Assembly (NCBI GenBank): GCA_000989185.1 | Contig: LBNX01000003.1 | Coordinates: 33,704 to 97,703 of the forward strand | Length of the DNA stretch: 64,000 nucleotides | Reading direction: 5' to 3' | DNA from: a candidate division TM6 bacterium GW2011_GWF2_28_16 | Lineage (GTDB): Bacteria; Babelota; Babeliae; Babelales; UASB340 | Part shown: piece after piece, positions 1 to 64,000 of the stretch | Layout: each line of letters begins with the position of its first letter | Numbering within the stretch: the stretch's first letter is position 1 | Translations under genes and position numbers: made by a program | The notes under the pieces: model-generated | What the model was told of the DNA's origin: nothing | Database searches by the model: none | Seen by the model: the letters and a program-made list of their open reading frames with translations, nothing else

Positions 1-1
1 T

Positions 2-241
2 TGTGATAGATATTATAAAATTTGGCTTAATCTTGAATTTGAAAATATATTTAATATCTGGAAAGAAAAATTAAATTATTTAATTAATAAAAATATTTTG
101 ATACATAAATTTGATGGTGAAAAAATTACTGGAAAATTTATAGGTGTGCTAGAAAATGGTGATATAGTTCTTGAGTTTGAAAACAAAATTCAGGAAGCTA
201 TTTCTTTTAATATTGTTGAAAATATTTTAGTAAAAAAATAA
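2..241 (+). CDS. 3' end of a biotin-protein ligase (BirA)-like gene, truncated by the window edge
   Basis: The frame is open from the window edge to TAA at 239-241. The tail ...HKFDGEKITGKFIGVLENGDIVLEFENKIQEAISF... resembles the small C-terminal domain of BirA-type ligases. A hairpin follows. Confidence 0.4.
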   Translation, partial: CDRYYKIWLNLEFENIFNIWKEKLNYLINKNILIHKFDGEKITGKFIGVLENGDIVLEFENKIQEAISFNIVENILVKK

Positions 242-263
242 GGGCCTGAATTTCTTCAGGCCC
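242..263. terminator. Bidirectional hairpin terminator between convergent genes
   Basis: GGGCCTGAA-tttc-TTCAGGCCC is a perfect 9-bp stem, followed by a T-run on + and preceded by an A-run. Confidence 0.6.
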
Positions 264-282
264 AGTTTTTTAAACGCTAAGA

Positions 283-504
283 TTAGTCTTCGTCTTCGTC
301 CCAATCTTCGTCATCTTCGTCTTCATCCCAATCTTCATCATCAAGATCTTCATCGTCGAAGTCTTCATCATCAAGATCTTCGTCGTCAAAATCTTCATCA
401 TCAAAATCTTCGAAATCATCTTCTTCTTCATCTTTTTTTGCTAGAAGAGAAATATTCTCTTCCATTATTCTTAATAGTTCTTCATTTAATGTTAATGAAA
501 CCAT
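283..504 (-). CDS. Small hyper-acidic protein (about 22-aa N-terminal helix plus about 50-aa D/E tail with periodic F/L/W)
   Basis: 73-aa ORF, MVSLTLNEELLRIMEENISLLAKK followed by (DDEDF/DDEDL/DEDW) repeats. The DNA shows the matching tandem periodicity. It lies between two terminator-like contexts. Confidence 0.55.
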   Translation of the reverse strand: MVSLTLNEELLRIMEENISLLAKKDEEEDDFEDFDDEDFDDEDLDDEDFDDEDLDDEDWDEDEDDEDWDEDED

Positions 505-593
505 AAACCTTCTTTCCTGAAAATATATTATTAATATTTATTACAATTTCATTGATAATATAATGTTTGATAAAAAATATGCAATAGTTAATT

Positions 594-1262
594 TTATTTT
601 TCATTAAACATATTTGTTTTATTTAGTTTTTTCCAATCATTATCAAACTTTTCTATCCCTTGTATTGTTAATGGATGTTTAAAAACTTTATCTAATAATA
701 ATGGTGGAATTGTTGCTACATCAGCACCATATAATATAGATTTTTGTAAATGTATAACGTTTCTTATTGAGGCTGCAAGAATTTCTGTTTTAAAGTTATA
801 ATTCTTTTTCATAGTTACAAGATCTTTTATTAATTCCATGCCATCTATATCGATATCATCCCATCTACCAATAAATGGAGAAATATATTTTACATTTAAT
901 TTAGATACTAAAAGAGCTTGTGTTAAAGAAAATATTAAAGTTACATTAATTTTAATATTTTCTTTTGTTAATTTAGAAATCACTGGTAAATATTCTTGTG
1001 CAAAAGGTATTTTGACTACAACATTTTTTGCTAAATTACTAATTTCTTTTGCTTGAGCGTAAACTTTTTCGGGTGTTTTTTCTACAACTTCTATGCTAAC
1101 ATCGCCATTTACCATATTGCATATATCTAGAAGAGCAGCTTTAATGTTGCCATTTTTTTCTTGTGCTATTAACGATGGGTTTGTCGTAACACCATCTATA
1201 ACGCCAGTGGGCATCCATTGTTTAATTAAATCTATGTTTGCTGTGTCTAAAAAGAGTTTCAT
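594..1262 (-). CDS. tal: Short-type transaldolase / fructose-6-phosphate aldolase family protein
   Basis: 222 aa. MKLFLDTANIDLIKQW...GVIDGVTTNPSL and the VVVKIP Schiff-base lysine region are family hallmarks. Confidence 0.9.
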   Translation of the reverse strand: MKLFLDTANIDLIKQWMPTGVIDGVTTNPSLIAQEKNGNIKAALLDICNMVNGDVSIEVVEKTPEKVYAQAKEISNLAKNVVVKIPFAQEYLPVISKLTKENIKINVTLIFSLTQALLVSKLNVKYISPFIGRWDDIDIDGMELIKDLVTMKKNYNFKTEILAASIRNVIHLQKSILYGADVATIPPLLLDKVFKHPLTIQGIEKFDNDWKKLNKTNMFNEK

Positions 1263-1270
1263 ATTTTCCC

Positions 1271-3700
1271 TTATTTTATTACAAAATTTATTAATCTATT
1301 TGGTACAAAAATTACTTTTACTATAGTTTTATCTTCAAGCCATTTGCTTATAATTTCTTTTGCTTGTTTTTCTATAATATTTTGTTCTGTATCTTTTGTT
1401 GTGTCTAAAGTACCTCGTAATTTGCCATTAACTTGTATTGCTATTTCTATATTATTTATTTGTGTATATCTTGTGTCGTATTTTGGAAAACTCAAATCTT
1501 GTAGTTTTTTGTTTAACAATTTTTCTAATAATTCACTAGAAAAATGTGGTGCCATAGCTGATATTGCAACTAAAAATTGTTCTAAGATTTCTTTATTAAT
1601 TTTTAGTTTTTTACCTGTTAAATCGTTTAAATATTCCATAATTGCCGAAACTGCTGTATTGGTTTTAAAGTTTTCTATTCGAGTTTCGTATTCTTTTAAG
1701 AATATATGAAATCTAGATAAAGACTCTTGTGTAATATCTTGATTATTTTTTAATATATTTTCTGGTGTGTTTAAATAAACCCATAATCTATTTAAAAAGT
1801 TTTTAACACCTTTTATAGAATCCGTTTGCCAGACAACATCGTCTTCTGGTGGGCCCATAAACAAAATATACATGCGTAAGGCATCTGTTCCAAATTCTGC
1901 AATCATATCATCTGGGTTAACAACGTTGCCTTTAGATTTTGACATTTTTTCTACACGCCCAGATTTTTCTGAATACATACAAACTAGGCCCTGATTAAAT
2001 AATTGCGTAAACGGTTCGTCAAAGTTTAAATAACCAAGATCGTATAAAACTTTTATATAAAATCTTGAATATAATAAATGTAGTACAGCGTGTTCGATAC
2101 CTCCAACATAAAAATCTACTGGTAGCCAGTATTTCATATCTTGTGGGTCAAAAGCTTTGTCTTTTAAATTTGGGTTTGGGTAGCGTAAAAAATACCAACA
2201 AGACCCAGCCCATTGGGGCATAGTGTTTGTTTCTCTTTTTGCAGCGTTACCACATTTTGGACATGTTGTATTTACAAAACTTTCTATCGTGGCAAGTGGT
2301 GATTCGCCTGTGCCTGAAGGTAAATAATTTTCTACTTCTGGTAATAATACCGGCAATTGGTCTTCAGGAACTGGGACAATGCCACATTTTTGGCAGTGTA
2401 TTATAGGTATTGGTTCACCCCAATATCTTTGGCGAGAGAATATCCAGTCTCTTAATTTATAAGTTGTTTTAAATTCTGCTAAATTATTTTTTGCTAAAAA
2501 TTCTACTATAGCCTGTGCACCTTTTGTTTTGGCTTCAAGACCATTAAATTCTCCGGAGTTAATTAAAATCCCGTCATCTTCTATGGCACTAGTTAAATTA
2601 TTATTATTATTATTATTAGCTTTTATTACTTGTACTATCTCGAGATTAAATTTTTTGGCAAAATCAAAATCTCTTTGGTCGTGTGCAGGTACGCACATAA
2701 TTGCGCCAGTACCGTAATGTTTTAGAACATAACTTGATAACCAAATTGGTATACGTTTATTGTTTACAGGATTTATTGCATAAGAGCCTGTAAATACACC
2801 AGTTTTTTCTTTGTTTTCTGCAGTTCTGTCTATTTCACTTAAATTTAAAACTTCTTCTTGATATTTTTTGATTATATTTTTTTGTGAACTAGTGACAATT
2901 TCGTCTACTAAATCATGATCTGGAGCCATTACCATGAAAGTAGCACCAAAAAGAGTATCTGGTCTTGTTGTAAATACAGTTATATCAATATTGTTTTCTG
3001 TTTTAAAAATTATATTGGCGCCTTTGCTTTTGCCTATCCAGTTGCGTTGCATAAGTTTTACTTTTTCGGCCCAATTTAAATTATCTAGGCCATCAAGTAA
3101 TTTTTCGGCATATTCTGTTATTTTTAAAACCCATTGTCTTATATTTTTTTTCTCAACTTTTGTACCACAACGTTCACAGCCTCCTGCAACAACTTCTTCA
3201 TTAGCAAGGCCTGTTAAACATGAGGGGCACCAGTTTATGGGCATATTGCTTTCGTAAGCAAGTCCCTTTTTGTACATTTGCAAAAATATCCATTGTGTCC
3301 ATTTATAATAATCTGGGTCTGTAGTGTTTAATTCTTTTGTCCAATCGTATATAGCACCCATTTGGTTAATTTGTTTTTTAAATATTGCAACATTATCTTG
3401 AGTGCTTTTTTTTGGATGCATTTTATTTTTAATAGCATAATTTTCTGCAGGCAAGCCAAATGCATCCCATCCCATAGGGTGCAACACATTATAGCCTTGT
3501 AATAATTTTATTCTGGCATATAAATCTGAAAATACATAACCCTTCCAGTGCCCTATGTGTAGGCCCGAACCAGACGGATATGGGAACATATCCAAGCAAT
3601 AAAATTTCTTTAAATTTTTATTATCTTTAGAGTTATAATATGGGTTTTTTTCCCAATAATTTTGCCATTTTTTTTCTATATCTAAAAAATTATAGCTCAT
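1271..3700 (-). CDS. leuS: Leucyl-tRNA synthetase
   Basis: 809 aa. It has the HIGH-type motif (PSGSGLHIGH), the KMSKS motif, Cys clusters and an overall LeuRS layout. Confidence 0.95.
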   Translation of the reverse strand: MSYNFLDIEKKWQNYWEKNPYYNSKDNKNLKKFYCLDMFPYPSGSGLHIGHWKGYVFSDLYARIKLLQGYNVLHPMGWDAFGLPAENYAIKNKMHPKKSTQDNVAIFKKQINQMGAIYDWTKELNTTDPDYYKWTQWIFLQMYKKGLAYESNMPINWCPSCLTGLANEEVVAGGCERCGTKVEKKNIRQWVLKITEYAEKLLDGLDNLNWAEKVKLMQRNWIGKSKGANIIFKTENNIDITVFTTRPDTLFGATFMVMAPDHDLVDEIVTSSQKNIIKKYQEEVLNLSEIDRTAENKEKTGVFTGSYAINPVNNKRIPIWLSSYVLKHYGTGAIMCVPAHDQRDFDFAKKFNLEIVQVIKANNNNNNNLTSAIEDDGILINSGEFNGLEAKTKGAQAIVEFLAKNNLAEFKTTYKLRDWIFSRQRYWGEPIPIIHCQKCGIVPVPEDQLPVLLPEVENYLPSGTGESPLATIESFVNTTCPKCGNAAKRETNTMPQWAGSCWYFLRYPNPNLKDKAFDPQDMKYWLPVDFYVGGIEHAVLHLLYSRFYIKVLYDLGYLNFDEPFTQLFNQGLVCMYSEKSGRVEKMSKSKGNVVNPDDMIAEFGTDALRMYILFMGPPEDDVVWQTDSIKGVKNFLNRLWVYLNTPENILKNNQDITQESLSRFHIFLKEYETRIENFKTNTAVSAIMEYLNDLTGKKLKINKEILEQFLVAISAMAPHFSSELLEKLLNKKLQDLSFPKYDTRYTQINNIEIAIQVNGKLRGTLDTTKDTEQNIIEKQAKEIISKWLEDKTIVKVIFVPNRLINFVIK
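2597..2617. repeat. (ATT)7 trinucleotide microsatellite inside leuS, encoding Asn7
   Basis: attattattattattattatt on +. On the coding strand it is (AAT)7, giving KANNNNNNNLTS in LeuRS. Confidence 0.9.
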
Positions 3701-3944
3701 CTATTTGTCCTAATTAAAAATTTATAATTAATATTTACTATAAAATTTCATTTAACAGTTTTAACAATTTAACATAAAAAACAAAAAAAATATTTTACTA
3801 AGAAATATTTTGTCTGATTTTAATTCAAACTATATTTCTTTAAAACAAATTTTCCAATAGAAAATTATAAGCTTAAAAAGGCTTTTTTTAGATAAAAATT
3901 ATTGAGTTGATTTTTATCTAGGTAATTTCATATTGTAAATTATA

Positions 3945-3990
3945 GGGAAAATATTGGGAAATATTTGGGGATAGTATCAGGGGGGAAGGG
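3945..3990 (+). promoter_or_regulatory. G-tract cluster in the 5' leader/RBS of the C11 peptidase gene
   Basis: GGGaaaatattGGGaaatattTGGGGatagtatcaGGGGGGaaGGGact precedes the ATG. That is five G-runs within 46 nt of an otherwise AT-rich spacer, and the first two units form a direct repeat. Confidence 0.35.
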
Positions 3991-3993
3991 ACT

Positions 3994-5355
3994 ATGAATA
4001 TAAGATATAATTTAAAATTATTTTTAATTTTAATCTTGTTTTCTTTTAATTATATATTTTCTGTAGCAGACTGGACAGTTTTAATTTATGTTCAGGCTAA
4101 AAATAATTTAAGTAAATTTGCGACACAAAATTTATATTCTATGTCCAAAATAGGATCTGATAATAATTTAAATATTTTGGTTCAATGGTATCAACCAGGT
4201 AAAGATGGTGTTTGGAGATATCAAATATTAAAAGATCAAATTAAATTAGATTCTTATTTACCAATAAATAGTGATGGTACCAATGTTAAAGACCTTGTAG
4301 ATTCTATGGACTGGGCTGTAAAAAAATATCCAGCAAACAAAAACTTTTTGATTTTATGGAATCATGGCGTTGGAATTGTTGATCCTATTTGGCAAAGAAG
4401 AATAAATTATGGAACAGGGCATAGTATTAGTTTTGGTAATGAGCAAACAATAAACTTAACAGAATATAGTGAGCATCAAGAATTTGTAGAAAATGAATTG
4501 CCAATAAAAATAGATGGTTTGTTAACTCAAAATTTAGGCATGTCTCAAGATTTTGATTTTACTTCTTTAGAGCATAGAGGGATTTTGTTTAATGAACAAT
4601 CTAGAACTTATTTAAATAATGAAGAATTATTAGAAGCTTTAAAACAAATAAAAACAAATGTTTTAAAAAATAAAAAATTAGATATCTTTGGCATGGACGC
4701 ATGTTTAATGTCTATGGTTGAAATTGGATATTTGGCCAAGGGTTATGCAAAATATATGATAAGTTCTCAAGAAGTTGAACTTGCATATGGCTGGAATTAT
4801 ATAGATTTACTTGGATCTATGAAAGCGACAACACTTTCACCAATAGATCTTGCAAAAACTTCTGTAATTTCTTATCAAAATTTTTATAAAAATAAAATAG
4901 ATTTTTATACTCAATCTGTTGTAGATTTAGATCGAATGGATGATATAAAAGACAGTATTAACAGTATTGTATTACGTGTTAATAATGCTAAAAAAATATC
5001 TCGTGATGTTGTAAAAAATTTAATAAAAATAGCACGAAGAGCATCTATTCAATTTACGAATAAAAGTTATATAGATTTACATTCTTTTTATACAGAGTTT
5101 TTAAAACAAATAGATAATTCTTTAAACAATATTAATAATGCGCAATTAAGAACAAGTCTTGTAGATCTAAAAACACAGCTTAATTTGGGCAAAAAAGTTA
5201 TAGAATCTGTTGTTATTGCAAAGACTGCAGGACAAAGGTTTCCAACAGCTAGTGGACTTTCTATATATTTCCCTGTAGCTGGAGTAGATAATTCTTATTA
5301 TAAAACAAATTTTGTAAAAGAATGTTTATGGCTAGATTTAATTAAAGATATATAA
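3994..5355 (+). CDS. Secreted clostripain-like (MEROPS C11-type) cysteine peptidase
   Basis: 453 aa. An N-terminal hydrophobic signal is followed by WTVLIYVQAKNNL. The His-Gly (LILWNHGVG) and Cys (FGMDACLMS) dyad spacing is typical of the C11 family. Confidence 0.65.
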   Translation: MNIRYNLKLFLILILFSFNYIFSVADWTVLIYVQAKNNLSKFATQNLYSMSKIGSDNNLNILVQWYQPGKDGVWRYQILKDQIKLDSYLPINSDGTNVKDLVDSMDWAVKKYPANKNFLILWNHGVGIVDPIWQRRINYGTGHSISFGNEQTINLTEYSEHQEFVENELPIKIDGLLTQNLGMSQDFDFTSLEHRGILFNEQSRTYLNNEELLEALKQIKTNVLKNKKLDIFGMDACLMSMVEIGYLAKGYAKYMISSQEVELAYGWNYIDLLGSMKATTLSPIDLAKTSVISYQNFYKNKIDFYTQSVVDLDRMDDIKDSINSIVLRVNNAKKISRDVVKNLIKIARRASIQFTNKSYIDLHSFYTEFLKQIDNSLNNINNAQLRTSLVDLKTQLNLGKKVIESVVIAKTAGQRFPTASGLSIYFPVAGVDNSYYKTNFVKECLWLDLIKDI

Positions 5356-5428
5356 CGCTATAAAAGTTAAAAATAATATTTAAAATTTAAAAAATTTATT
5401 AAGACTTACTTTCTCGTTTCTTTGTGTT

Positions 5429-5474
5429 ACCCTGCTTATTAAATAATATTAAAATTTAGTAAGCAGGGTTTTTT
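5429..5474 (+). terminator. Long hairpin terminator after the C11 peptidase gene, abutting the next start codon
   Basis: ACCCTGCTTATTAAAT...ATTTAGTAAGCAGGGT forms a 16-bp stem with 1 mismatch, followed by TTTTTT. The 3' arm GCAGGG may double as the SD for the next gene. Confidence 0.6.
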
Positions 5475-6092
5475 ATGCAAAATCAAAAAGAAAATTTAAA
5501 AAATGTTTTTGTAAAAAAAGAAGATGAAAAAATTTTAGTTATAAAAAGAGATATTTTATTTAATAAAAAAAGTATCTCTGGTTTAGAAAAAGTTGATTTT
5601 GATTATTATCAAGATCTAATCGAAAAAAATCAAGAATTTATTTGGCGTTCTGTAGCAGAAACAGATAATAGTTATAAACAAGTAATCCCATATTTAATTT
5701 TTAATTTTCAAGATAAATATTTTTTAATGCAACGTAAATCTAAAGCAAGCGAAGTTAGATTACAGAATTTATATTCACTCGGTATCGGCGGCCATATACG
5801 TCAAGAAGATATTACAGGGAGTGATATTTATAGTTGGGCTAAAAGAGAATTTTTAGAAGAAGTAGAATATTCTGGAAATTTAAAAATAAAAGCTCTTGGT
5901 ATTTTAAATGACGATTCTAACTCTGTTGGACAAGTTCATGTAGGTTTTGTTTTTTTATTAACAGGTGATTCAAGTAATATTAAGGTTAAAGAAGAATTAA
6001 AATCTGGTGAGTTATTAACTTTAAGTGAATGTAAAAAATATTACGAAAATATGGAAAATTGGACTAAATTGGTTTTTGATTTTTTGAAGTAA
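5475..6092 (+). CDS. Divergent Nudix-like hydrolase
   Basis: 205 aa. GIGGHIRQE...WAKREFLEEVEY resembles a Nudix box (G-x5-E...REUxEE) with a longer than canonical insert. Confidence 0.45.
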   Translation: MQNQKENLKNVFVKKEDEKILVIKRDILFNKKSISGLEKVDFDYYQDLIEKNQEFIWRSVAETDNSYKQVIPYLIFNFQDKYFLMQRKSKASEVRLQNLYSLGIGGHIRQEDITGSDIYSWAKREFLEEVEYSGNLKIKALGILNDDSNSVGQVHVGFVFLLTGDSSNIKVKEELKSGELLTLSECKKYYENMENWTKLVFDFLK

Positions 6093-6100
6093 TTTAGTTT

Positions 6101-6122
6101 GCCCAGCGCATGTGCGCTGGGC
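6101..6122. terminator. GC-rich palindromic hairpin between convergent genes (also a repeat-family module)
   Basis: GCCCAGCGCA-tg-TGCGCTGGGC is a perfect palindrome. The near-identical GCCCAGTGCGTGTGCGCTGGGC recurs at 59223-59244. Confidence 0.6.
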
Positions 6123-6134
6123 AACAATTAATTT

Positions 6135-7163
6135 TTATATAACAGGATAAGGTCTGTGAAACTTCGGTTCATAAGCCTCATTTTTAATTATTTTTCTTAC
6201 AATCTCTTTTTCATTTCTTGCTGATTCTTGTGCGTTTTTTACTGTTAAACGAAGATTATTTACATATAAATATATTTCAATAAAAGTATTCGAGCTTGTT
6301 GATAGCATTGGATCAATTTCTTTTGTAAAAATATCTTCTGAATATGCAAGATTTCCACAACCCTTATTTGTAGATTCTCCTGTCCAATACCAGGCTGTTA
6401 AATTACGAAGCCCCATTGGGTCTTCAAATTTTTTTACAAAATATTCATTAGCTTTTATACATTCTTCTGTAATATTATTACCATATAATCTTATAGAAAA
6501 TGGATAATTCGTTGTATTTATAATTTTTACGAATTGGCCATATACTTCTTCTTTTTTTCTATCTATTTTTTTTATTTCAAAATCTATACCTTTATTATCA
6601 AATTTAATATGAGTTTGTTTGAAGTCTAGTATATTTACAGGATAATCTGTTTTATCTATATCAAAACGTCTTATAAGCTTATTATTACTTTTTTTATAAA
6701 CTTTAATTTCTTTTAAGTTTATATTTTCTCTAAATAACTTTTTACTTTTTTTAGGTTCTATAGTTGTAGATCTATTTTTACCCATAGCGACATTTAAATC
6801 GACTTTTATTGAATAATCTAAATCGTTATAAAGTTTTAAAGTATAAAATGGGTTTACGGAAATTTTGGGTTTTTTTGTTCCTGATATATTAATTACAGTA
6901 GCTTGATTGTTTTTGACATTTATTTTTTTTGTATATTTTGATGTGTTATCATTAAAAGATGCTTCGATATTTTTGATATCCATATTTGAGTTTATAACTT
7001 TATGTGAATTTGCATTTACAGTAAATTCTTTATCTGGTCCGGTTTGATCTAATTTTATAGTAACTTTTTGTTTGCTTTTGTTATTGAATATTGCTTTGCC
7101 CTGATCGCAATATAAACTTGTTGTTAATAATAAAAACAATATAAATAAATTATATCTTTTCAT
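6135..7163 (-). CDS. Hypothetical secreted protein
   Basis: 342-aa ORF with an N-terminal signal-like segment, MKRYNLFILFLLLTTSLYC. I recognise no motif. Confidence 0.6.
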   Translation of the reverse strand: MKRYNLFILFLLLTTSLYCDQGKAIFNNKSKQKVTIKLDQTGPDKEFTVNANSHKVINSNMDIKNIEASFNDNTSKYTKKINVKNNQATVINISGTKKPKISVNPFYTLKLYNDLDYSIKVDLNVAMGKNRSTTIEPKKSKKLFRENINLKEIKVYKKSNNKLIRRFDIDKTDYPVNILDFKQTHIKFDNKGIDFEIKKIDRKKEEVYGQFVKIINTTNYPFSIRLYGNNITEECIKANEYFVKKFEDPMGLRNLTAWYWTGESTNKGCGNLAYSEDIFTKEIDPMLSTSSNTFIEIYLYVNNLRLTVKNAQESARNEKEIVRKIIKNEAYEPKFHRPYPVI

Positions 7164-7278
7164 AAAACTCTCCCTTAAAAAAATATTAGAAAAATAAACG
7201 TATAAGAATATTATTAATATTATTTTTGTACGTTAAGCAATAATATAATTATTTTTTATATAATTTATTTAAATTTAT

Positions 7279-8079
7279 TTAGTTTTTATTAATTAAATCC
7301 CAGATATTTAAAAAATCTTTAAAAGATAATTGCTGGGCTCTAAGTTTGAGAGTCTCTGGAGAAAATTTACTTAAATCATAATGTGTTGTTTTTAAATTAT
7401 TTACTAATGTTCTTCTTGGAGCTAAAAAGCATAATTTTAAAAATTTCCAGAATTCTATTTCGTTATTTATTGGTGTGATATTTTCTTTGGGTTTAAAATA
7501 AATTAATCTTGAATCAACTTTGGGTGGTGGGGTAAAAGCCTCTGGTCCAATTTTTTCCATTAATTCAAAATCAAAATAATGCTGCAAAAATAGAGAAGTA
7601 GAATTATATCCCCTGCCAGATTTGGCTACAATTTTTTGAGCTACTTCTTCTTGTATCATGACTACGCCTTCTTTAAATAAGTCACGATTTTTTTGTATTA
7701 AATAAAATATTGGAAAAGTTATTTGATATGGCAAATTAGCGAGTAATACCCAAGGCTTTAATTCTTGTAAATTACTTAAATCGACATCTAAAATATTAGT
7801 TATATTTATTTTTAATCTAGAATCTTTAATTGTATTTTGAACATAATCAGCCCATTCCGGATCAATTTCATAAACAAAAAGTTCTTTGCATTTTGTTAAG
7901 TTTAAAACTGCTTTGGTCAAAAAACCTTCGCCGCAGCCAATTTCTAAAACTCTAGTTTCTGGTGTTATAGTAACTTTTTTTATCATGTTTTCTACAACAG
8001 AGAATTTTTTTAAAAAGTGCTGGCCAAACTGCTTTTTTTTGGCAGGCTTATTTTCTATATTATTAAAATTATTATTCAT
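7279..8079 (-). CDS. rsmA: 16S rRNA (adenine1518/1519-N6)-dimethyltransferase
   Basis: 266 aa. It has FGQHFL, the SAM motif VLEIGCGEGFLT and NLPYQIT. Confidence 0.9.
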   Translation of the reverse strand: MNNNFNNIENKPAKKKQFGQHFLKKFSVVENMIKKVTITPETRVLEIGCGEGFLTKAVLNLTKCKELFVYEIDPEWADYVQNTIKDSRLKINITNILDVDLSNLQELKPWVLLANLPYQITFPIFYLIQKNRDLFKEGVVMIQEEVAQKIVAKSGRGYNSTSLFLQHYFDFELMEKIGPEAFTPPPKVDSRLIYFKPKENITPINNEIEFWKFLKLCFLAPRRTLVNNLKTTHYDLSKFSPETLKLRAQQLSFKDFLNIWDLINKN

Positions 8080-8169
8080 AAATATTATTTTATCTGGTTT
8101 ACATATTGTTTTAATATGATAGAACTATAACATATTTTTAATTAATAGTGAATTTTGAAGGGTTTTTAT

Positions 8170-9516
8170 ATGAATTTTAGATTAAGAATGGCGATAATAA
8201 TTTTATTAGGATTAAGTGGTTTTTTGGGAATTAAGGCATATTCTCATTGGGATTCTTATCATGATCTTGAAACGGCAAAAAAAGCGGTTAATAATGGGGC
8301 TGATATAAATGCTATAGATCAATATGGGCAGACGCCGTTGATGTTTGCTGCAGAAGATGGACTTGCGGATGTAGCAGAATTTTTAATAAAAAATGGTGCG
8401 GATGTAAATTTTAAAAATAATGAAGGAGAAACATCCTTAATGTTGGCGTGCTATTGTATTGATGATTATAATTATGATGGTCGTGTTCGTATTGTTGAGA
8501 TGTTAATAAAGAATGAGGCCGATTTACATGCAAAAAATGATTCGGGAAGGACAGCGTTAAGGTATGCGGCTGTATCCAATTTTGAATTGGATATCATTAA
8601 ATTATTAGTTGAAAAAGGTGCATTGGTAAATGATCCTCAATCTACTGGGTCTGCATTAATAGATTCACTTTATAACTATGCGATATGGGATATTGAAGAA
8701 TTTAGTGACAAAGATTACCGAAATATTAAGTTTTTGATAAAAAATGGAGCAGATGTAAATGCTAGATTTAAGCCTGATGAAGAATTGGTTTCTGTTCTTG
8801 ATATTGCTATTACTACTGGAAGATTAGAGTTAGTCGACCTGTTAATAGGGTATGGAGCCACATCCGAAATTAAAGCTCCGGATGCATTTGGTTGGGCGGT
8901 TATTCGCAAAAATATGAGTGATATTGAGAAATTGTTAGATCGTGATGGTTGTGATTTAATAACTCAAGAGGATAATTTGGGAATTACTGCTTTTGGTTAT
9001 GCTATTTTGTATAATCATAAAAATATTGTTGAGTTGTTTTTGAAAAAAGATCCAAATATAGTAAAAAATAATGTGGATCTATATTCTGATATTCTTACTT
9101 GGGCTTCTAAGCGGGGATACAAAGATATTGTTGAATCTTTGGTAAAAATAGATAAGAGTTTAACTTCTGTTGATGGTAGTGATGAGGCATTAATAAATGC
9201 TATAAAATTTGGACGGATCGATGTAGCTAAATTTTTGATTGAAAATGGTATTAATGTAAATGCAAAAAATTATGATGAAAAAACGGCATTAATGATGGCA
9301 TTAGAAAATGGTTTGTTTGATATTGCTAAGTTACTTATAAAAAATGGAGCAGATGTAAATAGAAAAGTTGTACTATATGGAGAAGAAATTTCTGCTTTAG
9401 GTTATGCTATTAGTTGGGCCATGCATAATAAAAATTATGAAATGGTTCAATTGCTTATAGTTTCTGGAGCAGATACAAATGTAGAAGCGGCAAAATTCTT
9501 GGTAATAAAGAAATAG
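8170..9516 (+). CDS. Ankyrin-repeat protein with N-terminal membrane/signal segment (3' end apparently frameshifted)
   Basis: There are multiple GADVN...G.T.L..A repeats. I prefer the ATG at 8170, which follows GAAGGGTTTTTAT, to the track start at 8155. The last repeat continues in the -1 frame to 9551. Confidence 0.85.
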   Translation: MNFRLRMAIIILLGLSGFLGIKAYSHWDSYHDLETAKKAVNNGADINAIDQYGQTPLMFAAEDGLADVAEFLIKNGADVNFKNNEGETSLMLACYCIDDYNYDGRVRIVEMLIKNEADLHAKNDSGRTALRYAAVSNFELDIIKLLVEKGALVNDPQSTGSALIDSLYNYAIWDIEEFSDKDYRNIKFLIKNGADVNARFKPDEELVSVLDIAITTGRLELVDLLIGYGATSEIKAPDAFGWAVIRKNMSDIEKLLDRDGCDLITQEDNLGITAFGYAILYNHKNIVELFLKKDPNIVKNNVDLYSDILTWASKRGYKDIVESLVKIDKSLTSVDGSDEALINAIKFGRIDVAKFLIENGINVNAKNYDEKTALMMALENGLFDIAKLLIKNGADVNRKVVLYGEEISALGYAISWAMHNKNYEMVQLLIVSGADTNVEAAKFLVIKK

Positions 9517-9561
9517 TAGATATTTTGATAAAAGCAGGGGCTGTTGATTGAGGTAAATTAC

Positions 9562-10212
9562 ATGTTAAAATTTTTAAAGTTAAAAAATACAGTGACTAAA
9601 GGTTTACTATTATTTTTGTTTATATTTTCTATAAATAATCTTGATGCAGGAGAGCGTAAGAAGATTAAGAGAGAGTTTTGTGGCCTGCCAATCCCCTTTA
9701 CCGAAATGCCATTGATCAATGAGATATTAAAACGCACACAAGATTTAGCTGATGATAACTCTAGCTTTCATAATTATAATGATGATATTTCTGCTGCAGT
9801 AGAAGGTATGAAGAGTGATGGCTTTATGGTGCAAGAATTTGCGATAGAATTATTTGAAGCATTGTTTAAAAAAGACAAAGGTTTTGATGAGGTGATTAAA
9901 ATAGCTGGAGAACTTATAATGACAGATCTTTGTTATCAAAGTTTTGCTGTTAAATTATTTAAATGTTTATTTAAAAAAGGCAAAGGATTTGGTGAGGCCA
10001 TTAAAGTTGCTGAAGAAGCCATAAAGTTTGATAATTGGCGTATTCAAAGAAATGCTATAAATTTATTTAGGGCATTGGTAAAAAAAAGACATGAGCCTGC
10101 ATATATACCAGCAATTAAAGCAATGGCATCATGTTTAAGAAGTAATGTTTCCGGATTAAACGTTGAACTAGAAAATTTACTTGAAGATTTGTCTTCACTA
10201 TCTTCACTATAA
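9562..10212 (+). CDS. Hypothetical secreted protein with three HEAT-like helical repeats
   Basis: The ATG at 9562 follows GAGGT. The internal repeats are EFAIELFEALFKKDKGFDEVIKIA, SFAVKLFKCLFKKGKGFGEAIKVA and RNAINLFRALVKKRHEP. Confidence 0.6.
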   Translation: MLKFLKLKNTVTKGLLLFLFIFSINNLDAGERKKIKREFCGLPIPFTEMPLINEILKRTQDLADDNSSFHNYNDDISAAVEGMKSDGFMVQEFAIELFEALFKKDKGFDEVIKIAGELIMTDLCYQSFAVKLFKCLFKKGKGFGEAIKVAEEAIKFDNWRIQRNAINLFRALVKKRHEPAYIPAIKAMASCLRSNVSGLNVELENLLEDLSSLSSL

Positions 10213-10265
10213 TTATAAAAAACGTGATTTTTATTATGTTTTACATATAAAATAGTTGCTTATGC

Positions 10266-10294
10266 TTGACAAATAGACATGATTTTAGTTGAAT
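10266..10294 (+). promoter_or_regulatory. Candidate sigma-70 promoter for tmRNA
   Basis: TTGACA (10266-10271), a 17-nt spacer, then TTGAAT (10289-10294), about 95 nt upstream of the mature tmRNA 5' end. Confidence 0.3.
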
Positions 10295-10300
10295 AAAAAT

Positions 10301-10367
10301 GATCCTCGATCCCTCGATACATCCCCCTTCGCTAAAGCTACGGAGGACACTCGGGACGAACGGGGCA
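10301..10367. repeat. GC-rich repeat, class C with embedded M core
   Basis: GATCCTCGATCCCTCGATACAT-cccCCTTCGCTAAAGCTACGGagg-ACACTCGGGACGAACGGGG. The arms match the mutL copy at 42921-42973. Confidence 0.8.
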
Positions 10368-10389
10368 CTTTAAAATCTTTGAAATTTAT

Positions 10390-10747
10390 GGGGGCGTCAC
10401 GGTTTCGACGTGATATTTGATGTTTTGAGAGCATGTCGAGTTTTGTATGGGAACTCGTAAAAAACATACAAAACAAATAAGTGCAGAACCTGTTTCCGCA
10501 TACGCTTAATAGTAGTTATTAAGTGACTTGTCAGTAAAGCATGTCTATCTGTGGAACTGACTCGTATTAAAAAGATAGAACTCGCTAAGTAGATTTTTTG
10601 GTTTTGTATTTAGCGAAAATCACTAAACTGGCTTTTATTTCAATCTATGCTCTTGAGGTGAAGTAAGAGTATATTCAAGAGATAAACATGTAGTGCTTGG
10701 AACTGATAGTGTTGCGGACATGGGTTCGACTCCCATCGCCTCCACCA
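10390..10747 (+). ncRNA. ssrA: tmRNA (SsrA)
   Basis: The 5' GGGGGCG pairs with CGCCTCC at the 3' end, including the G3:U wobble. GGTTTCGACG is present, as is the T-arm ATGGGTTCGACTCCCAT and an encoded ACCA. The candidate tag ORF is GCA GAA CCT GTT TCC GCA TAC GCT TAA TAG (10483-10512). Confidence 0.9.
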
Positions 10748-10788
10748 GTCTTCGCTCTAATGAGCTACGACTGGCGGGCCAGTACCGG
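10745..10788. repeat. CCA-anchored M-type hairpin at the tmRNA 3' end
   Basis: CCAGTC-ttcgctctaatgagctac-GACTGG, followed by cgggccagtaccgg. The first three bases are the tmRNA CCA. Confidence 0.75.
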
Positions 10789-10811
10789 AATTTTTTTTGA
10801 TATTAGTAGAA

Positions 10812-10858
10812 CCAGTGCGAAGACTGCCCGGCGAAGCCTTGGCGTAGTCGGGCCTGAG
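10812..10858. repeat. GC-rich repeat with M core
   Basis: ccagtgcgaagactgCCCGGC-gaagccttggcgta-GTCGGGcctgag. Confidence 0.7.
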
Positions 10859-10918
10859 TTTGACATTAAAATTTTGCTCGCGCTGTCTAGAAAAATATAG
10901 CTTTAAAATTACTAAAGT

Positions 10919-10990
10919 GAGCCTGCGCCTGTCCACCGTAGCTTTAGCGAAGGTTGGATGAGCGGGCGTATTTGAGGTAGCCCTGCGGCG
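10919..10990. repeat. GC-rich repeat, class A
   Basis: GAGCCTGCGCCTGTCCACCGTAGCTTTAGCGAAGGTTGGATGAGCGGGCGTATTTGAGGTAGCCCTGCGGCG. It is near-identical over the first ~45 nt to 45167-45282. Confidence 0.85.
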
Positions 10991-10991
10991 T

Positions 10992-11047
10992 AAATAATTT
11001 ATGGATGCACATCTATCTCCTTTTAAAATATAAAATTTCTAAAATAT
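10992..11047 (+). repeat. Decayed duplicate of the rarA promoter-proximal/5' coding region
   Basis: aaataatttatggatgcaca at 10992-11011 is identical to 12952-12971. Gapped similarity continues (atctcc/atctct, ttttaaaa, tataaaa, aaaatat). The copy reads ATG GAT GCA CAT ... TAA after 10 codons. Confidence 0.7.
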
Positions 11048-11165
11048 TTTATAAAAACTAATGTTTTTTGTTAAATAATGCATTTGCAGTCTGTAATATA
11101 TTTATGTAATATATATTACATGTGTTACAAATAGAAATGTATTTTTGATAAAAATGGAGGTTTTT

Positions 11166-12839
11166 ATGAATTTTTTAATAAAAACAGTGCAAATATTCAC
11201 ATTTTTGGCATTTTTTGGCCAAACTTTTGCCATGAATCAATTTTTAACTCGATCTGAGACTGTTAAAAATATTTTAGAAAGAAATAACGTTAAACACGAA
11301 ATATTACAAGAAGAACCCAAAGGTTCACCTTTGGGAGAATATTTATTTCTTGGAGTTAAAGAAGTTAATAAATTTGGAAAATTTAATATTGAAGGTGAAG
11401 TAATAGAAATAGAACATGACGATGAAAATGTTTTATTAAATATTGAAAGTAATTTTTTTGTCAAAATATCATCTGATGATCTTGAATTTCTTATAATAAA
11501 TAAAATTTTAGATGTTGAATGGAATGATTTAAGTAATATCGATAAAAATGAAAATAAAAAGTTTAACGTAAGTAATATTTTGTCTAAAGTTGGTAAAGGA
11601 TTAATCTATTATTGTTTGGCTTATAGTATTATTACATCAATACATAGCAAAACAAATGATAAAGTAAAAATGAATGAACAATCTTTTTCTTTTAGACCGA
11701 TTGAAATTAAAGATGATGAAAGAAGATTGAATTATACAATATTTAATAATAAGCATATGAGAGTATGTCATCAAGATACAGGTGAATGTGTTAATGTATT
11801 AGTCGACCATATTTTTGGTCAAACTGATTATTTTCCACAAACTTGTTGTGAAGTTAATAATGTTACTACATCTGTAGAATGTTCTACTTGTGAAAAATCA
11901 AAATTAAATAATTTGGATTTCGATTGGAATCAACGTCTTGACCAAACAGAACGACAACCATTAATGGATACAATAAAAAGTTTTATAAATAAAAATGAAG
12001 GTGATGATAATAAAATAAATTGTATGATTGCATTTCCTGATGATAGTAGTGAATCTGCAATTGAGACTTATAGAAATTGTTATGAATATACAGAACCATT
12101 GTTTTATGGTGGCGCTGGGATAAAATGCGATTCAATAATACATTCTAAAGATTTAGAAAAAAATTTAACATCTTATTATAAAAAATTTAATTTTAATCGG
12201 CCTATAATGATTGTTATTGGTAATATTCGTATAAATAATTTATTTGTGTGGGCTCCGGATTCAGATGAAAGATATAGAAGAGAATATGAAGGTTGTTACA
12301 AAAATATACCGAATGGTAAGATGCCAGTAAAAATACATATATCAACGAAAAACGAGGACGTTTGTTCGATTCCGCTACCTTTTATGTTGCATGAATTAGG
12401 CCATAATAAAGAAGAGGACGATAAATTGATGGAATATCTAGAACAACTACAAGATATTTCTTATAAAGAAAAATTCGAATTATTTAATAGAGAGATAAGA
12501 TCAGACTATTTAGGATTGATTACATCTGAGCCAGAGTCAAGAGTTGCTGCGCTTAAATCTTTTTTTTCATACTTATTTAATGATTTTTGTTTACGGAAAA
12601 ATTTGTATGATTTTGATAATTTAAATGAGGCATTTAAGTCTATATTTGGATATAATCCAAATAAGGGTGATGTTGAGAAGCTTTTAAATTGTGATAGGAT
12701 TACTTACATAGATTCAAATGAAGATGCTCGGGATCCTCATCCAGATATTTTTGATAGAATACAACGGAATTTAGAATATATATACAAAATTGGTGCGGCT
12801 GAAAGATATTTGTTAAATAATGCAAAATCTGAAAATTAA
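11166..12839 (+). CDS. Orphan secreted protein with Cys-rich region and a lone HELGH motif
   Basis: The ATG at 11166 follows GGAGGTTTTT. It has the signal-like MNFLIKTVQIFTFLAFFGQTFA and an HEXXH motif (MLHELGHN). I recognise no wider family. Confidence 0.6.
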   Translation: MNFLIKTVQIFTFLAFFGQTFAMNQFLTRSETVKNILERNNVKHEILQEEPKGSPLGEYLFLGVKEVNKFGKFNIEGEVIEIEHDDENVLLNIESNFFVKISSDDLEFLIINKILDVEWNDLSNIDKNENKKFNVSNILSKVGKGLIYYCLAYSIITSIHSKTNDKVKMNEQSFSFRPIEIKDDERRLNYTIFNNKHMRVCHQDTGECVNVLVDHIFGQTDYFPQTCCEVNNVTTSVECSTCEKSKLNNLDFDWNQRLDQTERQPLMDTIKSFINKNEGDDNKINCMIAFPDDSSESAIETYRNCYEYTEPLFYGGAGIKCDSIIHSKDLEKNLTSYYKKFNFNRPIMIVIGNIRINNLFVWAPDSDERYRREYEGCYKNIPNGKMPVKIHISTKNEDVCSIPLPFMLHELGHNKEEDDKLMEYLEQLQDISYKEKFELFNREIRSDYLGLITSEPESRVAALKSFFSYLFNDFCLRKNLYDFDNLNEAFKSIFGYNPNKGDVEKLLNCDRITYIDSNEDARDPHPDIFDRIQRNLEYIYKIGAAERYLLNNAKSEN

Positions 12840-12863
12840 GTTTAAAAAAATAAATTAATAAAT

Positions 12864-12899
12864 AAAGGCTTAATGAGATAACAAAAACATTAAGCCTTT
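12864..12899 (+). terminator. Hairpin terminator of the orphan cassette gene
   Basis: AAAGGCTTAATG-agataacaaaaa-CATTAAGCCTTT followed by a T-rich tail. Confidence 0.6.
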
Positions 12900-12960
12900 A
12901 TTTATTTTTGGCTATCTGTTATTTTTTAAAATATTAAAAAATTTTAAATTAAAATAATTT

Positions 12961-14280
12961 ATGGATGCACAACAATCTCTTTTTAAAAAAAATATAAAAC
13001 CTTTATCAGAAAATATGCGACCCAAAAATTTGGATGATATTTTTGGTCAAGAGCACTTGCTAGCGCAGGGCGCTATATTCAGAAAATTAGTCGAAAATGA
13101 TAGTTTGGGTAGCGTAATTTTTTGGGGGCCTCCTGGTACAGGCAAAACAACTATAGCAAATGTTATTGCTAATATCACAGAGCGCAAATTTATTACATTT
13201 CATGCAGCGTTTAATGGTGCAAAAGAAGTAAAAGATGTAATAGAATTAGCACAAAAAGAAATAAGTTTTGGTGCTAAAAGTTTAATATTGTTTGTAGATG
13301 AAATTCATAGATTTAATAAAGCACAGCAAGATTTATTTTTAAAACCTATAGAGCACGGTCAAATAATTTTAATAGGGGCTACAACAGAAAATCCTAGTTT
13401 TGCTGTAAATAATGCTTTATTAAGCAGATGCTCTGTTTATGCACTTAATCAATTAAAAGATATAGATCTAGAAAAAATAATTAATAAAATTCTTGAATAT
13501 TATAAAGCTTTAAATAAACAAGTCTTAATAGACGAACAAGCTAGAAAAATATTAATCGATTATTCTAATGGCGATGCTAGAAATATTATTAATATTATAG
13601 AATTAGCTGTTAGTGCATCTAAAGGATTAGTTAAAAATTGTGTAATTATAACTGTTGATATTATAAAAGAATTATTATCGACCAGAAAATTTGCTTATGA
13701 TAAAAATGGAGAACAGCATTATAATTTGCTATCAGCTTTGCATAAGTCTATTAGAGGCTCTGATGCTCAGGCTGGTATTTACTGGCTTGCAAGATTGCTT
13801 GAATCGGGTGCTGACCCATTAATTATTGTAAGAAGATTAATAGTAGCTGCAAGTGAAGATGTTGGTCTTGCAGATCCAGACGCACTACTTCAAGCTATTG
13901 CTGTAAAACATGCTATAGAACATTTGGGTTTGCCTGAGTGTAAAATAAATTTATCACAGTTAGTTATTTATTTGGCTACAGCACCAAAATCTAATAGTGC
14001 TTATATTGCTATAAATAATGCAATAAAAGATGTACATGAAAAAAATAATTTACCTGTGCCTTTAAATATTTGTAATGCAGAATCAAAGCTTATGACAAAT
14101 TTAGGATATGGTGCATATTATAAGTATGATCATGAATTTAAGTATCATTATGCAGGGCAAGAATTTTTGCCAGAAGATTTAAAAAATAGTATATATTATT
14201 CTCCAGGGGATTTGGGGTTTGAAAAAGAAATAAAAAGAAGAATAGAATTTTGGAAAAATTTAAAGGAATCTCATGGTTGA
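12961..14280 (+). CDS. rarA: Replication-associated recombination protein A (MgsA/RarA AAA+ ATPase)
   Basis: 439 aa. It has MRPKNLDDIFGQEHLL, Walker A GPPGTGKTT, Walker B LFVDEIHRFNK and the conserved C-terminal YW..R......DP block. Confidence 0.92.
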   Translation: MDAQQSLFKKNIKPLSENMRPKNLDDIFGQEHLLAQGAIFRKLVENDSLGSVIFWGPPGTGKTTIANVIANITERKFITFHAAFNGAKEVKDVIELAQKEISFGAKSLILFVDEIHRFNKAQQDLFLKPIEHGQIILIGATTENPSFAVNNALLSRCSVYALNQLKDIDLEKIINKILEYYKALNKQVLIDEQARKILIDYSNGDARNIINIIELAVSASKGLVKNCVIITVDIIKELLSTRKFAYDKNGEQHYNLLSALHKSIRGSDAQAGIYWLARLLESGADPLIIVRRLIVAASEDVGLADPDALLQAIAVKHAIEHLGLPECKINLSQLVIYLATAPKSNSAYIAINNAIKDVHEKNNLPVPLNICNAESKLMTNLGYGAYYKYDHEFKYHYAGQEFLPEDLKNSIYYSPGDLGFEKEIKRRIEFWKNLKESHG

Positions 14281-15190
14281 ACGTGTTGTTATAATTGGTT
14301 CTGGTCCAGCAGGACTTACTGCTGGTATTTATTTGGGTAGGGCAAAATTTGAGCCATTATTAATTGAGGGCATGCAACCTGGTGGTCAGCTTACTACAAC
14401 AACTAAAGTTGAAAATTGGCCAGGGATAAAAGAAGTTATGGGCTTTAAACTCATGATGGATATGAAAGATCATGCAAAGGCTTCTGGCTGTAAAATTATT
14501 TCTGATACAGTAGAAAGAGTAGATTTTTCTGGCATACCATATAAAATTTTTACAAAATTGGGAAAAGAATTTTTGGCTGAATCTGTAATAATTGCTACAG
14601 GAGCAAGTCACAAAAAATTAGGCATACAGGGAGAACAAGAATATTGGGCTAAAGGTGTTTCTGTTTGTGCAACATGTGATGCTCCATTTTTTCAGGATAA
14701 AAATGTGATTATAGTTGGCGGTGGTGATAGTGCTGTGACAGAAGCTGAGCATTTAACTCACTTTGCTAAAACAGTAACTATAGTTCATTTATTAGAAGAG
14801 CTAACTGCAAAAGATCCAATTAAATATAAAGTTCTTGAAAATAAAAAAGTAAATGTAATTTATAATTCAAGTGTTAAAAAAATAGATGGGGATGGTCTAC
14901 GTATGACCAAAGTTACTATAGAACATCAACAGACAGGTGATACTAAGGTTATCCCTGCAGAGGGTCTTTTTGTAGCCATTGGTATGAAGCCTAATACTGA
15001 TTTTTTAAAATCACAATTAGATTTAGATAATTATGGTTATGTTGTTCTTACTGGAAAAACTACAACTTCAAAAGAGGGCGTTTTTGCTGCAGGCGATGTT
15101 GCTGATTTTGTTTATAAACAAGCTATAACGGCTTCTGGTTTTGGGACTCAAGCTGCACTTGATTGTCAAAGATATTTATCAAAAAAATAA
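14273..15190 (+). CDS. trxB: Thioredoxin reductase (cytosolic type)
   Basis: 305 aa. It has the FAD motif IIGSGPAG, the redox CATCDAPFF and the NADPH motif IIVGGGDSA. There is an 8-nt overlap with rarA. Confidence 0.92.
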   Translation: MVERVVIIGSGPAGLTAGIYLGRAKFEPLLIEGMQPGGQLTTTTKVENWPGIKEVMGFKLMMDMKDHAKASGCKIISDTVERVDFSGIPYKIFTKLGKEFLAESVIIATGASHKKLGIQGEQEYWAKGVSVCATCDAPFFQDKNVIIVGGGDSAVTEAEHLTHFAKTVTIVHLLEELTAKDPIKYKVLENKKVNVIYNSSVKKIDGDGLRMTKVTIEHQQTGDTKVIPAEGLFVAIGMKPNTDFLKSQLDLDNYGYVVLTGKTTTSKEGVFAAGDVADFVYKQAITASGFGTQAALDCQRYLSKK

Positions 15191-15259
15191 TTTAAAAATT
15201 TTTTAAAAAAAGCTTGAATTAATATAAAGATATTGTATAGTATAATCCCCTTAATTTTT

Positions 15260-15290
15260 AGGCGCCTTTTCCTGAACATGGAAGGCGCCT
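15260..15290. terminator. Bidirectional hairpin between trxB and the ATAD3-like gene
   Basis: AGGCGCCTT-ttcctgaacatg-GAAGGCGCCT followed by a T-rich tail. Confidence 0.6.
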
Positions 15291-15297
15291 TTCTTAT

Positions 15298-16821
15298 TTA
15301 ATTAACAGCAATTAAAGTATTCTCTTTTATTTTTCTATCAATAGCAGTGTTAGCAAGTTCTTTTGTTAATATGCCATTTCCTCTGTTATATGCACTAATT
15401 TGCATTTCTAAAACAGCTTGAGATAAATCTCTACCCGAAAGACCAGCTGTTATTTGTGCTAAATTTTTTACAAAAGTTTGATCTATTTCTGGTGACATAT
15501 TTAACTTGCGTTCTACTTTTTGATTATTTATTTTTACGATTTTTGTATAGTCAGTAATATATTTTTTAAGATATAAATTTATTATTTGTTTACGTTCTTC
15601 TTGTCCAGGTAAATTAAAATTTATTTTGGTATCCATTCTGCTTAAAACTGCAGGATCTAATTGTGTTGCATGATTTGTAGCTAGTATTATCATTGTTTTA
15701 TTATTAACATCACCTGTGTTTGATAAAAATGCATTAACTAAATCTATTCTATTACTATCTAAGTCTTTTCTATTTCTTAAAAGTGCATCAGCTTCATCGA
15801 TAAAAATTATTAATCCCTTTGAGCTGCGTTTTGCCCAATCAAATAATTTGTGCATTTCTTGAATGGCTTTTTTGTGTTCAAATTGAGCAAAATCTGCTCC
15901 AGAAAGTATTGCATAATCCATGTTGCAGTATTTAGCTAATCGCTTTGCAAACATAGTTTTGCCTGTTCCTGGTACACCAAAGAATATAGTGTTTCTGTAA
16001 TTTAAGCCGTTAGCATGTGTTGCCTTTGTATCATATGCAAAATTACTTAAAGTTGTTTTTAACTCAGGGCTTAAAATTATTTCTTCTAGATTTTCTTCTT
16101 TTAATGGGTGTCCCATTATTTTATGTAACCAGAAATTTTTGAGTGTATTTTTAAAATTTATTTTATTAGATTCTCTTACTAAAACAGGTTGGCCCATTAA
16201 GCTTTCGATATAATTATAGCCTAATTTACTTGTGTAATAAGCAGCAGTTGAAAGACCTACGGCTAAACCTGTAGCAGCGCTTATATTTTTTAAATTTTCT
16301 ATTTTTAAAACTTCTTTTACAGAATCAACAGCTATTTTTATTTTATTTTGTCTTTCTTTGTCATTTTCTTCTGCCATTATTTTGTTTTTTTCGTCTAAAG
16401 CTTTTAAGTTTAAATTGTGATTTTCAGCTTCATGAAGCTTTTCTCTTTGATTTAATAATTCATTTTTGTAGCTGGTAACTTTTTCAATACAAAAATTAAG
16501 ACTTGCTTTTGCCATTACAAGATTATTGGTTTTAGTTTTTTCAAGATATTTAATTCTTTCTGTGGCCCAAGCAATATATTCAGTCCATATTTCTATTTTT
16601 TTTGTTAATTCAGATATATTTTTTTGAGCTTTTTGGCTTATAGTTTCAAATGTATTGTTAGCATAAAATAATTCTAGAATTGGTTCTTCTGGTGTTTTTC
16701 CTAAGCTATAAGGTTCATTATTGCCAAACATAGAATAATTGTTCTTTATAAAAAATACGTTTACAAATATAATTAAAATTATTGTTTTATTAATTTTTTT
16801 AAAATTTAAATTTATGAACAT
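15298..16821 (-). CDS. Membrane-anchored AAA ATPase resembling eukaryotic mitochondrial ATAD3
   Basis: 507 aa. The order is N-terminal TM, long coiled coil, a second hydrophobic segment, then the AAA module (GVPGTGKTMFAKRLA, IIFIDEAD). The blocks PVLVRES, YRNTIFFGVPGTGKT, MDYAILSGADFA, MHKLFDWA and LPGQEER match ATAD3 as I remember it. Confidence 0.7.
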   Translation of the reverse strand: MFINLNFKKINKTIILIIFVNVFFIKNNYSMFGNNEPYSLGKTPEEPILELFYANNTFETISQKAQKNISELTKKIEIWTEYIAWATERIKYLEKTKTNNLVMAKASLNFCIEKVTSYKNELLNQREKLHEAENHNLNLKALDEKNKIMAEENDKERQNKIKIAVDSVKEVLKIENLKNISAATGLAVGLSTAAYYTSKLGYNYIESLMGQPVLVRESNKINFKNTLKNFWLHKIMGHPLKEENLEEIILSPELKTTLSNFAYDTKATHANGLNYRNTIFFGVPGTGKTMFAKRLAKYCNMDYAILSGADFAQFEHKKAIQEMHKLFDWAKRSSKGLIIFIDEADALLRNRKDLDSNRIDLVNAFLSNTGDVNNKTMIILATNHATQLDPAVLSRMDTKINFNLPGQEERKQIINLYLKKYITDYTKIVKINNQKVERKLNMSPEIDQTFVKNLAQITAGLSGRDLSQAVLEMQISAYNRGNGILTKELANTAIDRKIKENTLIAVN

Positions 16822-16952
16822 AAAGTCCCCCTGTTAAATTCCCTAAAATGAGGCCTTAATATAGCATAAAATTTTTTAAAGAAAAAAGGCTTAAATTAAT
16901 TGCTGTTTGAATTTAATAACATTTATATTATGTGTATACAATATCTTTATAT

Positions 16953-17077
16953 CGCAGCAGGCGATAGCCTGCCGCTACCACAATATTGCCTACATAAACG
17001 TAGGCCTTTTGATTAATTCAATAAAGCCTGCCTTTAGGCATGGCGTAACTGAGGTAGAGGATGGCTATCGCCATCCG
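16953..17077. repeat. Cluster of GC-rich hairpins between two minus-strand genes
   Basis: The hairpins are GCAGGC-gata-GCCTGC, GCCTAC-ataaac-GTAGGC and GATGGC-tatc-GCCATC. The GAGGTAG motif is shared with class A repeats. Confidence 0.65.
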
Positions 17078-17081
17078 TTAT

Positions 17082-18599
17082 TTAATTATTTAATTTTTCG
17101 TTAATAATTTGTTTAAATGCAACTTCATCTCTGCCACCAGAGAATCTGGCAACCTCTTGGCCATTTTCGAATAATATAAATGTAGGTACTCCTCTAATGC
17201 CCCAAATTTGGGCTAGAATTTCTACATTAGCAACATCTGTTTTTATAAATTTTATAGTGTTTAATTCTTTTGCTAATTTTTCAACAATAGGATGCATCAT
17301 TTTACAAGGGAAGCACCAGTGGGCATAAAAATCTGCAACAACTTTGCCTTTGTAATTTAAAACTTCTTTTGCAAATTGTTGCTCATCTGTAACTTCTATT
17401 ACAGAGCCGAATGTTTGAGATTTTTGGGTTAGGTTCTTTGTAGGTACACTTTTTTTTGCTGGTGCTATTTCTTGAACGTCTTGTTTTTCAGGCGTTATTT
17501 TTTGTGCTTGATCTTGCACATTATTTTCTATATTTGTGTTTGGTGTGCTAAAACCAATTTTTGCTAAAAAACTTTGTGCATGCATTGCTGATCTTGCACC
17601 ATCACCTGCTGCTATAATTAATTGTTTATATTCAGGTTCACAGACATCTCCACAGGCAAAGATACCAGATTTAGAAGTTTTTTGGTTTTTATGGGTTAAG
17701 ATATAACCTTGTTCATCTAAATCTATTTTATTTTTAAATAATTCTGTATTTGGTTTAGCACCTATGGCCAAGAACATGCCATCAATATTAAGTTCACTTG
17801 TACTATTATTTTTATTATTAAATATTTCTAATTTTATAACTTTGTTATTATCGCCAATAACTTTTTTAATATTAGTATTATAAATTATCTCAATATTACT
17901 TTTGTTTTTTACAGTATCTGTTTGTTTGCCAGAAGCTCTTAATGTATCTCTTCTTACTATTAAATAAACTTTTTTCGCAATATTAGAAAGATATAAAGCA
18001 TCTGTAATTGCTGTATTACCACCACCAACTATAGCAACAGTTTTCTCTTTATAAAATGGGCCATCGCATGTTGCACATTTAGAAACGCCGTGCCCAAAAT
18101 ATTCTTTTTCGCCTGGTATATCCAAAAAGTTTGCTGTAGCACCAGTTGCTATAATACAAGATAATGCTTGTATTATTTTATCTTGGTTATTTTCTTTTAT
18201 ATTTATTAAATATGGCCAAACAGAAAAATCTACAGAATTAACTTGAGCGTTTATTATATTTGCACCAGAAGATATAGCATGCTCTTTTATTTTATTAGCC
18301 AAATCTATGCCAGAGATATTTTTTTCACCAGGCCAGTTACAGACAGAGTGTGATGCTGTTATAGCTCCACCAGGGATTGTGCCTTCTAATAAAACATGTT
18401 TTATGTTGCCTTGGCTTAAATAAATACTGGATGTTAACCCTGCAAACCCACCACCAATGATTACAACTGGGTAAGTGCTATCGTCTATTTTTACAACACT
18501 GGCGTCTAATTTTTTGAAATTTTTGGTAGAAGAATAGTTAAGACAACCTACTAAAAATACTAAACATAATATTAACGTTAAATTTTTTATGGCCTTCAT
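17082..18599 (-). CDS. Thioredoxin reductase-thioredoxin fusion with N-terminal lipoprotein signal peptide
   Basis: 505 aa. The signal is MKAIKNLTLILCLVFLVGC (lipobox LVGC). It has FAD (VIIGGGFAG), CATCDG and NADPH (IVGGGNTA) motifs, a low-complexity linker, then a thioredoxin fold with WCFPC. Confidence 0.8.
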   Translation of the reverse strand: MKAIKNLTLILCLVFLVGCLNYSSTKNFKKLDASVVKIDDSTYPVVIIGGGFAGLTSSIYLSQGNIKHVLLEGTIPGGAITASHSVCNWPGEKNISGIDLANKIKEHAISSGANIINAQVNSVDFSVWPYLINIKENNQDKIIQALSCIIATGATANFLDIPGEKEYFGHGVSKCATCDGPFYKEKTVAIVGGGNTAITDALYLSNIAKKVYLIVRRDTLRASGKQTDTVKNKSNIEIIYNTNIKKVIGDNNKVIKLEIFNNKNNSTSELNIDGMFLAIGAKPNTELFKNKIDLDEQGYILTHKNQKTSKSGIFACGDVCEPEYKQLIIAAGDGARSAMHAQSFLAKIGFSTPNTNIENNVQDQAQKITPEKQDVQEIAPAKKSVPTKNLTQKSQTFGSVIEVTDEQQFAKEVLNYKGKVVADFYAHWCFPCKMMHPIVEKLAKELNTIKFIKTDVANVEILAQIWGIRGVPTFILFENGQEVARFSGGRDEVAFKQIINEKLNN

Positions 18600-18782
18600 G
18601 ATAATCTTTCGTTTATATAAATTTAATCAACTATAAAAATATTAGCAAAATCAAAACTTAAGTTAAGTGCTATAAAAATTAAATTTTTTGTATTTGTTGA
18701 TTGGCTTAAGTTTTTTATTGGATATTATTGTGAATAAAGAGATTAAGCAAAAATTAAAAAATTAAAGAGAAAGGGGATTAGC

Positions 18783-19916
18783 ATGTTTGCTGCTATCAAA
18801 AAAATGGGGTACAAAAAGATCGTTTTTATTTTATTTACGTTTATTTTGGCTATAAATTTTGCTTTTATTAGTAATAAAATTATGGCATTGCCAGATAGCT
18901 TAAATAGTCCAGAAAATATAAGTACTCAAGTAACAAATAAGAGTAATGTTGCTGAAAAAGCAAAAATAAGCTCTTTTTTTAATTTAGAAAATTTAAAACA
19001 AATATTTTCGCCCGAAAAATCTGTATTATATTTATTTATATTGGCATTTTTAATAGGTTTAATTACGAGTTTTACTCCATGTGTTTATCCTATGATTCCA
19101 ATAACTTTGGGAATATTACAAACCCAAGCTAGTGGGTCTGTATTAAGAAATTTTATGTTATCTGTAAGTTATGTTCTTGGTATTAGTACAATATATGCAT
19201 TTTTGGGTTATTTAGCTGCAACAACAGCTATTATGTTTGGTCAATGGTTAGCTAATCCATGGCTTATATTTTTTATAATATTATTTTTTATTTATTTAGC
19301 TTTTTCTATGTTTGGTTTTTACGAAATTAAAATGCCTCGTTTTTTAACTAAAAGAGAAAATGTAAGTGTTAAAGGTTCTTATTTTTATAGTTATTTATTT
19401 GGTTTAATTTCTGGCACAGTTGCATCTCCATGTTTAACACCATCGCTTGCTATAGTTTTGAGCTTTGTAGCAAAAGCTGGTAGCCCGGTAATAGGCTTTT
19501 TTGCCTTGTTTTTCTTTTCTTTAGGGATGGGGATTTTATTAATTTTAATTGGTACATTTTCAGCATCACTTTCTATTTTGCCAAGAGCTGGTATGTGGAT
19601 GATAGAGATTAAAAAGTTTTTTGGTTTTGTTTTGCTTTTTATGTCTATTTATTTTTTACAGCCATTATTGGGTGGATTTGCTGCATATAAATTATATGCG
19701 ATTTTAATTTTAATTTCTGGAGTTTATTATTTAGTAAAAGCTCAAAATAGTAAGATAAAAATTTATTTGGGTATTTTATTAATTATAAGTTCGTTAATAT
19801 TAACGGGATGGATTATAAGAGAAAAAAACACGAGAAGAACAAGGCTTTTGGCTACAAATTTAAAGCCTGACAGTATGCTTGTTTGTTTAAGTACCGCCAG
19901 GCACCAAAGATTATAA
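18783..19916 (+). CDS. CcdA/DsbD-family thiol:disulfide electron-transfer membrane protein
   Basis: 377 aa and polytopic. The conserved Cys motifs are FTPCVYPMIP and VASPCLTP. Confidence 0.8.
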   Translation: MFAAIKKMGYKKIVFILFTFILAINFAFISNKIMALPDSLNSPENISTQVTNKSNVAEKAKISSFFNLENLKQIFSPEKSVLYLFILAFLIGLITSFTPCVYPMIPITLGILQTQASGSVLRNFMLSVSYVLGISTIYAFLGYLAATTAIMFGQWLANPWLIFFIILFFIYLAFSMFGFYEIKMPRFLTKRENVSVKGSYFYSYLFGLISGTVASPCLTPSLAIVLSFVAKAGSPVIGFFALFFFSLGMGILLILIGTFSASLSILPRAGMWMIEIKKFFGFVLLFMSIYFLQPLLGGFAAYKLYAILILISGVYYLVKAQNSKIKIYLGILLIISSLILTGWIIREKNTRRTRLLATNLKPDSMLVCLSTARHQRL

Positions 19917-19920
19917 AAAA

Positions 19921-20355
19921 TTATAATAATTTATTAATAGCTTCTTCGAGTTCTTGTTCAGAAATTTCACCAGCAATTTGTGTTACAATATTATTATCTT
20001 TAAATAATACAAAAGTTGGTACACCTAGTATATTATATTTGTCTGTTATTTCGCCTAAATTGCTTGCATCAACTTTGAAAAAGTTTATTTTTGTAAAATA
20101 TTTATTTGCTAATTTTTCGTAAATAGGTTCCATAACTTTGCATGCGCTGCACCATTTAGTTTCGAACTTAACTACGCAAGGTTTTTGATTTGAAAAAACT
20201 TGGGAATCAAAGTCTTGAGAGCTTGTTATATTAATTATTTTTGAGTTTAAAGTTTCTTGAGAGATATTTATTTGATTGTCGTTGGTTTTTTTTTCTAAAG
20301 AATTACACCCAGAGAAAATAGTCAAAATTATTGTACCAATAAATATTTTTTTCAT
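19921..20355 (-). CDS. Periplasmic (lipoprotein) thioredoxin-like protein
   Basis: 144 aa. The signal MKKIFIGTIILTIFSGC is followed by a thioredoxin fold with WCSAC. Confidence 0.8.
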   Translation of the reverse strand: MKKIFIGTIILTIFSGCNSLEKKTNDNQINISQETLNSKIINITSSQDFDSQVFSNQKPCVVKFETKWCSACKVMEPIYEKLANKYFTKINFFKVDASNLGEITDKYNILGVPTFVLFKDNNIVTQIAGEISEQELEEAINKLL

Positions 20356-20490
20356 AATCTTTCTCCCCTTATTTAAATAAAAAAACTACTTAAAACTTAT
20401 AATATCTAGAAAAATTTTTATTGTATATATACCATTATTAAATATAATAAAAAAAGTAATAAAATTCAGTATTAGTTCAGGTATATAATA

Positions 20491-20763
20491 ATGACAAGAA
20501 AAAAATATTTTTCGCTACTATTTTTTATATCTGTTTCGTTTATGTTTTTTAAAATATATCAACATAATTTACTAATAAAATTAAACTATGAAAAACAGAG
20601 ATTAGAAATAAAAAAGGAACAACTAAAACAAAAGAAAAATTCGCTTTTGGTTGAATTTTTTAAATTAAAAGATTTTAAACGTATCAAAAATATTGCACAG
20701 CAAGACTTTGGGTTTCAAGATTTAAAACTATCCCAAATAAAAACATTTACTTGTGATGTTTAA
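20491..20763 (+). CDS. FtsL-like small bitopic division protein
   Basis: 90 aa with one TM plus a coiled coil, immediately upstream of ftsI. The call rests on position and architecture only. Confidence 0.45.
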   Translation: MTRKKYFSLLFFISVSFMFFKIYQHNLLIKLNYEKQRLEIKKEQLKQKKNSLLVEFFKLKDFKRIKNIAQQDFGFQDLKLSQIKTFTCDV

Positions 20764-20783
20764 AAAAAAGGATAAAAAAATAT

Positions 20784-22439
20784 ATGCTTAAAAATGATTA
20801 TAAGCCGAGAGTTGTAGTTGTTTTTATTGTTTTTTTATTGCTCTATTTAATAATTTTTACCAGACTTTATGTTTTACAAATCCATGGTAAAAATTTTTTT
20901 AAAAATTTGGCAGACCAACAATATTTGGTAGAACTTAAAATAAGCCCAGATAGAGCAAAAATTTACGATAGAACAGGTAAAAATCCATTAGCATTTAATA
21001 TTCAATCTTATTCTGCTTTTATTTTACCAAAACAATTTCAGGAAAAAGATAAAATTTTAAAATTTTTAAAAAATAATTATGATCATGTTTATAAAAAAAT
21101 TAATAAAAATAAACATGTTAAATTTTTGTGGTTAGAAAGGCATCTGACTACAGAAAAAGTTGAAAAATTTAAAAAATTAAAGCTTCAAGATATTTTATTT
21201 ATGCCTGAATCTTCTCGTTTTTATCCGTATAATTGTATAAGCCCAATTGTTGGTTTTACAGATATTGATAATATTGGTTTGGCCGGAATAGAACTGTTTT
21301 TTAATGACAGATTACAGGGCACTCCCACTACAATAGAAATAAAAAGAGACGCAAGAAATAGTGATTTTTATTTTGATAAAAAAATAATTCGAGAGGGAAA
21401 AAAAGGAAATTCTGTAATATTGACAATAGATTCTAAATTACAATTTTTAGCACAAGAAGAGTTAGAAAAAACTGTCAATGAATTTGAAGCTGCTCAGGGT
21501 TCTGTTTTGATTATGAATCCAGATAATGGCGAAATTTTGGTAATGGCAAATTATCCAGGTTTTGATCCAAATTCTGGCGTAATCGAAAATGTTGAAAATA
21601 CTAAAAATAAAATAGTAACAGAGTGTTATGAATTTGGTTCAGTAATAAAAACATTTGCAGCTCTTGCAGCATTGGAAGAAGGCTTGGTAACGCCAGATGA
21701 GATGATAGACTGTGAAGGTAAAGTAGCTTTTATAAATAATGTTAGAGTAGAAAATTGGAAATCTGTAGACACAATTTCATTTGCAGATGTTATTAAAAAT
21801 TCAAGTAATGTTGGAATTGCAAAAGTAGCTAGTCGACTTGGACCAAAGTTTTATAATCATTTAAAGCGTTTGGGTTTTGGGCAAAAATCAGGAATTTGGT
21901 TTCCGGGTGAACGTGCTGGTTTTGTAAATCCTCCACAGAATTGGTCTCGACCATCTTTAATTGTTATGTCTTTTGGTTATGAACTTATGGCAACTATTTT
22001 ACAGTTGGGTAAAGCTTTTTCTATTATTGCAAATGGTGGATATTCTGTAGAGCCTGTTTTGGTTAAAGATCCTGCAAGACCAAAAAATAGCTTTAGAAAA
22101 AAGATTTATAAATCAAAAACTATAAGCGATATAAAAAATATTTTAGAACCAATAGGTGCTTTATATGCTAAAAATCTAGAGGGCTTTAGAGTTATGGGTA
22201 AAACTGGTACAGCCAGAGGAATGGAAGACGGCAAATATTCTACAAAAAAACATGTATATTCTTTTGCAGGTATAGTAGAAAAAGGCGATTATAAAAGAGT
22301 TATTGTTACTTTTATAAAAGAACCTAAAGGCTCTGGTTGGTGGGCATCGCAAATAGCCGCACCTCTTTTTGCAAAAGTTGCCGAAAAAATGATTATTCAG
22401 GATTTAACGAGTAATTCTTTAAAAGAAGTAGAAAGTTAG
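20784..22439 (+). CDS. ftsI: Penicillin-binding protein 3-type transpeptidase
   Basis: 551 aa with an N-terminal TM. The motifs are SxxK (GSVIKT), SxN (SSN) and KTG (KTGTA). Confidence 0.9.
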   Translation: MLKNDYKPRVVVVFIVFLLLYLIIFTRLYVLQIHGKNFFKNLADQQYLVELKISPDRAKIYDRTGKNPLAFNIQSYSAFILPKQFQEKDKILKFLKNNYDHVYKKINKNKHVKFLWLERHLTTEKVEKFKKLKLQDILFMPESSRFYPYNCISPIVGFTDIDNIGLAGIELFFNDRLQGTPTTIEIKRDARNSDFYFDKKIIREGKKGNSVILTIDSKLQFLAQEELEKTVNEFEAAQGSVLIMNPDNGEILVMANYPGFDPNSGVIENVENTKNKIVTECYEFGSVIKTFAALAALEEGLVTPDEMIDCEGKVAFINNVRVENWKSVDTISFADVIKNSSNVGIAKVASRLGPKFYNHLKRLGFGQKSGIWFPGERAGFVNPPQNWSRPSLIVMSFGYELMATILQLGKAFSIIANGGYSVEPVLVKDPARPKNSFRKKIYKSKTISDIKNILEPIGALYAKNLEGFRVMGKTGTARGMEDGKYSTKKHVYSFAGIVEKGDYKRVIVTFIKEPKGSGWWASQIAAPLFAKVAEKMIIQDLTSNSLKEVES

Positions 22440-22518
22440 TAATTAATTCTTGAGTTAAAATTTTTTTTAATTAAGCTAAAAAAGCTTTTTGATAAATTTT
22501 AATTTAAGGGTTTTTATT

Positions 22519-23202
22519 ATGTTTAAAAAAATAATTTTATTTTTATCTTTTGCTTTTGTTTCGCAATGTGCTTTTTCTGGTAATTCGGTTGAATTGGGAT
22601 CAGGTTTTAATTCTGGTAATTTGCCTAATATTTTATTTGATAACTATAAAAAATATATTGAAAAAAATAATATAACAGATACAGAGGTAACGCGCTTAAA
22701 TTTTTTAGTTGATACATTAACAAAATATCTTGAACCTGAAAATGAATATTATCAAATTTTTTCACAACAAAATTTACTTGAGTCATTTGCAAAAAAATTT
22801 GAAATAGAAAAGTTGTTTTTAATTAACTTTGATAAAAATTATAAACCTGGTGATTATTACATTCATTGGTTAATTAGAACAGAAAAATTAAATTTTGAAC
22901 TAAAATATAAAAATATAAAAAATTTGTTGGTTGATGATGTTGATCCAAATGTTTTAGATGCCGAAAATAAAACCCCAATAGATTTAGTTTTAAAAAATAA
23001 TTTTACCGTAGAATTTGCTAAATTATTTTGTGATTTTAAGGTAAACATTTATCCACACACTTATGATTTATTAAAAGATTATGAACCTGAAGATTTTAGT
23101 CAAGAAACATGGATTGATATTTTTGAGAAGTTTAAAAATAATTGTAAAGACTGTGAAGAAATATCAAAAGATGTAAAAACTGAAAAAAACGTTGAAAATT
23201 AA
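22519..23202 (+). CDS. Hypothetical secreted protein (C-terminal ANK-like remnant)
   Basis: The ATG at 22519 follows AAGGGTTTTTATT. It has the signal-like MFKKIILFLSFAFVSQCAFS. The C-terminus (DAENKTPIDLVLKNNF) resembles that of the next gene. Confidence 0.55.
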   Translation: MFKKIILFLSFAFVSQCAFSGNSVELGSGFNSGNLPNILFDNYKKYIEKNNITDTEVTRLNFLVDTLTKYLEPENEYYQIFSQQNLLESFAKKFEIEKLFLINFDKNYKPGDYYIHWLIRTEKLNFELKYKNIKNLLVDDVDPNVLDAENKTPIDLVLKNNFTVEFAKLFCDFKVNIYPHTYDLLKDYEPEDFSQETWIDIFEKFKNNCKDCEEISKDVKTEKNVEN

Positions 23203-23288
23203 ACAAAAACACGTTTTTCTATCTGTAATATTTTTGCTATAATAAATATGTGTAAAAGTTAGAAAATCGTTTAAAAATGGGGGTTTTT

Positions 23289-24359
23289 ATGAAAATGTAT
23301 TCAAAAATTATATTATTTTTGTGCTTTTTAGGTGTTTCTCATGATTATGTGAATGCTTCTATTAGAAAAAAGTTGAGAAAGAAGAGAAATCCTAATAATA
23401 TGCTTGAGCGTGAGTTAAAAAGATTAAAAATAAAAAAAGAAGAAGATATAATTTGGTTAGAAAAGTGTCCATATTCTTTACGTAGTAAAATTTTTTCAAA
23501 ATTAGACTTAAATAGTTTGTTAAAAACAGCAGAGTTAAATAAAGTTCTTTATAAAGATGTCTGTGATTTTGTATTTTATAAATTAGAAAATAAACAAGGT
23601 CAATTGGTATTTTTAGCTTATTTTAAAGAATGGGAATTATTAAAAAATAAGTTAAATGAATTTAAAGAAAATACTATTTCGGTACCGTATGAATTTAAAG
23701 ATATAAATCCATTAATATTAATGATAGAAAATCAAGCTCCTGTAGAGATAATAGAATTAATGGTTGATATGTATCCACATTTTTTATTTATACATAATGC
23801 AAGACTTACTTATGCTTTTACTGGATTTGAAAATTCATATCATAGGTATGCAGCTCTTGGAACATTGCTTATTAATTTTAAAAATTATGAAAAAGAATGG
23901 TTTTATGAGGTTTTGGATATTATATTATCAATAAATAGAGATTTTTTATTTCGTATTTCTGAATTTCAGGAAGATTATGATGATTTTGATTCGTATTTAC
24001 ATTGGGTATTAAAAACAAAAAATATGGATCATGATACTAAGATTGATGTTCTTCAGCAATTTTTAACTTATGGCGCTAATCTAAATAAATTGAATAACGA
24101 AGAAAAAACTCCATTACATATTGTAATAGAAAATAAAATGAGTTTAGATTTTATAGTTTTATTAATTGATGCAGACGCTGTAGTAGATCAAGATATTATT
24201 GATACTTTTGAACAAAATTATAAGGATCAAGAAGATAAAACGGAATATGAAGAATTTTTAAATATTCTTAAAGTACATTTTAATTATAATCCTGAAATTG
24301 AAAATAATTTAGTCTTTGCAAATAATAGCGATGATTTTGCTTCTGGTTTAGAAGATTAA
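23289..24359 (+). CDS. F-box-like plus ankyrin-repeat protein
   Basis: The ATG at 23289 follows GGGGGTTTTT. The F-box-like block is WLEKCPYSLRSKIFSKLDLNSLLKTAELNKVLYKDVCD (about 23448-23567). ANK-like GANLNKLNNEEKTPLHIVIEN lies near the C-terminus. Confidence 0.6.
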   Translation: MKMYSKIILFLCFLGVSHDYVNASIRKKLRKKRNPNNMLERELKRLKIKKEEDIIWLEKCPYSLRSKIFSKLDLNSLLKTAELNKVLYKDVCDFVFYKLENKQGQLVFLAYFKEWELLKNKLNEFKENTISVPYEFKDINPLILMIENQAPVEIIELMVDMYPHFLFIHNARLTYAFTGFENSYHRYAALGTLLINFKNYEKEWFYEVLDIILSINRDFLFRISEFQEDYDDFDSYLHWVLKTKNMDHDTKIDVLQQFLTYGANLNKLNNEEKTPLHIVIENKMSLDFIVLLIDADAVVDQDIIDTFEQNYKDQEDKTEYEEFLNILKVHFNYNPEIENNLVFANNSDDFASGLED

Positions 24360-24381
24360 TAATAAAATTTAATTATAAAAA

Positions 24382-24404
24382 AATCCCGGATAAAACTTCC
24401 GGGA
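24382..24404. terminator. Bidirectional hairpin terminator
   Basis: ATCCCGGA-taaaact-TCCGGGAT is flanked by an A-run and a T-run. The stem sequence matches the arms of the B-short repeat. Confidence 0.65.
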
Positions 24405-24442
24405 TTTTTTTTGTTTAAATAAATTTTTTAAAAATATTTTAT

Positions 24443-25219
24443 TTATAAAATAGCTTTAAATTCTTCAAAAATTTGATCTGGTGTTTTTTGTGAAACACTT
24501 AATATTTCTATATTTATACCAGAATCTTGATACGCTTTTATAAGCTCATCTTCGTTTTTATAATAAACATCAAATCTTTGTGAAATAACTTCTGGCTTAT
24601 CATCATTTCTTTGTATTAAAACACTACTACATTTTAAGCATTTGCCTGCAGCAATTTCTGGCATAGAGGTATTATAAACAGCCTGACAAGATTTATTAGG
24701 GCAAACGCGTCTATTAACAAGTCTATTGGTTATCTCGCCTTTTGATATTTCTAGTTTTACTACTCTAAAATTATGTTCGGGTAAATTATTTTTAATTAAA
24801 GTTATTAATTTTTGAGCTTGAACATCTGTTCTTGGAAATCCATCTAAAATTATTTGTCTATCTGTATCTTTTACAGATAACAGCCATTCCTTTACCATGC
24901 TAATTACAAGATCGTCTGGTACTAGTTCGCCTTTGTCCATATACTTTTTAAGTTCTTGGCCAATAGTAGTATTGTTTGCAATATGTTGTCTGAATAAATC
25001 ACCTGTCGAAAGAACGATAAAATTTAATTTGCTTGCTGCTTGTTGAGCTAATGTGCCTTTGCCAGCACCAGGAGCACTTAAAAATGTGAATATAAATTTT
25101 TTATTTTTTAGCATGTTATTTTTGACCTCTTTACTATTATTTATAAAATTAGAGCAACCTGATAATAAAATTAAACAAAAAATAAATATATTTGTCACGA
25201 TCTTAGTTATTGTCTGCAT
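24443..25219 (-). CDS. adk: Adenylate kinase with an in-frame N-terminal lipoprotein signal peptide (alternative internal start at 25114)
   Basis: P-loop SAPGAGKGT and Zn-lid Cys pairs (CPNKSC...CLKC) are present. The 35-codon extension MQTITKIVTNIFIFCLILLSGC has a classic lipobox. Both ATGs have SD-like purine runs upstream. Confidence 0.85.
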   Translation of the reverse strand: MQTITKIVTNIFIFCLILLSGCSNFINNSKEVKNNMLKNKKFIFTFLSAPGAGKGTLAQQAASKLNFIVLSTGDLFRQHIANNTTIGQELKKYMDKGELVPDDLVISMVKEWLLSVKDTDRQIILDGFPRTDVQAQKLITLIKNNLPEHNFRVVKLEISKGEITNRLVNRRVCPNKSCQAVYNTSMPEIAAGKCLKCSSVLIQRNDDKPEVISQRFDVYYKNEDELIKAYQDSGINIEILSVSQKTPDQIFEEFKAIL

Positions 25220-25272
25220 ATGTACCCCATAAAAATAAAATTTTACTAAAAAATAATTAATTTAAAAATTAT

Positions 25273-26958
25273 TTAAAAAATAGGCTCAAATTCGCAGTTT
25301 TTTGGTTTTGGTAAGTTTAATATTTTTGCAACTGTTGCAGGTAGTTGTGGTATCCATACTCTATTTTTAAATTTTTTATGTTCAAAAACACCTGGTTGAT
25401 AAATTATTAATGGAACATGCGTATTAAATTTACTACCAGTTCTATGCCCTGTACCATATTTTTCTTCAGCAACTGTAGAATATTTATTTGGTATGATAAT
25501 TATGTGACCAGATCTTTTTAGATATATTTGATTTTTATAAAAGTTTTCAACAGAGCTAAACTTAAAATTACCATTTAGTAATTCTTGATCTGTATAAACT
25601 TTGCTTACTCCTGGCTTGGAGCGTATTATTTTTTTAATATTTTTAAATAAGCTATTTTTAGTATCTACTGGAATTTTGTTTAGTTCTTTAACGTTTAAAT
25701 ATAGTTGGCATGATTTAATTTCGTAAACAATATTATTTATATTATATTTAGTTTTTATTTTATTATTGATTTCAGCTTTGAGTTCATTTGCTTTTATAAC
25801 ATGTGCATCGTAACCGCGTTTTTTGCTTATTTTTACTAATGGTTGTATGCCATGATCTGCTGTTAAAATAAATAATATATTTTTTTCGCCAATTTTTTTA
25901 TTAATAAAATTTGTAAATTCTTTTATTTGATGGTCTAGGTGGTAAATCATGTCTATAGCTTCTATGCTATCTGGACCGTATGTATGACCTAAATAATCTA
26001 ACGGAGAAAGTGAAATCCATAAAAGCATTGGTTTTATGGGTTTTGTATTATCAAAATTTTTTTCTATACATGTTTTACTTAAATCAAGTAATACTTTATT
26101 TGCTAAAGGTGTTTTAATAAATTCACTATATTCAGGGTATTCGTAAATATTTTTTTTAAAATAATCTTTTAAATATTTATTTGAAATTAATGTTTTATTA
26201 TCTTGAACATATTTATAATGTGTTTTTTTATGAAAATCTATATAGTCAAAATTGTAATATTTAGTTTTGCTATTTATTGTATATAAATATTTATTATGTA
26301 ATTTATAAAATAACTCCCATTTATAATTTTTTATAATATTATCAAGGTTATAATTTGCATTAAAATCTTGAACCCATTCTGGTATTTCATTAAAAAAAGC
26401 TTTAGATGTTGTAAAAATTCCTGTTTTATCATCAAACCAAATAGGATTGCCAGACGCACCAGACATACCAATAGATGCTCTAGATTTTAGTGATATAGAA
26501 TATGTTTTATAATCTGGATATTTTTTTGTAAATTCATAAGTAAGCCCTGAGCACATAGTATTTTTAGCACTTTTACCGTAATTTTGTAGTTTGTTCTCTG
26601 GACCAAAAACTAAAGAATTTTGTGAATCATCTTGATCACTTTTTACTTTTTGATATTCCGGGGTTATCCAAGCATTATTTATTATTCCATGATCGCGAGC
26701 AAAAGCTCCTGTGTTTAATGCTGTATGCCCGGTTGCTGTAGCTGGCGTTCCATGAGGATGATGCGCGTTTCTGCAAGTAATACCATTCTTTAGTAAATCT
26801 TTAAATGCATAATTAAAATTTTCATTTAATTTTTCTATATAATTATAAGCAAACTGATCTATTACCATTATTATAGTTAAGTCTGGTATATTGCTAAAAA
26901 TATTTAAACTAAAAATTAAATTTAATAATAATATTTTAATAAATAAAGATGTTTTCAT
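25273..26958 (-). CDS. Secreted alkaline-phosphatase-superfamily enzyme (PafA/NPP-like)
   Basis: 561 aa with a signal peptide. The metal/nucleophile region is VIDQF...GTPATATGHTALNTGAFARDHGIINNAW, with a distal ADHG. Confidence 0.6.
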   Translation of the reverse strand: MKTSLFIKILLLNLIFSLNIFSNIPDLTIIMVIDQFAYNYIEKLNENFNYAFKDLLKNGITCRNAHHPHGTPATATGHTALNTGAFARDHGIINNAWITPEYQKVKSDQDDSQNSLVFGPENKLQNYGKSAKNTMCSGLTYEFTKKYPDYKTYSISLKSRASIGMSGASGNPIWFDDKTGIFTTSKAFFNEIPEWVQDFNANYNLDNIIKNYKWELFYKLHNKYLYTINSKTKYYNFDYIDFHKKTHYKYVQDNKTLISNKYLKDYFKKNIYEYPEYSEFIKTPLANKVLLDLSKTCIEKNFDNTKPIKPMLLWISLSPLDYLGHTYGPDSIEAIDMIYHLDHQIKEFTNFINKKIGEKNILFILTADHGIQPLVKISKKRGYDAHVIKANELKAEINNKIKTKYNINNIVYEIKSCQLYLNVKELNKIPVDTKNSLFKNIKKIIRSKPGVSKVYTDQELLNGNFKFSSVENFYKNQIYLKRSGHIIIIPNKYSTVAEEKYGTGHRTGSKFNTHVPLIIYQPGVFEHKKFKNRVWIPQLPATVAKILNLPKPKNCEFEPIF

Positions 26959-27127
26959 GAAAATCCCCCCCTAATAATTTTATATGTTTATTTTAACGAT
27001 ATATTGTAGCAATATTTCTAGTTGAAAATAAATAAATTTAATTTTATTAATAATTTTAGCTATATTTATATTGTTTAAGCTAAAAAATCATTTGCGAGAA
27101 TTTTCTTTTTTGATAGTATTATGCTTT

Positions 27128-27174
27128 CCTCGTTGTCGTAAATTATAGTAAAGACGGCGAGGGTTCTTTTTTTT
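27128..27174 (+). promoter_or_regulatory. Terminator-like hairpin inside the 5' leader of the first NTT gene (candidate attenuator)
   Basis: CCTCGTTGTC-(15 nt)-GACGGCGAGG forms a 10-bp stem with two G:U pairs, followed by gttcTTTTTTTT. It sits 48 nt before the ATG. The upstream gene is divergent, so this does not terminate anything. Confidence 0.4.
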
Positions 27175-27221
27175 AAATAAAAGTTTTTTATATAATATTA
27201 TTATTTTTTATAGGAGACCCT

Positions 27222-28574
27222 ATGTTTTTTCGTATTATCAAGTTTTTTTGGCCAGATTTATCTAATGAAGAGATAAAAAAATATGGAATGCTTTCCATGG
27301 CTTTCTTTTTCATTATTGGAGCATACTGGTTATTGCGCCCATTAAAAGATGGTTTCTTTTTTAGTGCAGTAGGTGGAAAATATCAACCAACAGCAAAAAT
27401 GCTTTCAGTTCTTATTGTTGGTATTTTGGTAATGGTTTATTCAAAGCTTGTAGATATAGTCGAGAAACATAAATTATTTTATATTTTGGGTTCTATATAT
27501 ACAGTTTTGTTTGCAATAGTTGCTTACGTAGTAAACTTCCCAGTTGAAGGACCGGGCGCTTTAAACCCATCAATCTTAAGATTTTTTGGTTGGGCTTCTT
27601 ACTTTATTATAGAAAGTTTTGGTTCTATAGTAGTTGCACTTTTTTGGTCTTTTACTGCTAGCGTTTCTGATGCTAAATCTGCAAAAAAAGGTTATTCATT
27701 AGTTATAGCCGGTGCTCAAATTGGCGCAATATTTGGACCCTTTATGGCAACATATGCAAAAAGCTGGGGTTTAATGCCGTTATTTTTAATTGGTACAGTT
27801 TCTATAATGCTTATGATGTTTATCATAAACCGTTTTATGGCTGTAACTCCAAAAGAACAATTAGAAATAAATAAACAAGAAGTTAAATCTGAATCTGCTC
27901 CAAAAACAGGCTTTTTAGAAGGTTTAAAACTTTTATTAACAAGACCATATTTATTAGGAATATTTGCAGTAGTTACAATTTATGAAGTTGTTGGAACTAT
28001 TGTTGACTATCAAATGAAGATGCAAGCACAAGCATTGCCTCAGTATGCATCAAGAGAATCTTTAACAGCATTCTTGGGTGTATTTGGTATGTCTGCAAAT
28101 GCATTAGCATTCTTTATGGCTCTTTTAGGTACAGGTTATATGATGAAAAAACTTGGCCTAAGATTTTGTTTATTAACATTCCCTATTGTTTTGGGTCTTG
28201 CTGTTGCTGGTTTATATGCTGCATATACTTGGGGTCATTTTAATCCAATGATGCTATTGTGGGCAACCTTTGGTGTTATGATGATTGCAAAAGGTTTAAG
28301 CTATGCATTAAATAATCCTGCAAAAGAAATGATGTATATTCCAACAAGTAAAGATGTAAAATTCAAATCTAAAGGTTGGATTGATATGTTTGGCTCAAGA
28401 AGCTCAAAAGCTGTTGGTGCAGCATTTACCGATTCATTAAAAGGTAATGCATATAATTTAATGGCTTATGGAACAATTTTATCTTTAGGCTTTATTGGTG
28501 TTTGGATTGTTGTTGCATTCTTTGTAAGCAATAAATTTGAACGTCTTACAGCAGAAGGCAAAATTGTTGAATAA
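27222..28574 (+). CDS. NTT/Tlc-family nucleotide (ATP/ADP) antiporter, paralog 1
   Basis: 450 aa and polytopic. The blocks LLRPLKDGFFF, ESFGSIVVALFWSF...SAKKGY and NNPAKEMMYIP...KFKSKGWIDMFG match Chlamydia/Rickettsia Npt/Tlc proteins as I remember them. Confidence 0.75.
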   Translation: MFFRIIKFFWPDLSNEEIKKYGMLSMAFFFIIGAYWLLRPLKDGFFFSAVGGKYQPTAKMLSVLIVGILVMVYSKLVDIVEKHKLFYILGSIYTVLFAIVAYVVNFPVEGPGALNPSILRFFGWASYFIIESFGSIVVALFWSFTASVSDAKSAKKGYSLVIAGAQIGAIFGPFMATYAKSWGLMPLFLIGTVSIMLMMFIINRFMAVTPKEQLEINKQEVKSESAPKTGFLEGLKLLLTRPYLLGIFAVVTIYEVVGTIVDYQMKMQAQALPQYASRESLTAFLGVFGMSANALAFFMALLGTGYMMKKLGLRFCLLTFPIVLGLAVAGLYAAYTWGHFNPMMLLWATFGVMMIAKGLSYALNNPAKEMMYIPTSKDVKFKSKGWIDMFGSRSSKAVGAAFTDSLKGNAYNLMAYGTILSLGFIGVWIVVAFFVSNKFERLTAEGKIVE

Positions 28575-28607
28575 GATAAATAAATATAATTTTATTTAAA
28601 ATTTTTA

Positions 28608-28638
28608 AGACCGGCATAACTTGCCGGTCTTTTTTTTA
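28608..28638 (+). terminator. Rho-independent terminator between the two NTT paralogs
   Basis: AGACCGGCA-taac-TTGCCGGTCT followed by T8. Confidence 0.7.
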
Positions 28639-28728
28639 TTTAAAATTTTAAATTTATTTTGTATGCTATACTTTCTTCTTGTAAAAAGGTAATTATTTAA
28701 TAACAAATAATACGAAAGTGTAGAGTTT

Positions 28729-30075
28729 ATGTTTACACGATTTTTTAAATTTTTCGGTAAAGATTTAAGTAGTAAAGAAGTTGAAAAATTTAGTCTTCTT
28801 GCTTTAGCATTTTTTTTTACAGTTGGTGGCTACTGGCTTTTAAAAACATTAAAAGACGGTTTCTTTTTTAATGTCGTTGGTGGTCAATTTCAGCCTAGAG
28901 CAAAAATGCTCTCACTTGTTGTTATTTCTATATTAGTACTTGTTTATAGTAAACTTGTAGATATATTTCATAGACATCAATTATTTTATATTTTTGGAAC
29001 TTTTTTTGCAGTTTTTTTTGCACTTGTATCAATATCTTTGGCTTTACCTGTGCATAGTTTTGGCCCGGCTTATTTGCAATATATAAAAATTTTAGGATGG
29101 GCTTCGTACGTTATGGTCGAAAGCTTTGGATCTATTATGATTGCATTATTCTGGTCTTTTGTAACAAGTATTACAGATACAGAATCTGCAAAGCGTGGTT
29201 ATTTTTTAATTGTTGCAGGCGCTCAACTTGGTGCAATATTTGGTCCCTTTTTATCTTGGAATGCTAAATTTTTTGGATTACCAATATTGTTCGCTATGGC
29301 AACAGCATGCATATTAGCTTTAATTTTAGTCATAAAAAAATTTATTTCAGTTACTCCACAAGAAGAACTTATTGGAGGTAAACAAGATATAAGACCTCAG
29401 GAAAAGACAGGCTTTTGGCAAGGTTTAAAACTTATTACAACCAAACCATATTTATTTGGGATTTTATTATTAGTTATTTTTTATGAAACAGTTACAACTA
29501 TAGTTGATTATCAAATGAAAATTCTAGCACAAGCATTACCTGAGTATGCAACTAAAGAAGCTTTGACATCTTTTATGGGTATATTTGGTATGGCGACCAA
29601 TGGTTTATCTTTATTAATGGCTCTTTTTGGTACAGGTTATTTAATTAAAAAATTTGGGTTACGTTTTTGTTTGTTGGCATTTCCGGTTGCTGTAGGGTTT
29701 GCTATAGCTGCATTATATGGAGTTATTAAATTAGATTTTTTAACTACTCAAAGTATGTTATGGGCAACTTTTACAGTTGTAATTATAGCCAAAGGCTTAA
29801 GTTATGCTCTTAATAATCCTGCAAAAGAGGTTATGTATATTCCAACAAGTAGAGACGCTAAATTTAAAGCTAAAGGTTGGATAGATATGTTTGGTGCCAG
29901 AGGTGCTAAAGCAATAGGTTCTGGGTTTAATGAATATTTAATTAGAACTCCAGATGTTTTATTATATCTTGGTTCTATTTTGTCTTTGGGTTTAATAGGT
30001 ATATGGATTATAGTGGCTCTTCTTGTGGGTAATAAATTTAATAGATTAATAAAAAACAATCAGATAGTCGGATAA
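28729..30075 (+). CDS. NTT/Tlc-family nucleotide antiporter, paralog 2
   Basis: 448 aa, colinear with paralog 1 (LLKTLKDGFFF, ESFGSIMIALFWSF...SAKRGY, NNPAKEVMYIP...KFKAKGWIDMFG). Confidence 0.75.
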   Translation: MFTRFFKFFGKDLSSKEVEKFSLLALAFFFTVGGYWLLKTLKDGFFFNVVGGQFQPRAKMLSLVVISILVLVYSKLVDIFHRHQLFYIFGTFFAVFFALVSISLALPVHSFGPAYLQYIKILGWASYVMVESFGSIMIALFWSFVTSITDTESAKRGYFLIVAGAQLGAIFGPFLSWNAKFFGLPILFAMATACILALILVIKKFISVTPQEELIGGKQDIRPQEKTGFWQGLKLITTKPYLFGILLLVIFYETVTTIVDYQMKILAQALPEYATKEALTSFMGIFGMATNGLSLLMALFGTGYLIKKFGLRFCLLAFPVAVGFAIAALYGVIKLDFLTTQSMLWATFTVVIIAKGLSYALNNPAKEVMYIPTSRDAKFKAKGWIDMFGARGAKAIGSGFNEYLIRTPDVLLYLGSILSLGLIGIWIIVALLVGNKFNRLIKNNQIVG

Positions 30076-30146
30076 AGCTTGTTTTTATTATTTGACAAAG
30101 AGATATATGGCCGTATAATTAAGGCGTAATTGAATTTAGTTTTTAT

Positions 30147-30223
<77 letters not shown>

Positions 30224-30233
30224 AAAGAAAATT

Positions 30234-31007
30234 ATGTACCCAAAATTATTACACATTTTTGGTCCAATATGGATCCACAGTTACGGAACAATGATAGCTG
30301 TGGGTTTTTTATTTTTTGTTTATTTTCTCTATAAAAATCCAAAAAGAATACAATTAATATCTGACGAAAAATTTTTAAATTTATTATTTATAGGACTTAC
30401 TTCTGGAATAATTGGAGGTAGGCTTATTTTTGTTATATACGACTGGGAATTATTTCGAGATAATTTTTGGCAAGTATTTTACCCGTGGGTTGGTGGATTT
30501 GGAATATTGGGTTCTGTTATTGGTGTTTTGTTTTCTTGTTATATATTTTTAAAAAAAAATAAAATAAATTTTTTAAAAATATTTGATCTTGTTGGTGTTT
30601 ATGCAGCATTATTAGAGGGTTTTGGACGTATAGGTTGTTTTTTGGCAGGGTGTTGTTATGGCAAAATAGCTGATGCTAGCTGTACATGCTCTGTTGTATT
30701 TAAAAATCCAGAAGGTCTTGCGCCGCTAAATATACCATTACATCCAACACAGTTATATTCAAGCTTGGCTTCATTTTTAATATTTTTAATTATTTATTTT
30801 AGATCTAAATATTTTTCTTATAAAAATGGTGAAATTATATTTAGTTATTTATTATTGTTTAGTTTGTCGCGAATTATTATAGATTTTTTTAGAGGCGATA
30901 GAGATTTTGTTAATAATTTTTATTTACTTTCTTATTATCAACTAATAGCGATTGTTGTTTTTATTGTTTCGCTTATATCTATAATTTACATTCGAATTAA
31001 AAAATAA
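30234..31007 (+). CDS. lgt: Prolipoprotein diacylglyceryl transferase
   Basis: 257 aa and polytopic. The motifs are IHSYGTMIAVGF, GGRL, GRIGCFLAGCCYG and HPTQLY. Confidence 0.85.
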   Translation: MYPKLLHIFGPIWIHSYGTMIAVGFLFFVYFLYKNPKRIQLISDEKFLNLLFIGLTSGIIGGRLIFVIYDWELFRDNFWQVFYPWVGGFGILGSVIGVLFSCYIFLKKNKINFLKIFDLVGVYAALLEGFGRIGCFLAGCCYGKIADASCTCSVVFKNPEGLAPLNIPLHPTQLYSSLASFLIFLIIYFRSKYFSYKNGEIIFSYLLLFSLSRIIIDFFRGDRDFVNNFYLLSYYQLIAIVVFIVSLISIIYIRIKK

Positions 31008-31012
31008 ATTTT

Positions 31013-32797
31013 ATGCCAATATTTAGTTTTTTAAAATCAAATCTTTCTATTTTAGATTTAATATCAGAATATGTACCGTTAAAACAAGCTGGTAATTATT
31101 GGAAAGGCCCTTGTCCTTTTCATTATGAAAAAGAAGCTTCTTTTACAGTGAGTCCTGATAAGCAAATTTTTTATTGTTTTGGATGCCATGCTAAAGGCGA
31201 TTTGATTTCTTTTGTTGCAAAAAAAGAAAATTTGTCACAGGTAGAAGCAGCAAAGTATCTTATAGATAAATATCAAATAGAATTACCAGAACAAATAAAA
31301 GAAAATTTTTCCAAAAATTTTAATACAAATTTAAATGAAAAAAATAATTATTTTAATGCTTGTAAATTTTTTGCTAATTGGTTGCACGAAAAATTAATCG
31401 AAACGCCAGATGCATTTAATTATTTGGTTAACAGAAATATAAATAAACAAGATATAGAATATTTTAAAATAGGTTATTTTCCTGGAGGGGTCAGAAATAT
31501 TGGTAATTTACTAAAAATGGCTAGTAATTCAGGGTTAATGGCAAAAGATTTTATAGATGCCGGTATTTTGGTTCAAAATAATTCTGTTATTTATTCGCCA
31601 TTTGAAGAGAGAATAATTTTCCCAATTTATGATATTATGTCGCGTTGTGTTGGCTTTGGAGGACGTGTTTTTAGAATTGGTGATGATAGGGCCAAATATT
31701 ATAACAGTAAAGAATCGCTCTGGTTTTTAAAGGGTAAATTATTATTTGGTTTGGATATAGCAAAACAATATATGCAAGAAAAAAAACATGCATTTTTAGT
31801 CGAAGGTTATACAGACTGTGTTGCTATGGCAAAATATGGGTATAAAAATGTTGTCGCAACGCTTGGTACAGCTTGTACTGTTGAACATTTACGCTTAATT
31901 TCTAGATATGTTGATACTGTTTATGTTTTGTATGATGGCGATAATGCTGGTCAAAATGCTATGTTGCGTTTAACGCAATTGTGTTGGGATGTAGATTTAG
32001 AATTAAAAATAATAAAATTGCCTGCAAAACAGGACCCTGCAGATTTTTTGATATCTGGAGGAAATTTAGATTTATTAGTAGAAAGTGCAGATACTGTATT
32101 TGAGTTTTTTATAGATAGTACTAGTAGTAATTTTTTAAGTTTGACATTATCAGAGCAAATGACTGCAGGACGTAGTATTTTAAGTTTAATAGCCAAAATA
32201 GATGATTCTTTAAAACGTGAAATTTTGATAAATAGAGCTGCAAAACACCTTGGAATACAGGCAACAACAATTACGAGCATGGTTTTTGAAGAAAAATCTA
32301 AGTTTATTGCTAATATTCAAGATAATAATATTACTAATAATAAATATATTAAGCCAAGCGAACAGCAAAAAACGGGTTTAAGTATACCCATTTTGGAGGA
32401 ACGCATTTTTTCTGCTATAATAAACAGCTTTGATGGGGCAGATATATTCTTTGTTCCGGGTTATTTGATAGAATATTTTTCTAAAGATATTCAGTTATTA
32501 TTAAAAATAGTTGGTGATTTTATCGCTAGCACTGAATTACAGAAAAATTTTGACTCATTTATAAATACTGTTGACCCAGAGTACAAAGATTGGTTAATAG
32601 CTTGTAGTCTAAAATACGAACCTATGAAAACCAAAGAAGCATTTGATGATCTTGTTGCTATTTTTTTTAAAAAAAATTGGAAAGAAATAGTACAAGATGT
32701 AAAAAGTAAAATGCAAAAGGCAAAAAGCGAAGGTAATGAAGAACGAGTTAAAGATTTATTAAATTTATTTACCCAGCTTAAAAGGGGGTTAATATGA
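31013..32797 (+). CDS. dnaG: DNA primase
   Basis: It has the Zn ribbon [13 protein letters not shown]...CFGCHAKGD and the TOPRIM motifs EGYTDC and YDGDNAG. Confidence 0.92.
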
Positions 32798-35157
32798 AAA
32801 AAATTAACAAAAACGTAAAAAAAATAAACACAAAAAATAAACACAAAAAAACTTTAAGCAAAAAAACTTCTAGTAAAAAAATTAGTGGGTCCCGAATTAA
32901 ACATGGGATAGCAAAAAAAAGTGTAAAGGGTAGGGTAAAAGTGAAGACAAAAAAAACAATATTGAAAAAGGTAGTTGGAAAAATAAAAAGTAGTGTTAAA
33001 ACTATTTTAAAAAGAAAAACTAAGCCAGCAACTGTTCAAATTAATAAAAAGAGTAGTGCTAAAATAGTTGCTACAAAAAAACCTGTATTAAAAAAAATAG
33101 AAAATAAAAAAAATCAGGTTAAAAGTGTTGCAACTAAGCCTGTTAATGTTTCTGTAAATAAAAAGATTATAGTCAAAAGTTTGCCCGAAAAACAAATGAC
33201 AGTTAAAGCTATACCTGTAAAGGTTGAGCCTGTTAAACCTGAACCAGTTAAAACTTTGCCAGTTAAGCAAGAGCAAGAAATTAAAATTTCTGAAAAAATA
33301 AATAAACAAAAAACAAAAAAAGTTGTAGAAAAAAAAGAAAAGAAAGAAAAAAGTTATTCTTTGTCAGATATTAATAGCAAAGTTAAAATATTATTACAAA
33401 AAGGTAAACGTTCAGGTGTTTTAAGTATAGAGGAAGTAGCTGTTTTTTCTAGAAAATATAGATTAACAGAAGAGAGTGTAAATGAACTTTTGCATATGTT
33501 TGAAAAAGAAGATATAGATTTACTTTCTAAAGAAGAATTAGATGCACAATCAGAAGGCTTACAGGTATTTTCCAAAGAAGACGAAAAAAGTTTGCCGGTA
33601 GATCTTAAATCTTTAGAATCGGGATCTTTTTCTGCTGATACATACGAAGAAAAGGGCACAGAAAAATTAAGATCTTTAGCCGAACCTTCTCAATTAAATG
33701 ATCCTGTAAAATTATATTTAAAAGAAATAGGTAAAATACCATTATTAAATAAGGCAACAGAAACTGTTATTGCAACTGATATTGCTCAAAGTAAAGCAAA
33801 ATCAATTGATTCTATAGCACATTTTCCTTTTGTGGTAAAAGATTTACTTTCTTTTGAAGAGAGATTACAAAAAGATCCATTAATATTAAAAGATTTAATA
33901 CAGTTTTCGGACTTTGATGCTGACAATTCGCCTAGATTTGAAGAAGAAAAGAAAAACTTTTTAAAAAGTATAGGCAATTTAAAAAAACTTGTAGAAAAAG
34001 AAGAAGAAATTTATAAAACATATAGAAGTAAATTAGGTAATGAATCAGCAAAAGCCGAGATGCTTTCGCTTGTTGAAAAAAATAAAGAAGAGAGAATTGA
34101 ATTAATAAAAAGTATTAAACTTGCTAACAAATTAATTTATAAACTTGGTAAAAAAATAGAAAAAATTGTTAGTAAAATTAGAGAACGTGAAGATGAAATT
34201 AAATCTGTAGAAGAAAAATTAAAGTTTTATAAAAATATTAAAAATCCAACAGAGCAAGATTTAAAATTTACTGAAGAATTAGAAAATCAAATTAGAACTG
34301 CAAACAAAATTATTAAAAAAAGTGAAGGTGAAGCTGGTATTTCTTTAGATAAAATAAATAAATACTATAAACAGTTTGTGGTTGCTCAACGAAAAGATAA
34401 ATTAGCAAAAGATGATCTTGCAAGAGCAAATTTACGCCTTGTTGTTAATATTGCAAAAAAATATATAAATAGAGGCTTACACTTTTTGGATTTAATTCAA
34501 GAGGGTAATATTGGTTTATTAAAAGCTGTAGAAAAATTTGAATTTGAACGAGGATTTAAATTTTCTACATATGCAACATGGTGGATAAGACAGGCTATAA
34601 CAAGAGCTATTGCAGATCAATCTAGAACAATTCGTGTTCCTGTGCATATGGTTGAAACATTAAGTAAGATTAATAAAATTACAAGAACTTATATGCAAGA
34701 ACAGGGCCGAGAACCTTCTTATGCAGAACTTGCTAAAGAATTAAATTTAGACGAAAAGAAAATAAAAAATATTATTAAGATATCAAAAGAGCCTGTATCT
34801 TTAGAAACGCCTGTTGGAGACAGCGAAGATATTTATCTTAAAGATTTTATTGAAGATGAAAATGAATATACTCCAATGGATGCAGTTGTAAATGATGATC
34901 TTAAAGAAAAAGTTCGTGAAGTTTTAAAATCTTTAACACCTAGAGAAGAAAAAGTGTTAAAAATGCGTTTTGGAATAGACGTTGCTTCTGAACATACATT
35001 AGAAGAAGTAGGAAAAGATTTTTCTGTTACTCGTGAGCGTATAAGACAGATCGAAGTCAAAGCATTAAGAAAATTAAGACATCCATCAAGAAGTAAAAGA
35101 TTACAAAGCTTTTTTGATAAAGAATATGATATGTCAGGTGCTGACGGTATAGAGTAA
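32794..35157 (+). CDS. rpoD: Primary sigma factor (sigma-70 family) with ~190-aa lysine-rich N-terminal extension
   Basis: Regions 2-4 are present ([27 protein letters not shown]; [18 protein letters not shown]). ATGA overlaps the dnaG stop. The N-terminus is K/P/V-rich. Confidence 0.92.
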
Positions 35158-35165
35158 TTTTTATA

Positions 35166-36296
35166 ATGAAAATAGTTCATGTTATAACTAGTTTAAAAAT
35201 AGGCGGGGCCGAATCGGCCCTGCTTAATTTTTTAAGAGCAGATTTAAACTCTGGGCATGAGCATTATGTTGCTTATTTTTACCCTGGGCCAAATCTTGAA
35301 AAAATAAAAAATTTGGGTATAAAAACTTTTTGTGTATCAGGTCTTTTTAGTAAATACGATCTTTTTGCTTATTTAAAATTAAAAAAAATTATTAAAAATA
35401 TAAATCCGGATATAATTCATAGTTCTTTATGGCTTGCTAATTTTTATTCTAAATTTATAGCGAAATCTTTAAATATTCCTATAGTTTGTGATTTACATAG
35501 TAATTTTTTACACGATGGTAAATTGCGTAAATATCTTGAGTATTTTAATATATTAAATGCAAACAAATATATAGCTGTATCTAACAATGTAAAAACAGGT
35601 TTTCTTGAAACTTTTAAAAGTTTCAAACATAAGCTCGAAAAAAAAATTATAGTTATTAATAATGGGATTAATATAAATAATATAATTAATAATAATTTAA
35701 ATAATATAACAAAAGAGAGTTTGGGTTTTGGCAAAAGTGATTTTATAGTTGGTGCTGTTGGGCGACTTGAGCCCATAAAGTTATATAATATATTAATTAA
35801 TGCTATTTCTGTTTGTAATAAAAATAAATATAATAATATAAAATTATGTCTAGTAGGATCTGGTTCGCAAGAGCAAGAGCTTAAAAAATTAAGTATAAAA
35901 CTTGGGCAAGCAAAAAATATATTTTTTGCTGGGAGTACAGATAATCCATATATATATTATAAACTATTTAATTGCTTTGTGATTTCATCTAAAAGTGAAG
36001 GTTTATCTATATCTTTATTAGAGGCTATGGCTTTTGGGTTGCCTATTATAAGTACAGTTTATGAAAAAAAACATGAAGTATTACAAGATAAAATTACGGG
36101 TCTTTTAGTAAAACCAGGTGATATTTACGCTATGGCTAATGCCATACAAAATATCTATCAAGATAAAATTATAGCTGAAAGAATAGGTGCTGCCTGTGCT
36201 GCTTTGGTTGAAAAAAATTACTCAATAAATACAGTTAAAGATAGTTATCATAAAATTTTTAAGCAAACTTATTTAGAGCGCGAAAAGATAGTTTAA
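35166..36296 (+). CDS. Family 4-type glycosyltransferase
   Basis: 376 aa. It has KIVHVITSLKIGGAE at the N-terminus and EGLSISLLEAMAFGLPII (E-x7-E). Confidence 0.75.
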   Translation: MKIVHVITSLKIGGAESALLNFLRADLNSGHEHYVAYFYPGPNLEKIKNLGIKTFCVSGLFSKYDLFAYLKLKKIIKNINPDIIHSSLWLANFYSKFIAKSLNIPIVCDLHSNFLHDGKLRKYLEYFNILNANKYIAVSNNVKTGFLETFKSFKHKLEKKIIVINNGININNIINNNLNNITKESLGFGKSDFIVGAVGRLEPIKLYNILINAISVCNKNKYNNIKLCLVGSGSQEQELKKLSIKLGQAKNIFFAGSTDNPYIYYKLFNCFVISSKSEGLSISLLEAMAFGLPIISTVYEKKHEVLQDKITGLLVKPGDIYAMANAIQNIYQDKIIAERIGAACAALVEKNYSINTVKDSYHKIFKQTYLEREKIV

Positions 36297-36476
36297 AAAA
36301 ATTACAAATTATATTGCAATTTATTTTTAAGTTGTTTATAATAATTTTAATTATTTAAATATTGATAACCTCCATTTCCCCTGTCCTCGACTTTCTTGTC
36401 AGGATGGGGGTTTTCATTTATATGCTTTTTTATACAGGGGTTAAATTTTAAAGTTAAATTTGGGAATTTTATTTAC

Positions 36477-37247
36477 ATGCAGAATTATAAAATAGTTTTT
36501 TCCTACGATGGTACAGACTTTTGTGGTTGGCAGACGCAGCCCAATGGAGTAAGTATACAAACTACTTTGATAAATACTTTTAAGCATGCATTTAAACATG
36601 AGGCAGTTATTATTGCCTCTTCGCGAACAGATTCTGGTGTTCATGCTAACGGTGCTGTTGCTTTGGTTAGAAGTACTTTAGATTTGCCTGTAAGTGAAGT
36701 TTTAAAAACATGGAATAGAGTTTTACCAAAATCTATATTAATTAAGTCTCTTAAAAGAGTAAGTTCAACTTTTTACCCATTAAAAAATGTAAAACAAAAA
36801 ACTTATTCTTATACATTATTTTTAAAGCATCCAAATCCATTTATTTCACGATTTGGCTGGTATTATAGATTTATAGATAATATAGATATTAAAAAATTTC
36901 AGGCTGCATTAAATTTATATATAGGTACACATGATTTTGGATCTTTTTGTAAGTTAGATAAAACAGATAAAAGATCAACAATAAAAAAAATAGATAGCAT
37001 AAATATTAAAAAAAATAATAAACTTAATGCATTAGTAATAACAATTAAGGGTAAGTCTTTTTTGCGCTTTCAAATAAGACGTATGATTGGGTATGCATTA
37101 GATTTGTCTAGACAAAAAGATAAACCTTTAAGCTATTTAAAAAATATTTTAGATAACCCAAATCCAAACCAAACGTTATCAAAAGCTGATGCGTGTGGCT
37201 TGTGTTTAGAAAGAGTAGTATATAATGCTAAAAGAAATATTAAATAA
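36477..37247 (+). CDS. truA: tRNA pseudouridine synthase A
   Basis: I prefer the start at ATG 36477 (MQNYKIVFSYDGTDFCGWQ). The catalytic motif SRTDSGVHA is present. Confidence 0.88.
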   Translation: MQNYKIVFSYDGTDFCGWQTQPNGVSIQTTLINTFKHAFKHEAVIIASSRTDSGVHANGAVALVRSTLDLPVSEVLKTWNRVLPKSILIKSLKRVSSTFYPLKNVKQKTYSYTLFLKHPNPFISRFGWYYRFIDNIDIKKFQAALNLYIGTHDFGSFCKLDKTDKRSTIKKIDSINIKKNNKLNALVITIKGKSFLRFQIRRMIGYALDLSRQKDKPLSYLKNILDNPNPNQTLSKADACGLCLERVVYNAKRNIK

Positions 37248-37914
37248 TGAAAATTTTAAAAGATTTTTAACAGGGTCTATTTTAGGTTTTTGTTTTTTTT
37301 ATTCTTATTTTCACACGACATTATTATTTACGTTTATTTTATTTGCTCTTTTATTAATAATATTATTTTTTGAATGGCCAAAATTAATAAATTATCAATT
37401 AAATAGTTATAAATTTTGGTTAATATCTTTTTTTTATCCCATATTACCAGTATTTAGTTTAATTTATTTAAATATTTTTTATCGAGAACAAGATTTTATT
37501 TTGCCATTATATCCATTTATTGTATCGTGGGTCGCAGATACAGGAGCATATATTTTAGGTAAATTATTTGGTAAACACAAAATTTGTCCAACAATAAGTC
37601 CTGGTAAATCGTGGCAAGGTTTATTTGGTGGCTTTATATCTGTATTTATTTTTAATATATTTTTTTTACCGGGTATAAAAAGTGCCCCATTTATTTTTTA
37701 TTTAAATAATATTTATTTTATATTATTATTTTCGTTTTTAGTAACAATAATATCTTTTTTTGGTGATATTTTTATATCTAAATTAAAAAGAAATAAAGGT
37801 CTAAAAGATACAGGATCTTTATTACCTGGTCATGGTGGGTTACTAGATAGGTTCGATTCTGTATTATTTGTTGCTGTGTTAATATTTATAATAATTATTT
37901 TTAATAAATTATAA
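37225..37914 (+). CDS. cdsA: Phosphatidate cytidylyltransferase
   Basis: It has SPGKSWQG and the signature GDIFISKLKRNKGLKDTGSLLPGHGGLLDRFDS. Confidence 0.9.
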   Translation: MLKEILNNENFKRFLTGSILGFCFFYSYFHTTLLFTFILFALLLIILFFEWPKLINYQLNSYKFWLISFFYPILPVFSLIYLNIFYREQDFILPLYPFIVSWVADTGAYILGKLFGKHKICPTISPGKSWQGLFGGFISVFIFNIFFLPGIKSAPFIFYLNNIYFILLFSFLVTIISFFGDIFISKLKRNKGLKDTGSLLPGHGGLLDRFDSVLFVAVLIFIIIIFNKL

Positions 37915-39150
37915 ATTTACCAAAACTTCTGTTTGTTTAATTTTTACACTTTCACCTGTTTGCATATTTTTAATAGTAACAGTACCGGTGTTTTGTTCAT
38001 CTTCGCCCAAAATTAATACTTTTTTGGCTCCCATTTTATTTGCTTTTTTCATCATGTTTTTAATTGAGCTGCCTTCAAGTAGAACATCTATACTTATTTT
38101 ATTTGCTATTAATTCATCTGCAAGTAATAAAGCTAAATTGTGTTGCTCTTTTTCCATGGGTAATATTAAATAAAGAGCTTTTTGCTCTGGCAAATTTAAA
38201 TTTTGTATATTTTGTTCTACAAGTAATAAAAGTCTACCCAAACCAATGGCAGCACCAACAGATGGAAAATTTTCTGGAGCGCCTACATCTTTGCCCAACA
38301 AATATCTACCACCACCACAAAATGCACTTTGTGCTCCTAAAAATGGCGAAGCAAATTCAAAAACTATTTTATTATAGTAATCAAGCCCTCTAACTAATTT
38401 AAAATCTATTACAAAATTTATAGATAATATATTTAATTTTTCTTGTAACTCTTGCCATTCTGTTGCACATTCTGTGCATAAAAAATCTGTAAGTTTTGGT
38501 GCATCTTTATATGCTTTTTGACAAGCTTCGTTTTTGCAATCAAATACTCGTAAAATATTTGTTTCTTTTCTTGTTTTACAGGTATCACAAATTTGGGAAT
38601 CTATATTATCCAAAAATTTTTTAAGAGCTATTTTGTGTTTTTGTCTATCTTGACTGCAACCTAAATAATTTAATTTTAAAACGTAACTTTCAAGATTTAA
38701 TTCTTGGCTAAAAAAACTATCTAACATTTTTATAAATAAAACATCTTGAGCTATAGAGTTAGAATTTATAACTTCAAAATTTAATTGATCAAACTGGCGC
38801 CAGCGGCCTTTTTGAGGTCTTTCGCGCCTGAACATTGGGCCATAATTAAAAACTTTGTATGGTTTTTCTTCTATTTTATTTTCATAATAAGCTCTTATAA
38901 CGCCAGAGGTTGCTTCTGGACGCAAGCAAATACTATCTTCTTCATTTTCTGCAGGGAATGTATACATTTCTTTAGAAACTACATCTGTATTTGAACCCAA
39001 TGAATGAATAAATAGCTTAGTATATTCAAGAACTGGAGTTTCTATATGTTTAAAATTATATAAATTTATATAATTTTTTAATTTTTCTAAAACAAAATTT
39101 TGTAGATTTAAATCTAATAAATCTTGTGTCCCTCTAACTCTATTTATCAT
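37909..39150 (-). CDS. hisS: Histidyl-tRNA synthetase
   Basis: 413 aa with class II motifs, including FRRERPQKGRWRQFDQ and GGGRY. Confidence 0.92.
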   Translation of the reverse strand: MINRVRGTQDLLDLNLQNFVLEKLKNYINLYNFKHIETPVLEYTKLFIHSLGSNTDVVSKEMYTFPAENEEDSICLRPEATSGVIRAYYENKIEEKPYKVFNYGPMFRRERPQKGRWRQFDQLNFEVINSNSIAQDVLFIKMLDSFFSQELNLESYVLKLNYLGCSQDRQKHKIALKKFLDNIDSQICDTCKTRKETNILRVFDCKNEACQKAYKDAPKLTDFLCTECATEWQELQEKLNILSINFVIDFKLVRGLDYYNKIVFEFASPFLGAQSAFCGGGRYLLGKDVGAPENFPSVGAAIGLGRLLLLVEQNIQNLNLPEQKALYLILPMEKEQHNLALLLADELIANKISIDVLLEGSSIKNMMKKANKMGAKKVLILGEDEQNTGTVTIKNMQTGESVKIKQTEVLVNL

Positions 39151-39242
39151 TTTAACTCCTGGGATTAATATTTTAAAATTTGTTATATAATAGCAAAAAT
39201 ATATATATTTTTTAAAAAATATAAAAAGAGTTGGGTTTTAAT

Positions 39243-40256
39243 ATGCAAAAAACGGTTTTAGTGTTGGGCGGTGCTGGTTATATAGGTTCAAATACTGCTT
39301 ATTTATTATCACAAAAAGATTATAACGTAATAATTTTAGATAAATTAATTTATAACCAAAAATTTGATCATAATTTTGCCAAATTAATTATTGGTGATTT
39401 TGCAGATGAAAAAATACTTGAAAATATTTTTAAAACTTACAAAATAGACGCTGTTTTACATTTTGCAGCTTTGATAGAAGTTGGTCTTTCTGTTATAAAT
39501 CCAGTGCAATTTTATAATAATAACGTGATTAAAACTTTAAAATTTTTAGATATTATGCTTTCTTATAATATTAAAAAATTTATATTTTCTTCTAGTTGTG
39601 CCGTATATGGTAACCCTGTACAAATACCAATACCAGAAGAACATAAATATAATCCTATAAGCCCGTATGGTAAAAATAAATTAATTATAGAATATGCACT
39701 TCAAGATTATGCGCATGCGTATAATTTAAATTATATTTCTTTAAGATATTTTAATGCAGCGGGAACTGGCGTCATCCCGGACACTGATCCGGGATCTAAA
39801 CCAAAAATATTTTTAGGTGAACAACATATACCGGAAACACATATAATACCGTTATTATTGCGTGCTATAAAAAATAATAAAATATTTACAATTTTTGGTG
39901 ATAATTATAATACTCAAGATGGAACCTGCGTACGTGATTATATACATGTGCAAGATTTAGCACATGCACATTATTTGGCGCTTGAATATTTAATTGGTAA
40001 CAATAATAACATTAATAATTCGCAAGTCTTTAATTTAGGTACAGGTTTGGGGTATTCTGTAAAAGATTTAATATTATGTGCACAAAAAATAACAGGTAAA
40101 AAAGCAAATATACAAATTTGTCCAAGACGCGAAGGTGACGTAGATACACTTGTTGCAGATAATAAAAAAATAAAGAATACTTTAGGGTGGAGTCCAGAGT
40201 ATTCAAGTTTAGAAAATATAATGCGTAGTGCATGGGAATGGGAAAATAGGAGTTAA
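39243..40256 (+). CDS. galE: UDP-glucose 4-epimerase
   Basis: I prefer the ATG at 39243. It has GGAGYIGS and YxxxK (SPYGKNK). It carries a 27-nt GC-rich palindrome in-frame. Confidence 0.9.
   Translation: MQKTVLVLGGAGYIGSNTAYLLSQKDYNVIILDKLIYNQKFDHNFAKLIIGDFADEKILENIFKTYKIDAVLHFAALIEVGLSVINPVQFYNNNVIKTLKFLDIMLSYNIKKFIFSSSCAVYGNPVQIPIPEEHKYNPISPYGKNKLIIEYALQDYAHAYNLNYISLRYFNAAGTGVIPDTDPGSKPKIFLGEQHIPETHIIPLLLRAIKNNKIFTIFGDNYNTQDGTCVRDYIHVQDLAHAHYLALEYLIGNNNNINNSQVFNLGTGLGYSVKDLILCAQKITGKKANIQICPRREGDVDTLVADNKKIKNTLGWSPEYSSLENIMRSAWEWENRS
39771..39797. repeat. B-short GC-rich palindromic repeat inserted in-frame in galE
   Basis: GTCATCCCGG-acactga-TCCGGGATCT codes VIPDTDPGS. Compare 43001-43030. 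Confidence 0.75.
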
Positions 40257-40257
40257 T

Positions 40258-41610
40258 ATGTCAGCGTTAAGAATTTTAGATATTTCACCAGCAAGAATTT
40301 TAATAGGTTCGTTTTTGTTTGTAATTTTGGCTGGAACGTTTTTGTTGTCTTTGCCAGTATCAAGATTAGTAGATATGCATTTAATAGATCTTTTTTTTAC
40401 GGCTACAACATCTACATGTGTGACGGGTTTATTCACTGTTCCAATGTCATATTTTTCGTTTTTTGGGCAATGTGTAATTTTAGCCTTAATTCAAATTGGT
40501 GGGCTAGGGCTTATGACATTGTCGATATTTTTAGTATCTCTGGTTTTAAATTTAAGTTTGACTACAAAATTTCTTGCAGGGCAAATTTTGGATTTTGCTT
40601 TTTCTGGAAAACTAAAAACGTTTTTAAAAACTATTATAGGTTTTACTATTTTTACAGAAATTATTGGTGCTTTAATTTTGTATAAATCTTTTATTAAAAT
40701 TTTGCCACGAGATAAAGCTATTTTTTATTCTATATTTCATTCTGTTTCTGCTTTTTGTAATTCTGGAGCAAGTTTATTTGAGCCTGGGATTTCTAATTTG
40801 GCACAAGATAGTTTATCACTATTAACAATGGCAGTATTAATATTTTTAGGTGGTATAGGTTTTATAGTTTGGTATGAAGCAGTAAGCAATTTAGTAAATT
40901 ATATAAAAAATTGGTGGAACGAAGAACCAAAAAAATTAACAATGTCTTTGCATACAAAAATTGTTTTAATAACATCTTCAACATTAATTTTTTTGGGATC
41001 ACTTTTATTTTTTATTTTGGAAAGAACTAATACTCTTGCTGGTCTTAGTACTTGGCATCAAATAGTAAATTCTATATTTATTTCTGTTACTGCTCGAACT
41101 GCAGGCTTTGAAAATGTTGATATGAGCAATCTTGGGTTACCAATACTTTTGATATTAATTATTTTAATGTTTATTGGAGCAAGTTCATCTTCTACAGGCG
41201 GTGGCGTAAAAGTTACAACATTTACTGTTTTTGTTGCGACTATTGCTGCAACAATTAGAGGTAAAAATAATGTCGAAATTTTTGGACGAACTATTTCACC
41301 AGAGCAAATTTTTAAAACTACAGCTATTATAGCGCTTTCTCTTAGCTTCGTTTTGGCTACAACTTTTATACTTTTAATAACAGATCCTGAATTTAGTTTT
41401 ATGCAAATTTTATTTGAAGCTGTTTCTGCATTTGCAACAGTTGGACTTTCTACAGGCATTACGCCATATTTTTCTATTTTTGGTAAAATAGTTTTAATGC
41501 TTGCAATGCTTTTAGGACGAGTTGGTGCTTTAACTCTTGTTTTGGCCTTGCGTAAAGGGCAGGAAACTCAGCTTTATAAATATCCAGAAGAACGAGTTTT
41601 GTTGGGTTAA
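40258..41610 (+). CDS. trkH: TrkH/KtrB-family potassium transporter subunit
   Basis: The ATG at 40258 follows AGGAG. The protein is polytopic with repeated pore-loop-like segments (GGLG, STGGGVKVTT). Confidence 0.8.
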   Translation: MSALRILDISPARILIGSFLFVILAGTFLLSLPVSRLVDMHLIDLFFTATTSTCVTGLFTVPMSYFSFFGQCVILALIQIGGLGLMTLSIFLVSLVLNLSLTTKFLAGQILDFAFSGKLKTFLKTIIGFTIFTEIIGALILYKSFIKILPRDKAIFYSIFHSVSAFCNSGASLFEPGISNLAQDSLSLLTMAVLIFLGGIGFIVWYEAVSNLVNYIKNWWNEEPKKLTMSLHTKIVLITSSTLIFLGSLLFFILERTNTLAGLSTWHQIVNSIFISVTARTAGFENVDMSNLGLPILLILIILMFIGASSSSTGGGVKVTTFTVFVATIAATIRGKNNVEIFGRTISPEQIFKTTAIIALSLSFVLATTFILLITDPEFSFMQILFEAVSAFATVGLSTGITPYFSIFGKIVLMLAMLLGRVGALTLVLALRKGQETQLYKYPEERVLLG

Positions 41611-41623
41611 AAATATTGGTTGA

Positions 41624-43708
41624 TTATAATTTTCTTTTAAACTGTTTTTCAATAAAATCTTTATTGAGTATCCAGGTTGTTGGCCTGCCGTGTGGGCAGG
41701 TCAACAAATTTTCTGTTTTATATAAGTTATTAACAATTTCTTGCATTTGCGTTTCAGTTAAAATATCGCCTGCTTTAACTGCAGATTTGCAAGCAATTTG
41801 TGCATGAATTTTGTCGTTTAATTTTTTTCTAAAAAGTTCTTGATCTAGATTTTCAAATTCTCTAATAAATTCTAAAATTTCAAAAATTAATTCTTTTAAA
41901 GATTGATTTTGAATTCCTGCAGGGCTAGATTTTATGGCTAGTTGGCTTTTGCCAAAAACTTCGATATTTATTCCCTGATTAGCTAAAAACTCTTGAGCTA
42001 ATTTTATTTGTTCAAGTTCAAGATTATTTAAATTTATTATTTCTGGAAACATTAATTTGATTCCAGATTTAGTTTCAAAATTTTTAGTTATATTATCGTA
42101 AATTATTCTTTCGTGTGCTGCATGCTGGTCGATAATAATTAAATTTGTTTCGCTCTGAGCGATAATATACGTTGTTAAAAATTGGCCTATTATTTTAAAG
42201 GATCTAGATCCCCAGCCTACGCCCTTCGTGGCTTCCAACTTCGCCAAGGCTTCGATGGACACGTCGGCGGGCAGGCCGGTTTCTCTGGTAGGGATAACAA
42301 ACTCTGTTTGAGTTGGATTTATATTGCTGGATCCTGAATCAAGTTCAGGATGACAAACGGGGTGGGCAATATAACTATTATATTTAAAAGTACGCGACTG
42401 AGATCCCCAGCCTTCGCCCTTCGTGGCTTCCAACTTCGCCAAGGCTTCGATGGACACGTCGGCGGGCAGGCCGGTTTCTCTGGCCGGGATGACAGCGCTA
42501 AGAGTTGTGTTGAGCAAGCCAGAAGACATACTAGGGCTGACTATATCTGTGTTAAGGTTGGTTTCTCTGGTCGGGATGACATTGCCAATAAAACTGCGAA
42601 CGTTTGCATCCAGAGTTTCTTTAATAATTCTTTGCAATAAATTTGTTACAGTATGTGGCTTTAAAAAGCGAACTTCTTCTTTTTTGGGATGAACATTAAT
42701 ATCAACAAAATTACTTGGTGTGTTTATAAAAATAAAACTAGCCGGGAATTTTGCCGGAGGTAAAACTCCAGTGTAGCCTTTAAAGAGTGCCTTATTTAAT
42801 TCTGTGTCTTTTATATAACGATTATTAACAAAAAAGAATATTTGGTGTTTGCCATAACGCCATAGGTTGTGATTACTGGTAAGACCAGAGATTGAGATTG
42901 ATGTATTGTTTTTATTACTAGATCCTGATCCCTCGATACATTTTTCTTGCGAAAAACACTCGGGATGAACGGGTTTAGGAGTACAAGTTGTGGGTTGGTT
43001 GTCATCCCGGGCTTGACCCGGGATCTCTCCATTATTTATCTCTAGCATGCTTTCGCTTAAGCTATGCCCCCAGAGTTGGGCAACGCGATCTTTAATGTTT
43101 TGTGTAGCAGGCGCATTAAGTATAATTTTGTCGTCTTTAAAAAGTTTAAAATTAATATTAATATTGCTTAAACAAAATGCATTAAAAATATTTAATATCT
43201 GGTTAAATTCAGTTTCGTCTTGTTTTAAAAATTTTTTACGAACAGGTAAATTAAAAAAAAGATCATATATTTGTAAATCTGTTCCTATTGGACATGAAAC
43301 ACTTTCTTGAGAGTGTAATTTATTTTCGTAATAAATTATTTTGGTACCAACTTCTTGATTGTTAGTTTTAGTTATTAAAGTTACTTTGCTAACAGCACTA
43401 ATGCTTGCAAGAGCTTCACCTCTAAAACCAAAAGATGCTATATTTTCTAGGTCATTTATATTTTCTATTTTACTTGTTGCGTGCTTTTCAAAACACAATA
43501 AAGCATCTTGTTCGCCCATGCCAGAGCCGTTATCTACAAGTCTAATTAAACTCTTGCCAGAATCTTTTATATATAAATTTATTTGAGTGCTATTGGCATC
43601 TATAGAATTTTCTATTATTTCTTTAACTATATTTGCTGGACGCTCGACAACTTCGCCAGCTGCAATTTTTGCAGCCTGCTCAGGTGCTAATATTTTTATC
43701 TTGTTCAT
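41624..43708 (-). CDS. mutL: DNA mismatch repair protein MutL (linker expanded by repeat insertions)
   Basis: It has the GHKL motifs (ERPANIVKEIIENSIDA, DNGSGM, GFRGEAL) and the C-terminal domain (IIGQFLTTYII...DQHAAHERI). The ORF is intact at 694 aa. Confidence 0.92.
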   Translation of the reverse strand: MNKIKILAPEQAAKIAAGEVVERPANIVKEIIENSIDANSTQINLYIKDSGKSLIRLVDNGSGMGEQDALLCFEKHATSKIENINDLENIASFGFRGEALASISAVSKVTLITKTNNQEVGTKIIYYENKLHSQESVSCPIGTDLQIYDLFFNLPVRKKFLKQDETEFNQILNIFNAFCLSNININFKLFKDDKIILNAPATQNIKDRVAQLWGHSLSESMLEINNGEIPGQARDDNQPTTCTPKPVHPECFSQEKCIEGSGSSNKNNTSISISGLTSNHNLWRYGKHQIFFFVNNRYIKDTELNKALFKGYTGVLPPAKFPASFIFINTPSNFVDINVHPKKEEVRFLKPHTVTNLLQRIIKETLDANVRSFIGNVIPTRETNLNTDIVSPSMSSGLLNTTLSAVIPARETGLPADVSIEALAKLEATKGEGWGSQSRTFKYNSYIAHPVCHPELDSGSSNINPTQTEFVIPTRETGLPADVSIEALAKLEATKGVGWGSRSFKIIGQFLTTYIIAQSETNLIIIDQHAAHERIIYDNITKNFETKSGIKLMFPEIINLNNLELEQIKLAQEFLANQGINIEVFGKSQLAIKSSPAGIQNQSLKELIFEILEFIREFENLDQELFRKKLNDKIHAQIACKSAVKAGDILTETQMQEIVNNLYKTENLLTCPHGRPTTWILNKDFIEKQFKRKL
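42207..42298. repeat. 92-nt GC-rich repeat unit, copy 1, in-frame in mutL
   Basis: gatccccagcctacgcccttcgtggcttCCAACttcgccaaggcttcGATGGacacgtcggcgggcaggccggtttctctggtagggataac. It translates as IPTRETGLPADVSIEALAKLEATKGVGWGS. Confidence 0.9.
42326..42362. repeat. B-type hairpin repeat, in-frame in mutL
   Basis: gctgGATCCTGAAtcaagTTCAGGATgacaaacgggg codes HPELDSGSS. Confidence 0.8.
42402..42493. repeat. 92-nt GC-rich repeat unit, copy 2, in-frame in mutL
   Basis: It differs from 42207-42298 at 4 of 92 positions and lies 195 nt away. It translates as IPARETGLPADVSIEALAKLEATKGEGWGS. Confidence 0.9.
42560..42580. repeat. Solo terminal fragment of the 92-nt unit, in mutL
   Basis: ggtttctctggtcgggatgac matches the end of the 92-nt units and codes VIPTRET. 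Confidence 0.7.
42921..42973. repeat. Class C GC-rich repeat, in-frame in mutL
   Basis: GATCCTGATCCCTCGATACAT-ttttcttgcgaaaa-ACACTCGGGATGAACGGG has arms matching 10301-10367. Confidence 0.8.
43001..43030. repeat. B-short palindromic repeat, in-frame in mutL
   Basis: GTCATCCCGG-gcttgac-CCGGGATCTCTCC codes GEIPGQARDD. Confidence 0.8.
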
Positions 43709-44312
43709 GTTTTTTATTCTTATTTTTTGATGAATTTGTTAAGCCTGGATAATTTTCTAATACGATAACTGTACTTACTGGAGATGTTGTATTACCCAAA
43801 ACATTTATTTCTTCTGTTATTAAATTTAAATTAGCTTTGTCACATTTAGTGCTTATAGGCAAATCTTTTGGATTTAATTTTTTTTGTTCTATTTCTATAT
43901 TTCCTGATAATTTACATATTTTAGTATTTATAAATATTTTTGCATTATCAGCTTTTATGCTTTTATTTTTTTGTGTAATAAAAATATTTTTATTTAAATT
44001 TATTTCTTCTATTGGCCCATTATTAACTTTTTGTGAATTATTTTCTTGATTTAGAGTTTTATTATTTTTAGTATTTATTTTAATTTTTAATTCTTCGCAT
44101 TTGGCAGTTGAGCCATCTGCAAATTTTATTAAAACGTTATCAAGATAATTAAAGTAAAATATATCTTTTACTTTGTTATCTTTGTATCCAGAAGCTCTTT
44201 CACTTGTTATTTCTATTCTAGAAAAAGGGGATACTTTTTGTTGTGAATATAAATTAAAATTTGTGCAATATAATATTGTGATAAAAATATATATAAAACT
44301 TTTTTTATTCAT
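43680..44312 (-). CDS. Secreted OstA/LptA-like protein (tentative)
   Basis: 210 aa with a signal peptide. The beta-rich repeats have spaced GN.(E/V)I and AD.A patterns reminiscent of the LptA/LptC fold. It lies near bamA. Confidence 0.35.
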   Translation of the reverse strand: MNKKSFIYIFITILYCTNFNLYSQQKVSPFSRIEITSERASGYKDNKVKDIFYFNYLDNVLIKFADGSTAKCEELKIKINTKNNKTLNQENNSQKVNNGPIEEINLNKNIFITQKNKSIKADNAKIFINTKICKLSGNIEIEQKKLNPKDLPISTKCDKANLNLITEEINVLGNTTSPVSTVIVLENYPGLTNSSKNKNKKHEQDKNIST

Positions 44313-44380
44313 AAACCTAATTCCTGTTTTAAAACGAAATTAAGTTTATAGAAAATAACAGATAATGGGAAGTTAATAAA

Positions 44381-45007
44381 TTAAGCTTTAGTTGCAAACT
44401 TTGCTTTAACTGCAAAGACAATGCCTTCAAAAACATTTTTTAAAATGCTGCCTAAAGAAATCCATCTTAGTGAATATCTAATTTCTTTAAATATTTCTAA
44501 AGTTACTTGGGAAGTTAAAATGCCTTTTACTTGTGCTAATGCAACCATTACAGTAAAACAAATTAGACCATATTTGGTTGTAAAAATATTTTTAGCACTA
44601 TTTATAAATAATTTTTTATAAGAATATTTATCTGGGTTATTTTTATTTGAAATAAGCTCTTTAAGAATTTTATTTACAGTTTCTTTATCTTTTTGTGCTT
44701 CGTCACTTTCTTTTGATAGCTCTTTTAATTGGGTATAATTAGTTTTTAAACTATCTTTTAAAGATTTTATTGTCGCATTTTTTAATTCGTGATCTTTATC
44801 TTTTTTTATAAAATTTAATATATCGACTAATTTTTGTTCGCCCAAGTTATTTTTATTGGTAATATTTTGTTTTTCTTCTTGATTTTGTTCAGGGCTTTGG
44901 GTTTTGCTTTTAATATTAAAATTTTTTATTTTATTTTCTAGTGCAATTTCTGTTGCATTTAAATTTGTTAAACAAGCTATTGTTAATGCAAATAAAATTT
45001 TGTTCAC
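44381..45007 (-). CDS. Hypothetical secreted/membrane coiled-coil protein
   Basis: 208-aa ORF with a GTG start, a signal-like N-terminus and a C-terminal hydrophobic segment. Confidence 0.5.
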   Translation of the reverse strand: MNKILFALTIACLTNLNATEIALENKIKNFNIKSKTQSPEQNQEEKQNITNKNNLGEQKLVDILNFIKKDKDHELKNATIKSLKDSLKTNYTQLKELSKESDEAQKDKETVNKILKELISNKNNPDKYSYKKLFINSAKNIFTTKYGLICFTVMVALAQVKGILTSQVTLEIFKEIRYSLRWISLGSILKNVFEGIVFAVKAKFATKA

Positions 45008-45103
45008 GACGTTGCCTTTTAAAAAGTAAAATTAATTAAAAAACGTATAAGAGTGCGATACTAGTATTTATTTTTTTAAATGGCAAGTTGTTTTTTATTT
45101 TTA

Positions 45104-45140
45104 TTACTGGATGCTGAAATAAATTCAGCATGACAAAGGG
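45104..45140. repeat. B-type hairpin repeat
   Basis: ttactgGATGCTGAAataaaTTCAGCATgacaaaggg. It is the reverse complement of the 51576 copy apart from one compensated stem pair. Confidence 0.85.
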
Positions 45141-45166
45141 TTTCGTAATAACTGTAAAATTTTTTT

Positions 45167-45282
45167 GAGCCTGCGCCTGTCCGCCGTAGCTTTAGCGAAG
45201 GCTGGACAAGCAGGCGAATTTATGGTAGCCCAGTGGCAGCCTGCCCGCCATAGCCTTGGCGACGGCTAGGTAAGTCCTGGGC
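45167..45282. repeat. Class A GC-rich repeat (long form, two M cores)
   Basis: GAGCCTGCGCCTGTCCGCCGTAGCTTTAGCGAAGGCTGGACAAGCAGGCG...GGTAGCCCAGTGGCAGCCTGCCCGCCATAGCCTTGGCGACGGCTAGG... Confidence 0.85.
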
Positions 45283-45289
45283 TTATAAT

Positions 45290-47719
45290 TTACCAAGCGT
45301 AATTCATATTAAGATGAAACTCATGAGCGCTTTCGCCTGCAGCTTTGTCTCGATCAAGTTTATAACCCCAATCGATTTTAGCTGGCATAGGCTGAGTAAG
45401 ATTTAATCCAAAGCCTACAGCGTGTCTTAAATCGAACTTGTCTCGTTTAATAAAAGCTTTATTTGTGATTTCATCTTTTGGAGTATTCCATCCAGCACCA
45501 GCATCGTAAAACAAGTGTCCGCGCATAGAGTAATCTGGAATTAATGGGAACTGTAATTCAACATTTAGCTGTATCATATATTTTGCACCCAATGGAGCAT
45601 TGGTGATCCATGCAGGTTCTATACCACCCCAGATAAAGCCTCTTACTGTATCTTGACCACCCATATGAAAGAGTTCTTTATATGGAATAATTTTTTTCTT
45701 TCTAGTGTCTTGTGTTATATAAGTTCCACCAACAGGTGTTACAACGCCAGTTTTGCCGTGTATCATAAATACAAGATTGTCATCACCAATAAGTGGCGTA
45801 TACCAACTGCCTTCTAATTCACTTTTTATAAAACTATATTCTAAGTTAATAGCAGGCGGTGCTATTTTGTTGTGCCACATAATTCTGTAACCATGATTAG
45901 GATAAATTTTATGATTTCTTGTATCTTTTATTAAATCTAAACAAAGCCAAGAAAGTGTTCCCTGTTGGAATTTTTGTCTGACTAAAGGTTCAAAAACTTC
46001 ACTGTTTGCTCCAACAGCATGAGGTTGATTATTTTTAATGTTTTCTATACCAAGCTCTGTAACAAATTGTAATCTTTTATCCCATTTTGGTAACAAAAAT
46101 CCAAAGCGGCCGCTGGCACCAAGTGTACTTTCTTTTGGCATTACGTTTACGTTTGCCCATTGTTCGTATTCTTCCCAACGTTTATATATTGTTGCGAATA
46201 CAGAAGAATCAGAATCAAATAATGCTGGGTCATAATAAGTTGCTTCTAACCGCTGAAAGCCATGTCTGTTACCTTGCATCATTGCTCCGGCATCAAAGCC
46301 CATACCAAATAAATTTTTCTTTTCTACGCTTACTTGGCCTTTTAGCGATGGTCTTGGATTAAATTTGTCACTACCATAAGAGATACCAACATTAGCATTT
46401 CCTGTTTTTGTTTCTTTTACGTTAAGTTCTAAGTTTGCTTTTTCATCATTTAATCTGTGTATCTTCCAGTTAACACCACCACGTTCAAAAAAACTTAAAT
46501 ATTCTACGTTAGCTTTTGATCTATTTAATTTTTTGGTTGTAATTAAATCGCCTTCTTCAAGATCTATTTGTCTTCTAATAACTTTATCTCTTGTAAAAGT
46601 GTTGCCAGTTATATTAACTCTGTTTACATAAAGTTTTTTTCCGGGTTCTACAAAGAAAGTAATATTTACAGATTTTGTTTCTTCATCAGGTTTTACTTGA
46701 GGGTAAACGTCTGCGTTTATATATCCCATTGTTCCCCAATAATCTCTAAGGCTTGTAATAGATTCCGCCATTTTAGACTGAGAATATGGTTTGTTTTCTT
46801 CTAAAGAGATATATTCTAATTGTTTTTCAGTTGTTACTTTTTCGTCATTATCTTCGTTAGAAACATCTATTTTAGAAATTTTAAATTGATCGCCTTCTTT
46901 TATATAAAAAGTAACTTCTATATTTTTATTTTCTTTTGAATATTTAACATCGGCTTTTTGTACTGTTGTTGTTAGATAGCCCTTGTCTCTGTATAAAAAT
47001 TCTATTCTGTGTTTATCCATTTCAAGATCATCTTGTTTGAATTTTCCTGCATCTTCGACAAAACCTAATAGCCATTCTTCTCTTGTTGTAATCATTTTGC
47101 GTAATTTGCGTTCAGGTATTTTTGTATTGCCTATAAAATTTACTCTTACTACATTAGATTTTGGCCCTTGATCTACTATAAATTTAGCAGTTACTTTTTC
47201 TGGTACGTTAGGATCGGGAATAATTAAATATTTAACTTCTGTTTTGTGATAACTTTCATCTGCATATAATTTTTTGATGCCGTTACAAATTCTGTGACCT
47301 GTTTCTTCGTCTACAGTTGTTAGTTTGTCTAGAGCAAGTTCTTCGCGTATTTTTTTACTATCTATAACCTTGTTGCCTTCAAATTCAAGTTTTGCTAATA
47401 ATTTTTTTTCTTCAACTTTTACGTAAATATTAACTTTGTGATGTTTTAAAATTTCTTTTTTTATTTTAACTTGTCTAAAATATCCAAGATTATAAACATT
47501 ATTTATAGCAATGGCACTTTTTGATTCATCAAAATCTTCGCCTGGCTTCCAAGGGAGCCTATTCATGATAGTATATTTTTTTACGTGATTATTCCCATTA
47601 ATAATAATTTTATTTATTTTAAGTGATTCACTAGCCTGCAGGATATTTAGTGATAGAAAACAAAAAGAAACAACTATTAAAAACAAAAATTTATTTAAAT
47701 AAAACTTTTTATGCATCAT
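45290..47719 (-). CDS. bamA: Outer membrane protein assembly factor BamA (Omp85)
   Basis: 809 aa. It has a signal peptide, repeated POTRA-like units, a C-terminal beta-barrel with a terminal aromatic (...NMNYAW) and the VRGF motif. Confidence 0.9.
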   Translation of the reverse strand: MMHKKFYLNKFLFLIVVSFCFLSLNILQASESLKINKIIINGNNHVKKYTIMNRLPWKPGEDFDESKSAIAINNVYNLGYFRQVKIKKEILKHHKVNIYVKVEEKKLLAKLEFEGNKVIDSKKIREELALDKLTTVDEETGHRICNGIKKLYADESYHKTEVKYLIIPDPNVPEKVTAKFIVDQGPKSNVVRVNFIGNTKIPERKLRKMITTREEWLLGFVEDAGKFKQDDLEMDKHRIEFLYRDKGYLTTTVQKADVKYSKENKNIEVTFYIKEGDQFKISKIDVSNEDNDEKVTTEKQLEYISLEENKPYSQSKMAESITSLRDYWGTMGYINADVYPQVKPDEETKSVNITFFVEPGKKLYVNRVNITGNTFTRDKVIRRQIDLEEGDLITTKKLNRSKANVEYLSFFERGGVNWKIHRLNDEKANLELNVKETKTGNANVGISYGSDKFNPRPSLKGQVSVEKKNLFGMGFDAGAMMQGNRHGFQRLEATYYDPALFDSDSSVFATIYKRWEEYEQWANVNVMPKESTLGASGRFGFLLPKWDKRLQFVTELGIENIKNNQPHAVGANSEVFEPLVRQKFQQGTLSWLCLDLIKDTRNHKIYPNHGYRIMWHNKIAPPAINLEYSFIKSELEGSWYTPLIGDDNLVFMIHGKTGVVTPVGGTYITQDTRKKKIIPYKELFHMGGQDTVRGFIWGGIEPAWITNAPLGAKYMIQLNVELQFPLIPDYSMRGHLFYDAGAGWNTPKDEITNKAFIKRDKFDLRHAVGFGLNLTQPMPAKIDWGYKLDRDKAAGESAHEFHLNMNYAW

Positions 47720-47811
47720 AAAACTCCAAACCTACTCACTACTTTTTAAGTGTTCATCAAGAAAATAGAATACAAGTTTGTGAAAAATTTACCATATTTT
47801 TGTGTAATATT

Positions 47812-49365
47812 CTAATTTTGTGCTTGATAATTTTTTATAGTTTCAAAATCTTTTTTGATAGAATGCTCACTTGGAGCCCAATCTAAAAGCTTAGATTTGA
47901 TTGAGTTAACAAAGTTTTTTGATATTGCAACTTTGTTTTCTAATAATTTTATTTTTTCTTTATGCTTGAATACATAAACTTTTAAATTTTTACTTGTAAG
48001 TCTTATGTTTATATCTAAATCTTGTGTATTGTTAGAAATATTTTCTATAGATTTTAAAATTAATGGTGTAAAAATAACAGAAGGTAAACATTCTAAAGGT
48101 TCGCTAGTTTTGTCTTTTAATTTATTCCACGAAACAAACCATAATTCTTTGTGCGTAGGATCTTTTGATTTTTTGCAAAACATTCTACTTGGAGAAAATA
48201 GTTTTTGCCAAAAGCTTTCATAATGTCTGTTTGGTTGAGTTGTAGTGGTATCAAGGCTTAATACCTGCTGTGTATTTACTATTACCTTTTGCATTTCTCT
48301 ATCTGTCATAATTTTTAATTGAACAAATTTTGGTTTATCTTTTATTTTTGTAGTATCAATATTTTTTATTATTTTAAATCTTCGTTTACTGTCTTTTTTT
48401 GTAGAAAACACGTCTAGATCTTGTATTACGTCTTCTTGTGAATATATGCTATAAATATTTTTAAAAAAATTATTTAAAATAAAGCTTTCTGTTTCTGGCT
48501 GCACTGGGCATCCAAACATTAAAAGTTCATTTACTATTAAATTTTTATTTTCTGGAAAATAATCATATTTTTTTTGATTAGTATAAGCTTTAATGGCACT
48601 TTTTTTAGGTAAAGCTTTAATAATTTCGTACATACATTTTAATGATTCATGTTCGTCATTATTAATAGTATTTTTTAATATTAAATCTATATTTTCAAAA
48701 TTATTAATAACAGTATGCACTGCAGCTAAATTTAATGCTAAGTTACCACCATGACTATGAGTTATAATTCTAATTTCGGGAATTTTCTCAAAAGATTTAT
48801 AATTTTCGAGTTCTTCTGAAAGTGAATTATAAAAACGTACAGCTTCTAATCTTCTTCTATTTTGACTTAATAAACCAGACCAGCCAAAGGTATAAAAGTT
48901 GTTATTAATATTTTTATTATTTTCTTGATCAAATTGTTCATAAGCTTTAATTATTGGATAAGCTGCAAAGTGAGTATTTGATGTTGATGCCAAATCAAAA
49001 GTAGGTTCAATTTTAATTAAACCTTTTTGCATAATTGTTTGGCTGCTATAAAAATCTGGATTTTTTCGCATTTTTGATACGGTTTTTTTGTATTTGGTGT
49101 TATCTACATTATCGTCTAAAACTTTAAATAAGTTCATTAATCCAATAACAGATCCAAAAGAACCATGAGTAAAAACAGTTATTTTTTCTTGAGTGTATTT
49201 TTTGGGAACAATATTTGTGATTTTTGGTTGTTTTTTATAATAATTAAATAAAATAACACCAAGTAATATTGTAAAAAGAAGTAAAAAAGATGTAAAAAAC
49301 ACTATAATTCGATGTTTTTTCCCCATTTTTTTATTAATTTTTATATCTTTTTTACTGTTTTTCAT
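47812..49365 (-). CDS. Membrane-anchored alpha/beta-hydrolase (lipase/esterase-like)
   Basis: I prefer the ATG at 49365, which follows GGAGA at 7 nt (MKNSKKDIK...). It has an N-terminal TM, HGSFGS and a nucleophile-elbow-like THSHGGN. The track N-terminus (to 49482) is read from a repeat element. Confidence 0.5.
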   Translation of the reverse strand: MKNSKKDIKINKKMGKKHRIIVFFTSFLLLFTILLGVILFNYYKKQPKITNIVPKKYTQEKITVFTHGSFGSVIGLMNLFKVLDDNVDNTKYKKTVSKMRKNPDFYSSQTIMQKGLIKIEPTFDLASTSNTHFAAYPIIKAYEQFDQENNKNINNNFYTFGWSGLLSQNRRRLEAVRFYNSLSEELENYKSFEKIPEIRIITHSHGGNLALNLAAVHTVINNFENIDLILKNTINNDEHESLKCMYEIIKALPKKSAIKAYTNQKKYDYFPENKNLIVNELLMFGCPVQPETESFILNNFFKNIYSIYSQEDVIQDLDVFSTKKDSKRRFKIIKNIDTTKIKDKPKFVQLKIMTDREMQKVIVNTQQVLSLDTTTTQPNRHYESFWQKLFSPSRMFCKKSKDPTHKELWFVSWNKLKDKTSEPLECLPSVIFTPLILKSIENISNNTQDLDINIRLTSKNLKVYVFKHKEKIKLLENKVAISKNFVNSIKSKLLDWAPSEHSIKKDFETIKNYQAQN

Positions 49366-49390
49366 ACTTTTTCTCCAGATTTTTATTACA

Positions 49391-49476
49391 CGAACGTTTC
49401 GTTCGCCCTGCCTGTGCGCCATAGTCTTAACGACGGCGTAAGCGTAGTCGAAGGGCAAACAGATCAGGGATCTCTC
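49391..49476. repeat. GC-rich repeat in the 5' region of the hydrolase gene
   Basis: cgaacgtttcgttcgccctgcctgtGCGCCatagtcttaacgacGGCGtaagcgtagtcgaagggcaaacagatcagggatctctc. It shares cgttcgccctg with 59278-59327 (reverse complement) and the GGGATCTCTC end with the mutL units. Confidence 0.75.
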
Positions 49477-49743
49477 TTCCAATATTTATCTTATATTTAT
49501 CTTATTAAATAGGGCTAAAAATGCAACCGGTATATTATTATTTGTCAATTTTTTGTATTAAAAATTTTAAAATAGATTCTGGAAGCAATTTTTTGTTTAG
49601 TCTCTGCCATAGCGTATATACAATATAAGGAGGGCATTTGAAAATTTATTTTTAAAGTGCTAATATTTAGGCCTATATGGGATGTTATTTAGGGGTTTTT
49701 AGGGCCATTTTTAATTATGGCAATTTTAATTGGGGGGCTTTTT

Positions 49744-51513
49744 GTGAAAAACAGTTTACAAAAAATTCTAACATGTTCGTTATTTTCTTTATCTATCGTT
49801 TTTTCTGGTCATGCATTAGTTGCTGAGCACAAACAACCAAATCCAGATTTAGACTATTTTAAGTCTAGAAAAATAGATCTTAATTTAGGTGTTATAAATA
49901 TTCGTGTAAATTTTGAACTAGGTCATGATAAATTGTTTAAGGGCTTTAATGAAGAAGGTATTAACCTTACGTTTGGTCAAGGATTAAAGCAAAAGCAAAC
50001 TGATTCAAAACAAGGTTCGTTAGAAGATAGAATAGGTTCATTAAATCTTGGAGATTTTACTAAAGTTTTAGCAGTTAATGTTGCAAAAAATGAAATAAAA
50101 AAATATCTCGAAAATAATAAAATAGATGAATTATTAAATGGATTACCACCATATGCTAAATGGTTTATATCAAGAATTATTAAAAATGGTAAATTAACGC
50201 CAACAGATGTATTTATTTTAAAAACTTATATGTTGTATGTTACAGATTTGGGTGTTGGTTACGAAAATTTAAAAACTGTAGAGTTTTTAATTCTTGTTAT
50301 TAAGCTTATAAATTCAAGTGTAAATTTTGATATTAATAAGATTAATAGTTTAATTGAAAAATTATCAGAATATTTTGAACCTGAATTTATTAGTTTTGTT
50401 CGTGATTTAGTAAATGATTTTAAAACAGGTTTTAAAAATATAGATTTTGAAAATATTAAACTAAAAAACAGTGAAAATAAGCAACAAGTTTTGGGCTATG
50501 CTTTTGATAATAATGATGCAGCGCAGGCTTTTTATGATCGTGTTAAATCTGTAAGTAATTTAAATACAGAAGTATTCAAAAGTTTAGCTAAAAGCTTTAC
50601 ACAAAGTTATGATGCTAATACTAAGCATGATATTTTTGATAAAGTTGATACTCAAAACTTAGAAAATCAAATTGTATTGGTTAAAGATTTAGATCCAAAT
50701 CTTGTTAAGGATAAAGCTAATGGTGTTTATCTTGATTCAAGTGATGACAAAAATACTGTTTATTGTGTAAATAATAATAAAGAAAATAATTTAGATTATG
50801 CTCTTTTAACTAAATCTGTTGTTGCAGCTATTTATCATGCTATAAGTGAATATAAAGAAATAAGTGGCTTTGAATTTAATGATATTATTAAATCTTTTAA
50901 TTCTAAAGAGCTTGAAAATAATTTAGGAACTTTAAATAAAGAGAAGGCTAAATTACAAAATAAACTTGATATTATTAATAAAAATATAGCTTATAATCAA
51001 AAAAATATAGAGCATGAACTTAGTACTCCTTGGTTTGTTAGAACATTTAATAGAATGTTTAAAAATAGTACGTTAAATAGTGATAAAGTTAGTTTACTTG
51101 ATTATGAAAAAGTAAAACAAGAAACAGAACAAGAATTAACTATAATAAGCAACAAGCTTGATAAGTTAAATATTATTGTAACAGGACAATATTCGCAAAA
51201 TTTTCTAAATACTGTTAAAGATAAAACTTTAATAGAAACATTTAAAACTATATTCTCTTTTGATAATAATTTTACAAAAATATTAAAAGATATTTTAACT
51301 GATAATAATTATAAAATAGTTAGAGAAAATTTGTTTAATCGTTTGGCTGCAGTATCTGGTAACTTTGAACTTGTTAAAGAATATTGGCCAACAATTGAAT
51401 ATGTTTTAGAAAATAAATTCCCAGAATTAAAAGAAAACATTTCTACTTTTAGTAAAAAACTAGAAGAAGAACCAGGTTTGGAAACATCTTTATTGAAGTT
51501 ATCACTTAAATAA
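49744..51513 (+). CDS. Hypothetical secreted coiled-coil protein
   Basis: I prefer the GTG at 49744, which follows GGGGGGCTTTTT. It has the signal-like KNSLQKILTCSLFSLSIVFSGHA. I recognise no domain. Confidence 0.55.
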   Translation: MKNSLQKILTCSLFSLSIVFSGHALVAEHKQPNPDLDYFKSRKIDLNLGVINIRVNFELGHDKLFKGFNEEGINLTFGQGLKQKQTDSKQGSLEDRIGSLNLGDFTKVLAVNVAKNEIKKYLENNKIDELLNGLPPYAKWFISRIIKNGKLTPTDVFILKTYMLYVTDLGVGYENLKTVEFLILVIKLINSSVNFDINKINSLIEKLSEYFEPEFISFVRDLVNDFKTGFKNIDFENIKLKNSENKQQVLGYAFDNNDAAQAFYDRVKSVSNLNTEVFKSLAKSFTQSYDANTKHDIFDKVDTQNLENQIVLVKDLDPNLVKDKANGVYLDSSDDKNTVYCVNNNKENNLDYALLTKSVVAAIYHAISEYKEISGFEFNDIIKSFNSKELENNLGTLNKEKAKLQNKLDIINKNIAYNQKNIEHELSTPWFVRTFNRMFKNSTLNSDKVSLLDYEKVKQETEQELTIISNKLDKLNIIVTGQYSQNFLNTVKDKTLIETFKTIFSFDNNFTKILKDILTDNNYKIVRENLFNRLAAVSGNFELVKEYWPTIEYVLENKFPELKENISTFSKKLEEEPGLETSLLKLSLK

Positions 51514-51551
51514 AAGACGCCTAAAAATTTGGGGGATAGCTGGGATTTATA

Positions 51552-51573
51552 GGGCTGCGATTTATCGCAGCCC
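51552..51573 (+). terminator. Hairpin terminator
   Basis: GGGCTGCGA-ttta-TCGCAGCCC followed by TTTT. Confidence 0.65.
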
Positions 51574-51575
51574 TT

Positions 51576-51608
51576 TTGTCATCCTGAATTTATTTCAGGA
51601 TCCAGTAA
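51576..51608. repeat. B-type hairpin repeat
   Basis: ttgtcATCCTGAAtttatTTCAGGATccagtaa. Confidence 0.85.
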
Positions 51609-51677
51609 TTATTTTGTATTTAAACATAAATATTTTCATGACAAATATTTGAAATATGCTAGAATTTAACTCAGTTC

Positions 51678-51751
51678 TGGGATGTCGTCTAGTGGTAGGA
51701 CTGCGGATTCTGGATCCGTTAACAGAGGTTCGAATCCTCTCGTCCCAGCCA
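51678..51751 (+). tRNA. tRNA-Gln (CTG)
   Basis: A cloverleaf can be drawn by hand. The acceptor is TGGGATG/CGTCCCA, the anticodon loop is TTCTGGA, the T-arm is AGAGGTTCGAATCCTCT and the CCA is encoded. Confidence 0.88.
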
Positions 51752-52061
51752 AATTTTTGTATTAAATGTGTGGTGTTTTTTACAAAATTCTAGCAGTATT
51801 AGAGAATATTTAATCAAATATATTTCATCTTTTATAATAATTTAAATAACTTTTGACTATGTGTCCTTTTATCTATTATATGTTGCCAGAAATATATTCC
51901 AGAATTAAGATTGTTTCAAATTGTTATAATGTGCAATAGTTTGATTAATAAATTGTTTCAAGTTGTGGCCTTTGATGAATATGTCTAATTAAGGCATCAT
52001 TAAATTGTATAAATGGAATAGTTTTAGATTTTATATTTAAGATTTATTTGGGGGTTATATT

Positions 52062-53048
52062 ATGAATATTCGTAAATTTACTTTTTTTTACATTATCGCG
52101 TCAATATTTCTTTTTACAAATATATGTAGAATAGATGCAACAGGATATATTACAGAAATAATAAATAATACCGATGAAGAAATAATAATTTCTAGTCCTT
52201 CATTGTATACTCAAAAATTAGAAGGGAATATTGTTAAAGCTATATCTTTAAATACAGGCAAAGAACTTCAACCAAAATTGAATCAATTAAGTTTATTTCC
52301 TAGATCTTTAAATAAAATTAAGGGTTTTGGAATACCTATAATACCTTTAGGGGTTGATAACAACAATAGTTTTAAAATACCTCATCATTATGCTAATTTA
52401 AATTTTAAACCTTTATTAACGTTAAATATAGATTTATTTATTGCTTTTTGTCAAAAAGGGAATTTATTGGAGATTTTTGGTTGTGATGGAATAAAAGAAA
52501 TTTTTTTATCAAACAAAAAAATATTTTCAGGAACTAATAATTCAAGTTTTAGAATCGTTACAAACGAAGTTATTTCAAATGAAGCTAAATATTCAATTGA
52601 AATTAAAAAAATATCTAGTTTCCCTTCTTTATTTTATAATATTTTACAATATGGGCCTTATCATAAGCCCAATTTATTCAAAAATACACTTCAAATTATT
52701 ATTAAACCAGACGAATCAGTTGTTTGTGATACAAAACCTATACAGCCTAAGGCTTTCATAGGATCATATTTTGCAGGTTCAGAAAATTGTGGAATTATCA
52801 AGGTGAGCATAGAATTTGATGCAATAGGAACGGAATTATATTTTAAAAACTTCACTAAATTTATGGAGACTAAATTATTAAATATAGCTAAAATTAGAAC
52901 AATTAATAAGGACGGACATATATATTTATGTTTAGACATATATGATAAGATAACTCGCGAATTTATACAATTATTACTTGATGAAGCAAATAATAATACT
53001 GAATTACTTTCTGGTAATTTTAGGCCATTGTCTATTCTTAAGAATTAA
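52062..53048 (+). CDS. Orphan secreted protein
   Basis: 328-aa ORF that follows GGGGGTTATATT. It has the signal-like MNIRKFTFFYIIASIFLFTNICRIDA. Confidence 0.55.
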   Translation: MNIRKFTFFYIIASIFLFTNICRIDATGYITEIINNTDEEIIISSPSLYTQKLEGNIVKAISLNTGKELQPKLNQLSLFPRSLNKIKGFGIPIIPLGVDNNNSFKIPHHYANLNFKPLLTLNIDLFIAFCQKGNLLEIFGCDGIKEIFLSNKKIFSGTNNSSFRIVTNEVISNEAKYSIEIKKISSFPSLFYNILQYGPYHKPNLFKNTLQIIIKPDESVVCDTKPIQPKAFIGSYFAGSENCGIIKVSIEFDAIGTELYFKNFTKFMETKLLNIAKIRTINKDGHIYLCLDIYDKITREFIQLLLDEANNNTELLSGNFRPLSILKN

Positions 53049-53064
53049 TACAATTAAAATAAAA

Positions 53065-53106
53065 AATCCTAGATTTATCAAAAATATTAATTGGTAGTCT
53101 AGGATT
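53065..53106 (+). terminator. Hairpin terminator
   Basis: AATCCTAGA...(24 nt)...TCTAGGATT followed by a T-run. Confidence 0.55.
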
Positions 53107-53175
53107 TTTTATTTTTAATTTGTCAGATATATAAATAATTATTTTTAGTTAAAGTGATTAAATGTAAATTTTGTT

Positions 53176-53223
53176 GTAAACTTTTCCAGTCGAAAAGTTC
53201 GAAGTGCATTGAGAGTGGGTAGC
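53176..53223 (+). repeat. Imperfect direct repeat, copy a (hairpin plus GC-rich tail)
   Basis: gtAAACTTTTCcagtcGAAAAGTTcgaagtgcattgagagtgggtagc. Compare 54366-54412. Confidence 0.7.
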
Positions 53224-53460
53224 TAGCTCCACCAAGGCTGTGGCTGGTCAAGGTTAAAAAGTATGATGGTTTTAAAAAAAATATTAATAGAAAAGAATAC
53301 GAAGATGTTTGTCGAAGCTTAAAGAGTGTAAGAGGACAAAATGAGTGTAAATTTATTAGATTTGAAAAATATATTAGTATTAAATTGTAAAAAAATATTT
53401 ATGATATAATGCGTGCATACAGTTATTTTAGTATTTTTAATAAATAATTATGTGAAATAA

Positions 53461-54165
53461 ATGAATAACAAAAGTAGTATAAAAAAAACTTCTTATTTAC
53501 ATAAGCCATTTGGTGAAATATTTAATGAAATTGCAGTACTTTTAAAATATTTAAAAAATAGCTCAGATTTTGATAAGAGATGCCTAAATAATTTAATTTG
53601 TCACACAACTATTAGAATGCTTGAAGGAATTGTAAATATAATTATTGAATCTACGAAATTAAATGATAAATTAAAAAAAAATTTGGATAAGTTGTCACTA
53701 ATAGATAAATTTGACTTATTGCTCTTTTTGAAATCTGAAGAAAAGTTGAATCTAGGATATCATTTGGTGGGAGGAGTTATTGAATTAATAATTTATAGAA
53801 ATAATTCAATTCATCCCAAAGTCATTGAAACAGAAATAGAATTTTATGAAGAATCAGGTTGTGTTTACTTCAAACCTAAAAAATCATGGTCTTCTAATGA
53901 GAAAGAACTTGCCATAAAATTTTTAAAAAATGCATTTAAATTTTTAGATTATTATTTAATTGATTTGTGCAAATGCGATATAGACTTTTTATCAACACTA
54001 TTATTAGACACAGTAAAATATTCTGATACAGAATATGGAATTTTACAATTAAAACAGTTATCAGAGTCTAAAAAGTTTATAGAATTAGAACTTAAAATAA
54101 ATATTGAATTTTTATTATTTTTAGATAGGCCTTTAATAAAAGAGTGTTTAAATTTAAAAATTTAA
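53461..54165 (+). CDS. Orphan cytoplasmic protein
   Basis: 234-aa ORF with no signal peptide and no motif I recognise. It is bracketed by the 47-nt direct repeats. Confidence 0.5.
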   Translation: MNNKSSIKKTSYLHKPFGEIFNEIAVLLKYLKNSSDFDKRCLNNLICHTTIRMLEGIVNIIIESTKLNDKLKKNLDKLSLIDKFDLLLFLKSEEKLNLGYHLVGGVIELIIYRNNSIHPKVIETEIEFYEESGCVYFKPKKSWSSNEKELAIKFLKNAFKFLDYYLIDLCKCDIDFLSTLLLDTVKYSDTEYGILQLKQLSESKKFIELELKINIEFLLFLDRPLIKECLNLKI

Positions 54166-54365
54166 TTATAATTATATTTGATAGAAACGTTTCAATTCTT
54201 TAAATTAAAGGGTAGAGATGTAGCTTAAAAATGGAATTTGGACTTGCCATTTAGATAGTTCATTAAACTTTTTTCAAAATTTATATAAATAGTATGGAAT
54301 AAATTTAAAAAATGACATCTCATTACTAATAGTAGGTAAATAGTGGTTAAGGTAATTTTTTTTAT

Positions 54366-54412
54366 GCAAACTTTTTCAGTCAAAAGTTTGAAGTGAGTTA
54401 AGGTTGGGCAGC
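54366..54412 (+). repeat. Imperfect direct repeat, copy b
   Basis: gcAAACTTTTtcagtcAAAAGTTTgaagtgagttaaggttgggcagc. The stem is retained with different bases. Confidence 0.7.
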
Positions 54413-54583
54413 CAAATTTTACCTAATTCATATCTACAATATAATAAAATTTCTACCTGTAATCTTTTATTCTCTCTGTAAATAAAATAATTTTAATATT
54501 TAATATATCGATTCAGTCTGCATTTAAGCATGTTTGGCGTTTGTTTTATTATTTAAAAATGCGAAAATATAGATGTGTAGGTT

Positions 54584-54609
54584 GTCACCTCGGGCTGTGA
54601 CCCGTGGTC
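54584..54609. repeat. Degenerate B-short repeat
   Basis: GTCACCTCGGGCTGTGACCCGTGGTC compared with GTCATCCCGGGCTTGACCCGGGATC (mutL copy). Confidence 0.5.
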
Positions 54610-54654
54610 TTAAATTAATAATATAAAAATTATGGCGGGGGCCTAGGGATTTTT

Positions 54655-55287
54655 ATGACAAATGTAAATTCAAAAAAGTTAATGTTTCCAGTTATATCTA
54701 TTGTTTCTGTTGCAGCTCTTTTATTAGCATCTGGTTGTGCTAAATACAGAGGACAAAATTTAGAAACATTGGCTTATCCATCTTCAGAAGCTAAAAAAGA
54801 ATCTGTGTTTATGGCATATAAACCATTTAATGCTTCTGATTGTAAAGTTTATTTAGATAGAGATGTTTTGGCTAAAGGTTATCAGCCGATTCAAGTTACA
54901 ATAGTAAATAATTCTAAAAAATATTTAGACTTCTCTTTAGATAGAATTAGTTTGCCATCTGTTCCAGCTAGAGAAATTGCTAGAAAGGTTCATACATCTA
55001 CAGCTGCTCGTGCTGGTGGGTATGGTGCAGCTTCGTTAGTTTTATGGCCATTTATTATACCAGCTATTGTTGATGGTAATAAATCTGCAAGAGCTAATGA
55101 TAGATTAGATGAAGATTTTAATAGAAAAGAATTAAAGACCCAAATTATAAGCCCATATCATTCTGTTAATGGTATTATATTTGTGCCAAGAGAAAGATTT
55201 AATCCAGATTTTAAGGTTACATTAGTAGAAGTAGAGAATAATAATAAAATAGAATTGGGCAGTACAAAGACTAGTTTTAATTTTTAA
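54655..55287 (+). CDS. Orphan probable lipoprotein
   Basis: 210 aa. The signal ends in LLLASGC. The ORF follows CTAGGGATTTTT. Confidence 0.6.
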   Translation: MTNVNSKKLMFPVISIVSVAALLLASGCAKYRGQNLETLAYPSSEAKKESVFMAYKPFNASDCKVYLDRDVLAKGYQPIQVTIVNNSKKYLDFSLDRISLPSVPAREIARKVHTSTAARAGGYGAASLVLWPFIIPAIVDGNKSARANDRLDEDFNRKELKTQIISPYHSVNGIIFVPRERFNPDFKVTLVEVENNNKIELGSTKTSFNF

Positions 55288-55332
55288 GTTTTAATTTAAA
55301 TTTGAATAATATATTTAAAAGTGGAGGCTTTT

Positions 55333-56121
55333 ATGAAAAAATATGTTTTTGGTGCAGTAGCACTTAGTTTGGCTATGGCGTATTCTTGTGCAATAGCTGG
55401 AAATACAAAAGTTGAATCACCTTTTGGTGATATTCAGTTTGGCTTGGTTGTAGAAAAGTCACAAGATTTACAAGAACAAGATATAGATTTAAATCAAAAA
55501 GATTTAGATCAAATAAAAGGTGCTTTGGGTTACATAATTCAGGATTTAAAAGAGCTTAAAGAAAAGCAACCTAATCTTGGTAAAGATGAAACTGTAAATT
55601 TAATACAAAATATTGTAGAAAACAGAAGAGTGATAAATTCTGAAAATAAGCCGGGTTTTGTTAAACGATACTTTTTAAAGTTTGATAAAGCTTTAGATTA
55701 TATGTTAACAGTAAAAGGTTTTATTAAGACGCAGATAATCTTAAGCCCTATTTATATTACAATATTGTACTTATTCGGGCCAGAGATGCTTAATGGGTTT
55801 ATAGAGACCGTTGTTGGTTATTCTTCTAATGCCGCTGCTAAGATTACAGATGCGATTATTGATTCTATAGAAAAAAATAAAGATAAAATTATGCCTATGA
55901 TAGGTAAATCAGCAAGAATATATGGAGAAATGGCACAAAGAGTTTCTTCTAATCAAGAAGTTGGTAAAAATGTTGGAATTTGGAATAATTGGGATTTGAA
56001 AAAAGCTGGGACTTATGTTGCTAATGGAATAAAGTGGGTTATTCCTCTTTTTATAGGTGAATTAATTAAGGCTAAAACAGGAGCTGCGTTTAAGACAGCT
56101 GATATTTTAAATAAAAAATAA
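55333..56121 (+). CDS. Orphan secreted/membrane protein
   Basis: The ATG at 55333 follows GGAGGCTTTT. It has the signal MKKYVFGAVALSLAMAYSCAIA and an internal hydrophobic segment. Confidence 0.55.
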   Translation: MKKYVFGAVALSLAMAYSCAIAGNTKVESPFGDIQFGLVVEKSQDLQEQDIDLNQKDLDQIKGALGYIIQDLKELKEKQPNLGKDETVNLIQNIVENRRVINSENKPGFVKRYFLKFDKALDYMLTVKGFIKTQIILSPIYITILYLFGPEMLNGFIETVVGYSSNAAAKITDAIIDSIEKNKDKIMPMIGKSARIYGEMAQRVSSNQEVGKNVGIWNNWDLKKAGTYVANGIKWVIPLFIGELIKAKTGAAFKTADILNKK

Positions 56122-56150
56122 ATATTAAGATTCTAATATGTATCAAAAAA

Positions 56151-56186
56151 AAGAGGTTTGCATATTTGTGAGCCTCTTTTTTTTTT
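56151..56186 (+). terminator. Rho-independent terminator
   Basis: AAGAGGTT-tgcatatttgtg-AGCCTCTT followed by T10. Confidence 0.65.
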
Positions 56187-56258
56187 CATAAGATTTGCTA
56201 GCTTGTATCAACGTAAATAAAAATTGTGTTTAATATTCATAGATTATGGAATTTTAAG

Positions 56259-57137
56259 ATGAAAAATTTTTTTAAAATATATGTGTTGTTTTCTCTCTTA
56301 TTTTCTTCAAGATATGTGTTTGGTATGAGTGATGATGATTATAATCGATATTATTTTAAATCATATTCTAATCAAGTGTTAAGAGATTGTGATTTAAGTG
56401 GTTATAATTTTATTGGTGAAGATTTGGTTTGTACAAGTTTTAATAGAAGTATTTTAAAGCAAGCTAAGTTTTTTAAAGCCAATGCTAATAATGCAACTTT
56501 TATTGATGCCCATTTGGAATCAGCTAACTTGACTGGAGGATTTTTTAGAAGGGCATATTTTACAGGCGCTTATTTAAATAATGTTGTTGCCTACGTCCTT
56601 GTAGAAAAAAAAGGTAAAATTTTTGAATATTGTGCAAATTTTATTAAAGCAGATTTTACCGGTGCTGATTTGACTGGGGCTGTTTTTAAAAAAGCTTATT
56701 TATCTAGGGCTAATTTTGATGGTGCTATTGTTAAAGATTTAGATTTGGAAGGTGCAGTTGGGCTTACAAATGAACAAAAACAGTACATGCGTGACAATGG
56801 GGCAATAAATGTGCCTGCTGATTTGACGGAGCAAGAATTTAAAGAAGAATGGTTAGCTATTAAAAAGAAATATCACAGCACATTAAAAACAATATTTGAT
56901 AATAGTCTTGGATTGTTACTTTTGCCATTAGCTAAAATTGTTAATTTTACAGTTGATTCTGGTGAACGTTTATATGACAAAATATTTATTGGATTAAGAG
57001 AATTTGGCATTAAATCTTGGCAAGAGGTTAAGAATTTAAACGAAAAGACTCAAAGAAAATTGCTCAAATATTTGATTGAAAAATATCCAGAAATAAAAGA
57101 ATATCCAGAAATAGTTGAAGAACAAGTAAAAAATTAG
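56259..57137 (+). CDS. Pentapeptide-repeat protein with signal peptide and helical C-terminal domain
   Basis: I prefer the ATG at 56259. There are about 25 consecutive A(D/N)LXX-type pentads (CDLSGYNFIGEDLVCTSFNRSILKQAKFFKANANNATFIDAHLESANLTGG...). Confidence 0.75.
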   Translation: MKNFFKIYVLFSLLFSSRYVFGMSDDDYNRYYFKSYSNQVLRDCDLSGYNFIGEDLVCTSFNRSILKQAKFFKANANNATFIDAHLESANLTGGFFRRAYFTGAYLNNVVAYVLVEKKGKIFEYCANFIKADFTGADLTGAVFKKAYLSRANFDGAIVKDLDLEGAVGLTNEQKQYMRDNGAINVPADLTEQEFKEEWLAIKKKYHSTLKTIFDNSLGLLLLPLAKIVNFTVDSGERLYDKIFIGLREFGIKSWQEVKNLNEKTQRKLLKYLIEKYPEIKEYPEIVEEQVKN

Positions 57138-57222
57138 TTTTCAACAACTTGACCTTTATTTAAAATCTTTCTAGATTACATTTTATTGTAAAAAATATGG
57201 TTTGTCTAAATAAGGGTTTTAT

Positions 57223-57942
57223 ATGAAAAATAAAGTATTGTTGTCTGTTTTGCTTGGTGCATTTTTTGTATCAAATATTTTTGCCGGTAAAGATTGTGAT
57301 ATAACAAAAATATCTGAGCCTGAAGAAACTTATTATAAAGAAGGTAGAGAGTGGGAATATCTTGAAAGAATTCTTATTAAAAATATTGATAGAATGGAAT
57401 CCAAAACAAATGGAATTGTAAACAATACATCAACATTAATAGCTACAGTTATATTTTTTGTAGTTGGTGCAGGAGCTGCCAATGATAATGATATAAAAGG
57501 CGTTGCTGGAAAAATATTAGCTGGGTTAGCATCTGGAGGAATTTCTGCCGGCGTAGTTAAATTAGTTTCAATGTTGACACGTGATTGTTGTTGTGACAAA
57601 AAAATAAAAAAAGAAAGATTTGTAAATGTTCTTGAGAAATTTTTACAAAAATATAATCCTGATAAAGATTTAGAGCTTGACGGTGTGAATTATAAAAATA
57701 TTATACCAGAAGAATTGAATGAAACTTTTGATGCATTACATAAAAAATATTCAGAATTTGGTAAAAATTATTTAACTGAAAATAGTATTGAAATTTTAGA
57801 ATCTATAACAGATGAGATTCGTTACGAAATTAAAAGCAATAAATATAAAGAATTAAGTAAGCAACGCAGGGCAGCAATTAAAAATATTAGTGGTACTATT
57901 AATGCTGTAAGAATTGAACAAGCTATAAGAGAACGAAAATAA
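57223..57942 (+). CDS. Orphan secreted protein with Gly/Ala-rich hydrophobic core and CCC motif
   Basis: 239-aa ORF that follows AAGGGTTTTAT. It has the signal MKNKVLLSVLLGAFFVSNIFA. Confidence 0.55.
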   Translation: MKNKVLLSVLLGAFFVSNIFAGKDCDITKISEPEETYYKEGREWEYLERILIKNIDRMESKTNGIVNNTSTLIATVIFFVVGAGAANDNDIKGVAGKILAGLASGGISAGVVKLVSMLTRDCCCDKKIKKERFVNVLEKFLQKYNPDKDLELDGVNYKNIIPEELNETFDALHKKYSEFGKNYLTENSIEILESITDEIRYEIKSNKYKELSKQRRAAIKNISGTINAVRIEQAIRERK

Positions 57943-57967
57943 AATAATTAATTTATTAGGATTGATC

Positions 57968-59173
57968 ATGATTTTAACAAGAAAAAATGCAAAAATTTTA
58001 TTAACATCAATAGTTGTTTTGAGCTTTAATCTTTTTACAAATATAAAAGCTGAAAATCAAGAAAATCAAGTTGAAAAAGTTTATGTAGAAGAAAATCCTA
58101 CATACAAAATTGCTAAAGAAATTAGAAATTTAAAAGAGCAAGATGAATATATAAAAAAATATTTGAGTATAAAAAATCCAATTATTAGATTTAATCTTGA
58201 AGCTGTCAGAAAAGCAAATATTGTAGCTAACGAAAATTATAAAGATTATGCAAAAATAAATTTTGTGCATAATGAACCTATTAAAGGTTTTGGTATTGTT
58301 ATAAATCAAATATTAAAATTTACAGACACTGTTTATGTAGATAAAAATCAAGCTCCTAAGTTGTATGCTGTAGTTGAAAAAATTTGTAAAAAAGCAAATT
58401 TTAAATTGCCATATATGATGATAGCTTTCTCTGATCATGAATATAATTCTGCAAATAAGCATAACACGCTTAATGCAATGGCTATGCCATTTACTCCAGG
58501 GTTTACTGGTATAGTTTTGGGTGAAGATATAATTAATACAATGTCCGATTCTGAATTAACAGCAATTATTGCGCATGAATTGGGCCATCTGGTTAATGAT
58601 AGTAATAAAATAAGTAGATTTGACAGCCTTTTAAGTGCACAAAATATTTTGGGTTCTTTTGGACTTGTTCTTTTAGAAGCCATCTTTTTGGGACAAATTA
58701 AAGATCTTTATAAACATAATAAATTTTGTAAATATTTAGTTGTTTCTGCTATAACAGCGCAGCTTACATTTTATGCTATTTTGTTAAAGGCTTTTATTGC
58801 AAGAATAAGTTCACAAAAACATGAAAAAAATGCTGATAAATTTGCACTTGAGCATACTCAAGATTTGGAAAATTTTATTTCTGCTATGACAAAATTAAAA
58901 AACATTGTAATAGATGCATATGGTTTAGATGGTAAAGATTTTAATTTTGTTGTTCAAGCTATGAATGAGCTTAAAAATAAATCAGAAAATGAATATAAAA
59001 AATTGTATCCAGAGATTTTGGCATTGCAAGATTTTATAAATTTACAAAAATCGATATTTATAGATTCTGATATTGATATACATCTTGGTTTTAATAAGCG
59101 TATTGAATTTGCAAAAAAAGAGTTTGAAAAGTTAATGAAAAATAAACAAGTTGATGTTGCAGTAGCTAAATAA
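57968..59173 (+). CDS. M48-family (HtpX/Ste24-like) zinc metallopeptidase
   Basis: It has HEXXH in the context AIIAHELGHLVND, downstream TM segments and the third-ligand region HEKNADKFALEH (E..AD..A). Confidence 0.65.
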   Translation: MILTRKNAKILLTSIVVLSFNLFTNIKAENQENQVEKVYVEENPTYKIAKEIRNLKEQDEYIKKYLSIKNPIIRFNLEAVRKANIVANENYKDYAKINFVHNEPIKGFGIVINQILKFTDTVYVDKNQAPKLYAVVEKICKKANFKLPYMMIAFSDHEYNSANKHNTLNAMAMPFTPGFTGIVLGEDIINTMSDSELTAIIAHELGHLVNDSNKISRFDSLLSAQNILGSFGLVLLEAIFLGQIKDLYKHNKFCKYLVVSAITAQLTFYAILLKAFIARISSQKHEKNADKFALEHTQDLENFISAMTKLKNIVIDAYGLDGKDFNFVVQAMNELKNKSENEYKKLYPEILALQDFINLQKSIFIDSDIDIHLGFNKRIEFAKKEFEKLMKNKQVDVAVAK

Positions 59174-59192
59174 AAAAAATTAACTTGCATTT

Positions 59193-59244
59193 GAGCCTGC
59201 TCAAGCAGGCGGCTTTGAGGTAGCCCAGTGCGTGTGCGCTGGGC
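59193..59244. repeat. Class A GC-rich repeat (short form)
   Basis: GAGCCTGCTCAAGCAGGCGGCTTTGAGGTAGCCCAGTGCGTGTGCGCTGGGC. Confidence 0.8.
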
Positions 59245-59277
59245 TAATTTGTTTTGTATTAAAGGGCCTATATTTTT

Positions 59278-59327
59278 CGGCAATGCCCATTCGACTTCGC
59301 AACAAGTTGCTTCGCTCAGGGCGAACG
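59278..59327. repeat. GC-rich repeat related to 49391-49476
   Basis: cggcaatgcccattcgacttcGCAACaaGTTGCttcgctcagggcgaacg. Confidence 0.6.
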
Positions 59328-59356
59328 ATATACACTTAAAAAATATGTAAGTATTT

Positions 59357-60670
59357 TTGATGTGCTTATTTTTTTGGTGTTATATGTTTAATATATTTTT
59401 TTGGAAAAAAGAAACCCGCTTTCAAAAGTTTAAAAATAAAATAAAAAAAATTACAAAAATAGTGGGGCCGGGTTTTGTTACAGGGGCATCAGATGATGAT
59501 CCATCTGGAATTGGAACATACTCTGTTGCAGGAGCAAAATATGGCTTGCAAACACTTTGGCTAGTCCCATTTTTATTTCCATTAATGTTTGTAATTCAAG
59601 AAATGTGTGCAAGAATTGGCATAGCAACGGGGCAGGGGCTTGCTGCAAACATGCAAAAGTTCTTCCCAAAATATATTTTGTATTCGATTATACTTTTTTT
59701 GTGTATAGCTAACATAATAAATATTGGTGCAGATATTTCTATAATGGCTGCCAGTATTAAAATGCTTATTGGTGGTAGTGTTAATTTGTGGGCAATTATA
59801 TTAAGTATTATTATTATTTTATTACAAGTTTTTATTGCATATCATTATTATTCTAAAATTTTATTATTTTTAACTTTATTTTTATTTGCTTATGTAATAA
59901 CTGCTTTTATGACAGTAAATAATTGGTTAGAAGTTATAAAATTTACTTTTATACCTCATGTAAAATTTAATAAAGATTTTATTATTATGCTTACAGCGTT
60001 TATAGGAACTACGATATCGCCATATTTATTTTTTTGGCAAACCTCGCATGAGATAGAAGAAATAGAGGATAACGGTGATCAAAATCCAGGTAGAAGTCTT
60101 AAACGGGATTTAATAAAAAAAATGCGAATAGATACATTTTGGGGTATGTTATTTTCGCAACTTATTGCATTTTTTATAGTTGTAACATGCTTTGCTACTC
60201 TTTATAAAAATGGCATTACAAATATTTTAACAGCCCAAGATGCAGCTATGGCACTAAAACCATTTGCGGGTAATTTTTCTTACTTAGTTTTTACTTTAGG
60301 AATTATTGGAGCAGGGCTTTTGGGTATTCCTGTTCTTGCAGGTTCTAGTGCATATGCTTTGTCACAAATAAGTAATAAAAAATATAGTCTTTCGTTGAAA
60401 TATAACGAGGCTAAATTTTTTTATAATATAATTATCTTTTCTGTAGTTATTGGTTTATTAATTAGCTTTATTAATATTAGCCCAATCAAAGCACTTGTTT
60501 ATGCTGCTGTTGTTAATGGCATTGTTGCTGTGCCTATAATTTTTTTTATAATACTTTTGGCAAATAAAACGCATGTTATGGGTGAGCATAAAAATAGTAA
60601 ATTATCGAATTTTGGTGCATTTTTTACATGTATAATTATGTTTTTATGCGCAATTATAATGTTTTGGTAA
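59357..60670 (+). CDS. NRAMP-family divalent metal transporter
   Basis: 437 aa and polytopic. The motif GPGFVTGASDDDPSGIGTYSVAGAKYGLQTLW is present. The true start may be the internal Met near 59384. Confidence 0.75.
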   Translation: MMCLFFWCYMFNIFFWKKETRFQKFKNKIKKITKIVGPGFVTGASDDDPSGIGTYSVAGAKYGLQTLWLVPFLFPLMFVIQEMCARIGIATGQGLAANMQKFFPKYILYSIILFLCIANIINIGADISIMAASIKMLIGGSVNLWAIILSIIIILLQVFIAYHYYSKILLFLTLFLFAYVITAFMTVNNWLEVIKFTFIPHVKFNKDFIIMLTAFIGTTISPYLFFWQTSHEIEEIEDNGDQNPGRSLKRDLIKKMRIDTFWGMLFSQLIAFFIVVTCFATLYKNGITNILTAQDAAMALKPFAGNFSYLVFTLGIIGAGLLGIPVLAGSSAYALSQISNKKYSLSLKYNEAKFFYNIIIFSVVIGLLISFINISPIKALVYAAVVNGIVAVPIIFFIILLANKTHVMGEHKNSKLSNFGAFFTCIIMFLCAIIMFW

Positions 60671-60683
60671 AAGCTAAAAAAAA

Positions 60684-60700
60684 GCGGGAACAAATCCCGC
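60684..60700. terminator. Bidirectional hairpin terminator
   Basis: GCGGGA-acaaa-TCCCGC has an A-run before it and a T-rich tail after it. Confidence 0.55.
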
Positions 60701-60727
60701 CTTTACTATTTTGTAAGTTTTTAAAAA

Positions 60728-61267
60728 TTAATTAGTTTGTTTTACAACACCCTTTGGTGCTTCAACTACTTGAGGTTTGCCATTTAAATCTATATCTATT
60801 TTAGAAAGCTTTTTTAAATACCAAGCTTTTTCCATTTCTGTTTCTTTTGATATTGCACAAATTACAACATCTCTTGGAACTAATAGATCTTTTGTAATAG
60901 CGCCATTAATGGCTGTTACTTCTACTAAAATATATTCTTTATCTTGATATCTTGGTGACATGTAATTTTCGTTTAATATTTTTATTTCTTTTATTTTTGT
61001 TAAATCTAAAACATTTATAGAATCATCACTTTCTCTTCTTACTCCACCAATTTTGCTGTGGCCAGAAAATGATATTTGTTTTGCTGGTATTACATTTTGA
61101 TCATCATAAATTGTACCATTTACTAAACTTTCGCCATCTAGTACTTTTACAAATTCTGGATTTTGGGCAGCAGAGTCTTTTTTTGCACCATCTGTAAAAT
61201 TTGCGCAAACTAATAGAAGTGTTATTGCCCATGCAATATTTAAAATCATACTTAGTCTTTTATTCAT
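60728..61267 (-). CDS. Orphan secreted protein
   Basis: I prefer the ATG at 61267, which follows AAGGAGAATTTT. It has the signal MNKRLSMILNIAWAITLLLVCA. Confidence 0.55.
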   Translation of the reverse strand: MNKRLSMILNIAWAITLLLVCANFTDGAKKDSAAQNPEFVKVLDGESLVNGTIYDDQNVIPAKQISFSGHSKIGGVRRESDDSINVLDLTKIKEIKILNENYMSPRYQDKEYILVEVTAINGAITKDLLVPRDVVICAISKETEMEKAWYLKKLSKIDIDLNGKPQVVEAPKGVVKQTN

Positions 61268-61382
61268 AAAATTCTCCTTTAAATACAAAAAGACTTAAAT
61301 TGCTTTTTTTAAACGTAAAAGTATGGTAACAAATTAAAGTGGTAAATTTCTAGAATATAATTTTTTATTATAAAAATTATTA

Positions 61383-61424
61383 GCGAAAGCTGGCTGCGCC
61401 ATACGAAGCCTTGGCGAAGTATGG
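61383..61424. repeat. CCA-anchored M-type hairpin at the 3' end of tRNA-Ser(TGA)
   Basis: On the + strand it reads gcgaaagctggctgcgCCATAC-gaagccttggcgaa-GTATGG. The last TGG is the complement of the tRNA CCA. Confidence 0.8.
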
Positions 61425-61513
61425 TGGAGAGAGTGAGATTCGAACTCACGATTCCTGTTTCCAGGAATAACGGTTTTCAAGACCGCCGCATTCAACCACT
61501 CTGCCATCTCTCC
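61422..61513 (-). tRNA. tRNA-Ser (TGA)
   Basis: Reverse complement GGAGAGATGGCAGAGTGGTTGAATGCGGCGGTCTTGAAAACCG...long variable arm...GAGTTCGAATCTCACTCTCTCCACCA. Confidence 0.9.
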
Positions 61514-61610
61514 GGTTATTTTTTTAGGTTGAGATATATTTCAAAAGTTTTTGTGAAGATAAATTTGCATCTAGGCTAATAGATAGCGTTAATTTAATTT
61601 TAAATACCAA

Positions 61611-61688
61611 GTCCAGGTCCGCCGTCGCTCTGGCGAGCTTCCACCGACGCTAAAGCTATGGTGGACATGATGGCGTGACAGCCTACGC
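61611..61688. repeat. GC-rich repeat with M core between the two tRNA-Ser genes
   Basis: gtccaggtccgccgtcgctctggcgagcttCCACCgacgctaaagctatGGTGGacatgatggcgtgacagcctacgc. Confidence 0.75.
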
Positions 61689-61721
61689 AATAGTGCTAAC
61701 AAAGTTTTTATAATATAAATA

Positions 61722-61761
61722 CCGGTCCTGGCATGCCAGCCGTAGCTTTAGCGTAGGCTGG
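61722..61761. repeat. CCA-anchored M-type hairpin at the 3' end of tRNA-Ser(GCT)
   Basis: ccggtcctggcatgCCAGCC-gtagctttagcgta-GGCTGG overlaps the tRNA CCA complement. Confidence 0.8.
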
Positions 61762-61850
61762 TGGAGAGAGAGGGATTCGAACCCTCGATCCCGGTTTCCC
61801 AGGATACTTACTTAGCAGGCAAGCGCTTTCGACCACTCAGCCATCTCTCC
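61759..61850 (-). tRNA. tRNA-Ser (GCT)
   Basis: Reverse complement GGAGAGATGGCTGAGTGGTCGAAAGCGCTTGCCTGCTAAGTAAG...GAGGGTTCGAATCCCTCTCTCTCCACCA. Confidence 0.9.
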
Positions 61851-61860
61851 GTATAATATT

Positions 61861-61937
61861 TGGTGCGCCCAAGAGGAGTTGAACCTCTAACCTTCAGATC
61901 CGTAGTCTGACGCTCTATCCAATTGAGCTATGGGCGC
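61861..61937 (-). tRNA. tRNA-Arg (ACG)
   Basis: Reverse complement GCGCCCATAGCTCAATTGGATAGAGCGTCAGACTACGGATCTGAAGGTTAGAGGTTCAACTCCTCTTGGGCGCACCA. Confidence 0.9.
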
Positions 61938-62060
61938 AATATAGCAATTTCAATAATAATTGCATAATATTTATTTGCAATAATAAAATATTATAAAAAA
62001 TAATATACTATCTTGCAATCGAGATTTACAAATTAATTTATATATTTAGAGGAGATTGGT

Positions 62061-62318
62061 TTGATTATAGATATAAGTGTTACTACAAGCTCAGGCAGGC
62101 AGGCTTTTTTGCTCGATAAATCAGGGATTTTAAAGTGTTACTTAAAAAGTGCCCCAGAGCATGGCAAAGCTAACGATGAAATTATTGAAATTTTGGTTAA
62201 AAAGCTAAAAATAGCCAAAAATTTAATAAATATAATATCTGGTAGAACAAGCAGAAAAAAGAAAGTTAAGATAGATATAGATTTAGAGTATCAAGATTTA
62301 TTAAAAATAATTTTATAA
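62061..62318 (+). CDS. DUF167/YggU-family small protein
   Basis: 85 aa. YLKSAPEHGKANDEIIEILVKKLKIAKNLINIISGRTSRKKKVKI fits the YggU pattern (P..GKAN...G..SR.K). Confidence 0.65.
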   Translation: MIIDISVTTSSGRQAFLLDKSGILKCYLKSAPEHGKANDEIIEILVKKLKIAKNLINIISGRTSRKKKVKIDIDLEYQDLLKIIL

Positions 62319-62342
62319 ATTAAACAAAATTAGGGGAATTTG

Positions 62343-63557
62343 ATGGAGCGTTTTTTTTGGCAGGGCATAAATTTGCAGGGGCAAGATGTTTCTGGAATTA
62401 TTGATGCAAAAGATTCCCAAGAGTTAAATTTTATTTTATTGCGTCATAATATTGCTCTTACAAAATTTAAAATAAAAAATAATAAAAATATTTTATTTAA
62501 TAATTTTTTTAATAAAAATATAAATTTAAAAGATAAATTATTTTTTTTTGAACAGTTATATACATTAAATTCTAGTGGTGTATCACTTTTAGAATCGTTA
62601 AATGTTTTACAAGATCAAATAAAAAATAAAAAATTTAAAAAAATAATTATACAAATAATAGAAGATATAAAAAATGGTAAAAGTTTTGCTCAAGCATTAA
62701 ATATGCATGATACAATATTTTTTCAGGATCAAATTAACATTATAAAATCGGGCGAAAGCTCAGGTAAATTAGATATAGTTCTTGGCAAAATATCTCAGAA
62801 TTTAAATAAAAAATTTAACTTAATTAAAAAATTACAAAATGCAGCTTTATTGCCAATAATTACAGTAATATTTTCAGTGTTTTTAGTTTTGGGTATTTTT
62901 ATTTTTGTTATTCCTCAATTTGAAAGTTTATTTAATTCGTTTGATAAAGAGTTGCCAGAAACTACAAAGTTTATATTCAAAATTAGCAATAATTTACGTT
63001 CAGGGAATATATTTTTAATAATAATATTTTTTTTATTATTTTTATTATTAATAAAATATTTATTTAATTTAAGTTATATAAAAAAATATAAAAACTGGTT
63101 TGTATTTAATTTTTATTTTTTAAATAAAATTTTTATTTATTATTATTTAACTAGTTTTTTTTCGGCACTTTCGATGTTTTTAGTTTCTGGAATAGATCTT
63201 AAAAAGTCTTTAGATTTGGCTTTAAATACAGTTGATAATATTTATTTAAAAGAAAAATTATTAAAATTAAGAGATTTTGTTGTTTTAGGACAACCTTTAA
63301 ATATGGCTTTAAAAAATGTTAATTTAAAATTTATAGCACCAGAGATAATCTCTTTAATCGCTGTTGGAGAAAAAACAGGTAAATTAGATTTAATTCTTGA
63401 GCGTGTTGCAATATTATGCGATCAAAATCTAGAAAAAAAAATAAAATTACTAGTTAGTTTATTCCAGCCAATATTATTAATTTTGGTTGGATTTATTATT
63501 GTCATTTTGATGTTATCTATATATTTACCAATATTTAATGCTGCAAGTCTTGTATAA
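62343..63557 (+). CDS. Type II secretion / type IV pilus platform protein (GspF/PilC family)
   Basis: There are two repeats of the GspF domain (SGESSGKLD, GEKTGKLD), three TM segments and the C-terminal IYLPIFN. Confidence 0.8.
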   Translation: MERFFWQGINLQGQDVSGIIDAKDSQELNFILLRHNIALTKFKIKNNKNILFNNFFNKNINLKDKLFFFEQLYTLNSSGVSLLESLNVLQDQIKNKKFKKIIIQIIEDIKNGKSFAQALNMHDTIFFQDQINIIKSGESSGKLDIVLGKISQNLNKKFNLIKKLQNAALLPIITVIFSVFLVLGIFIFVIPQFESLFNSFDKELPETTKFIFKISNNLRSGNIFLIIIFFLLFLLLIKYLFNLSYIKKYKNWFVFNFYFLNKIFIYYYLTSFFSALSMFLVSGIDLKKSLDLALNTVDNIYLKEKLLKLRDFVVLGQPLNMALKNVNLKFIAPEIISLIAVGEKTGKLDLILERVAILCDQNLEKKIKLLVSLFQPILLILVGFIIVILMLSIYLPIFNAASLV

Positions 63558-63647
63558 TTAAATAATAAATTAAAAATTAAGTATAATTTTCTTGACGATA
63601 ATGCGCATTTTGTTACATTAAAAACGTGATATAAGTGATATTTATTG

Positions 63648-63734
63648 GCCGAAGTGGCGAAATTGGTAGACGCGCGAGACTCAAAATCTCGAGGTGGCAA
63701 CACCGTGTCGGTTCGAGTCCGACCTTCGGCACCA
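63648..63734 (+). tRNA. tRNA-Leu (CAA)
   Basis: GCCGAAGTGGCGAAATTGGTAGACGCGCGAGACTCAAAATCTCG...long variable arm...GGTTCGAGTCCGACCTTCGGCACCA. Confidence 0.9.
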
Positions 63735-63776
63735 GCCGTCGCTCCTGCGGAGCTATGGCTGGCAGGCCAGGACTGG
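63732..63776. repeat. CCA-anchored M-type hairpin at the 3' end of tRNA-Leu
   Basis: CCAGCC-gtcgctcctgcggagctat-GGCTGG followed by caggccaggactgg. The first CCA is the tRNA CCA. Confidence 0.8.
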
Positions 63777-63790
63777 AAGTTTTAAAATTT

Positions 63791-64000
63791 ATGTTTGATT
63801 CTAATTGCATTTTTTGCAAAATAATTCAAAAACAAATACCAAGTAATATTATAAAAGAAACAGAGCATGTTTTAGTTATAAAAGATTTGCATCCAAAAGC
63901 ACCTTATCATTATTTGATAATGCCAAAAAAACATATAGAAAATGTGGGAATGTTGCAAGATGCTGATATTAATTTAATTGTCGATATGGTTTTTGTTGCA
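63791..64000 (+). CDS. HIT-family (histidine triad) protein, 5' part, truncated by the window edge
   Basis: MFDSNCIFCKIIQKQIPSNIIKETEHVLVIKDLHPKAPYHYLIMPKKHIEN is the typical HIT N-terminal half. The HxHxH motif lies beyond the window. Confidence 0.75.
   Translation, partial: MFDSNCIFCKIIQKQIPSNIIKETEHVLVIKDLHPKAPYHYLIMPKKHIENVGMLQDADINLIVDMVFVA

Follow-up and report, generated by a model that had tools for sequence, protein, structure and literature searches.

The GC-rich patches in a 64-kb stretch of DNA (here called the window) from the candidate division TM6 (Dependentiae) bacterium GW2011_GWF2_28_16 (28% GC) are probably hairpin repeats of the REP/SRM kind that act as single strands, and one of their modules, M, probably represents a new hairpin type that belongs to a clade of GIY-YIG nucleases. 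The modules recur within the window and differ in presence and absence between relatives, and M shares a structure with covarying stem positions and an asymmetry between the two strands. M also occurs in a wide range of other genomes, where it is found in the arrangement tRNA, M, nuclease gene, and M.

Repeat modules of the window

The GC-rich islands of the window consist mostly of recurring hairpin modules that nest in one another (Table 1). The sequence-only reading of this DNA had named modules M, A, B, B-short, and C, and all of them were recovered in place or a few bases off. Its count of at least 23 copies is fair, our own tally being about 25 in 64 kb, and the nesting it described was borne out, with an M inside the C shell at 10301 and M copies in the loops of A. 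Its view that nearly every GC-rich patch is built from these modules was overstated: three patches (41666-41708, 43633-43665, and 38790-38830) belong to conserved coding sequence, and three more (15260, 35194, and 51555) are hairpins of an ordinary kind at the ends of genes. The behavior it likened to that of REP/BIME and Rickettsia palindromic elements is evident in the short, clustered, and nested hairpins at gene ends and beside tRNA and tmRNA genes.

Table 1. Repeat modules and neighboring context features in the 64-kb window.
Coordinates	Strand	Feature	Context or evidence
6093..6130		Solo second A hairpin, GCCCAGCGC-ATGT-GCGCTGGGC	Between convergent genes; aligns to 59222-59255
10301..10367	+	C shell with central M (10316-10354, core on -)	Upstream of tmRNA; M scores 45.1 bits
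10390..10747	+	tmRNA gene (context)	3′ CCA is the first three bases of the next hairpin
10739..10781	-	M with enlarged loop, CCAGTC-TTCGC..GCTAC-GACTGG	Starts at tmRNA CCA end; 26.7 bits, E=3e-4
10820..10858	+	M hairpin	Covariance model, 38.5 bits
10919..10990	+	A composite: M (10925-10963) in loop of GCCTGC..GCGGGC hairpin, then GAGGTAGCCC	
39771..39796	+	B-short, CGTC-ATCCCGGA..TCCGGGAT	In frame in GalE-like epimerase, within 10-aa insert
42206..42299	-	94-nt composite, B-short-like termini around M (42228-42266)	MutL linker, in frame
42330..42354	-	B, TGTC-ATCCTGAA..TTCAGGAT-CCAG	Inside MutL; pattern match
42401..42494	-	Second 94-nt composite, M at 42423-42461	96% identical to first unit
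42559..42580	-	Third, solo terminal segment of 94-nt unit, GGTTTCTCTGGTCGGGATGACA	Encodes VIPTRETN; read directly
42921..42973	+	C shell with central AT-rich mini-hairpin	In frame in MutL; alignment to other C shell
43000..43028	+	B-short, TGTC-ATCCCGGG-CTTGA-CCCGGGAT-CTCT	In frame in MutL; exact SRM-motif match
45110..45134	-	B	Intergenic, upstream of bamA; pattern match
45167..45282	+	A composite, one M per hairpin loop (45173-45211, 45237-45275)	
49408..49446	+	Degenerate M in GTTCGCCCTG..GAAGGGCAAAC hairpin	13.5 bits, E=0.45, weak
51578..51602	+	B	75 nt upstream of tRNA-Gln; pattern match
54584..54609	+	Degenerate B-short-like hairpin, GTCACCTCGGG..CCCGTGGTC	Read directly; no match to B pattern
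59193..59244	+	A with empty loops (no M)	After M48 peptidase gene
61392..61430	+	M	At CCA end of tRNA-Ser (61422-61513, -); covariance model
61603..61689		Doublet: M-like hairpin with enlarged loop and M (61634-61672, -)	Between two tRNA-Ser genes
61729..61767	+	M	At CCA end of tRNA-Ser (61759-61850, -); covariance model
63726..63769	-	M with enlarged loop	At CCA end of tRNA-Leu (63648-63734, +); 27.8 bits

The modules are clustered in the genome, with zero copies in the adjoining 8.7 kb outside the window, while near-identical copies lie far apart within it. The window sequence is identical in an independent assembly, which means that the repeats are not an assembly artifact; other assemblies of the population are identical as well. 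The presence of individual elements varies between relatives. In a search for the tmRNA locus of relatives, the ORF neighboring this locus proved to be an orphan, its only match being the source genome itself. No target-site duplication was seen around the solo copies, including the insertion sites in GalE and near tRNA-Gln. Gathering-threshold and permissive Rfam searches returned no family for any module, the scores in the window belonging to tmRNA and tRNAs only, and a search for literature on palindromic repeats in Dependentiae found nothing relevant.

The two C shells (10301-10367 and 42921-42973) can be aligned over either end; they differ in the center alone, where the first has an M core and the second an AT-rich mini-hairpin. 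The A copies at 10919 and 45167 share 86% identity over 72 nt, and the hairpin at 6093-6130 is a fourth copy of the second A hairpin. Placement in frame within tolerant coding loops, as had been proposed, is supported by the clean 10-aa insert TGVIPDTDPG in the GalE-like epimerase, which the orthologue in a Dependentiae relative (locus L002) lacks, and by several in-frame inserts in MutL that vary among relatives. Rickettsia palindromic elements (RPEs) resemble the repeats of the window in being palindromic, in their setting, an intracellular bacterium whose genome is reduced and AT-rich, and in inserting in frame into conserved proteins (here, GalE and the MutL linker). RPE-1 and similar elements are longer (∼100 to 150 bp) and lineage specific, whereas the units of the window are 25 to 40 nt and form composites by nesting, and M is pan-bacterial.

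Modules B and B-short match a published repeat type

The pattern GTCATSCYGR-N3-9-YCRGSATC has five matches in the window (39771, 42330, 43001, 45110, and 51578) against 0.00 expected. All five B and B-short copies carry a 5′ tag, which is CGTC at 39771 and TGTC at 42330, 43000, 45110, and 51578. Their stems, ATCCCGG(A/G), ATCCTGAA, and ATGCTGAA, comprise 8 to 9 pairs, and their loops measure 3 to 7 nt, the exact values varying with the treatment of the innermost pair. The 3′ tail is ATCCAG in the three B copies and ATCTA or ATCTC in the two B-short copies. CGTC-REPs are defined by an unpaired CGTC tag (variants TGTC and CCTC), a stem of 8 to 9 bp with A+T first, and a loop of 4 to 5 nt (Di Nocera et al. 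2013, PMC3733652); their short, unpaired 3′ tail is mostly CCA (ATCYRG in the case of NTS). The family, to which Neisseria dRS3 as well as Rickettsia RPE-4 and RPE-6 belong (PMC3733652), is that of the NTS/SRM hairpins cut by the Ssn GIY-YIG nucleases (PMC11893778).

The tag, the AT-first stem, and the short loop are therefore common to CGTC-REPs and to B and B-short, which also share the layout of NTS; the CCA-type tail extends to the three B copies, whereas the B-short tails read CTA or CTC. The published SRM search motif, HGTCWYN(0-2)YYVSBRHN(0-5)WNVSBRGN(0-2)RNCYNB (PMC11893778), has its sole exact match in the window at 43000-43028; the B-short copy at 39771 misses it, by eye, at the last position alone, and the three B copies do not match. 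The suggestion that the repeats are an undescribed family is not supported for B and B-short, since these match the published definition of CGTC/TGTC-tagged REPs (PMC3733652). Judged by sequence, the two modules fit the NTS/SRM/CGTC-REP hairpin type already in print and would not be new.

The likeness to CGTC-REPs extends to occurrence in obligate intracellular bacteria and to in-frame insertion into genes, notably those of DNA repair. The window differs in holding five copies only, with no head-to-head dimer, and Dependentiae are not among the phyla that PMC3733652 lists for either repeat type. NTS copies rarely lie inside genes (2%; PMC11893778), whereas several copies of the window are in frame.

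Structure and placement of module M

The core of M is a 17-nt sequence, CGTAGC-YTTR-GCGAAGG, in a stem that covaries and is preceded by a CYTG tag, which is conserved and unpaired. Next to the tag comes a variable covarying stem of 5 to 6 bp; further in lie an internal loop of invariant GTA/GAA, then an inner stem rich in GC, and finally the YTTR loop. The pattern TTCGCYAARGCTWC finds 11 matches in the window at no more than two mismatches, against 2.0 expected, and none of 100 shuffles reached 11. A covariance model trained mainly on copies from other genomes found 12 M copies in the 64 kb at E<1e-3; the copies at 10739-10781 and 63726-63769 were outside its training set. The degenerate copy at 49408..49446 lies near the start of ORF 47812-49482.

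Structural conservation was assessed on 89 sequences, in which 92.6% of the cells are paired. The covariation score is 0.406, compared with 0.148 in shuffles (none of 500 reached 0.406) and at most 0.10 in slid controls, and the Y/R pair that closes the loop covaries perfectly (50 C-G and 39 T-A). The C-Y-T-G tag is conserved and has no 3′ partner, and the strand that reads CGTAGC shows 24 G-T wobbles against 8 A-C mismatches; the tag and the wobble excess constitute a strand asymmetry. A permissive Rfam search of 10250-11050 found nothing overlapping M at E≤10, and the literal core sequence was found in no paper. Both the M consensus and a window copy of M fail the published SRM motif, the stem of M does not start with AT, and M falls outside the four CGTC families as defined in PMC3733652. 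Resemblances to 5S rRNA, SRP RNA, the tRNA D-arm, K-turns, attC, and IS91 target sites come down to short strings in common, and none of them accounts for the observations.

In the window, the CCA ends of four tRNA/tmRNA genes coincide exactly with the start of an M, and M likewise abuts tRNA CCA ends in other phyla. M might be mainly a hairpin with a function in RNA, maintained site by site through selection and not spread as DNA, with possible roles as a 3′-end, terminator, processing, or stability signal in tRNA/tmRNA precursors or operon transcripts. The position at CCA ends speaks for such a role, as do the T-rich tracts within about 20 nt after M, the many copies at gene ends, the strong covariation of the stem, and the wobble excess on one strand, which fits single-strand folding. 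The GUA/GAA internal loop could pair noncanonically in RNA. REPs are known to act on 3′ UTRs (PMC3733652). The orientation of M argues against this reading, being random with respect to flanking genes (20 >M>, 22 <M<, 17 >M<, and 13 <M>); the window has five copies sense and seven antisense to local transcription, and the copies that abut tRNA genes occur in both orientations across phyla. Copies in frame inside MutL, copies nested in the loops of other repeats, the varying presence of M between relatives, and the lack of an Rfam family for M point in the same direction. A scan for intrinsic terminators (a GC-rich stem with a T-run within 0 to 2 nt) reported no M around the tmRNA and tRNA genes, the nearest T-runs lying about 20 nt downstream of M. 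We consider it unlikely that M is primarily an RNA signal.

The 12 copies of the window divide evenly between the strands (six + and six -), the window covering a single replication arm. An apparent orientation bias in AT-rich viral contigs (7 of 7) was not sustained.

Distribution of M

M is pan-bacterial and not peculiar to this AT-rich genome. Among the matches listed, the exact core is present in more than 120 loci from species-representative genomes, and the M loci span at least 12 bacterial phyla; 84 viral contigs also carry the exact core, and the carriers of M include GVMAG contigs, putatively of giant viruses. Nearly all cores in other genomes and viral contigs have complementary flanks, and the core is invariant in genomes from 28% to 76% GC, with the stem covarying. 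Maricaulis sp. MIT060901 and Cerasicoccus arenae are among the cultured carriers. M follows tRNA-Gln in the Dependentiae relative, whereas the tRNA-Gln gene of the window has no M after it. A BLAST search with the M consensus found nothing among cultured phage records, and its matches in plasmids were weak and at the level of chance; at the E-value limits used, the power of such a 35-nt query is low. An association of M with one neighboring gene family was considered and dropped, as the 129 flanking ORFs are diverse housekeeping genes. Tandem heptamers flank 7 of 164 M copies and 8 of 1,951 control sites, which makes them about 10 times likelier at M.

M-flanked GIY-YIG genes beside tRNA genes

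A gene that encodes a GIY-YIG protein of about 78 aa and lies just after a tRNA gene has M hairpins as its flanks in Bacteroidota and in a Dependentiae relative. The M-flanked proteins are 78 to 84 aa long with PF01541 as the sole domain, and NCBIfam profiles give them weak, subthreshold GIY-YIG matches only. Several Bacteroidota loci have the two flanking M copies inverted, and four loci have a copy of the tRNA 3′ end after the cassette. Locus L122 consists of tRNA-Ser, M, the GIY-YIG gene, an inverted M, and finally 20 nt copied from the tRNA 3′ end; Lacibacter luteus shows the same order with a copy of the tRNA 3′ end, and L313 and L314 have tRNA-Ser, the gene, an inverted M, and an exact copy, again of 20 nt, of the tRNA 3′ end. 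Chryseolinea soli has tRNA-Pro, M, and the gene, and the Dependentiae relative (L002) has tRNA-Gln, M, an M-like hairpin, and the gene. In 18 loci of P0125 and P0128, which are not mutually independent, every gene whose upstream flank was recovered has an M on either side, and 10 of these 18 hold a second, tandem cassette in which the M copies are repeated along with the gene. A freshwater Cyclobacteriaceae population has either a single cassette or two in tandem. The layout of a small single-domain GIY-YIG gene flanked by inverted repeats is present in L122, the P0125/P0128 loci, L310, L313, and L314. The SRM motif is absent from the vicinity of the M-flanked nuclease genes, and no GIY-YIG gene is present in the window or the adjoining 8.7 kb.

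A link between M and the wider GIY-YIG family was rejected on the evidence of 80 loci of distant relatives (33 to 64% identity), none of which has M beside the gene; the 386 kb around them contain two M matches, both about 2 kb off in one locus. L312, a close homologue, also lacks M. The association of M with the nuclease therefore holds for one clade only, that of the L122 type.

Because M and the nuclease cassettes both favor tRNA 3′ ends, their association may in part reflect a shared site and not a relation of enzyme to substrate. Taken to its end, this would make M and the cassette unrelated elements that both home to tRNA 3′ ends, with M a landing-site structure or insertion hotspot that accumulates by recombination or gene conversion without a dedicated enzyme. 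Such independence agrees with the enrichment of both beside tRNAs, with the other inverted repeats, not M, that distant GIY-YIG relatives carry, with the absence of the nuclease near most M copies (127 of 129 neighboring ORFs), and with the excess of heptamers at M, which suggests local slippage or recombination. It sits poorly with the inverted M found 0 to 10 nt after the nuclease stop codon in independent loci, with the joint repetition of M and gene in tandem cassettes, and with the recurrence of the tRNA/M/nuclease layout at four tRNA species in two phyla. For a core of 17 nt to stay invariant from phylum to phylum, moreover, a sequence-specific partner is needed. We therefore regard unrelated origins as improbable.

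The sequence-only reading had suggested looking for a RAYT/TnpA-REP-like or other transposase, and an HUH tyrosine transposase (RAYT or IS200/IS605-like) could in principle mobilize M, leaving the GIY-YIG association incidental. The hairpin with a 5′ tag is REP-like and its core contains GTAG, doublets exist (61603-61689 and in Acidobacteria), and Y1 classes with "atypical secondary structures" are described in Planctomycetes, Acidobacteria, and Bacteroidetes (PMC6006769), phyla that carry M. The GTAG of M, however, lies inside the hairpin as part of the internal loop, and the unpaired 5′ tag is CYTG, so that the foot feature of GTAG-REPs, a GT(A/G)G tetranucleotide on the 5′ side, is absent. 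Six-frame translations of the window and other loci (∼2.1 Mb) contain no HUH/Y1 motif and yielded no RAYT-type transposase; the one Acidobacteria-type TIRYT locus examined (L287) is flanked by its own palindromes and has no M; and the gene seen between inverted M copies is the small GIY-YIG nuclease. Judged by these loci, mobilization by an HUH enzyme is very improbable.

Proposed mechanism and comparison with known systems

The preferred reading, that M is the hairpin of a GIY-YIG nuclease clade, is modeled on the Ssn system, in which small single-domain GIY-YIG nucleases bind the NTS/SRM hairpin as single-stranded DNA and cut just upstream, in a strand-specific manner (PMC11893778); 81% of SRM-rich genomes encode SsnA. 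The repeats of the window would work as hairpins of single-stranded DNA that carry an unpaired 5′ tag specific to one strand, and M would be the cognate hairpin of the L122-type clade, a recognition that we infer. The conserved tag of M and its excess of wobbles on one strand would agree, indirectly, with binding and cutting of this strand-specific kind. Solo M copies may be nonautonomous derivatives that are spread or maintained in trans by a route of multiplication that would be comparable to that of REPs with RAYT or NTS with SsnA. The places where they survive would be the loops of other hairpins, which would account for the nesting, protein loops and linkers that tolerate an in-frame insert, and tRNA/tmRNA 3′ ends, where M may double as a 3′-end hairpin.

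A fuller joint reading is possible, and we offer it tentatively. M may be the structure that a separate clade of miniature GIY-YIG single-stranded DNA nucleases recognizes, these nucleases being carried in a mobile cassette of about 380 bp that consists of M, the nuclease gene, and an inverted M, with M itself uncatalogued and present bacteria-wide and in some viral contigs. The cassette might insert into the conserved T-arm (GGTTCGAATCC) and 3′ end of tRNA genes, and the tRNA might then be restored by the cassette's own copy of the 3′ end. Solo M copies shed in the process could have colonized intergenic DNA, hairpin loops, and protein linkers across more than 12 phyla.

Ssn/NTS-SRM and M have in common hundreds of clustered copies, inverted copies on either side of a small single-domain GIY-YIG gene (NTS-ssnA-NTS), and enrichment in symbionts (Chenal et al. 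2025, PMC11893778). The cassette nuclease resembles Ssn in layout and may belong to the Ssn family proper (cd10448). M differs in not fitting the SRM motif, in its GTA/GAA internal loop, and in its cassettes at tRNA 3′ ends, four of them with a duplicated tRNA end, whereas tRNA is unmentioned in PMC11893778. The M core is also the same across phyla, while PMC11893778 describes many coevolving enzyme-hairpin pairs.

REP, REPIN, and BIME elements are 5′-tagged hairpins that act as single-stranded DNA, as M would, and both form clusters and mosaics. These elements and M further agree in the single-copy enzyme gene between inverted copies and in possible secondary roles in 3′ UTRs; the gene is an HUH tyrosine transposase (RAYT) in the former and a GIY-YIG nuclease in the latter, and REP sequences are lineage specific, whereas the M core is invariant across phyla. 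MITEs have terminal inverted repeats with a target-site duplication and are related to an autonomous transposon; of such features, the cassettes have inverted M copies as their ends, after which come about 20 nt copied from the tRNA 3′ end, and no duplication was seen at the GalE and tRNA-Gln sites. The AT-rich mitochondrial genomes of fungi contain GC-rich palindromes, such as the GC clusters of yeast and the PstI palindromes of Neurospora that flank tRNA genes. These, like the repeats of the window, are scattered GC-rich hairpins that occur beside tRNA genes and occasionally in coding sequence; their sequence is unrelated and organellar, and the comparison is an analogy only. We know of no link between them and a GIY-YIG gene of this type.

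Significance

The repeats of Dependentiae (TM6) are tied by these results to the Ssn/SRM nuclease-hairpin systems and to the older literature on CGTC-REPs and RPEs, and in-frame "protein-coding palindromes" are extended to a further phylum of intracellular bacteria. Repeats of the REP type are normally lineage specific, which makes an M core that is invariant in at least 12 phyla unusual, and this invariance points to a sequence-specific partner that moves between phyla. The recurring tRNA-M-GIY-YIG-M layout supplies a candidate partner, and cultured carriers of the cassette are at hand in Lacibacter luteus and Chryseolinea soli. Should the tentative joint reading hold, it would be the first such hairpin-nuclease pair with a single invariant target across phyla. 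If confirmed, the pair would add a new specificity to the site-specific single-stranded DNA nucleases that are sought as tools, and it would explain why many metagenome-assembled genomes have breaks in the assembly and small ORFs that are spurious.

Nested hairpin modules in the window

The closest proteins to MutL of the window (28% GC) come from Dependentiae/Babeliales, and ORF 11145-12839 matches a protein of candidate division TM6 bacterium GW2011_GWF2_28_16 at 100% identity. An independent ENA assembly is identical base for base over 7.7 kb including the flagged locus, so the GC-rich patches are not assembly artifacts. Sliding-window GC analysis identified about 45 GC-rich islands in the window, which also carries 1 tmRNA and 6 tRNA genes. 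The core pattern of M, a hairpin module with the unpaired 5′ tag CYTG, matched 11 times (2.0 expected), and the pattern of the CGTC- or TGTC-tagged hairpins B and B-short matched 5 times (0.00 expected). These counts, together with alignments and a covariance model, confirm the observation of the sequence-only reading that GC-rich hairpin modules recur and nest. Its figure of at least 23 copies in 64 kb is fair, our own count being roughly 25 elements; they are clustered, and none lies in the adjoining 8.7 kb of the genome. The statement that nearly every GC-rich patch is such a module went too far, as those at 41666, 43633, and 38790 are conserved coding sequence and other patches are ordinary gene-end hairpins.

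The nesting is real, as judged from three comparisons. The two C shells align at either end, with the center as their only difference. The copies of the composite A at 10919 and 45167 share 86% identity across 72 nt and hold M in the equivalent loop, while the loops of the copy at 59193 are empty. The 94-nt unit occurs twice in mutL, at 96% identity. Composites such as A, C with M, and the 94-nt unit would have formed by insertion into a hairpin loop, followed by copying of the whole composite.

Another GC-rich module (GCTCAGGGCGAACGG / CCGTTCGCCCTG...) is common to the window and L002, a locus of a Dependentiae relative, where it also lies within mutL. L289, a Logan contig from the same population, starts at window position 10746, exactly where the 3′ end of tmRNA meets the M hairpin, which suggests that the hairpin repeats break short-read assemblies. 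Two adjacent paralogues of ∼450 amino acids each (repeats D1 to D4; DNA identity, 71 to 76%) lie immediately upstream of tRNA-Met and are unrelated to the hairpins. Repeat family D5 is due to internal repeats of an ankyrin-repeat protein, whose gene adjoins the tmRNA locus. Amoeba-associated intracellular bacteria typically encode ankyrin-repeat proteins.

Coordinates of hairpin elements, cassettes, and neighboring features
Feature	Sequence	Positions
Exact match to SRM search motif	window	43000-43028
Solo second hairpin of A	window	6093
M doublet	window	61603-61689
Further GC-rich module	window	59298-59327; 49388-49460
Further GC-rich module	L002	262-353; 11075-11141
Adjacent paralogues (D1 to D4)	window	27222-28574; 28729-30075
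Ankyrin-repeat protein gene (D5)	window	8155-9516
tRNA-adjoining GIY-YIG cassette	L293	1350-2260
tRNA-adjoining GIY-YIG cassette	L310	1300-1900
tRNA-adjoining GIY-YIG cassette	L313	1330-1830
tRNA-adjoining GIY-YIG cassette	L122	7230-7780
More distant small GIY-YIG gene	L209	4641-5253
More distant small GIY-YIG gene	L208	4968-5361
M with tandem array	L186	416-454
M with tandem array	L204	420-470
M with tandem array	L176	5347-5385
M with tandem array	L128	3651; 5534
M with tandem array	L046	4109; 4600

B and B-short belong to a described family

B and B-short are members of the CGTC-REP/SRM family. The CGTC-tagged REPs defined by Di Nocera et al. have an unpaired CGTC/TGTC tag, a stem of 8 to 9 bp starting with AT, a loop of 4 to 5 nt, and a CCA-type tail; their members include Neisseria dRS3 and Rickettsia RPE-4 and RPE-6, they occur in frame within genes, notably DNA-repair genes, and the authors found no transposase (PMC3733652). 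The tag and a stem starting with AT are present in all five B and B-short copies, and CCAG is the tail of each of the three B copies. Chenal et al. (2025) showed that Ssn bind NTS, an extended dRS3 (CGTCATTCCCGCGMAVGCGGGAATCYRG), and its relatives, termed SRM, in single-stranded form and on just one of the two strands; these small single-domain GIY-YIG nucleases cut immediately upstream of the hairpin, and their genes typically have the repeats on their flanks (PMC11893778). One element of the window is an exact match to the SRM search motif published there (PMC11893778). The likeness to REP or RPE elements had thus been rightly seen, but the view that the elements are undescribed fails for B and B-short.

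M is a widespread hairpin

M does not fit the SRM motif, a search of the window found no Rfam family for it, and a literature search found no paper containing its core. The exact core (CGTAGCYTTRGCGAAGG) is present in 84 IMG/VR contigs (GC, 30 to 71%) and, among species-representative genomes, at more than 120 loci, the latter being a lower bound. M is not specific to this AT-rich genome and is far more widespread than the first reading supposed. Hosts among the matches listed include Verrucomicrobiota and other PVC groups, Planctomycetota, Acidobacteriota, Bacteroidota, many Patescibacteria, Alpha- and Deltaproteobacteria, Bdellovibrionota, Nitrospirota, Elusimicrobia, and Omnitrophota-like lineages, with Cerasicoccus arenae and Maricaulis sp. 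MIT060901 as isolates. Elsewhere, M is multicopy and clustered (e.g., 7 copies in 1.4 kb of a Cyclobacteriaceae genome).

Complementary flanks surround the core in nearly all matches (the 2 to 3 exceptions resemble chance matches), and the conserved unit is C-Y-T-G-Y-C-C-K-C-[core]-M-G-G-R. We aligned 80 copies from elsewhere with complementary flanks and 9 window copies. Pairing was 92.6%, and the covariation score was 0.406, compared with 0.148 for shuffled data (0 of 500 reaching 0.406); slid controls did not exceed 0.10. Without exception, the loop is closed by either C-G (50 copies) or T-A (39 copies). Window copies fit the wider consensus, unpaired 5′ tag included, and the covariance model detects 12 of them, 3 being outside the training set.

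Often, a diverged copy of M stands in front of it in inverted orientation (CCGCC-TCCGC-TGAA-GCTAC-GGCGG-ACC-GC-CGTAGC...; L089, L149, L168, L170, L171, and L192, mostly Acidobacteriota); these doublets resemble REPINs and a doublet in the window. In L142, L198, and L206 (Alphaproteobacteria and other Pseudomonadota), M lies within another palindromic repeat (GGGGAGGGGGACC...GGTGGAGGGGC), so nesting of hairpin families occurs in GC-rich genomes too. Tandem arrays of 7- to 9-nt units (e.g., CAACCTG and TGTTCAG) flank M in several phyla and one viral contig; under a strict test, arrays were found at 7 of 164 M sites and 8 of 1,951 control sites, which slippage at the hairpin, or insertion and excision in repeated rounds, might explain. 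The exact core is also present in six AT-rich putative viral contigs (L012, L023, L042, L045, L065, and L081), four of which are labeled as IMG/VR "GVMAG" (giant-virus) bins; here its stems are AT-rich (ATATTC/GAATAT), and it has a conserved 5′ flank particular to these contigs (GAAGTTTTYYGATT). Those copies that were checked are intergenic, and two neighboring ORFs match DUF5764.

M as a probable single-strand DNA element

The CYTG tag of M has no pairing partner, and the strand reading CGTAGC shows 24 G-T wobbles versus 8 A-C mismatches and folds slightly better as DNA than the other strand. M is oriented at random with respect to the genes beside it, and window copies are 5 sense and 7 antisense to local transcription, with 6 on each strand. 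This asymmetry, combined with random orientation, amounts to a single-strand hairpin with a strand-specific tag that is independent of transcription, the same combination as in the REP/RAYT and NTS/Ssn systems. An RNA motif or terminator is improbable given the orientation data and the in-frame copies, and M fails a simple terminator test. Hairpins at tRNA and tmRNA ends may also act as putative 3′-end structures.

M flanks a miniature GIY-YIG nuclease gene in some other genomes

Mobilization of M by an HUH/RAYT enzyme is very unlikely, as the search for a RAYT or transposase suggested by the sequence-only reading found no HUH/Y1 motif in the window and the other loci translated in six frames (∼2.1 Mb), and the one Acidobacteria-type TIRYT locus examined has palindromes of its own rather than M. 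The 20 window ORFs scanned include no transposase or nuclease gene, and the window and its adjoining 8.7 kb contain no nuclease gene. The first clue to a partner was a small GIY-YIG ORF adjoining M at three loci. At L122 (Bacteroidetes), tRNA-Ser is followed by M, a GIY-YIG gene of ∼78 amino acids, an inverted M, and 20 nt that duplicate the tRNA 3′ end. The link does not hold generally: in a wide sampling of 80 distant GIY-YIG relatives, the gene never had M next to it. A search yielded 415 close homologues of the L122 protein (60 to 82% identity), the named ones mostly from Bacteroidota and many on short contigs or many contigs. Of 18 loci representing two close homologues, all those with a recovered upstream flank have M before and after the gene, and 10 of the 18 carry a tandem double cassette adjoining tRNA-Ser(gga). 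Lacibacter luteus has tRNA-Ser(cga), M, the gene, an inverted M right after the stop codon, a tRNA 3′-end copy, and a further M. The order is tRNA-Pro, M, and GIY-YIG gene in Chryseolinea soli. In a further MAG (L313/L314), tRNA-Ser precedes the gene, an inverted M, and 20 nt copied exactly from the tRNA end; M is absent from L312, the locus of one close homologue. In L002, tRNA-Gln precedes M, an M-like hairpin, and a GIY-YIG gene whose product is 46% identical to the L122 protein, with a C-terminal motif in common. None of the M-flanked or close-homologue nuclease loci has an SRM hairpin.

Incidental co-location, with both elements favoring tRNA ends, appears unlikely, since the inverted M holds a fixed position by the stop codon and M is duplicated together with the gene. 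The cassette unit is read as the tRNA 3′ end, M, the gene, and an inverted M ending in the tag. This arrangement is consistent with the proposal that the cassette targets a tRNA gene at its conserved T-arm, where the copy that the cassette brings would restore the tRNA. Cassette number varies among populations (two in tandem versus a single one), and the cassettes look like the outcome of repeated T-arm insertion. Bacteroidota cassettes (gene of ∼78 to 84 amino acids) directly follow tRNA-Ser or tRNA-Pro, and the last ∼20 nt of the tRNA (TCGAATCC...CTCCGC) are copied behind them. More distant small GIY-YIG genes (L209 and L208) are flanked by inverted repeats of other sequence, in agreement with the published view that many nuclease-hairpin pairs exist.

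Gain, loss, and insertion context

The GalE-like epimerase of the window contains a clean 10-amino-acid insert (TGVIPDTDPG), encoded with a B-short hairpin inside, that is missing from the orthologue of a syntenic relative. MutL is 694 amino acids long, compared with ∼590 to 650 in relatives, and has window-specific inserts at two variable sites, where relatives carry different inserts encoding repeat-type peptides (e.g., CHPE and CIEGS). M follows tRNA-Gln in L002 but not in the window. At four RNA genes of the window (tmRNA, tRNA-Leu, and the two for tRNA-Ser), M starts at the CCA end; the same overlap is found in a Sphingomonadales genome, in Patescibacteria (L120 and apparently L156), and in one viral contig. 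A tRNA gene lies within 150 nt at 11 of the 124 M matches listed from species-representative genomes.

Collectively, the hairpin patches of the window are best explained as REP/SRM-type single-strand hairpin repeats. M differs from the SRM-type B and B-short in structure, in its tRNA-end context, and in its unusually wide, sequence-invariant distribution. It is a second hairpin type that follows the logic of the known family: a hairpin behind an unpaired 5′ tag, and a miniature GIY-YIG gene framed by inverted copies.

Follow-up and report, generated by a model that had tools for sequence, protein, structure and literature searches.

A dead rarA start beside tmRNA in a Dependentiae genome, a probable scar of general recombination in a variable gene slot

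Integrase-borne genomic islands are reported to sit at tmRNA and tRNA genes, and the locus described here resembles them in its lineage-specific DNA beside tmRNA, its direct-repeat borders and the empty site in a relative. Homology-facilitated illegitimate recombination, a second point of comparison, is said to have been defined experimentally in transformable bacteria, and we know of no natural transformation in Dependentiae. The third is provided by the minimal mobile elements (MMEs) of Neisseria, for whose definition PMC3787668 cites Saunders & Snyder 2002 and Snyder et al. 2007. According to PMC3787668, a fixed site between two conserved genes holds different whole-gene cassettes, or none, in close relatives, mobility genes are absent, and homologous recombination in the flanks is taken to account for the exchange. 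Like an MME, the slot analysed here has variable content between conserved flanks and lacks transposase, integrase and phage genes; in contrast, MMEs normally show no partial duplicate of a flanking gene, and exchange between lineages is here no more than suggested by the sequences.

The window is a stretch of 64,000 nucleotides from candidate division TM6 bacterium GW2011_GWF2_28_16, an uncultured member of Dependentiae (TM6); coordinates count from its first letter, and the parts of the slot and its two flanks given below lie on the + strand. It was compared with nine related contigs, including one conspecific strain variant (L010), and close sampling consists of this variant and the closest relative, L003, both cut at the tmRNA end. 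The gene order ksgA–tmRNA–slot–rarA–trxB is kept in the nine related contigs and the content of the slot varies, with six different contents across ten contigs. The conserved left flank is the tmRNA gene (10390..10747; ARAGORN; Rfam RF00023, 167.5 bits), the only hit of an Rfam scan of 10200-13100, whose final 30 nt are identical to positions 1-30 of L003; the conserved right flank is rarA/mgsA (12961..14280; Pfam MgsA_C 2.3e-63, AAA_assoc_2 and AAA), with 68-89% identity among orthologues in the syntenic contigs. A GIY-YIG gene of 79 aa, probably the ancestral content, occupies the slot in L005, L007 and L097, and unrelated ORFs were found in L005 (227 aa), L004/L094 (235 aa) and L096 (208 aa), while the slot of L003 is empty and that of the window holds an ORF of 557 aa. 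Homology between slot ORFs of different genomes was rejected, since no pair among the 227-, 235- and 557-aa slot ORFs and a 222-aa ORF of the window showed significant similarity (the 208-aa ORF of L096 was left out of this comparison). Additionally, tblastn found no GIY-YIG remnant in the window, and no flank duplication like that of rarA surrounds the window-specific insertion of an ankyrin and the 222-aa ORF upstream of tmRNA. Genome contigs scanned with RarA gave, among the matches listed, distant RarA genes only (<=53% identity), and metagenome contigs scanned with the rarA-start pattern gave a single short contig that was already known.

The slot of the window is bracketed by a duplicated rarA 5′ end. 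The 20-mer AAATAATTTATGGATGCACA occurs at 10992-11011 and at 12952-12971, these being its sole two matches in 64 kb even with 3 mismatches (0.13 expected); the two copies match at 92% over 37 nt without gaps, and a gapped local alignment of 10992-11047 with 12952-13016 reaches a score of 65, with about 56/65 nt matching. The right copy (12952..13016, -9 to +56), delimited by the repeat searches and the alignment, is the genuine rarA start; over +1..+56, all aligned positions but 1 agree with L003. The left copy (10992..11052, -9 to about +56) is recognised by the exact 20-mer, the alignment and its junction with a GC-rich repeat, R3 (10919..10991). It begins 245 nt downstream of tmRNA, in agreement with the roughly 250 nt of the original prediction, carries 4 substitutions and 3 indels beyond the exact 20-mer, and reads ATG GAT GCA CAT CTA TCT CCT TTT AAA ATA TAA, with an in-frame stop after 10 codons, so that its earlier description as a dead rarA start is borne out.

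The genome has 28% G+C and A/T runs make up some of the extended similarity, which would speak for chance similarity of AT-rich sequence or an assembly chimera. However, the score of 65 far exceeds the best score in 2963 random natural segment pairs of the window (46) and in 3000 shuffles (37), and the 20-mer contains GGATGCACA and is not of low complexity; a match of this kind is hence not what AT-rich, low-complexity sequence yields, as had been considered from the start. ENA scaffold_586 and a Logan contig from SRR3309375, which are independent assemblies, contain the same sequence at 100% identity, and the locus is therefore not an assembly artefact. Together with the junction in L003, which independently confirms the homology of the left copy, these results effectively refute chance or chimera, whose likelihood we put as negligible.

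The comparison of the tmRNA-rarA interval in relatives, proposed with the original prediction, revealed three allele structures. In L003, tmRNA is followed by GC-rich repeats and then directly by rarA, with one copy of the repeated start, no cassette and no leader; this empty allele follows window 10718-11047 in colinear order and shares its R3/rarA(-9) junction, which in L003 precedes the live rarA. The filled allele of L010 is 99.1% identical to window 11053-13217, with about 1.3% of synonymous sites different, and contains both cassette and leader. The 171 nt with which it begins show no relation to window 10895-11052 and hold no left copy, so this strain comes close to carrying the same gene without any duplication, an outcome that had been named in advance as contradicting an insertion scar. 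The flanks of L010 and the window diverge at 11052/11053, at the end of the dead copy. L010 begins ..CAGCCTACGC, which looks like the end of a tmRNA and, after it, the other variant of the post-tmRNA module, non-orthologous to that of the window (GCCTACGC type vs GTCTTCGC type). The window itself is the third structure, a filled allele with the additional dead start.

Which copy is native was decided by the leader of rarA (12890..12960), defined by its conservation upstream of rarA in relatives. Over -80..-1 it matches L007 at 70/77 aligned positions, being the best-conserved intergenic stretch between both genomes, and its core CTTTATTT..TG.TATTTTT was found in L097 and L096 too; it is absent from L003 and from L004/L094. 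Since the right copy continues upstream into about 70 nt of leader conserved in L007, L097 and L096, all of which carry the leader without the cassette, the right copy is the native gene start and the left copy the extra piece. Therefore, the cassette brought no replacement gene end, and the proposed insertion carrying a replacement target end fails on this point, the intact copy being contiguous with the ancestral leader. The match of the leader to L007 exceeds that of the rarA coding sequence itself (76-81%), and conservation above the coding level could reflect transfer of the leader rather than constraint.

In integrase islands the duplicated end is that of the tmRNA gene, whereas the repeat here is the rarA 5′ end, the cargo is one gene, and the intact repeat belongs to a native gene with its ancestral leader. 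The tmRNA 3′ end (25 nt) occurs once in 64 kb even with 3 mismatches, leaving no duplicate at a far border, and no integrase or recombinase Pfam hit was found among the genes called in ~21 kb of L001 spanning the cassette (window 2961-24280). On these two grounds an integrase island at tmRNA was rejected; the original prediction was right that no integrase is present, and the island at a tmRNA hotspot that it also suggested did not hold. Neither did the unit resemble an integron cassette, which would have an attC site at its 3′ end and belong to an IntI/attI platform, its sole palindrome being an AT-rich terminator hairpin with no integrase nearby. Xer/dif-dependent modules (IMEX, pdif) would have a 28-bp dif-like site at either border, and inspection of the 20-mer by eye showed no 11-6-11 inverted-arm layout.

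A recombinase acting in trans might still move the 1.96-kb unit as a small mobilisable cassette, with the 20-bp rarA-start core serving as attL/attR. In line with this, the core is exact over 20 nt with similarity falling off outside, the sister species L003 offers direct repeats of a target end their counterpart in a precise empty site with one core copy, the unit is self-contained (own ribosome-binding site, ORF and terminator), and the leader similarity to L007 ends near the core, as a crossover there predicts. However, the right end of the unit is the ancestral rarA leader of cassette-free relatives and was not supplied by an element, and use of the site is not recurrent: the tmRNA-rarA intervals of four other slots (L003, L004, L005 and L008) contain no rarA-start duplicate, and L010 has the cassette without a left core at its edge. 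Moreover, the ~21 kb of L001 gave no recombinase hit, and the gene of the unit was not found elsewhere, either among 5.8 billion proteins or in six-frame ORFs of the window and loci. We consider such a trans-mobilised cassette decidedly unlikely, and it appears quite improbable that the 1,960-bp unit is a mobile, integrase-free cassette that alternates between filled and empty states by way of a circular intermediate, with an att site formed by the 20-65 bp of the rarA translation-initiation region; if it were, it would count as an MME with a defined core, at work among co-occurring Dependentiae species. Of the two origins first offered, an attL/attR-like scar and a duplication-mediated gene capture, either would leave what is seen here, real repeats that bracket a unit absent from L003; att sites and integrase found no support, and the capture lies nearer to the evidence.

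As predicted, one gene and its own terminator lie between the copies. Identity to L010 begins at 11053, and the left end of the cassette (11053..11165) is the upstream region of this gene, with a ribosome-binding site GGAGG read from the sequence at 11157-11161, before the ATG, and candidate promoters picked by eye; a consensus promoter scan gave no more sites than shuffled sequence. The gene (11166..12839, 557 aa) is intact in L010. Its product has a signal-peptide-like N terminus, an N-terminal domain of ~100 aa that a few proteins share and, near residues 140-160, a hydrophobic segment; a unique region of ~390 aa with HELGH at 409-413 follows. Among 5.8 billion proteins only the protein itself was found, and a HMMER search of 1.84 billion representatives gave distant homologues covering residues 4-166 only (~130-165 N-terminal residues), so that the label orphan, fitting for the full-length protein, goes too far for its N terminus, and near-ORFan describes it better. 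The label Cys-rich was dropped, 14 Cys in 557 residues (2.5%) not being striking. Sequence searches of Pfam, NCBIfam, PHROG and PDB gave no match. HELGH has the form of the HExxH of zinc metallopeptidases, which would also call for a peptidase fold and a third metal ligand; no peptidase family was hit in Pfam, NCBIfam or PDB. No second copy of the gene was found in the six-frame ORFs of the window and loci, and a single-sequence AlphaFold2 model (pLDDT 33) was unusable. Between the window and L010 the ORF shows 11 nonsynonymous and 4 synonymous differences, and HELGH is kept in both strains, with four of the nonsynonymous differences within residues 400-414. The product is probably a secreted or membrane protein that evolves fast, which would be typical cargo of variable slots in an intracellular symbiont.

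A terminator-like hairpin (12857..12911) follows, with perfect 19-bp arms (12857-12906), a 12-nt loop and then a T run; the consensus terminator scan missed it because of the 12-nt loop, and its 3′ arm overlaps the beginning of the conserved rarA leader. The unit also contains a 16-mer, TTTGTTAAATAATGCA, repeated directly at 11067 and 12809. This repeat was set aside, the probability of its arising by chance being about 10% by rough estimate, with 9 such pairs in 64 kb.

The age of the left copy can be gauged from L003, which differs from the window at 31% of third positions and at about 25% in AT-rich spacer; by this yardstick its decay fits an origin roughly as old as the window/L003 split. 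Decay is uneven, the first 20 nt being unchanged and the remainder decayed, with a chance of about 0.03-0.1 by the author's estimate, that is, only mildly improbable. The perfect 20 nt around the start codon could point to a left copy kept for function, in which the -9..+11 initiation region drives a uORF of 10 codons (MDAHLSPFKI, ending 130 nt before the ATG of the 557-aa gene) or binds a regulator shared with rarA, and so controls that gene. However, this uneven decay is only marginally improbable, in L010, which lacks the left copy next to the cassette, the gene is intact and the 113 nt before it are retained, and no RNA family or structure was detected there; we regard a functional left copy as highly improbable.

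The sequences show the repeat, three allele structures, an ancestral leader and no integrase or att signatures; the recombination mechanism and the order of events are inferred. We propose that the dead rarA start is probably the scar of general recombination in a slot whose content turns over rapidly within this Dependentiae clade, and not the footprint of a self-mobile element. The window would be a head-to-tail mosaic of two slot alleles, its left part, which runs from the end of tmRNA into rarA as far as about codon 19, being colinear with the empty allele of L003, and its right part, from 11053, with the filled allele of L010 (the 557-aa gene, the native leader and rarA). No dedicated recombinase would be required, as the conserved flanks tmRNA and rarA could supply the homology, as in the Neisseria MMEs. 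A dead rarA start calls for one illegitimate join or more, and such joining together with homologous recombination may have produced the duplication. Homology-facilitated illegitimate recombination, or a Campbell-type single crossover, could give such a mosaic from one homologous anchor (tmRNA or the rarA start) and one illegitimate join; the partially duplicated flank is a further likeness, and the microhomology of AAAAA found at the 11052/11057 join would agree with such a process. The difference is that the process is deduced here from its end product only, in which donor and recipient are indistinguishable. The non-orthologous left blocks of 99%-identical strains and the 70/77 match of the leader to L007 suggest exchange between lineages, with deletion and constraint as alternatives.

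Two orders of events may be envisaged. In the first, a window-like ancestor would have lost the 1.96-kb unit in L003; in the second, homology-facilitated illegitimate recombination would have linked an L003-type segment with a filled allele. Neither is free of problems as an account of how the left copy may have arisen. The window and L010 are only about 1.3% apart at synonymous sites, so the dead copy is too decayed for a mosaic formed after their split, and if L010 is a recent derivative, its breakpoint lies no more than about 5 nt from where the dead copy ends, for which the chance is about 0.1 by rough estimate. A single-genome origin would begin instead with a tandem duplication of the cassette through rarA +56, followed by deletion of the first cassette copy and later loss of the rest in L003 by repeat recombination. 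Where rarA +56 meets the cassette start, the sequence does look as a tandem-duplication joint would, recombination between the two copies would yield the very arrangement of L003, and the left copy has decayed to a degree that suits an origin around the window/L003 split. However, at least 2 extra events are required, one of them placing R3 exactly at -9, and the non-orthologous post-tmRNA module of the 99%-identical L010 is left unexplained, and we hold this origin to be unlikely. Under the recombination mosaic that we favour, the direct repeats would now permit loss of the 1.96-kb unit by simple repeat recombination, giving exactly the structure of L003.

The phenomenon is ordinary and the instance is well resolved. 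It provides a clean example of the gain or loss of a lineage-specific (ORFan) gene beside a stable-RNA gene in Dependentiae, an uncultured phylum of intracellular symbionts whose genome dynamics are little studied, and it cautions against taking every gene-fragment duplicate near tmRNA for an integrase island. Since the alleles are of three kinds, one empty, one filled and one filled that bears the scar, gain and loss can be tested in existing Rifle metagenome reads.

The DNA to the left of the cassette is itself composite. Directly after the CCA end of tmRNA lies a GC-rich structured module (10748..10862; R1, an AT-rich spacer and R2), defined by fold and conservation, in which an 8-bp long-range stem pairs 10748-10755 with 10817-10824, with 2 compensatory positions and never broken in 6 sequences. 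The module is kept after tmRNA in L005, L008, L096 and L097, and in the window also follows tRNA-Ser. An AT-rich spacer with the motif CTGTCTAGAAAAA (10883..10918) is the orthologue of the stretch that leads up to the GIY-YIG gene in relatives, where the motif ATCTAGAA(A) precedes the ATG in L005, L007/L008 and L097; the motif is present also in L003. R3, which abuts the dead rarA start, has family members at 45161-45284 and 59184-59260 and holds a nested mini-element of ~31 nt (about 10928-10958), whose core CCGTAGCTTTAGCGAAGG occurs in 5 copies in the window vs 0.01 expected. Where R2-R3 aligns with L003, identity is 89%; L003 lacks the nested insert. That R3 carried the rarA fragment as a transduced flank was rejected, since other R3-type copies have unrelated flanks and the live rarA of the window is preceded by the ancestral leader and not by R3; the GC-rich repeats flank the duplicated start, with no causal role implied. 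In being short, dispersed, GC-rich intergenic hairpin repeats, often nested or paired and often downstream of genes, they resemble REP/BIME and Rickettsia palindromic elements (PMC3733652), from which they differ in their AT-rich Dependentiae host. Some of those elements stand in frame inside repair genes (PMC3733652), and GC-rich repeats of the present kind likewise lie inside mutL.

The start of rarA (12961-14280) in this Dependentiae genome (~28% G+C) is duplicated, as the original prediction held: the 20-mer AAATAATTTATGGATGCACA lies at 10992-11011 and 12952-12971, the sole two matches in the window at ≤3 mismatches (0.13 expected), and the ungapped match of 37 nt (92%) extends in a gapped alignment to 10992-11047 versus 12952-13016, i.e., rarA −9 to +56. 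Its score of 65 exceeds the best among 2963 randomly drawn pairs of natural 181-nt segments from the window (46) and among 3000 shuffles (37), which speaks against a chance match of low-complexity sequence. The left copy reads M-D-A-H-L-S-P-F-K-I-stop and was rightly called a dead start; it differs from the live copy by 4 substitutions in 56 aligned positions and 3 indels, and the T at +14, counted among the substitutions, is the state in the related contigs L004, L005 and L007. The features described beside the repeat were all found, namely the tmRNA (10390-10747), the orphan 557-aa ORF (11166-12839) and an AT-rich 19-bp hairpin with a T run (12857-12911). As the locus is base-for-base identical in an ENA scaffold and a Logan contig, an assembly artefact is ruled out. 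The 16-mer TTTGTTAAATAATGCA also forms an exact direct repeat, just inside the cassette left end (11067-11082) and at the orphan ORF 3′ end (12809-12824); with 9 such pairs in 64 kb, this is possibly chance.

RarA homologues were found at 66-89% identity, and in all contigs compared (those at 68-89%) the order ksgA, tmRNA, slot, rarA, trxB is kept while the slot content varies. The slot holds a 79-aa GIY-YIG gene in L007/L008 (RarA 77%) and L097 (68%), a GIY-YIG gene plus a 227-aa ORF in L005 (78%), a 235-aa ORF in L004/L094 (80%, 78%), a 208-aa ORF in L096 (69%) and the 557-aa ORF in the window; it is empty in the closest relative, L003 (89%). No significant similarity was found among the 227-, 235- and 557-aa ORFs, nor between these and the 222-aa ORF of the window. 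Because the GIY-YIG proteins of L005 and L007 are 56% identical, this gene is likely the ancestral occupant. The sequence bordering the slot on the left (motif ATCTAGAAAA) has been retained in the window, L003, L005, L007 and L097, and the slot therefore acts as a place where one ORF precisely replaces another. Further lineage-specific ORFs break the otherwise conserved neighbourhood (L003 2586-3641, L007 6633-7862, L096 6396-6863), for example a 351-aa ORF between trxB and an AAA gene in L003, and ORFan turnover is therefore wider than this slot. Between ksgA and tmRNA, the window carries a 453-aa ankyrin-repeat gene and the 222-aa ORF with internal 105-nt repeats (8155-10212); both are missing from 5/5 relatives whose contigs span ksgA-tmRNA, and the insertion is therefore a second lineage-specific gene gain beside tmRNA. 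A flanking duplication was looked for at this insertion and not found.

As for which rarA start is native, the ~70-nt leader 5′ of the right copy (12890-12960) matches the rarA upstream sequence of L007 at 70/77 aligned positions, where it lies directly 3′ of the GIY-YIG stop codon, and its core can still be made out in L097 and L096, which are more distant. The right copy and its leader are therefore the ancestral rarA start. The proposal that the cassette brought in a replacement target end is thereby contradicted, since the intact copy adjoins the ancestral leader. The leader match to L007 exceeds that of the adjacent coding sequence (76-81%), a difference for which constraint on a promoter or exchange among species that co-occur may be responsible; one Rifle sample yielded both L007 and the window. 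The left copy is joined at −9 to the GC-rich element R3 (10919-10991), and L003, which has neither cassette nor leader, carries the same junction preceding a live, intact rarA; L003 and the window are colinear over 10718-11047, a stretch that runs from the tmRNA end up to about rarA +56.

A third allele is given by the second member of the orphan protein cluster, on the 2,335-nt JGI contig L010, which is 99.1% identical to window 11053-13217 (cassette, leader and rarA start). The first 171 nt of this contig show no relation to window 10895-11052 and consist of GC-rich repeats and the 5′ half of a module that follows tmRNA, in the GCCTACGC variant as in L007, whereas the window has the GTCTTCGC variant; L010 starts with ..CAGCCTACGC, as though the contig opened where tmRNA ends. 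The breakpoint, 11052/11053, and the point where the dead rarA fragment stops lie within about 5 nt of each other. Given the colinearity with L003 on the left and the 99.1% identity to L010 from 11053, the window is best described as an L003-type segment (tmRNA to rarA +56) placed head to tail with an L010-type one (cassette, leader, rarA). Four independent short-read contigs end or start at or just past the tmRNA 3′ end (the L013 end and the L002, L003 and L010 starts; L013 and L002 at about window 10742-10746), which fits an assembly-graph branch where co-occurring alleles or species share tmRNA and differ downstream.

The window and L003 diverge by 41% at four-fold sites, 31% at third codon positions and about 25% in the AT-rich R2-R3 spacer, and their GC-rich elements are about 96% identical. 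The decay of the dead copy fits a fragment roughly as old as this split, and it is far above the window/L010 synonymous divergence (approximately 1.3%). Two histories are possible, both through general recombination. In the first, the window-like structure would predate the window/L003 split, L003 would have lost cassette and leader when the two copies recombined, and the left block of L010 would have been recently replaced, leaving the breakpoint coincidence accidental (roughly p = 0.1 by our estimate). In the second, a tmRNA-anchored L003-type segment would have been illegitimately joined to a filled allele at an AAAAA microhomology, which would account for fragment origin and breakpoint and would need an old polymorphism.

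A self-mobile or integrase-mobilised element is poorly supported, since no integrase or recombinase was matched by Pfam among the gene calls of the ~21-kb L001 stretch that spans the cassette (window 2961-24280), as had been anticipated, no repeat of the tmRNA 3′ end was found, no rarA-start duplicate occurs in the slots of L003, L004, L005 or L008, and the orphan gene has no second copy: it matched only itself among 5.8 billion proteins, and no paralogue turned up among six-frame ORFs from the window and the loci. Comparison of the tmRNA-rarA interval bore out an insertion scar in part, in that L003 is without the cassette. The closest concept is the minimal mobile element of Neisseria, in which variable cassettes without mobility genes lie between fixed conserved flanking genes and are exchanged by homologous recombination (PMC3787668). 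Unlike that element, the window slot has a partial duplicate of one flank, which implies that a join was illegitimate or that a single crossover took place. Such events have precedents in homology-facilitated illegitimate recombination and in Campbell-type integration. The locus is a real, well-resolved fresh instance of already known genome dynamics.

The orphan protein has no match in Pfam, NCBIfam, PHROG or PDB, and its single-sequence AlphaFold model is unusable (pLDDT 33). Its orphan status stands in part: HMMER, run exhaustively against 1.84 billion representatives, returned three distant homologues of residues 4-166 only (E 4e-8 to 3e-5), the rest being without match. The homologues comprise two of about 200 aa (P0124 from HMMER, P0126 from a follow-up profile search), one of 114 aa and one of 442 aa whose C-terminal half shows, by eye, ankyrin-like repeats; P0124 and P0126 have a mutS-like gene and a ParE toxin pair as neighbours on other metagenome contigs of ~30% G+C, away from tmRNA. 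By inspection, a signal-peptide-like N terminus, the shared ~100-aa domain and a hydrophobic segment (about 140-160) precede a unique ~390-aa region containing HELGH. The window and L010 genes differ by 11 nonsynonymous and 4 synonymous changes (dN/dS about 0.64), and 4 of the former fall within residues 400-414, beside HELGH; given these changes and the lack of a family match, a metallopeptidase function is unsupported, and the protein may plausibly be a secreted or membrane one that evolves fast. The region upstream of the orphan gene at 11124-11152 (GTTACAAATAGAAATG...GATAAA) resembles the tmRNA promoter region at 10266-10294 (TTGACAAATAGACATG...TTGAAT), which is kept in relatives; the two may share a promoter type, or a promoter may have been copied.

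A GC-rich structured module directly follows the tmRNA CCA end in five genomes and tRNA-Ser(gct) in the window (window 10748-10862 and, on the minus strand, 61615-61761; L005 8795-8885; L008 9115-9232; L096 2917-3003; L097 3418-3532). It has no Rfam match; its 8-bp long-range stem, GYCTWCGC/GCGWAGRC, is intact in 6/6 sequences with compensatory changes at 2 positions. A nested GC-rich hairpin family also occurs in this 28% G+C genome (window 10919-10991, 45161-45284, 59184-59260 and 10303-10372; L097 3836-3950), with 5 copies of the mini-element core CCGTAGCTTTAGCGAAGG against 0.01 expected. A 31-nt nested insert in window R3 is missing from L003, a 70-nt element between tmRNA promoter and tmRNA 5′ end is found in the window only, and a module between GIY-YIG and rarA in L097 only; these three differences indicate recent mobility of the family, which may be REP-like (PMC3733652). 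The dispersed elements are nested, demonstrably inserted or lost between relatives, and structured after tmRNA and tRNA genes. Two mini-element copies form a 24-nt inverted repeat (96% complementary) bracketing the tmRNA gene (10326-10349 and 10930-10953), which could be a substrate for inversion. Lastly, mutL (41624-43708, minus strand) carries in-frame GC-rich repeats at 42199-42509 and 42989-43091, in the linker between its N-terminal and C-terminal domains, including a 195-nt tandem pair with two encoded copies of IPTRETGLPADVSIEALAKLEATKG.GWGS; the arrangement recalls Rickettsia palindromic elements and the REPs that lie within repair genes.

Follow-up and report, generated by a model that had tools for sequence, protein, structure and literature searches.

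The candidate division TM6 bacterium GW2011_GWF2_28_16 encodes a 507-residue AAA+ ATPase which, as sequence comparisons show, is specifically related to ATAD3, an inner-membrane ATPase of eukaryotic mitochondria. Its gene lies on the minus strand of the window, i.e., the whole stretch of 64,000 nucleotides that was analysed. We give a probability of about 60% to the explanation that it is a Dependentiae-type ATAD3-like AAA+ ATPase, located in the inner membrane, carrying a periplasmic coiled-coil stalk and playing a role in the cell envelope.

ATAD3 has been considered as restricted to eukaryotes, where it is found in animals, plants and protists, fungi being devoid of it, and the ATAD3 papers searched here make no mention of a bacterial relative (PMC13249166, PMC3790746, PMC10419812). 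The original prediction also regarded ATAD3 as eukaryote-specific and proposed that a close copy had passed from a host to the bacterium, where it could act as an effector or in membrane remodelling. A bacterial sister family with specific homology to ATAD3 over the transmembrane (TM) helix, linker and AAA module is described below.

Organization of the gene and of the protein

The open reading frame is a real gene and its product is 100% identical to SZ59_C0003G0048, a protein of TM6 bacterium GW2011_GWF2_28_16 annotated as hypothetical. The features of the gene, its upstream region and its product are as follows:

15298-16821, minus strand: complete ATAD3-like gene, 507 aa and stop codon (open reading frame listing)
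16826-16866, minus strand: candidate expression signals, extended -10-like element TGCTATATT (16858-16866) and Shine-Dalgarno GGGGGA (16826-16831) (sequence)
16732-16821, minus strand: predicted Sec-type signal peptide or signal anchor, residues 1-30 (hydropathy and model helix 13-25)
16309-16653, minus strand: long helical hairpin (coiled-coil stalk), residues 57-171, predicted periplasmic (AlphaFold2)
16195-16287, minus strand: Gly/Ala/Ser-rich TM helix, residues 179-209 (model helix 182-209)
16009-16194, minus strand: juxtamembrane linker, residues 210-271, with G210-QPVLVRES and L250-SPEL (alignments, hhalign)
15553-16008, minus strand: AAA alpha/beta subdomain, residues 272-423 (Pfam AAA, E 2e-26)
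15838-15900, minus strand: pore-loop-1 region GADFAQFEHKKAIQEMHKLFD, residues 308-328, 21 residues with an aromatic F (length comparison)
15301-15552, minus strand: AAA lid or C-terminal helical subdomain, residues 424-507 (model)

The gene starts with an ATG preceded by GGGGGA, and its upstream region is kept in two syntenic loci (L001 and L025), both of which retain the -10-like element and the Shine-Dalgarno sequence. A generic scan for promoters and terminators gave counts at chance level in this AT-rich DNA, and what suggests a promoter upstream of the gene is its conservation across loci. An Rfam search of the structured intergenic block gave no match. The codon composition of the gene is native, with a GC3 of 0.156 versus 0.14-0.19 in its neighbours.

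The anatomy of the protein was taken from its sequence and from an AlphaFold2 model (mean pLDDT 86.4), in which the stalk is followed by the TM helix and by the AAA module (residues 272-507). Hydropathy and charge predict an n-region with K8, K9 and K12, an h-region TIILIIFVNVFFI and a possible cleavage site between YS and M; in the model, residues 13-25 form a hydrophobic helix and residues 28-54 are disordered. The stalk consists of two modelled helices (residues 57-96 and 101-171, pLDDT 80-96) and evolves fast even inside the bacterial family, blastp matches being found in 8/116. The TM helix aligns with the TM segment of ATAD3 and with the final part of the Pfam ATAD3_N profile, and outside the AAA core it is the linker that is ATAD3-specific. 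The AAA subdomain carries the Walker A (G282-VPGTGKT) and Walker B (I338-IFIDE) motifs together with sensor-1 (N383) and an Arg finger (R395); as judged from the sequence, all catalytic motifs are intact. The lid, whose match to AAA_lid_3 is weak, carries a G460-LSGRD motif, where R464 is invariant across 110 sequences, and a beta-hairpin insert at residues 426-439. The Pfam search found no M41 or other peptidase domain in the protein. Foldseek comparison with the PDB retrieved generic classical AAA modules only (FtsH, p97, Rpt), and no ATAD3 chain was found among the PDB matches, either by sequence or by Foldseek.

Similarity to eukaryotic ATAD3

The nearest named system is eukaryotic ATAD3 (human ATAD3A/B, Drosophila bor, C. 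elegans ATAD-3, Arabidopsis ATAD3, Plasmodium PfATAD3; PF12037 and PF00004; KEGG ATAD3A_B). With phmmer, eukaryotic ATAD3 proteins score 207-213 bits and share 34-40% identity over 60-80% of the protein; the best AAA protein of the PDB reaches 96 bits summed over two domains, and Cdc48, FtsH and Rpt about 53-59 bits per domain. When the comparison is restricted to the AAA module, the median score is 169 bits (39% identity) with 38 representatives of eukaryotic ATAD3, versus 72 bits with outgroup AAA proteins. In the same way, the TM helix and linker (residues 176-272) of bacteria and eukaryotes align by hhalign with a probability of 99.8% and an E-value of 2e-27, the reversed control giving 0.07. 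These sequence comparisons show a similarity to ATAD3 that is specific and far above chance, with homology running from the TM helix via the GxPxLVRE linker through the whole AAA module. The affinity to ATAD3 rather than to ordinary bacterial AAA proteins, which the original prediction had put forward, is thus supported.

The coiled coil is common to both as an architectural element only. Its comparison with CC1/CC2 of eukaryotic ATAD3 by hhalign gave 0.6% probability and an E-value of 0.1, level with the reversed controls. The claim of a full ATAD3 architecture therefore holds for the order of coiled coil, TM helix and AAA module, but not for the homology of the coiled coil, nor for the signal peptide, which is absent from ATAD3. 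Furthermore, the Pfam ATAD3_N profile (PF12037, formerly proposed as a check under the name DUF3523) gives the protein of the window 14.8 bits, below the 25-bit cutoff, with a match confined to profile positions 229-265. As six bacterial relatives (P0033, P0043, P0048, P0050, P0052 and P0076) exceed this cutoff with 25.8-45.7 bits, the low score reflects divergence of the N-terminus in this copy; P0033 lies on a bacterial contig of 1.35 Mb, among the genes for RF-1 and TilS. Such an identity, profile score and coiled coil are not those of a close copy.

The six signature blocks that the original prediction took from human ATAD3A were compared with eukaryotic ATAD3 from insects, Linum, Symbiodinium and MMETSP protists. 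In G210-QPVLVRES, all of 110 sequences have P212 and L214, and R216 and E217 are invariant in an 11-sequence alignment. The Y275-RNTIFFGVPGTGKTMFAKRLAKYCNMDYAILSGAD and IIFIDEADALLRNR blocks are borne out, and M323-HKLFDWA is found as the exact MHKLFDWA in the protist proteins P0104 and P0114 and as [IM]HK[VL]FDWA in most others. In L250-SPEL, L250 is at least 90% conserved but the S is not, and in LPGQEER, P405 and R410 are invariant but the Q is not conserved. Besides the GxPxLVRE(S/T) linker, HKLFDWA and a classical AAA module, both kinds of proteins share a short S/D-R-x-D Arg-finger region and SGR(D/E). However, the bacterial protein has a predicted Sec signal peptide, SRIHKK or SRMDTK instead of DRxDE, no proline-rich N-terminus and 507 aa versus about 590-650 aa; its carrier has no mitochondria, and many bacterial loci include a co-encoded upstream partner.

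A large family in Dependentiae

The gene belongs to an old, large, divergent, paralog-rich and vertically inherited Dependentiae/Babeliales family that is found phylum-wide and was defined in this analysis. Among the best 120 clusters at 90% identity, about 90 are Dependentiae-type. Loci were found in more than 25 genomes, paralogs co-occurring in single genomes and the neighbourhood being kept between loci of independent assemblies. The protein clusters with 116 other bacterial representatives and has every trait of the family: a signal-peptide-like N-terminus, a variable coiled coil, the TM helix, the GxPxLVRE linker and SGADFxQFxxG with a 21-residue loop. A signal-like N-terminal segment is found in 98/116 bacterial relatives versus 3/35 eukaryotic ATAD3.

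In many relatives, an ORF encoding a candidate signal-peptide/TM partner lies immediately upstream and overlaps the start codon of the ATAD3-like gene; the copy of the window is devoid of it. No second ATAD3-like paralog was found in the window, the only other match being the AAA domain of RarA. The proximity to thioredoxin genes recurs in relatives but may be plain synteny, and it is not taken here as a functional link. Two genes of the window encode ATP/ADP translocases and another an ankyrin protein with a signal peptide, in agreement with the host-dependent genome that had been proposed.

Predicted topology and function

Dependentiae possess a Sec system (PMC6561590), and the BamA and PBP genes of the window indicate that the organism is a diderm. 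Because a Sec signal peptide, predicted from hydropathy and charge, would take the N-terminus over the inner membrane, the helical-hairpin stalk is predicted to be periplasmic, the single TM helix acting as an anchor and the ATPase ring facing the cytoplasm. The combination of such a signal peptide with an internal TM helix thus predicts insertion in the inner membrane of the bacterium itself, which argues against the effector role first envisaged. In the inner membrane of mitochondria, ATAD3 has its N-terminus directed to the outer membrane, the stalk being in the intermembrane space and the ATPase in the matrix (PMC10419812). The two topologies, of which the bacterial one is predicted, would be equivalent if the periplasm corresponds to the intermembrane space and the cytoplasm to the matrix.

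By analogy, the protein could assemble into hexamers, and cytoplasmic ATP hydrolysis could drive the organization or remodelling of envelope components. It might, for instance, link the inner membrane to the outer one, or have a membrane or periplasmic partner as its target; in many relatives, the co-encoded upstream signal-peptide protein would be a candidate for such a partner. A membrane-organizing role is plausible, in the bacterial envelope and not in the host; it is in this displaced form that the membrane-remodelling role originally suggested can be retained. It should be emphasized that the function of eukaryotic ATAD3 is debated, so that what the analogy provides is a location and not an exact activity.

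A protein of the same family and topology could also be a threading extractase or unfoldase instead of a scaffold, i.e., an FtsH without protease or an Msp1/Bcs1-like protein, acting on the co-encoded partner or on envelope proteins; we consider this rather doubtful. The bacterial proteins retain the ancestral length of pore loop 1, with its aromatic residue and glycine (QFxxG), whereas eukaryotic ATAD3 has APLG and has lost one residue and the aromatic. However, this aromatic is shifted by one position from the canonical aromatic-hydrophobic-Gly motif. The closest solved folds are those of the threading machines FtsH, p97 and Rpt. FtsH and the mitochondrial m-/i-AAA proteases, which rank with the best structural matches (Foldseek E-values about 1e-15 to 1e-14, 23-26% identity), have the arrangement that is predicted here: an inner-membrane anchor, an N-terminal domain outside the cytoplasm and a classical AAA ring inside it. 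Unlike them, the ATAD3-like protein has no M41 protease domain and no adaptor domain, has one TM helix after the signal peptide versus two, has two residues fewer in the Arg-finger region than the classical R-P-G-R-F-D, and scores just about 59-72 bits against them by sequence. As for the partner ORF whose overlap with the start codon at many loci could point to a substrate, it is missing from the window.

Origin and direction of transfer

Trees were built by neighbour joining with two distance corrections and bootstraps, and indel characters were added. Eukaryotic ATAD3 is monophyletic with 72-96% bootstrap, all bacterial sequences, including that of the window, being outside. The ingroup as a whole is separated from the remaining AAA proteins with 84-98% bootstrap. 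Bacterial monophyly receives 0-20% support, and in 65-88% of replicates eukaryotes fall in a cluster with no more than half of the bacterial sequences. Bacteria are never placed among eukaryotes; instead, eukaryotes tend to come out within the bacteria, a nesting that long-branch attraction could mimic. The internal order of bacterial groups has 4-51% support only.

The pore-loop-1 region has 21 residues in 108/117 core bacterial members, in 4/4 'sis' members and in 10/13 outgroup AAA proteins, versus 20 residues in all 38 eukaryotic ATAD3. The one-residue deletion is thus derived and eukaryote-wide, the bacterial proteins and outgroups being without it.

More distant N-anchored AAA proteins (L029, L031-L048), from metagenome-assembled genomes labelled Oligoflexales, Cellvibrionales, Gammaproteobacteria and Dependentiae, fall with ATAD3 and the core family, apart from other AAA proteins, with 91-93% bootstrap. 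Their features are a hydrophobic anchor at the N-terminus, P-x-L-hydrophobic-x-E-[ST]-S following the TM helix, F-x-W-A and, in many cases, SGR, but they score just 103-166 bits against the AAA module of the window protein. A small family retrieved with one of them, L033, was dropped as an argument for a deep bacterial origin: with 95-109 bits to ATAD3, barely above its 84-100 bits to generic AAA proteins, L033 is only marginally closer to ATAD3.

These data suggest that one ancient inter-domain transfer, in either direction, joins the bacterial family and ATAD3, and they argue against a recent acquisition from a host. The capture of the gene from a eukaryotic host such as an amoeba, with secretion of an ATAD3-mimic effector that remodels host mitochondria, accordingly seems unlikely. 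It would suit Dependentiae, which are obligate intracellular parasites, and in particular Chromulinavorax, which gets a host mitochondrion wrapped round itself and has many proteins with signal peptides (PMC6561590). The ankyrin protein and translocases of the window, and the fact that ATAD3 is otherwise known from eukaryotes only, also fit such a capture. Nevertheless, bacteria are never nested inside the eukaryotic clade and lack the deletion found in 38/38 eukaryotic representatives; the family is phylum-wide, highly divergent, syntenic and paralog-rich; the composition of the gene is fully native; and the predicted Sec signal peptide, with the TM helix that comes after it, would keep the protein in the inner membrane and its ATPase in the cytoplasm. 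Viral intermediates were not found either: the viral contig scan gave only generic AAA proteins (24-35% identity, mostly over the AAA core), and a giant virus or phage vector was rejected.

The opposite direction is a tentative but possible scenario. Eukaryotic ATAD3 would descend from a Dependentiae-type envelope ATPase, an early eukaryote having obtained the gene from a bacterium living as an intracellular parasite; the Sec signal would then have been lost and the product retargeted to the topologically equivalent mitochondrial envelope.

Generic AAA proteins and contamination

That the protein is an ordinary bacterial AAA ATPase, whose likeness to ATAD3 results from generic AAA conservation and a convergent coiled-coil/TM architecture, is highly improbable. 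The sub-threshold ATAD3_N match, the coiled coil without homology and the generic NCBIfam and PADLOC matches (IteA/IetA, FtsH, PAN) go in this direction. However, these generic matches of 45-85 bits, to be compared with the 207-213 bits of ATAD3, are all far under their own cutoffs (e.g., TIGR01241 FtsH, 72 bits vs 600; NCBIfam IteA, 78 vs 510), and that to PADLOC IetA (85 bits) covers the AAA core only. Together with the AAA-only scores, the TM-linker alignment outside the AAA core, the relatives passing ATAD3_N and the separation of the ingroup, this effectively refutes such a reading. A defence system (IetA/TRIP13) was also rejected, the matches being generic AAA and the neighbours housekeeping redox genes; in the Iet system, the partner is the IetS protease.

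Eukaryotic contamination or a mis-binned contig, conceivable for a metagenome-assembled genome with several doubtfully labelled relatives, is refuted by the position of the gene among RarA, TrxB, CcdA, PBP, tmRNA and BamA on one contig, the same synteny in independent assemblies, the native GC3, and the bacterial type of its Shine-Dalgarno sequence, putative promoter and predicted signal peptide.

Significance

ATAD3 is an essential protein of unsettled mechanism, with mutations in human neurological disease. The existence of a large sister family in bacteria reopens the question of its origin, including a possible source in an intracellular parasite. Furthermore, hundreds of divergent natural sequences separate what is core (TM helix, GxPxLVRE linker, HKLFDWA, SGR) from what is lineage-specific (coiled coil, pore loop), and the shorter bacterial proteins could serve for structural and biochemical studies of an ATAD3-type machine. 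If eukaryotic ATAD3 does descend from a Dependentiae-type ATPase, it would be a bacterial but non-alphaproteobacterial contribution to mitochondrial architecture, and Dependentiae-like parasites would be older than the last eukaryotic common ancestor. For the biology of Dependentiae, which rely on their hosts for lipids and ATP, the family represents a conserved ATPase that probably spans the envelope.

The ATAD3-like protein

15298-16821, minus strand: ATAD3-like gene, a 507-aa ORF (from the ORF listing)

The gene is present as a single copy within the window, where the other tblastn match is only the AAA domain of the adjoining RarA gene, and its product is 100% identical to the hypothetical protein SZ59_C0003G0048 of candidate division TM6 bacterium GW2011_GWF2_28_16, which places the window in a Dependentiae genome. 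Its AlphaFold2 model, obtained from an input alignment of 110 sequences, is confident (mean pLDDT 86.4) and contains the following parts:

residues 13-25: hydrophobic helix
residues 28-54: disordered stretch
residues 57-96 and 101-171: helical hairpin
residues 182-209: membrane helix
residues 272-507: AAA module, C-terminal to the membrane helix (range used for the AAA-only blastp)

The fold of the C-terminal part is that of a classical AAA module, in which Walker A (GVPGTGKT), Walker B (IIFIDE), sensor-1 N383, the Arg finger R395 and the invariant R464 are intact. The motif blocks quoted in the original prediction of a bacterial ATAD3 homolog are all present and align with eukaryotic ATAD3 from insects, flax, Symbiodinium and MMETSP protists.

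Just past the h-region of the signal peptide, 34 of 109 family members have Met preceded by a small residue (FAM, SAM, NAM, YSM; S30-M31 in the TM6 protein, window 16729-16734), as do 3 of the 30 other signal-bearing ORFs of the window. This motif may mark a favoured cleavage context or an alternative start inside the ORF.

Affinity to eukaryotic ATAD3

The affinity of the TM6 protein to ATAD3 is specific, as seen in several independent comparisons. In a search of 5.8 billion proteins, numerous Dependentiae/Babeliales proteins take the top places, and eukaryotic ATAD3 comes next with 207-213 bits and 34-40% identity across 60-80% of the TM6 protein. Among solved structures, the best match is Cdc48/p97, whose two domains add up to 96 bits, the better of them giving about 53; FtsH reaches 59 bits. 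Matches to NCBIfam families (IteA, FtsH, PAN) reach at most 78 bits, far under their cutoffs, and PADLOC returns only generic IetA/TRIP13 AAA matches. The AAA module alone (272-507) has a median blastp score of 169 bits (39% identity) against 38 eukaryotic ATAD3 representatives versus 72 bits (29% identity) against 13 other AAA proteins. Furthermore, the TM helix and juxtamembrane linker (about 176-272) of 86 bacterial sequences match those of 24 eukaryotic ones in a profile-profile comparison, with a probability of 99.8% (E 2e-27; reversed-sequence control, E 0.07).

Differences from eukaryotic ATAD3

The Pfam ATAD3_N profile gives the TM6 protein 14.8 bits, under the cutoff of 25, and only its last 37 positions, i.e., the TM helix and linker, are aligned. 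Six bacterial relatives pass this cutoff, including P0033 (45.7 bits), a representative relative that is clearly bacterial since its gene has RF-1 and TilS genes around it on a 1.35-Mb contig. N-terminal to the TM helix, comparison of the bacterial and eukaryotic coiled coils detects no homology (hhalign 0.6%, E 0.1, equal to reversed controls); this region evolves so fast that it recovers just 8 of 116 members of its own bacterial family. Thus, the “full ATAD3 architecture” initially proposed stands as a description, but homology can be demonstrated only from the TM helix onward.

Three signatures cleanly separate the bacterial members from eukaryotic ATAD3:

N-terminus: Sec-type signal segment in 98/116 bacterial members; signal-like segment in 3/35 eukaryotic ATAD3
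Pore loop 1: SGADFxQFxxG in bacteria; TGGDVAPLG, shorter by one residue, in eukaryotic ATAD3
After the Arg finger: SRIHKK in bacteria (SRMDTK in the TM6 protein); DRxDE in eukaryotic ATAD3

Eukaryotic ATAD3 is the closest known family, which the TM6 protein resembles in architecture and predicted topology. The TM6 protein is not an ATAD3 ortholog, because it falls outside the eukaryotic clade and under the ATAD3_N threshold, and differs in its N-terminus and pore loop.

Bacterial family and distribution

An exhaustive search of 1.84 billion representatives yields 600 proteins at E <=1e-30. The complete signature is found in 25 loci from GTDB species genomes (L001-L025), whose source MAGs are labelled TM6, Dependentiae or Babeliales or bear generic labels. 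The UASB340 genome has two paralogs, and locus L081 (GCA_020633995.1, labelled Epsilonproteobacteria) has three consecutive ones within 6 kb, on a contig that also encodes a 3302-aa ankyrin protein. Dependentiae-type genes occur in L004, L007, L008, L016-L019, L021 and L024, labelled uncultured Pseudomonadota. Several loci with this label have the same neighbouring genes as the TM6 loci, and some of these MAGs or L081 also have TrxB or TrxB-Trx neighbours. The labels of L081 and of these MAGs are probably wrong or generic.

A more distant N-anchored set comprises L029 (Oligoflexales), L033/L044 (Cellvibrionales CLI1_bin_2), L035 (Gammaproteobacteria LS06H_Bin2), L031/L034/L048 and others. C-terminal to the TM helix it retains P-x-L-hydrophobic-x-E-[ST]-S, and it also has F-x-W-A and, often, SGR; in 91-93% of NJ bootstrap replicates it joins ATAD3 to the exclusion of other AAA proteins. 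If these MAG labels are right, ATAD3-like proteins extend beyond Dependentiae.

Polarity of the bacterium-eukaryote link

Neighbour-joining trees were built from 194 sequences (<80% identity; 325 columns) with two distance corrections and 100-200 bootstrap replicates. Eukaryotic ATAD3, whose named members include insects, flax, Symbiodinium, Marteilia and one MMETSP protist, is monophyletic in 72-96% of replicates, and in 84-98% the eukaryotes and every N-anchored bacterial group together separate from other AAA proteins. Bacterial monophyly is recovered in 0-3% (20% once the most divergent groups are removed). In 86-88% (65% after pruning), eukaryotes cluster apart from the outgroup with no more than half of the bacterial sequences, a nesting that long-branch attraction could produce; the trees do not settle the branch order among bacterial groups.

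An alignment-independent character agrees with these trees. The segment G308-D328 has 21 residues in 108/117 core bacterial members, in 4/4 proteins labelled “sis” and in 10/13 outgroup proteins (as also in FtsH and p97), whereas its equivalent has 20 residues in 38/38 eukaryotic representatives. The eukaryotic state is therefore derived, and a crown eukaryote already carrying the deletion is excluded as ancestor of the bacterial family. The host-to-bacterium transfer of the original prediction does not survive as a recent capture: the TM6 protein lies outside the monophyletic eukaryotic clade and lacks the derived deletion, and the GC3 of its gene is native. This GC3 (0.156) is equal to that of the neighbours (0.14-0.19), which rules out contamination as well as recent import and indicates, together with the occurrence in L001-L025 and the paralogs, a native and old gene. 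A scan of viral contigs found no viral intermediates.

Our reading of these sequence comparisons is that a single ancient transfer would link the bacterial family and ATAD3, and the data point mildly towards the bacterium-to-eukaryote direction.

Genomic context

A thiol-redox cluster flanks the ATAD3-like gene on both sides:

14273-15190, plus strand: cytoplasmic TrxB
17082-18599, minus strand: TrxB-thioredoxin fusion with a lipoprotein-type signal at its start (…LVFLVGC)
18783-19916, plus strand: CcdA/DsbD-type membrane protein
19921-20355, minus strand: lipoprotein thioredoxin

The order RarA, TrxB, ATAD3-like, lipoprotein-type TrxB-Trx fusion, CcdA/DsbD, lipo-thioredoxin is found again in L001 and L025 and partially in other loci. 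The TrxB-Trx fusion also lies near ATAD3-like genes in the distant loci L001, L003, L019, L025 and L081. As NADPH is normally absent from the periplasm, it is odd that an FAD/NAD(P)H-type reductase should apparently be exported. The ATAD3-like gene appears to have its own promoter, with a putative extended -10-like element that is conserved, like the Shine-Dalgarno GGGGGA, in L001 and L025.

Between the fusion and the ATAD3-like gene lies a G+C-rich block of about 150 nt (16930-17081) in a genome of 28% G+C. It is predicted to form three or four stable hairpins (-62.5 kcal/mol, z = -6.3 versus shuffles), is unique in the window, matches no Rfam family and is absent from the corresponding intergenic region of L001 and L025. 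Its appearance suggests either inserted DNA or a small RNA that has escaped annotation.

Many of the more distant loci carry a 400-600-aa ORF directly upstream on the same strand, often overlapping the start codon of the ATAD3-like gene (L003:4121-5431, L005:1058-2560, L006:3880-5526, L008:4228-5562, L013:4179-5399, L020:3957-5366, L021:1660-3048, L022:3806-5347, L079:6110-7933). These weakly related ORFs combine a signal peptide with a hydrophobic C-terminus; Pfam gives no match for the three scanned (L003, L008, L079), and there is no homolog within the window. They are likely operon partners of the ATAD3-like genes.

Host dependence and possible function

27222-28574, plus strand: TLC-family ATP/ADP translocase
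28729-30075, plus strand: TLC-family ATP/ADP translocase, in tandem with the former
30147-30220: tRNA gene, downstream of the translocase pair

The tandem translocases are a sign of energy parasitism. Together with BamA, a PBP transpeptidase and a signal-peptide ankyrin protein (the window also has a tmRNA), they indicate a host-dependent diderm, as originally supposed for this genome. A hydrophobic signal-like start is found in 30 of 46 non-overlapping window ORFs of >=100 aa, in line with, and somewhat above, the 44% signal-peptide fraction reported for Chromulinavorax. For one signal-peptide ORF of 564 aa (11145-12839, plus strand; …TFA|MNQ), Pfam gives no match and none of the related loci contains a homolog.

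We infer the function of the family, as well as the transfer polarity. The signal peptide would export the N-terminus, and the helical stalk, whose helix 101-171 would by itself span about 10 nm, would then be periplasmic; the single TM helix would serve as anchor, with the ATPase ring on the cytoplasmic side. This predicted topology mirrors that of ATAD3A, which has its coiled coils in the intermembrane space, its TM in the inner membrane and its ATPase in the matrix (PMC10419812). By analogy, a hexamer would organise or remodel the envelope, and may tether both membranes or work on a membrane partner. Alternatively, it may thread substrates, as pore loop 1 keeps an aromatic residue and glycine. 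The possible effector role first put forward is unlikely, because a protein with a signal peptide and then a TM helix is expected to stay in the bacterial inner membrane, but the mitochondrion-wrapping phenotype of Chromulinavorax (PMC6561590) keeps this idea worth testing.

Significance

ATAD3 papers place this protein in animals, plants and protists only, fungi being devoid of it. Full-text literature searches found no paper linking ATAD3 with Dependentiae or TM6, and no ATAD3-like protein is mentioned in the genome papers on TM6 and Babela. “ATAD3A/B” is already the name given to several of the bacterial proteins by JGI automatic annotation; pipelines thus pick up the similarity, though it is apparently undiscussed. 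The bacterial ATAD3-like finding itself is solid. Such a family would surprise mitochondrial biologists, and it turns the origin of ATAD3 into a testable question.
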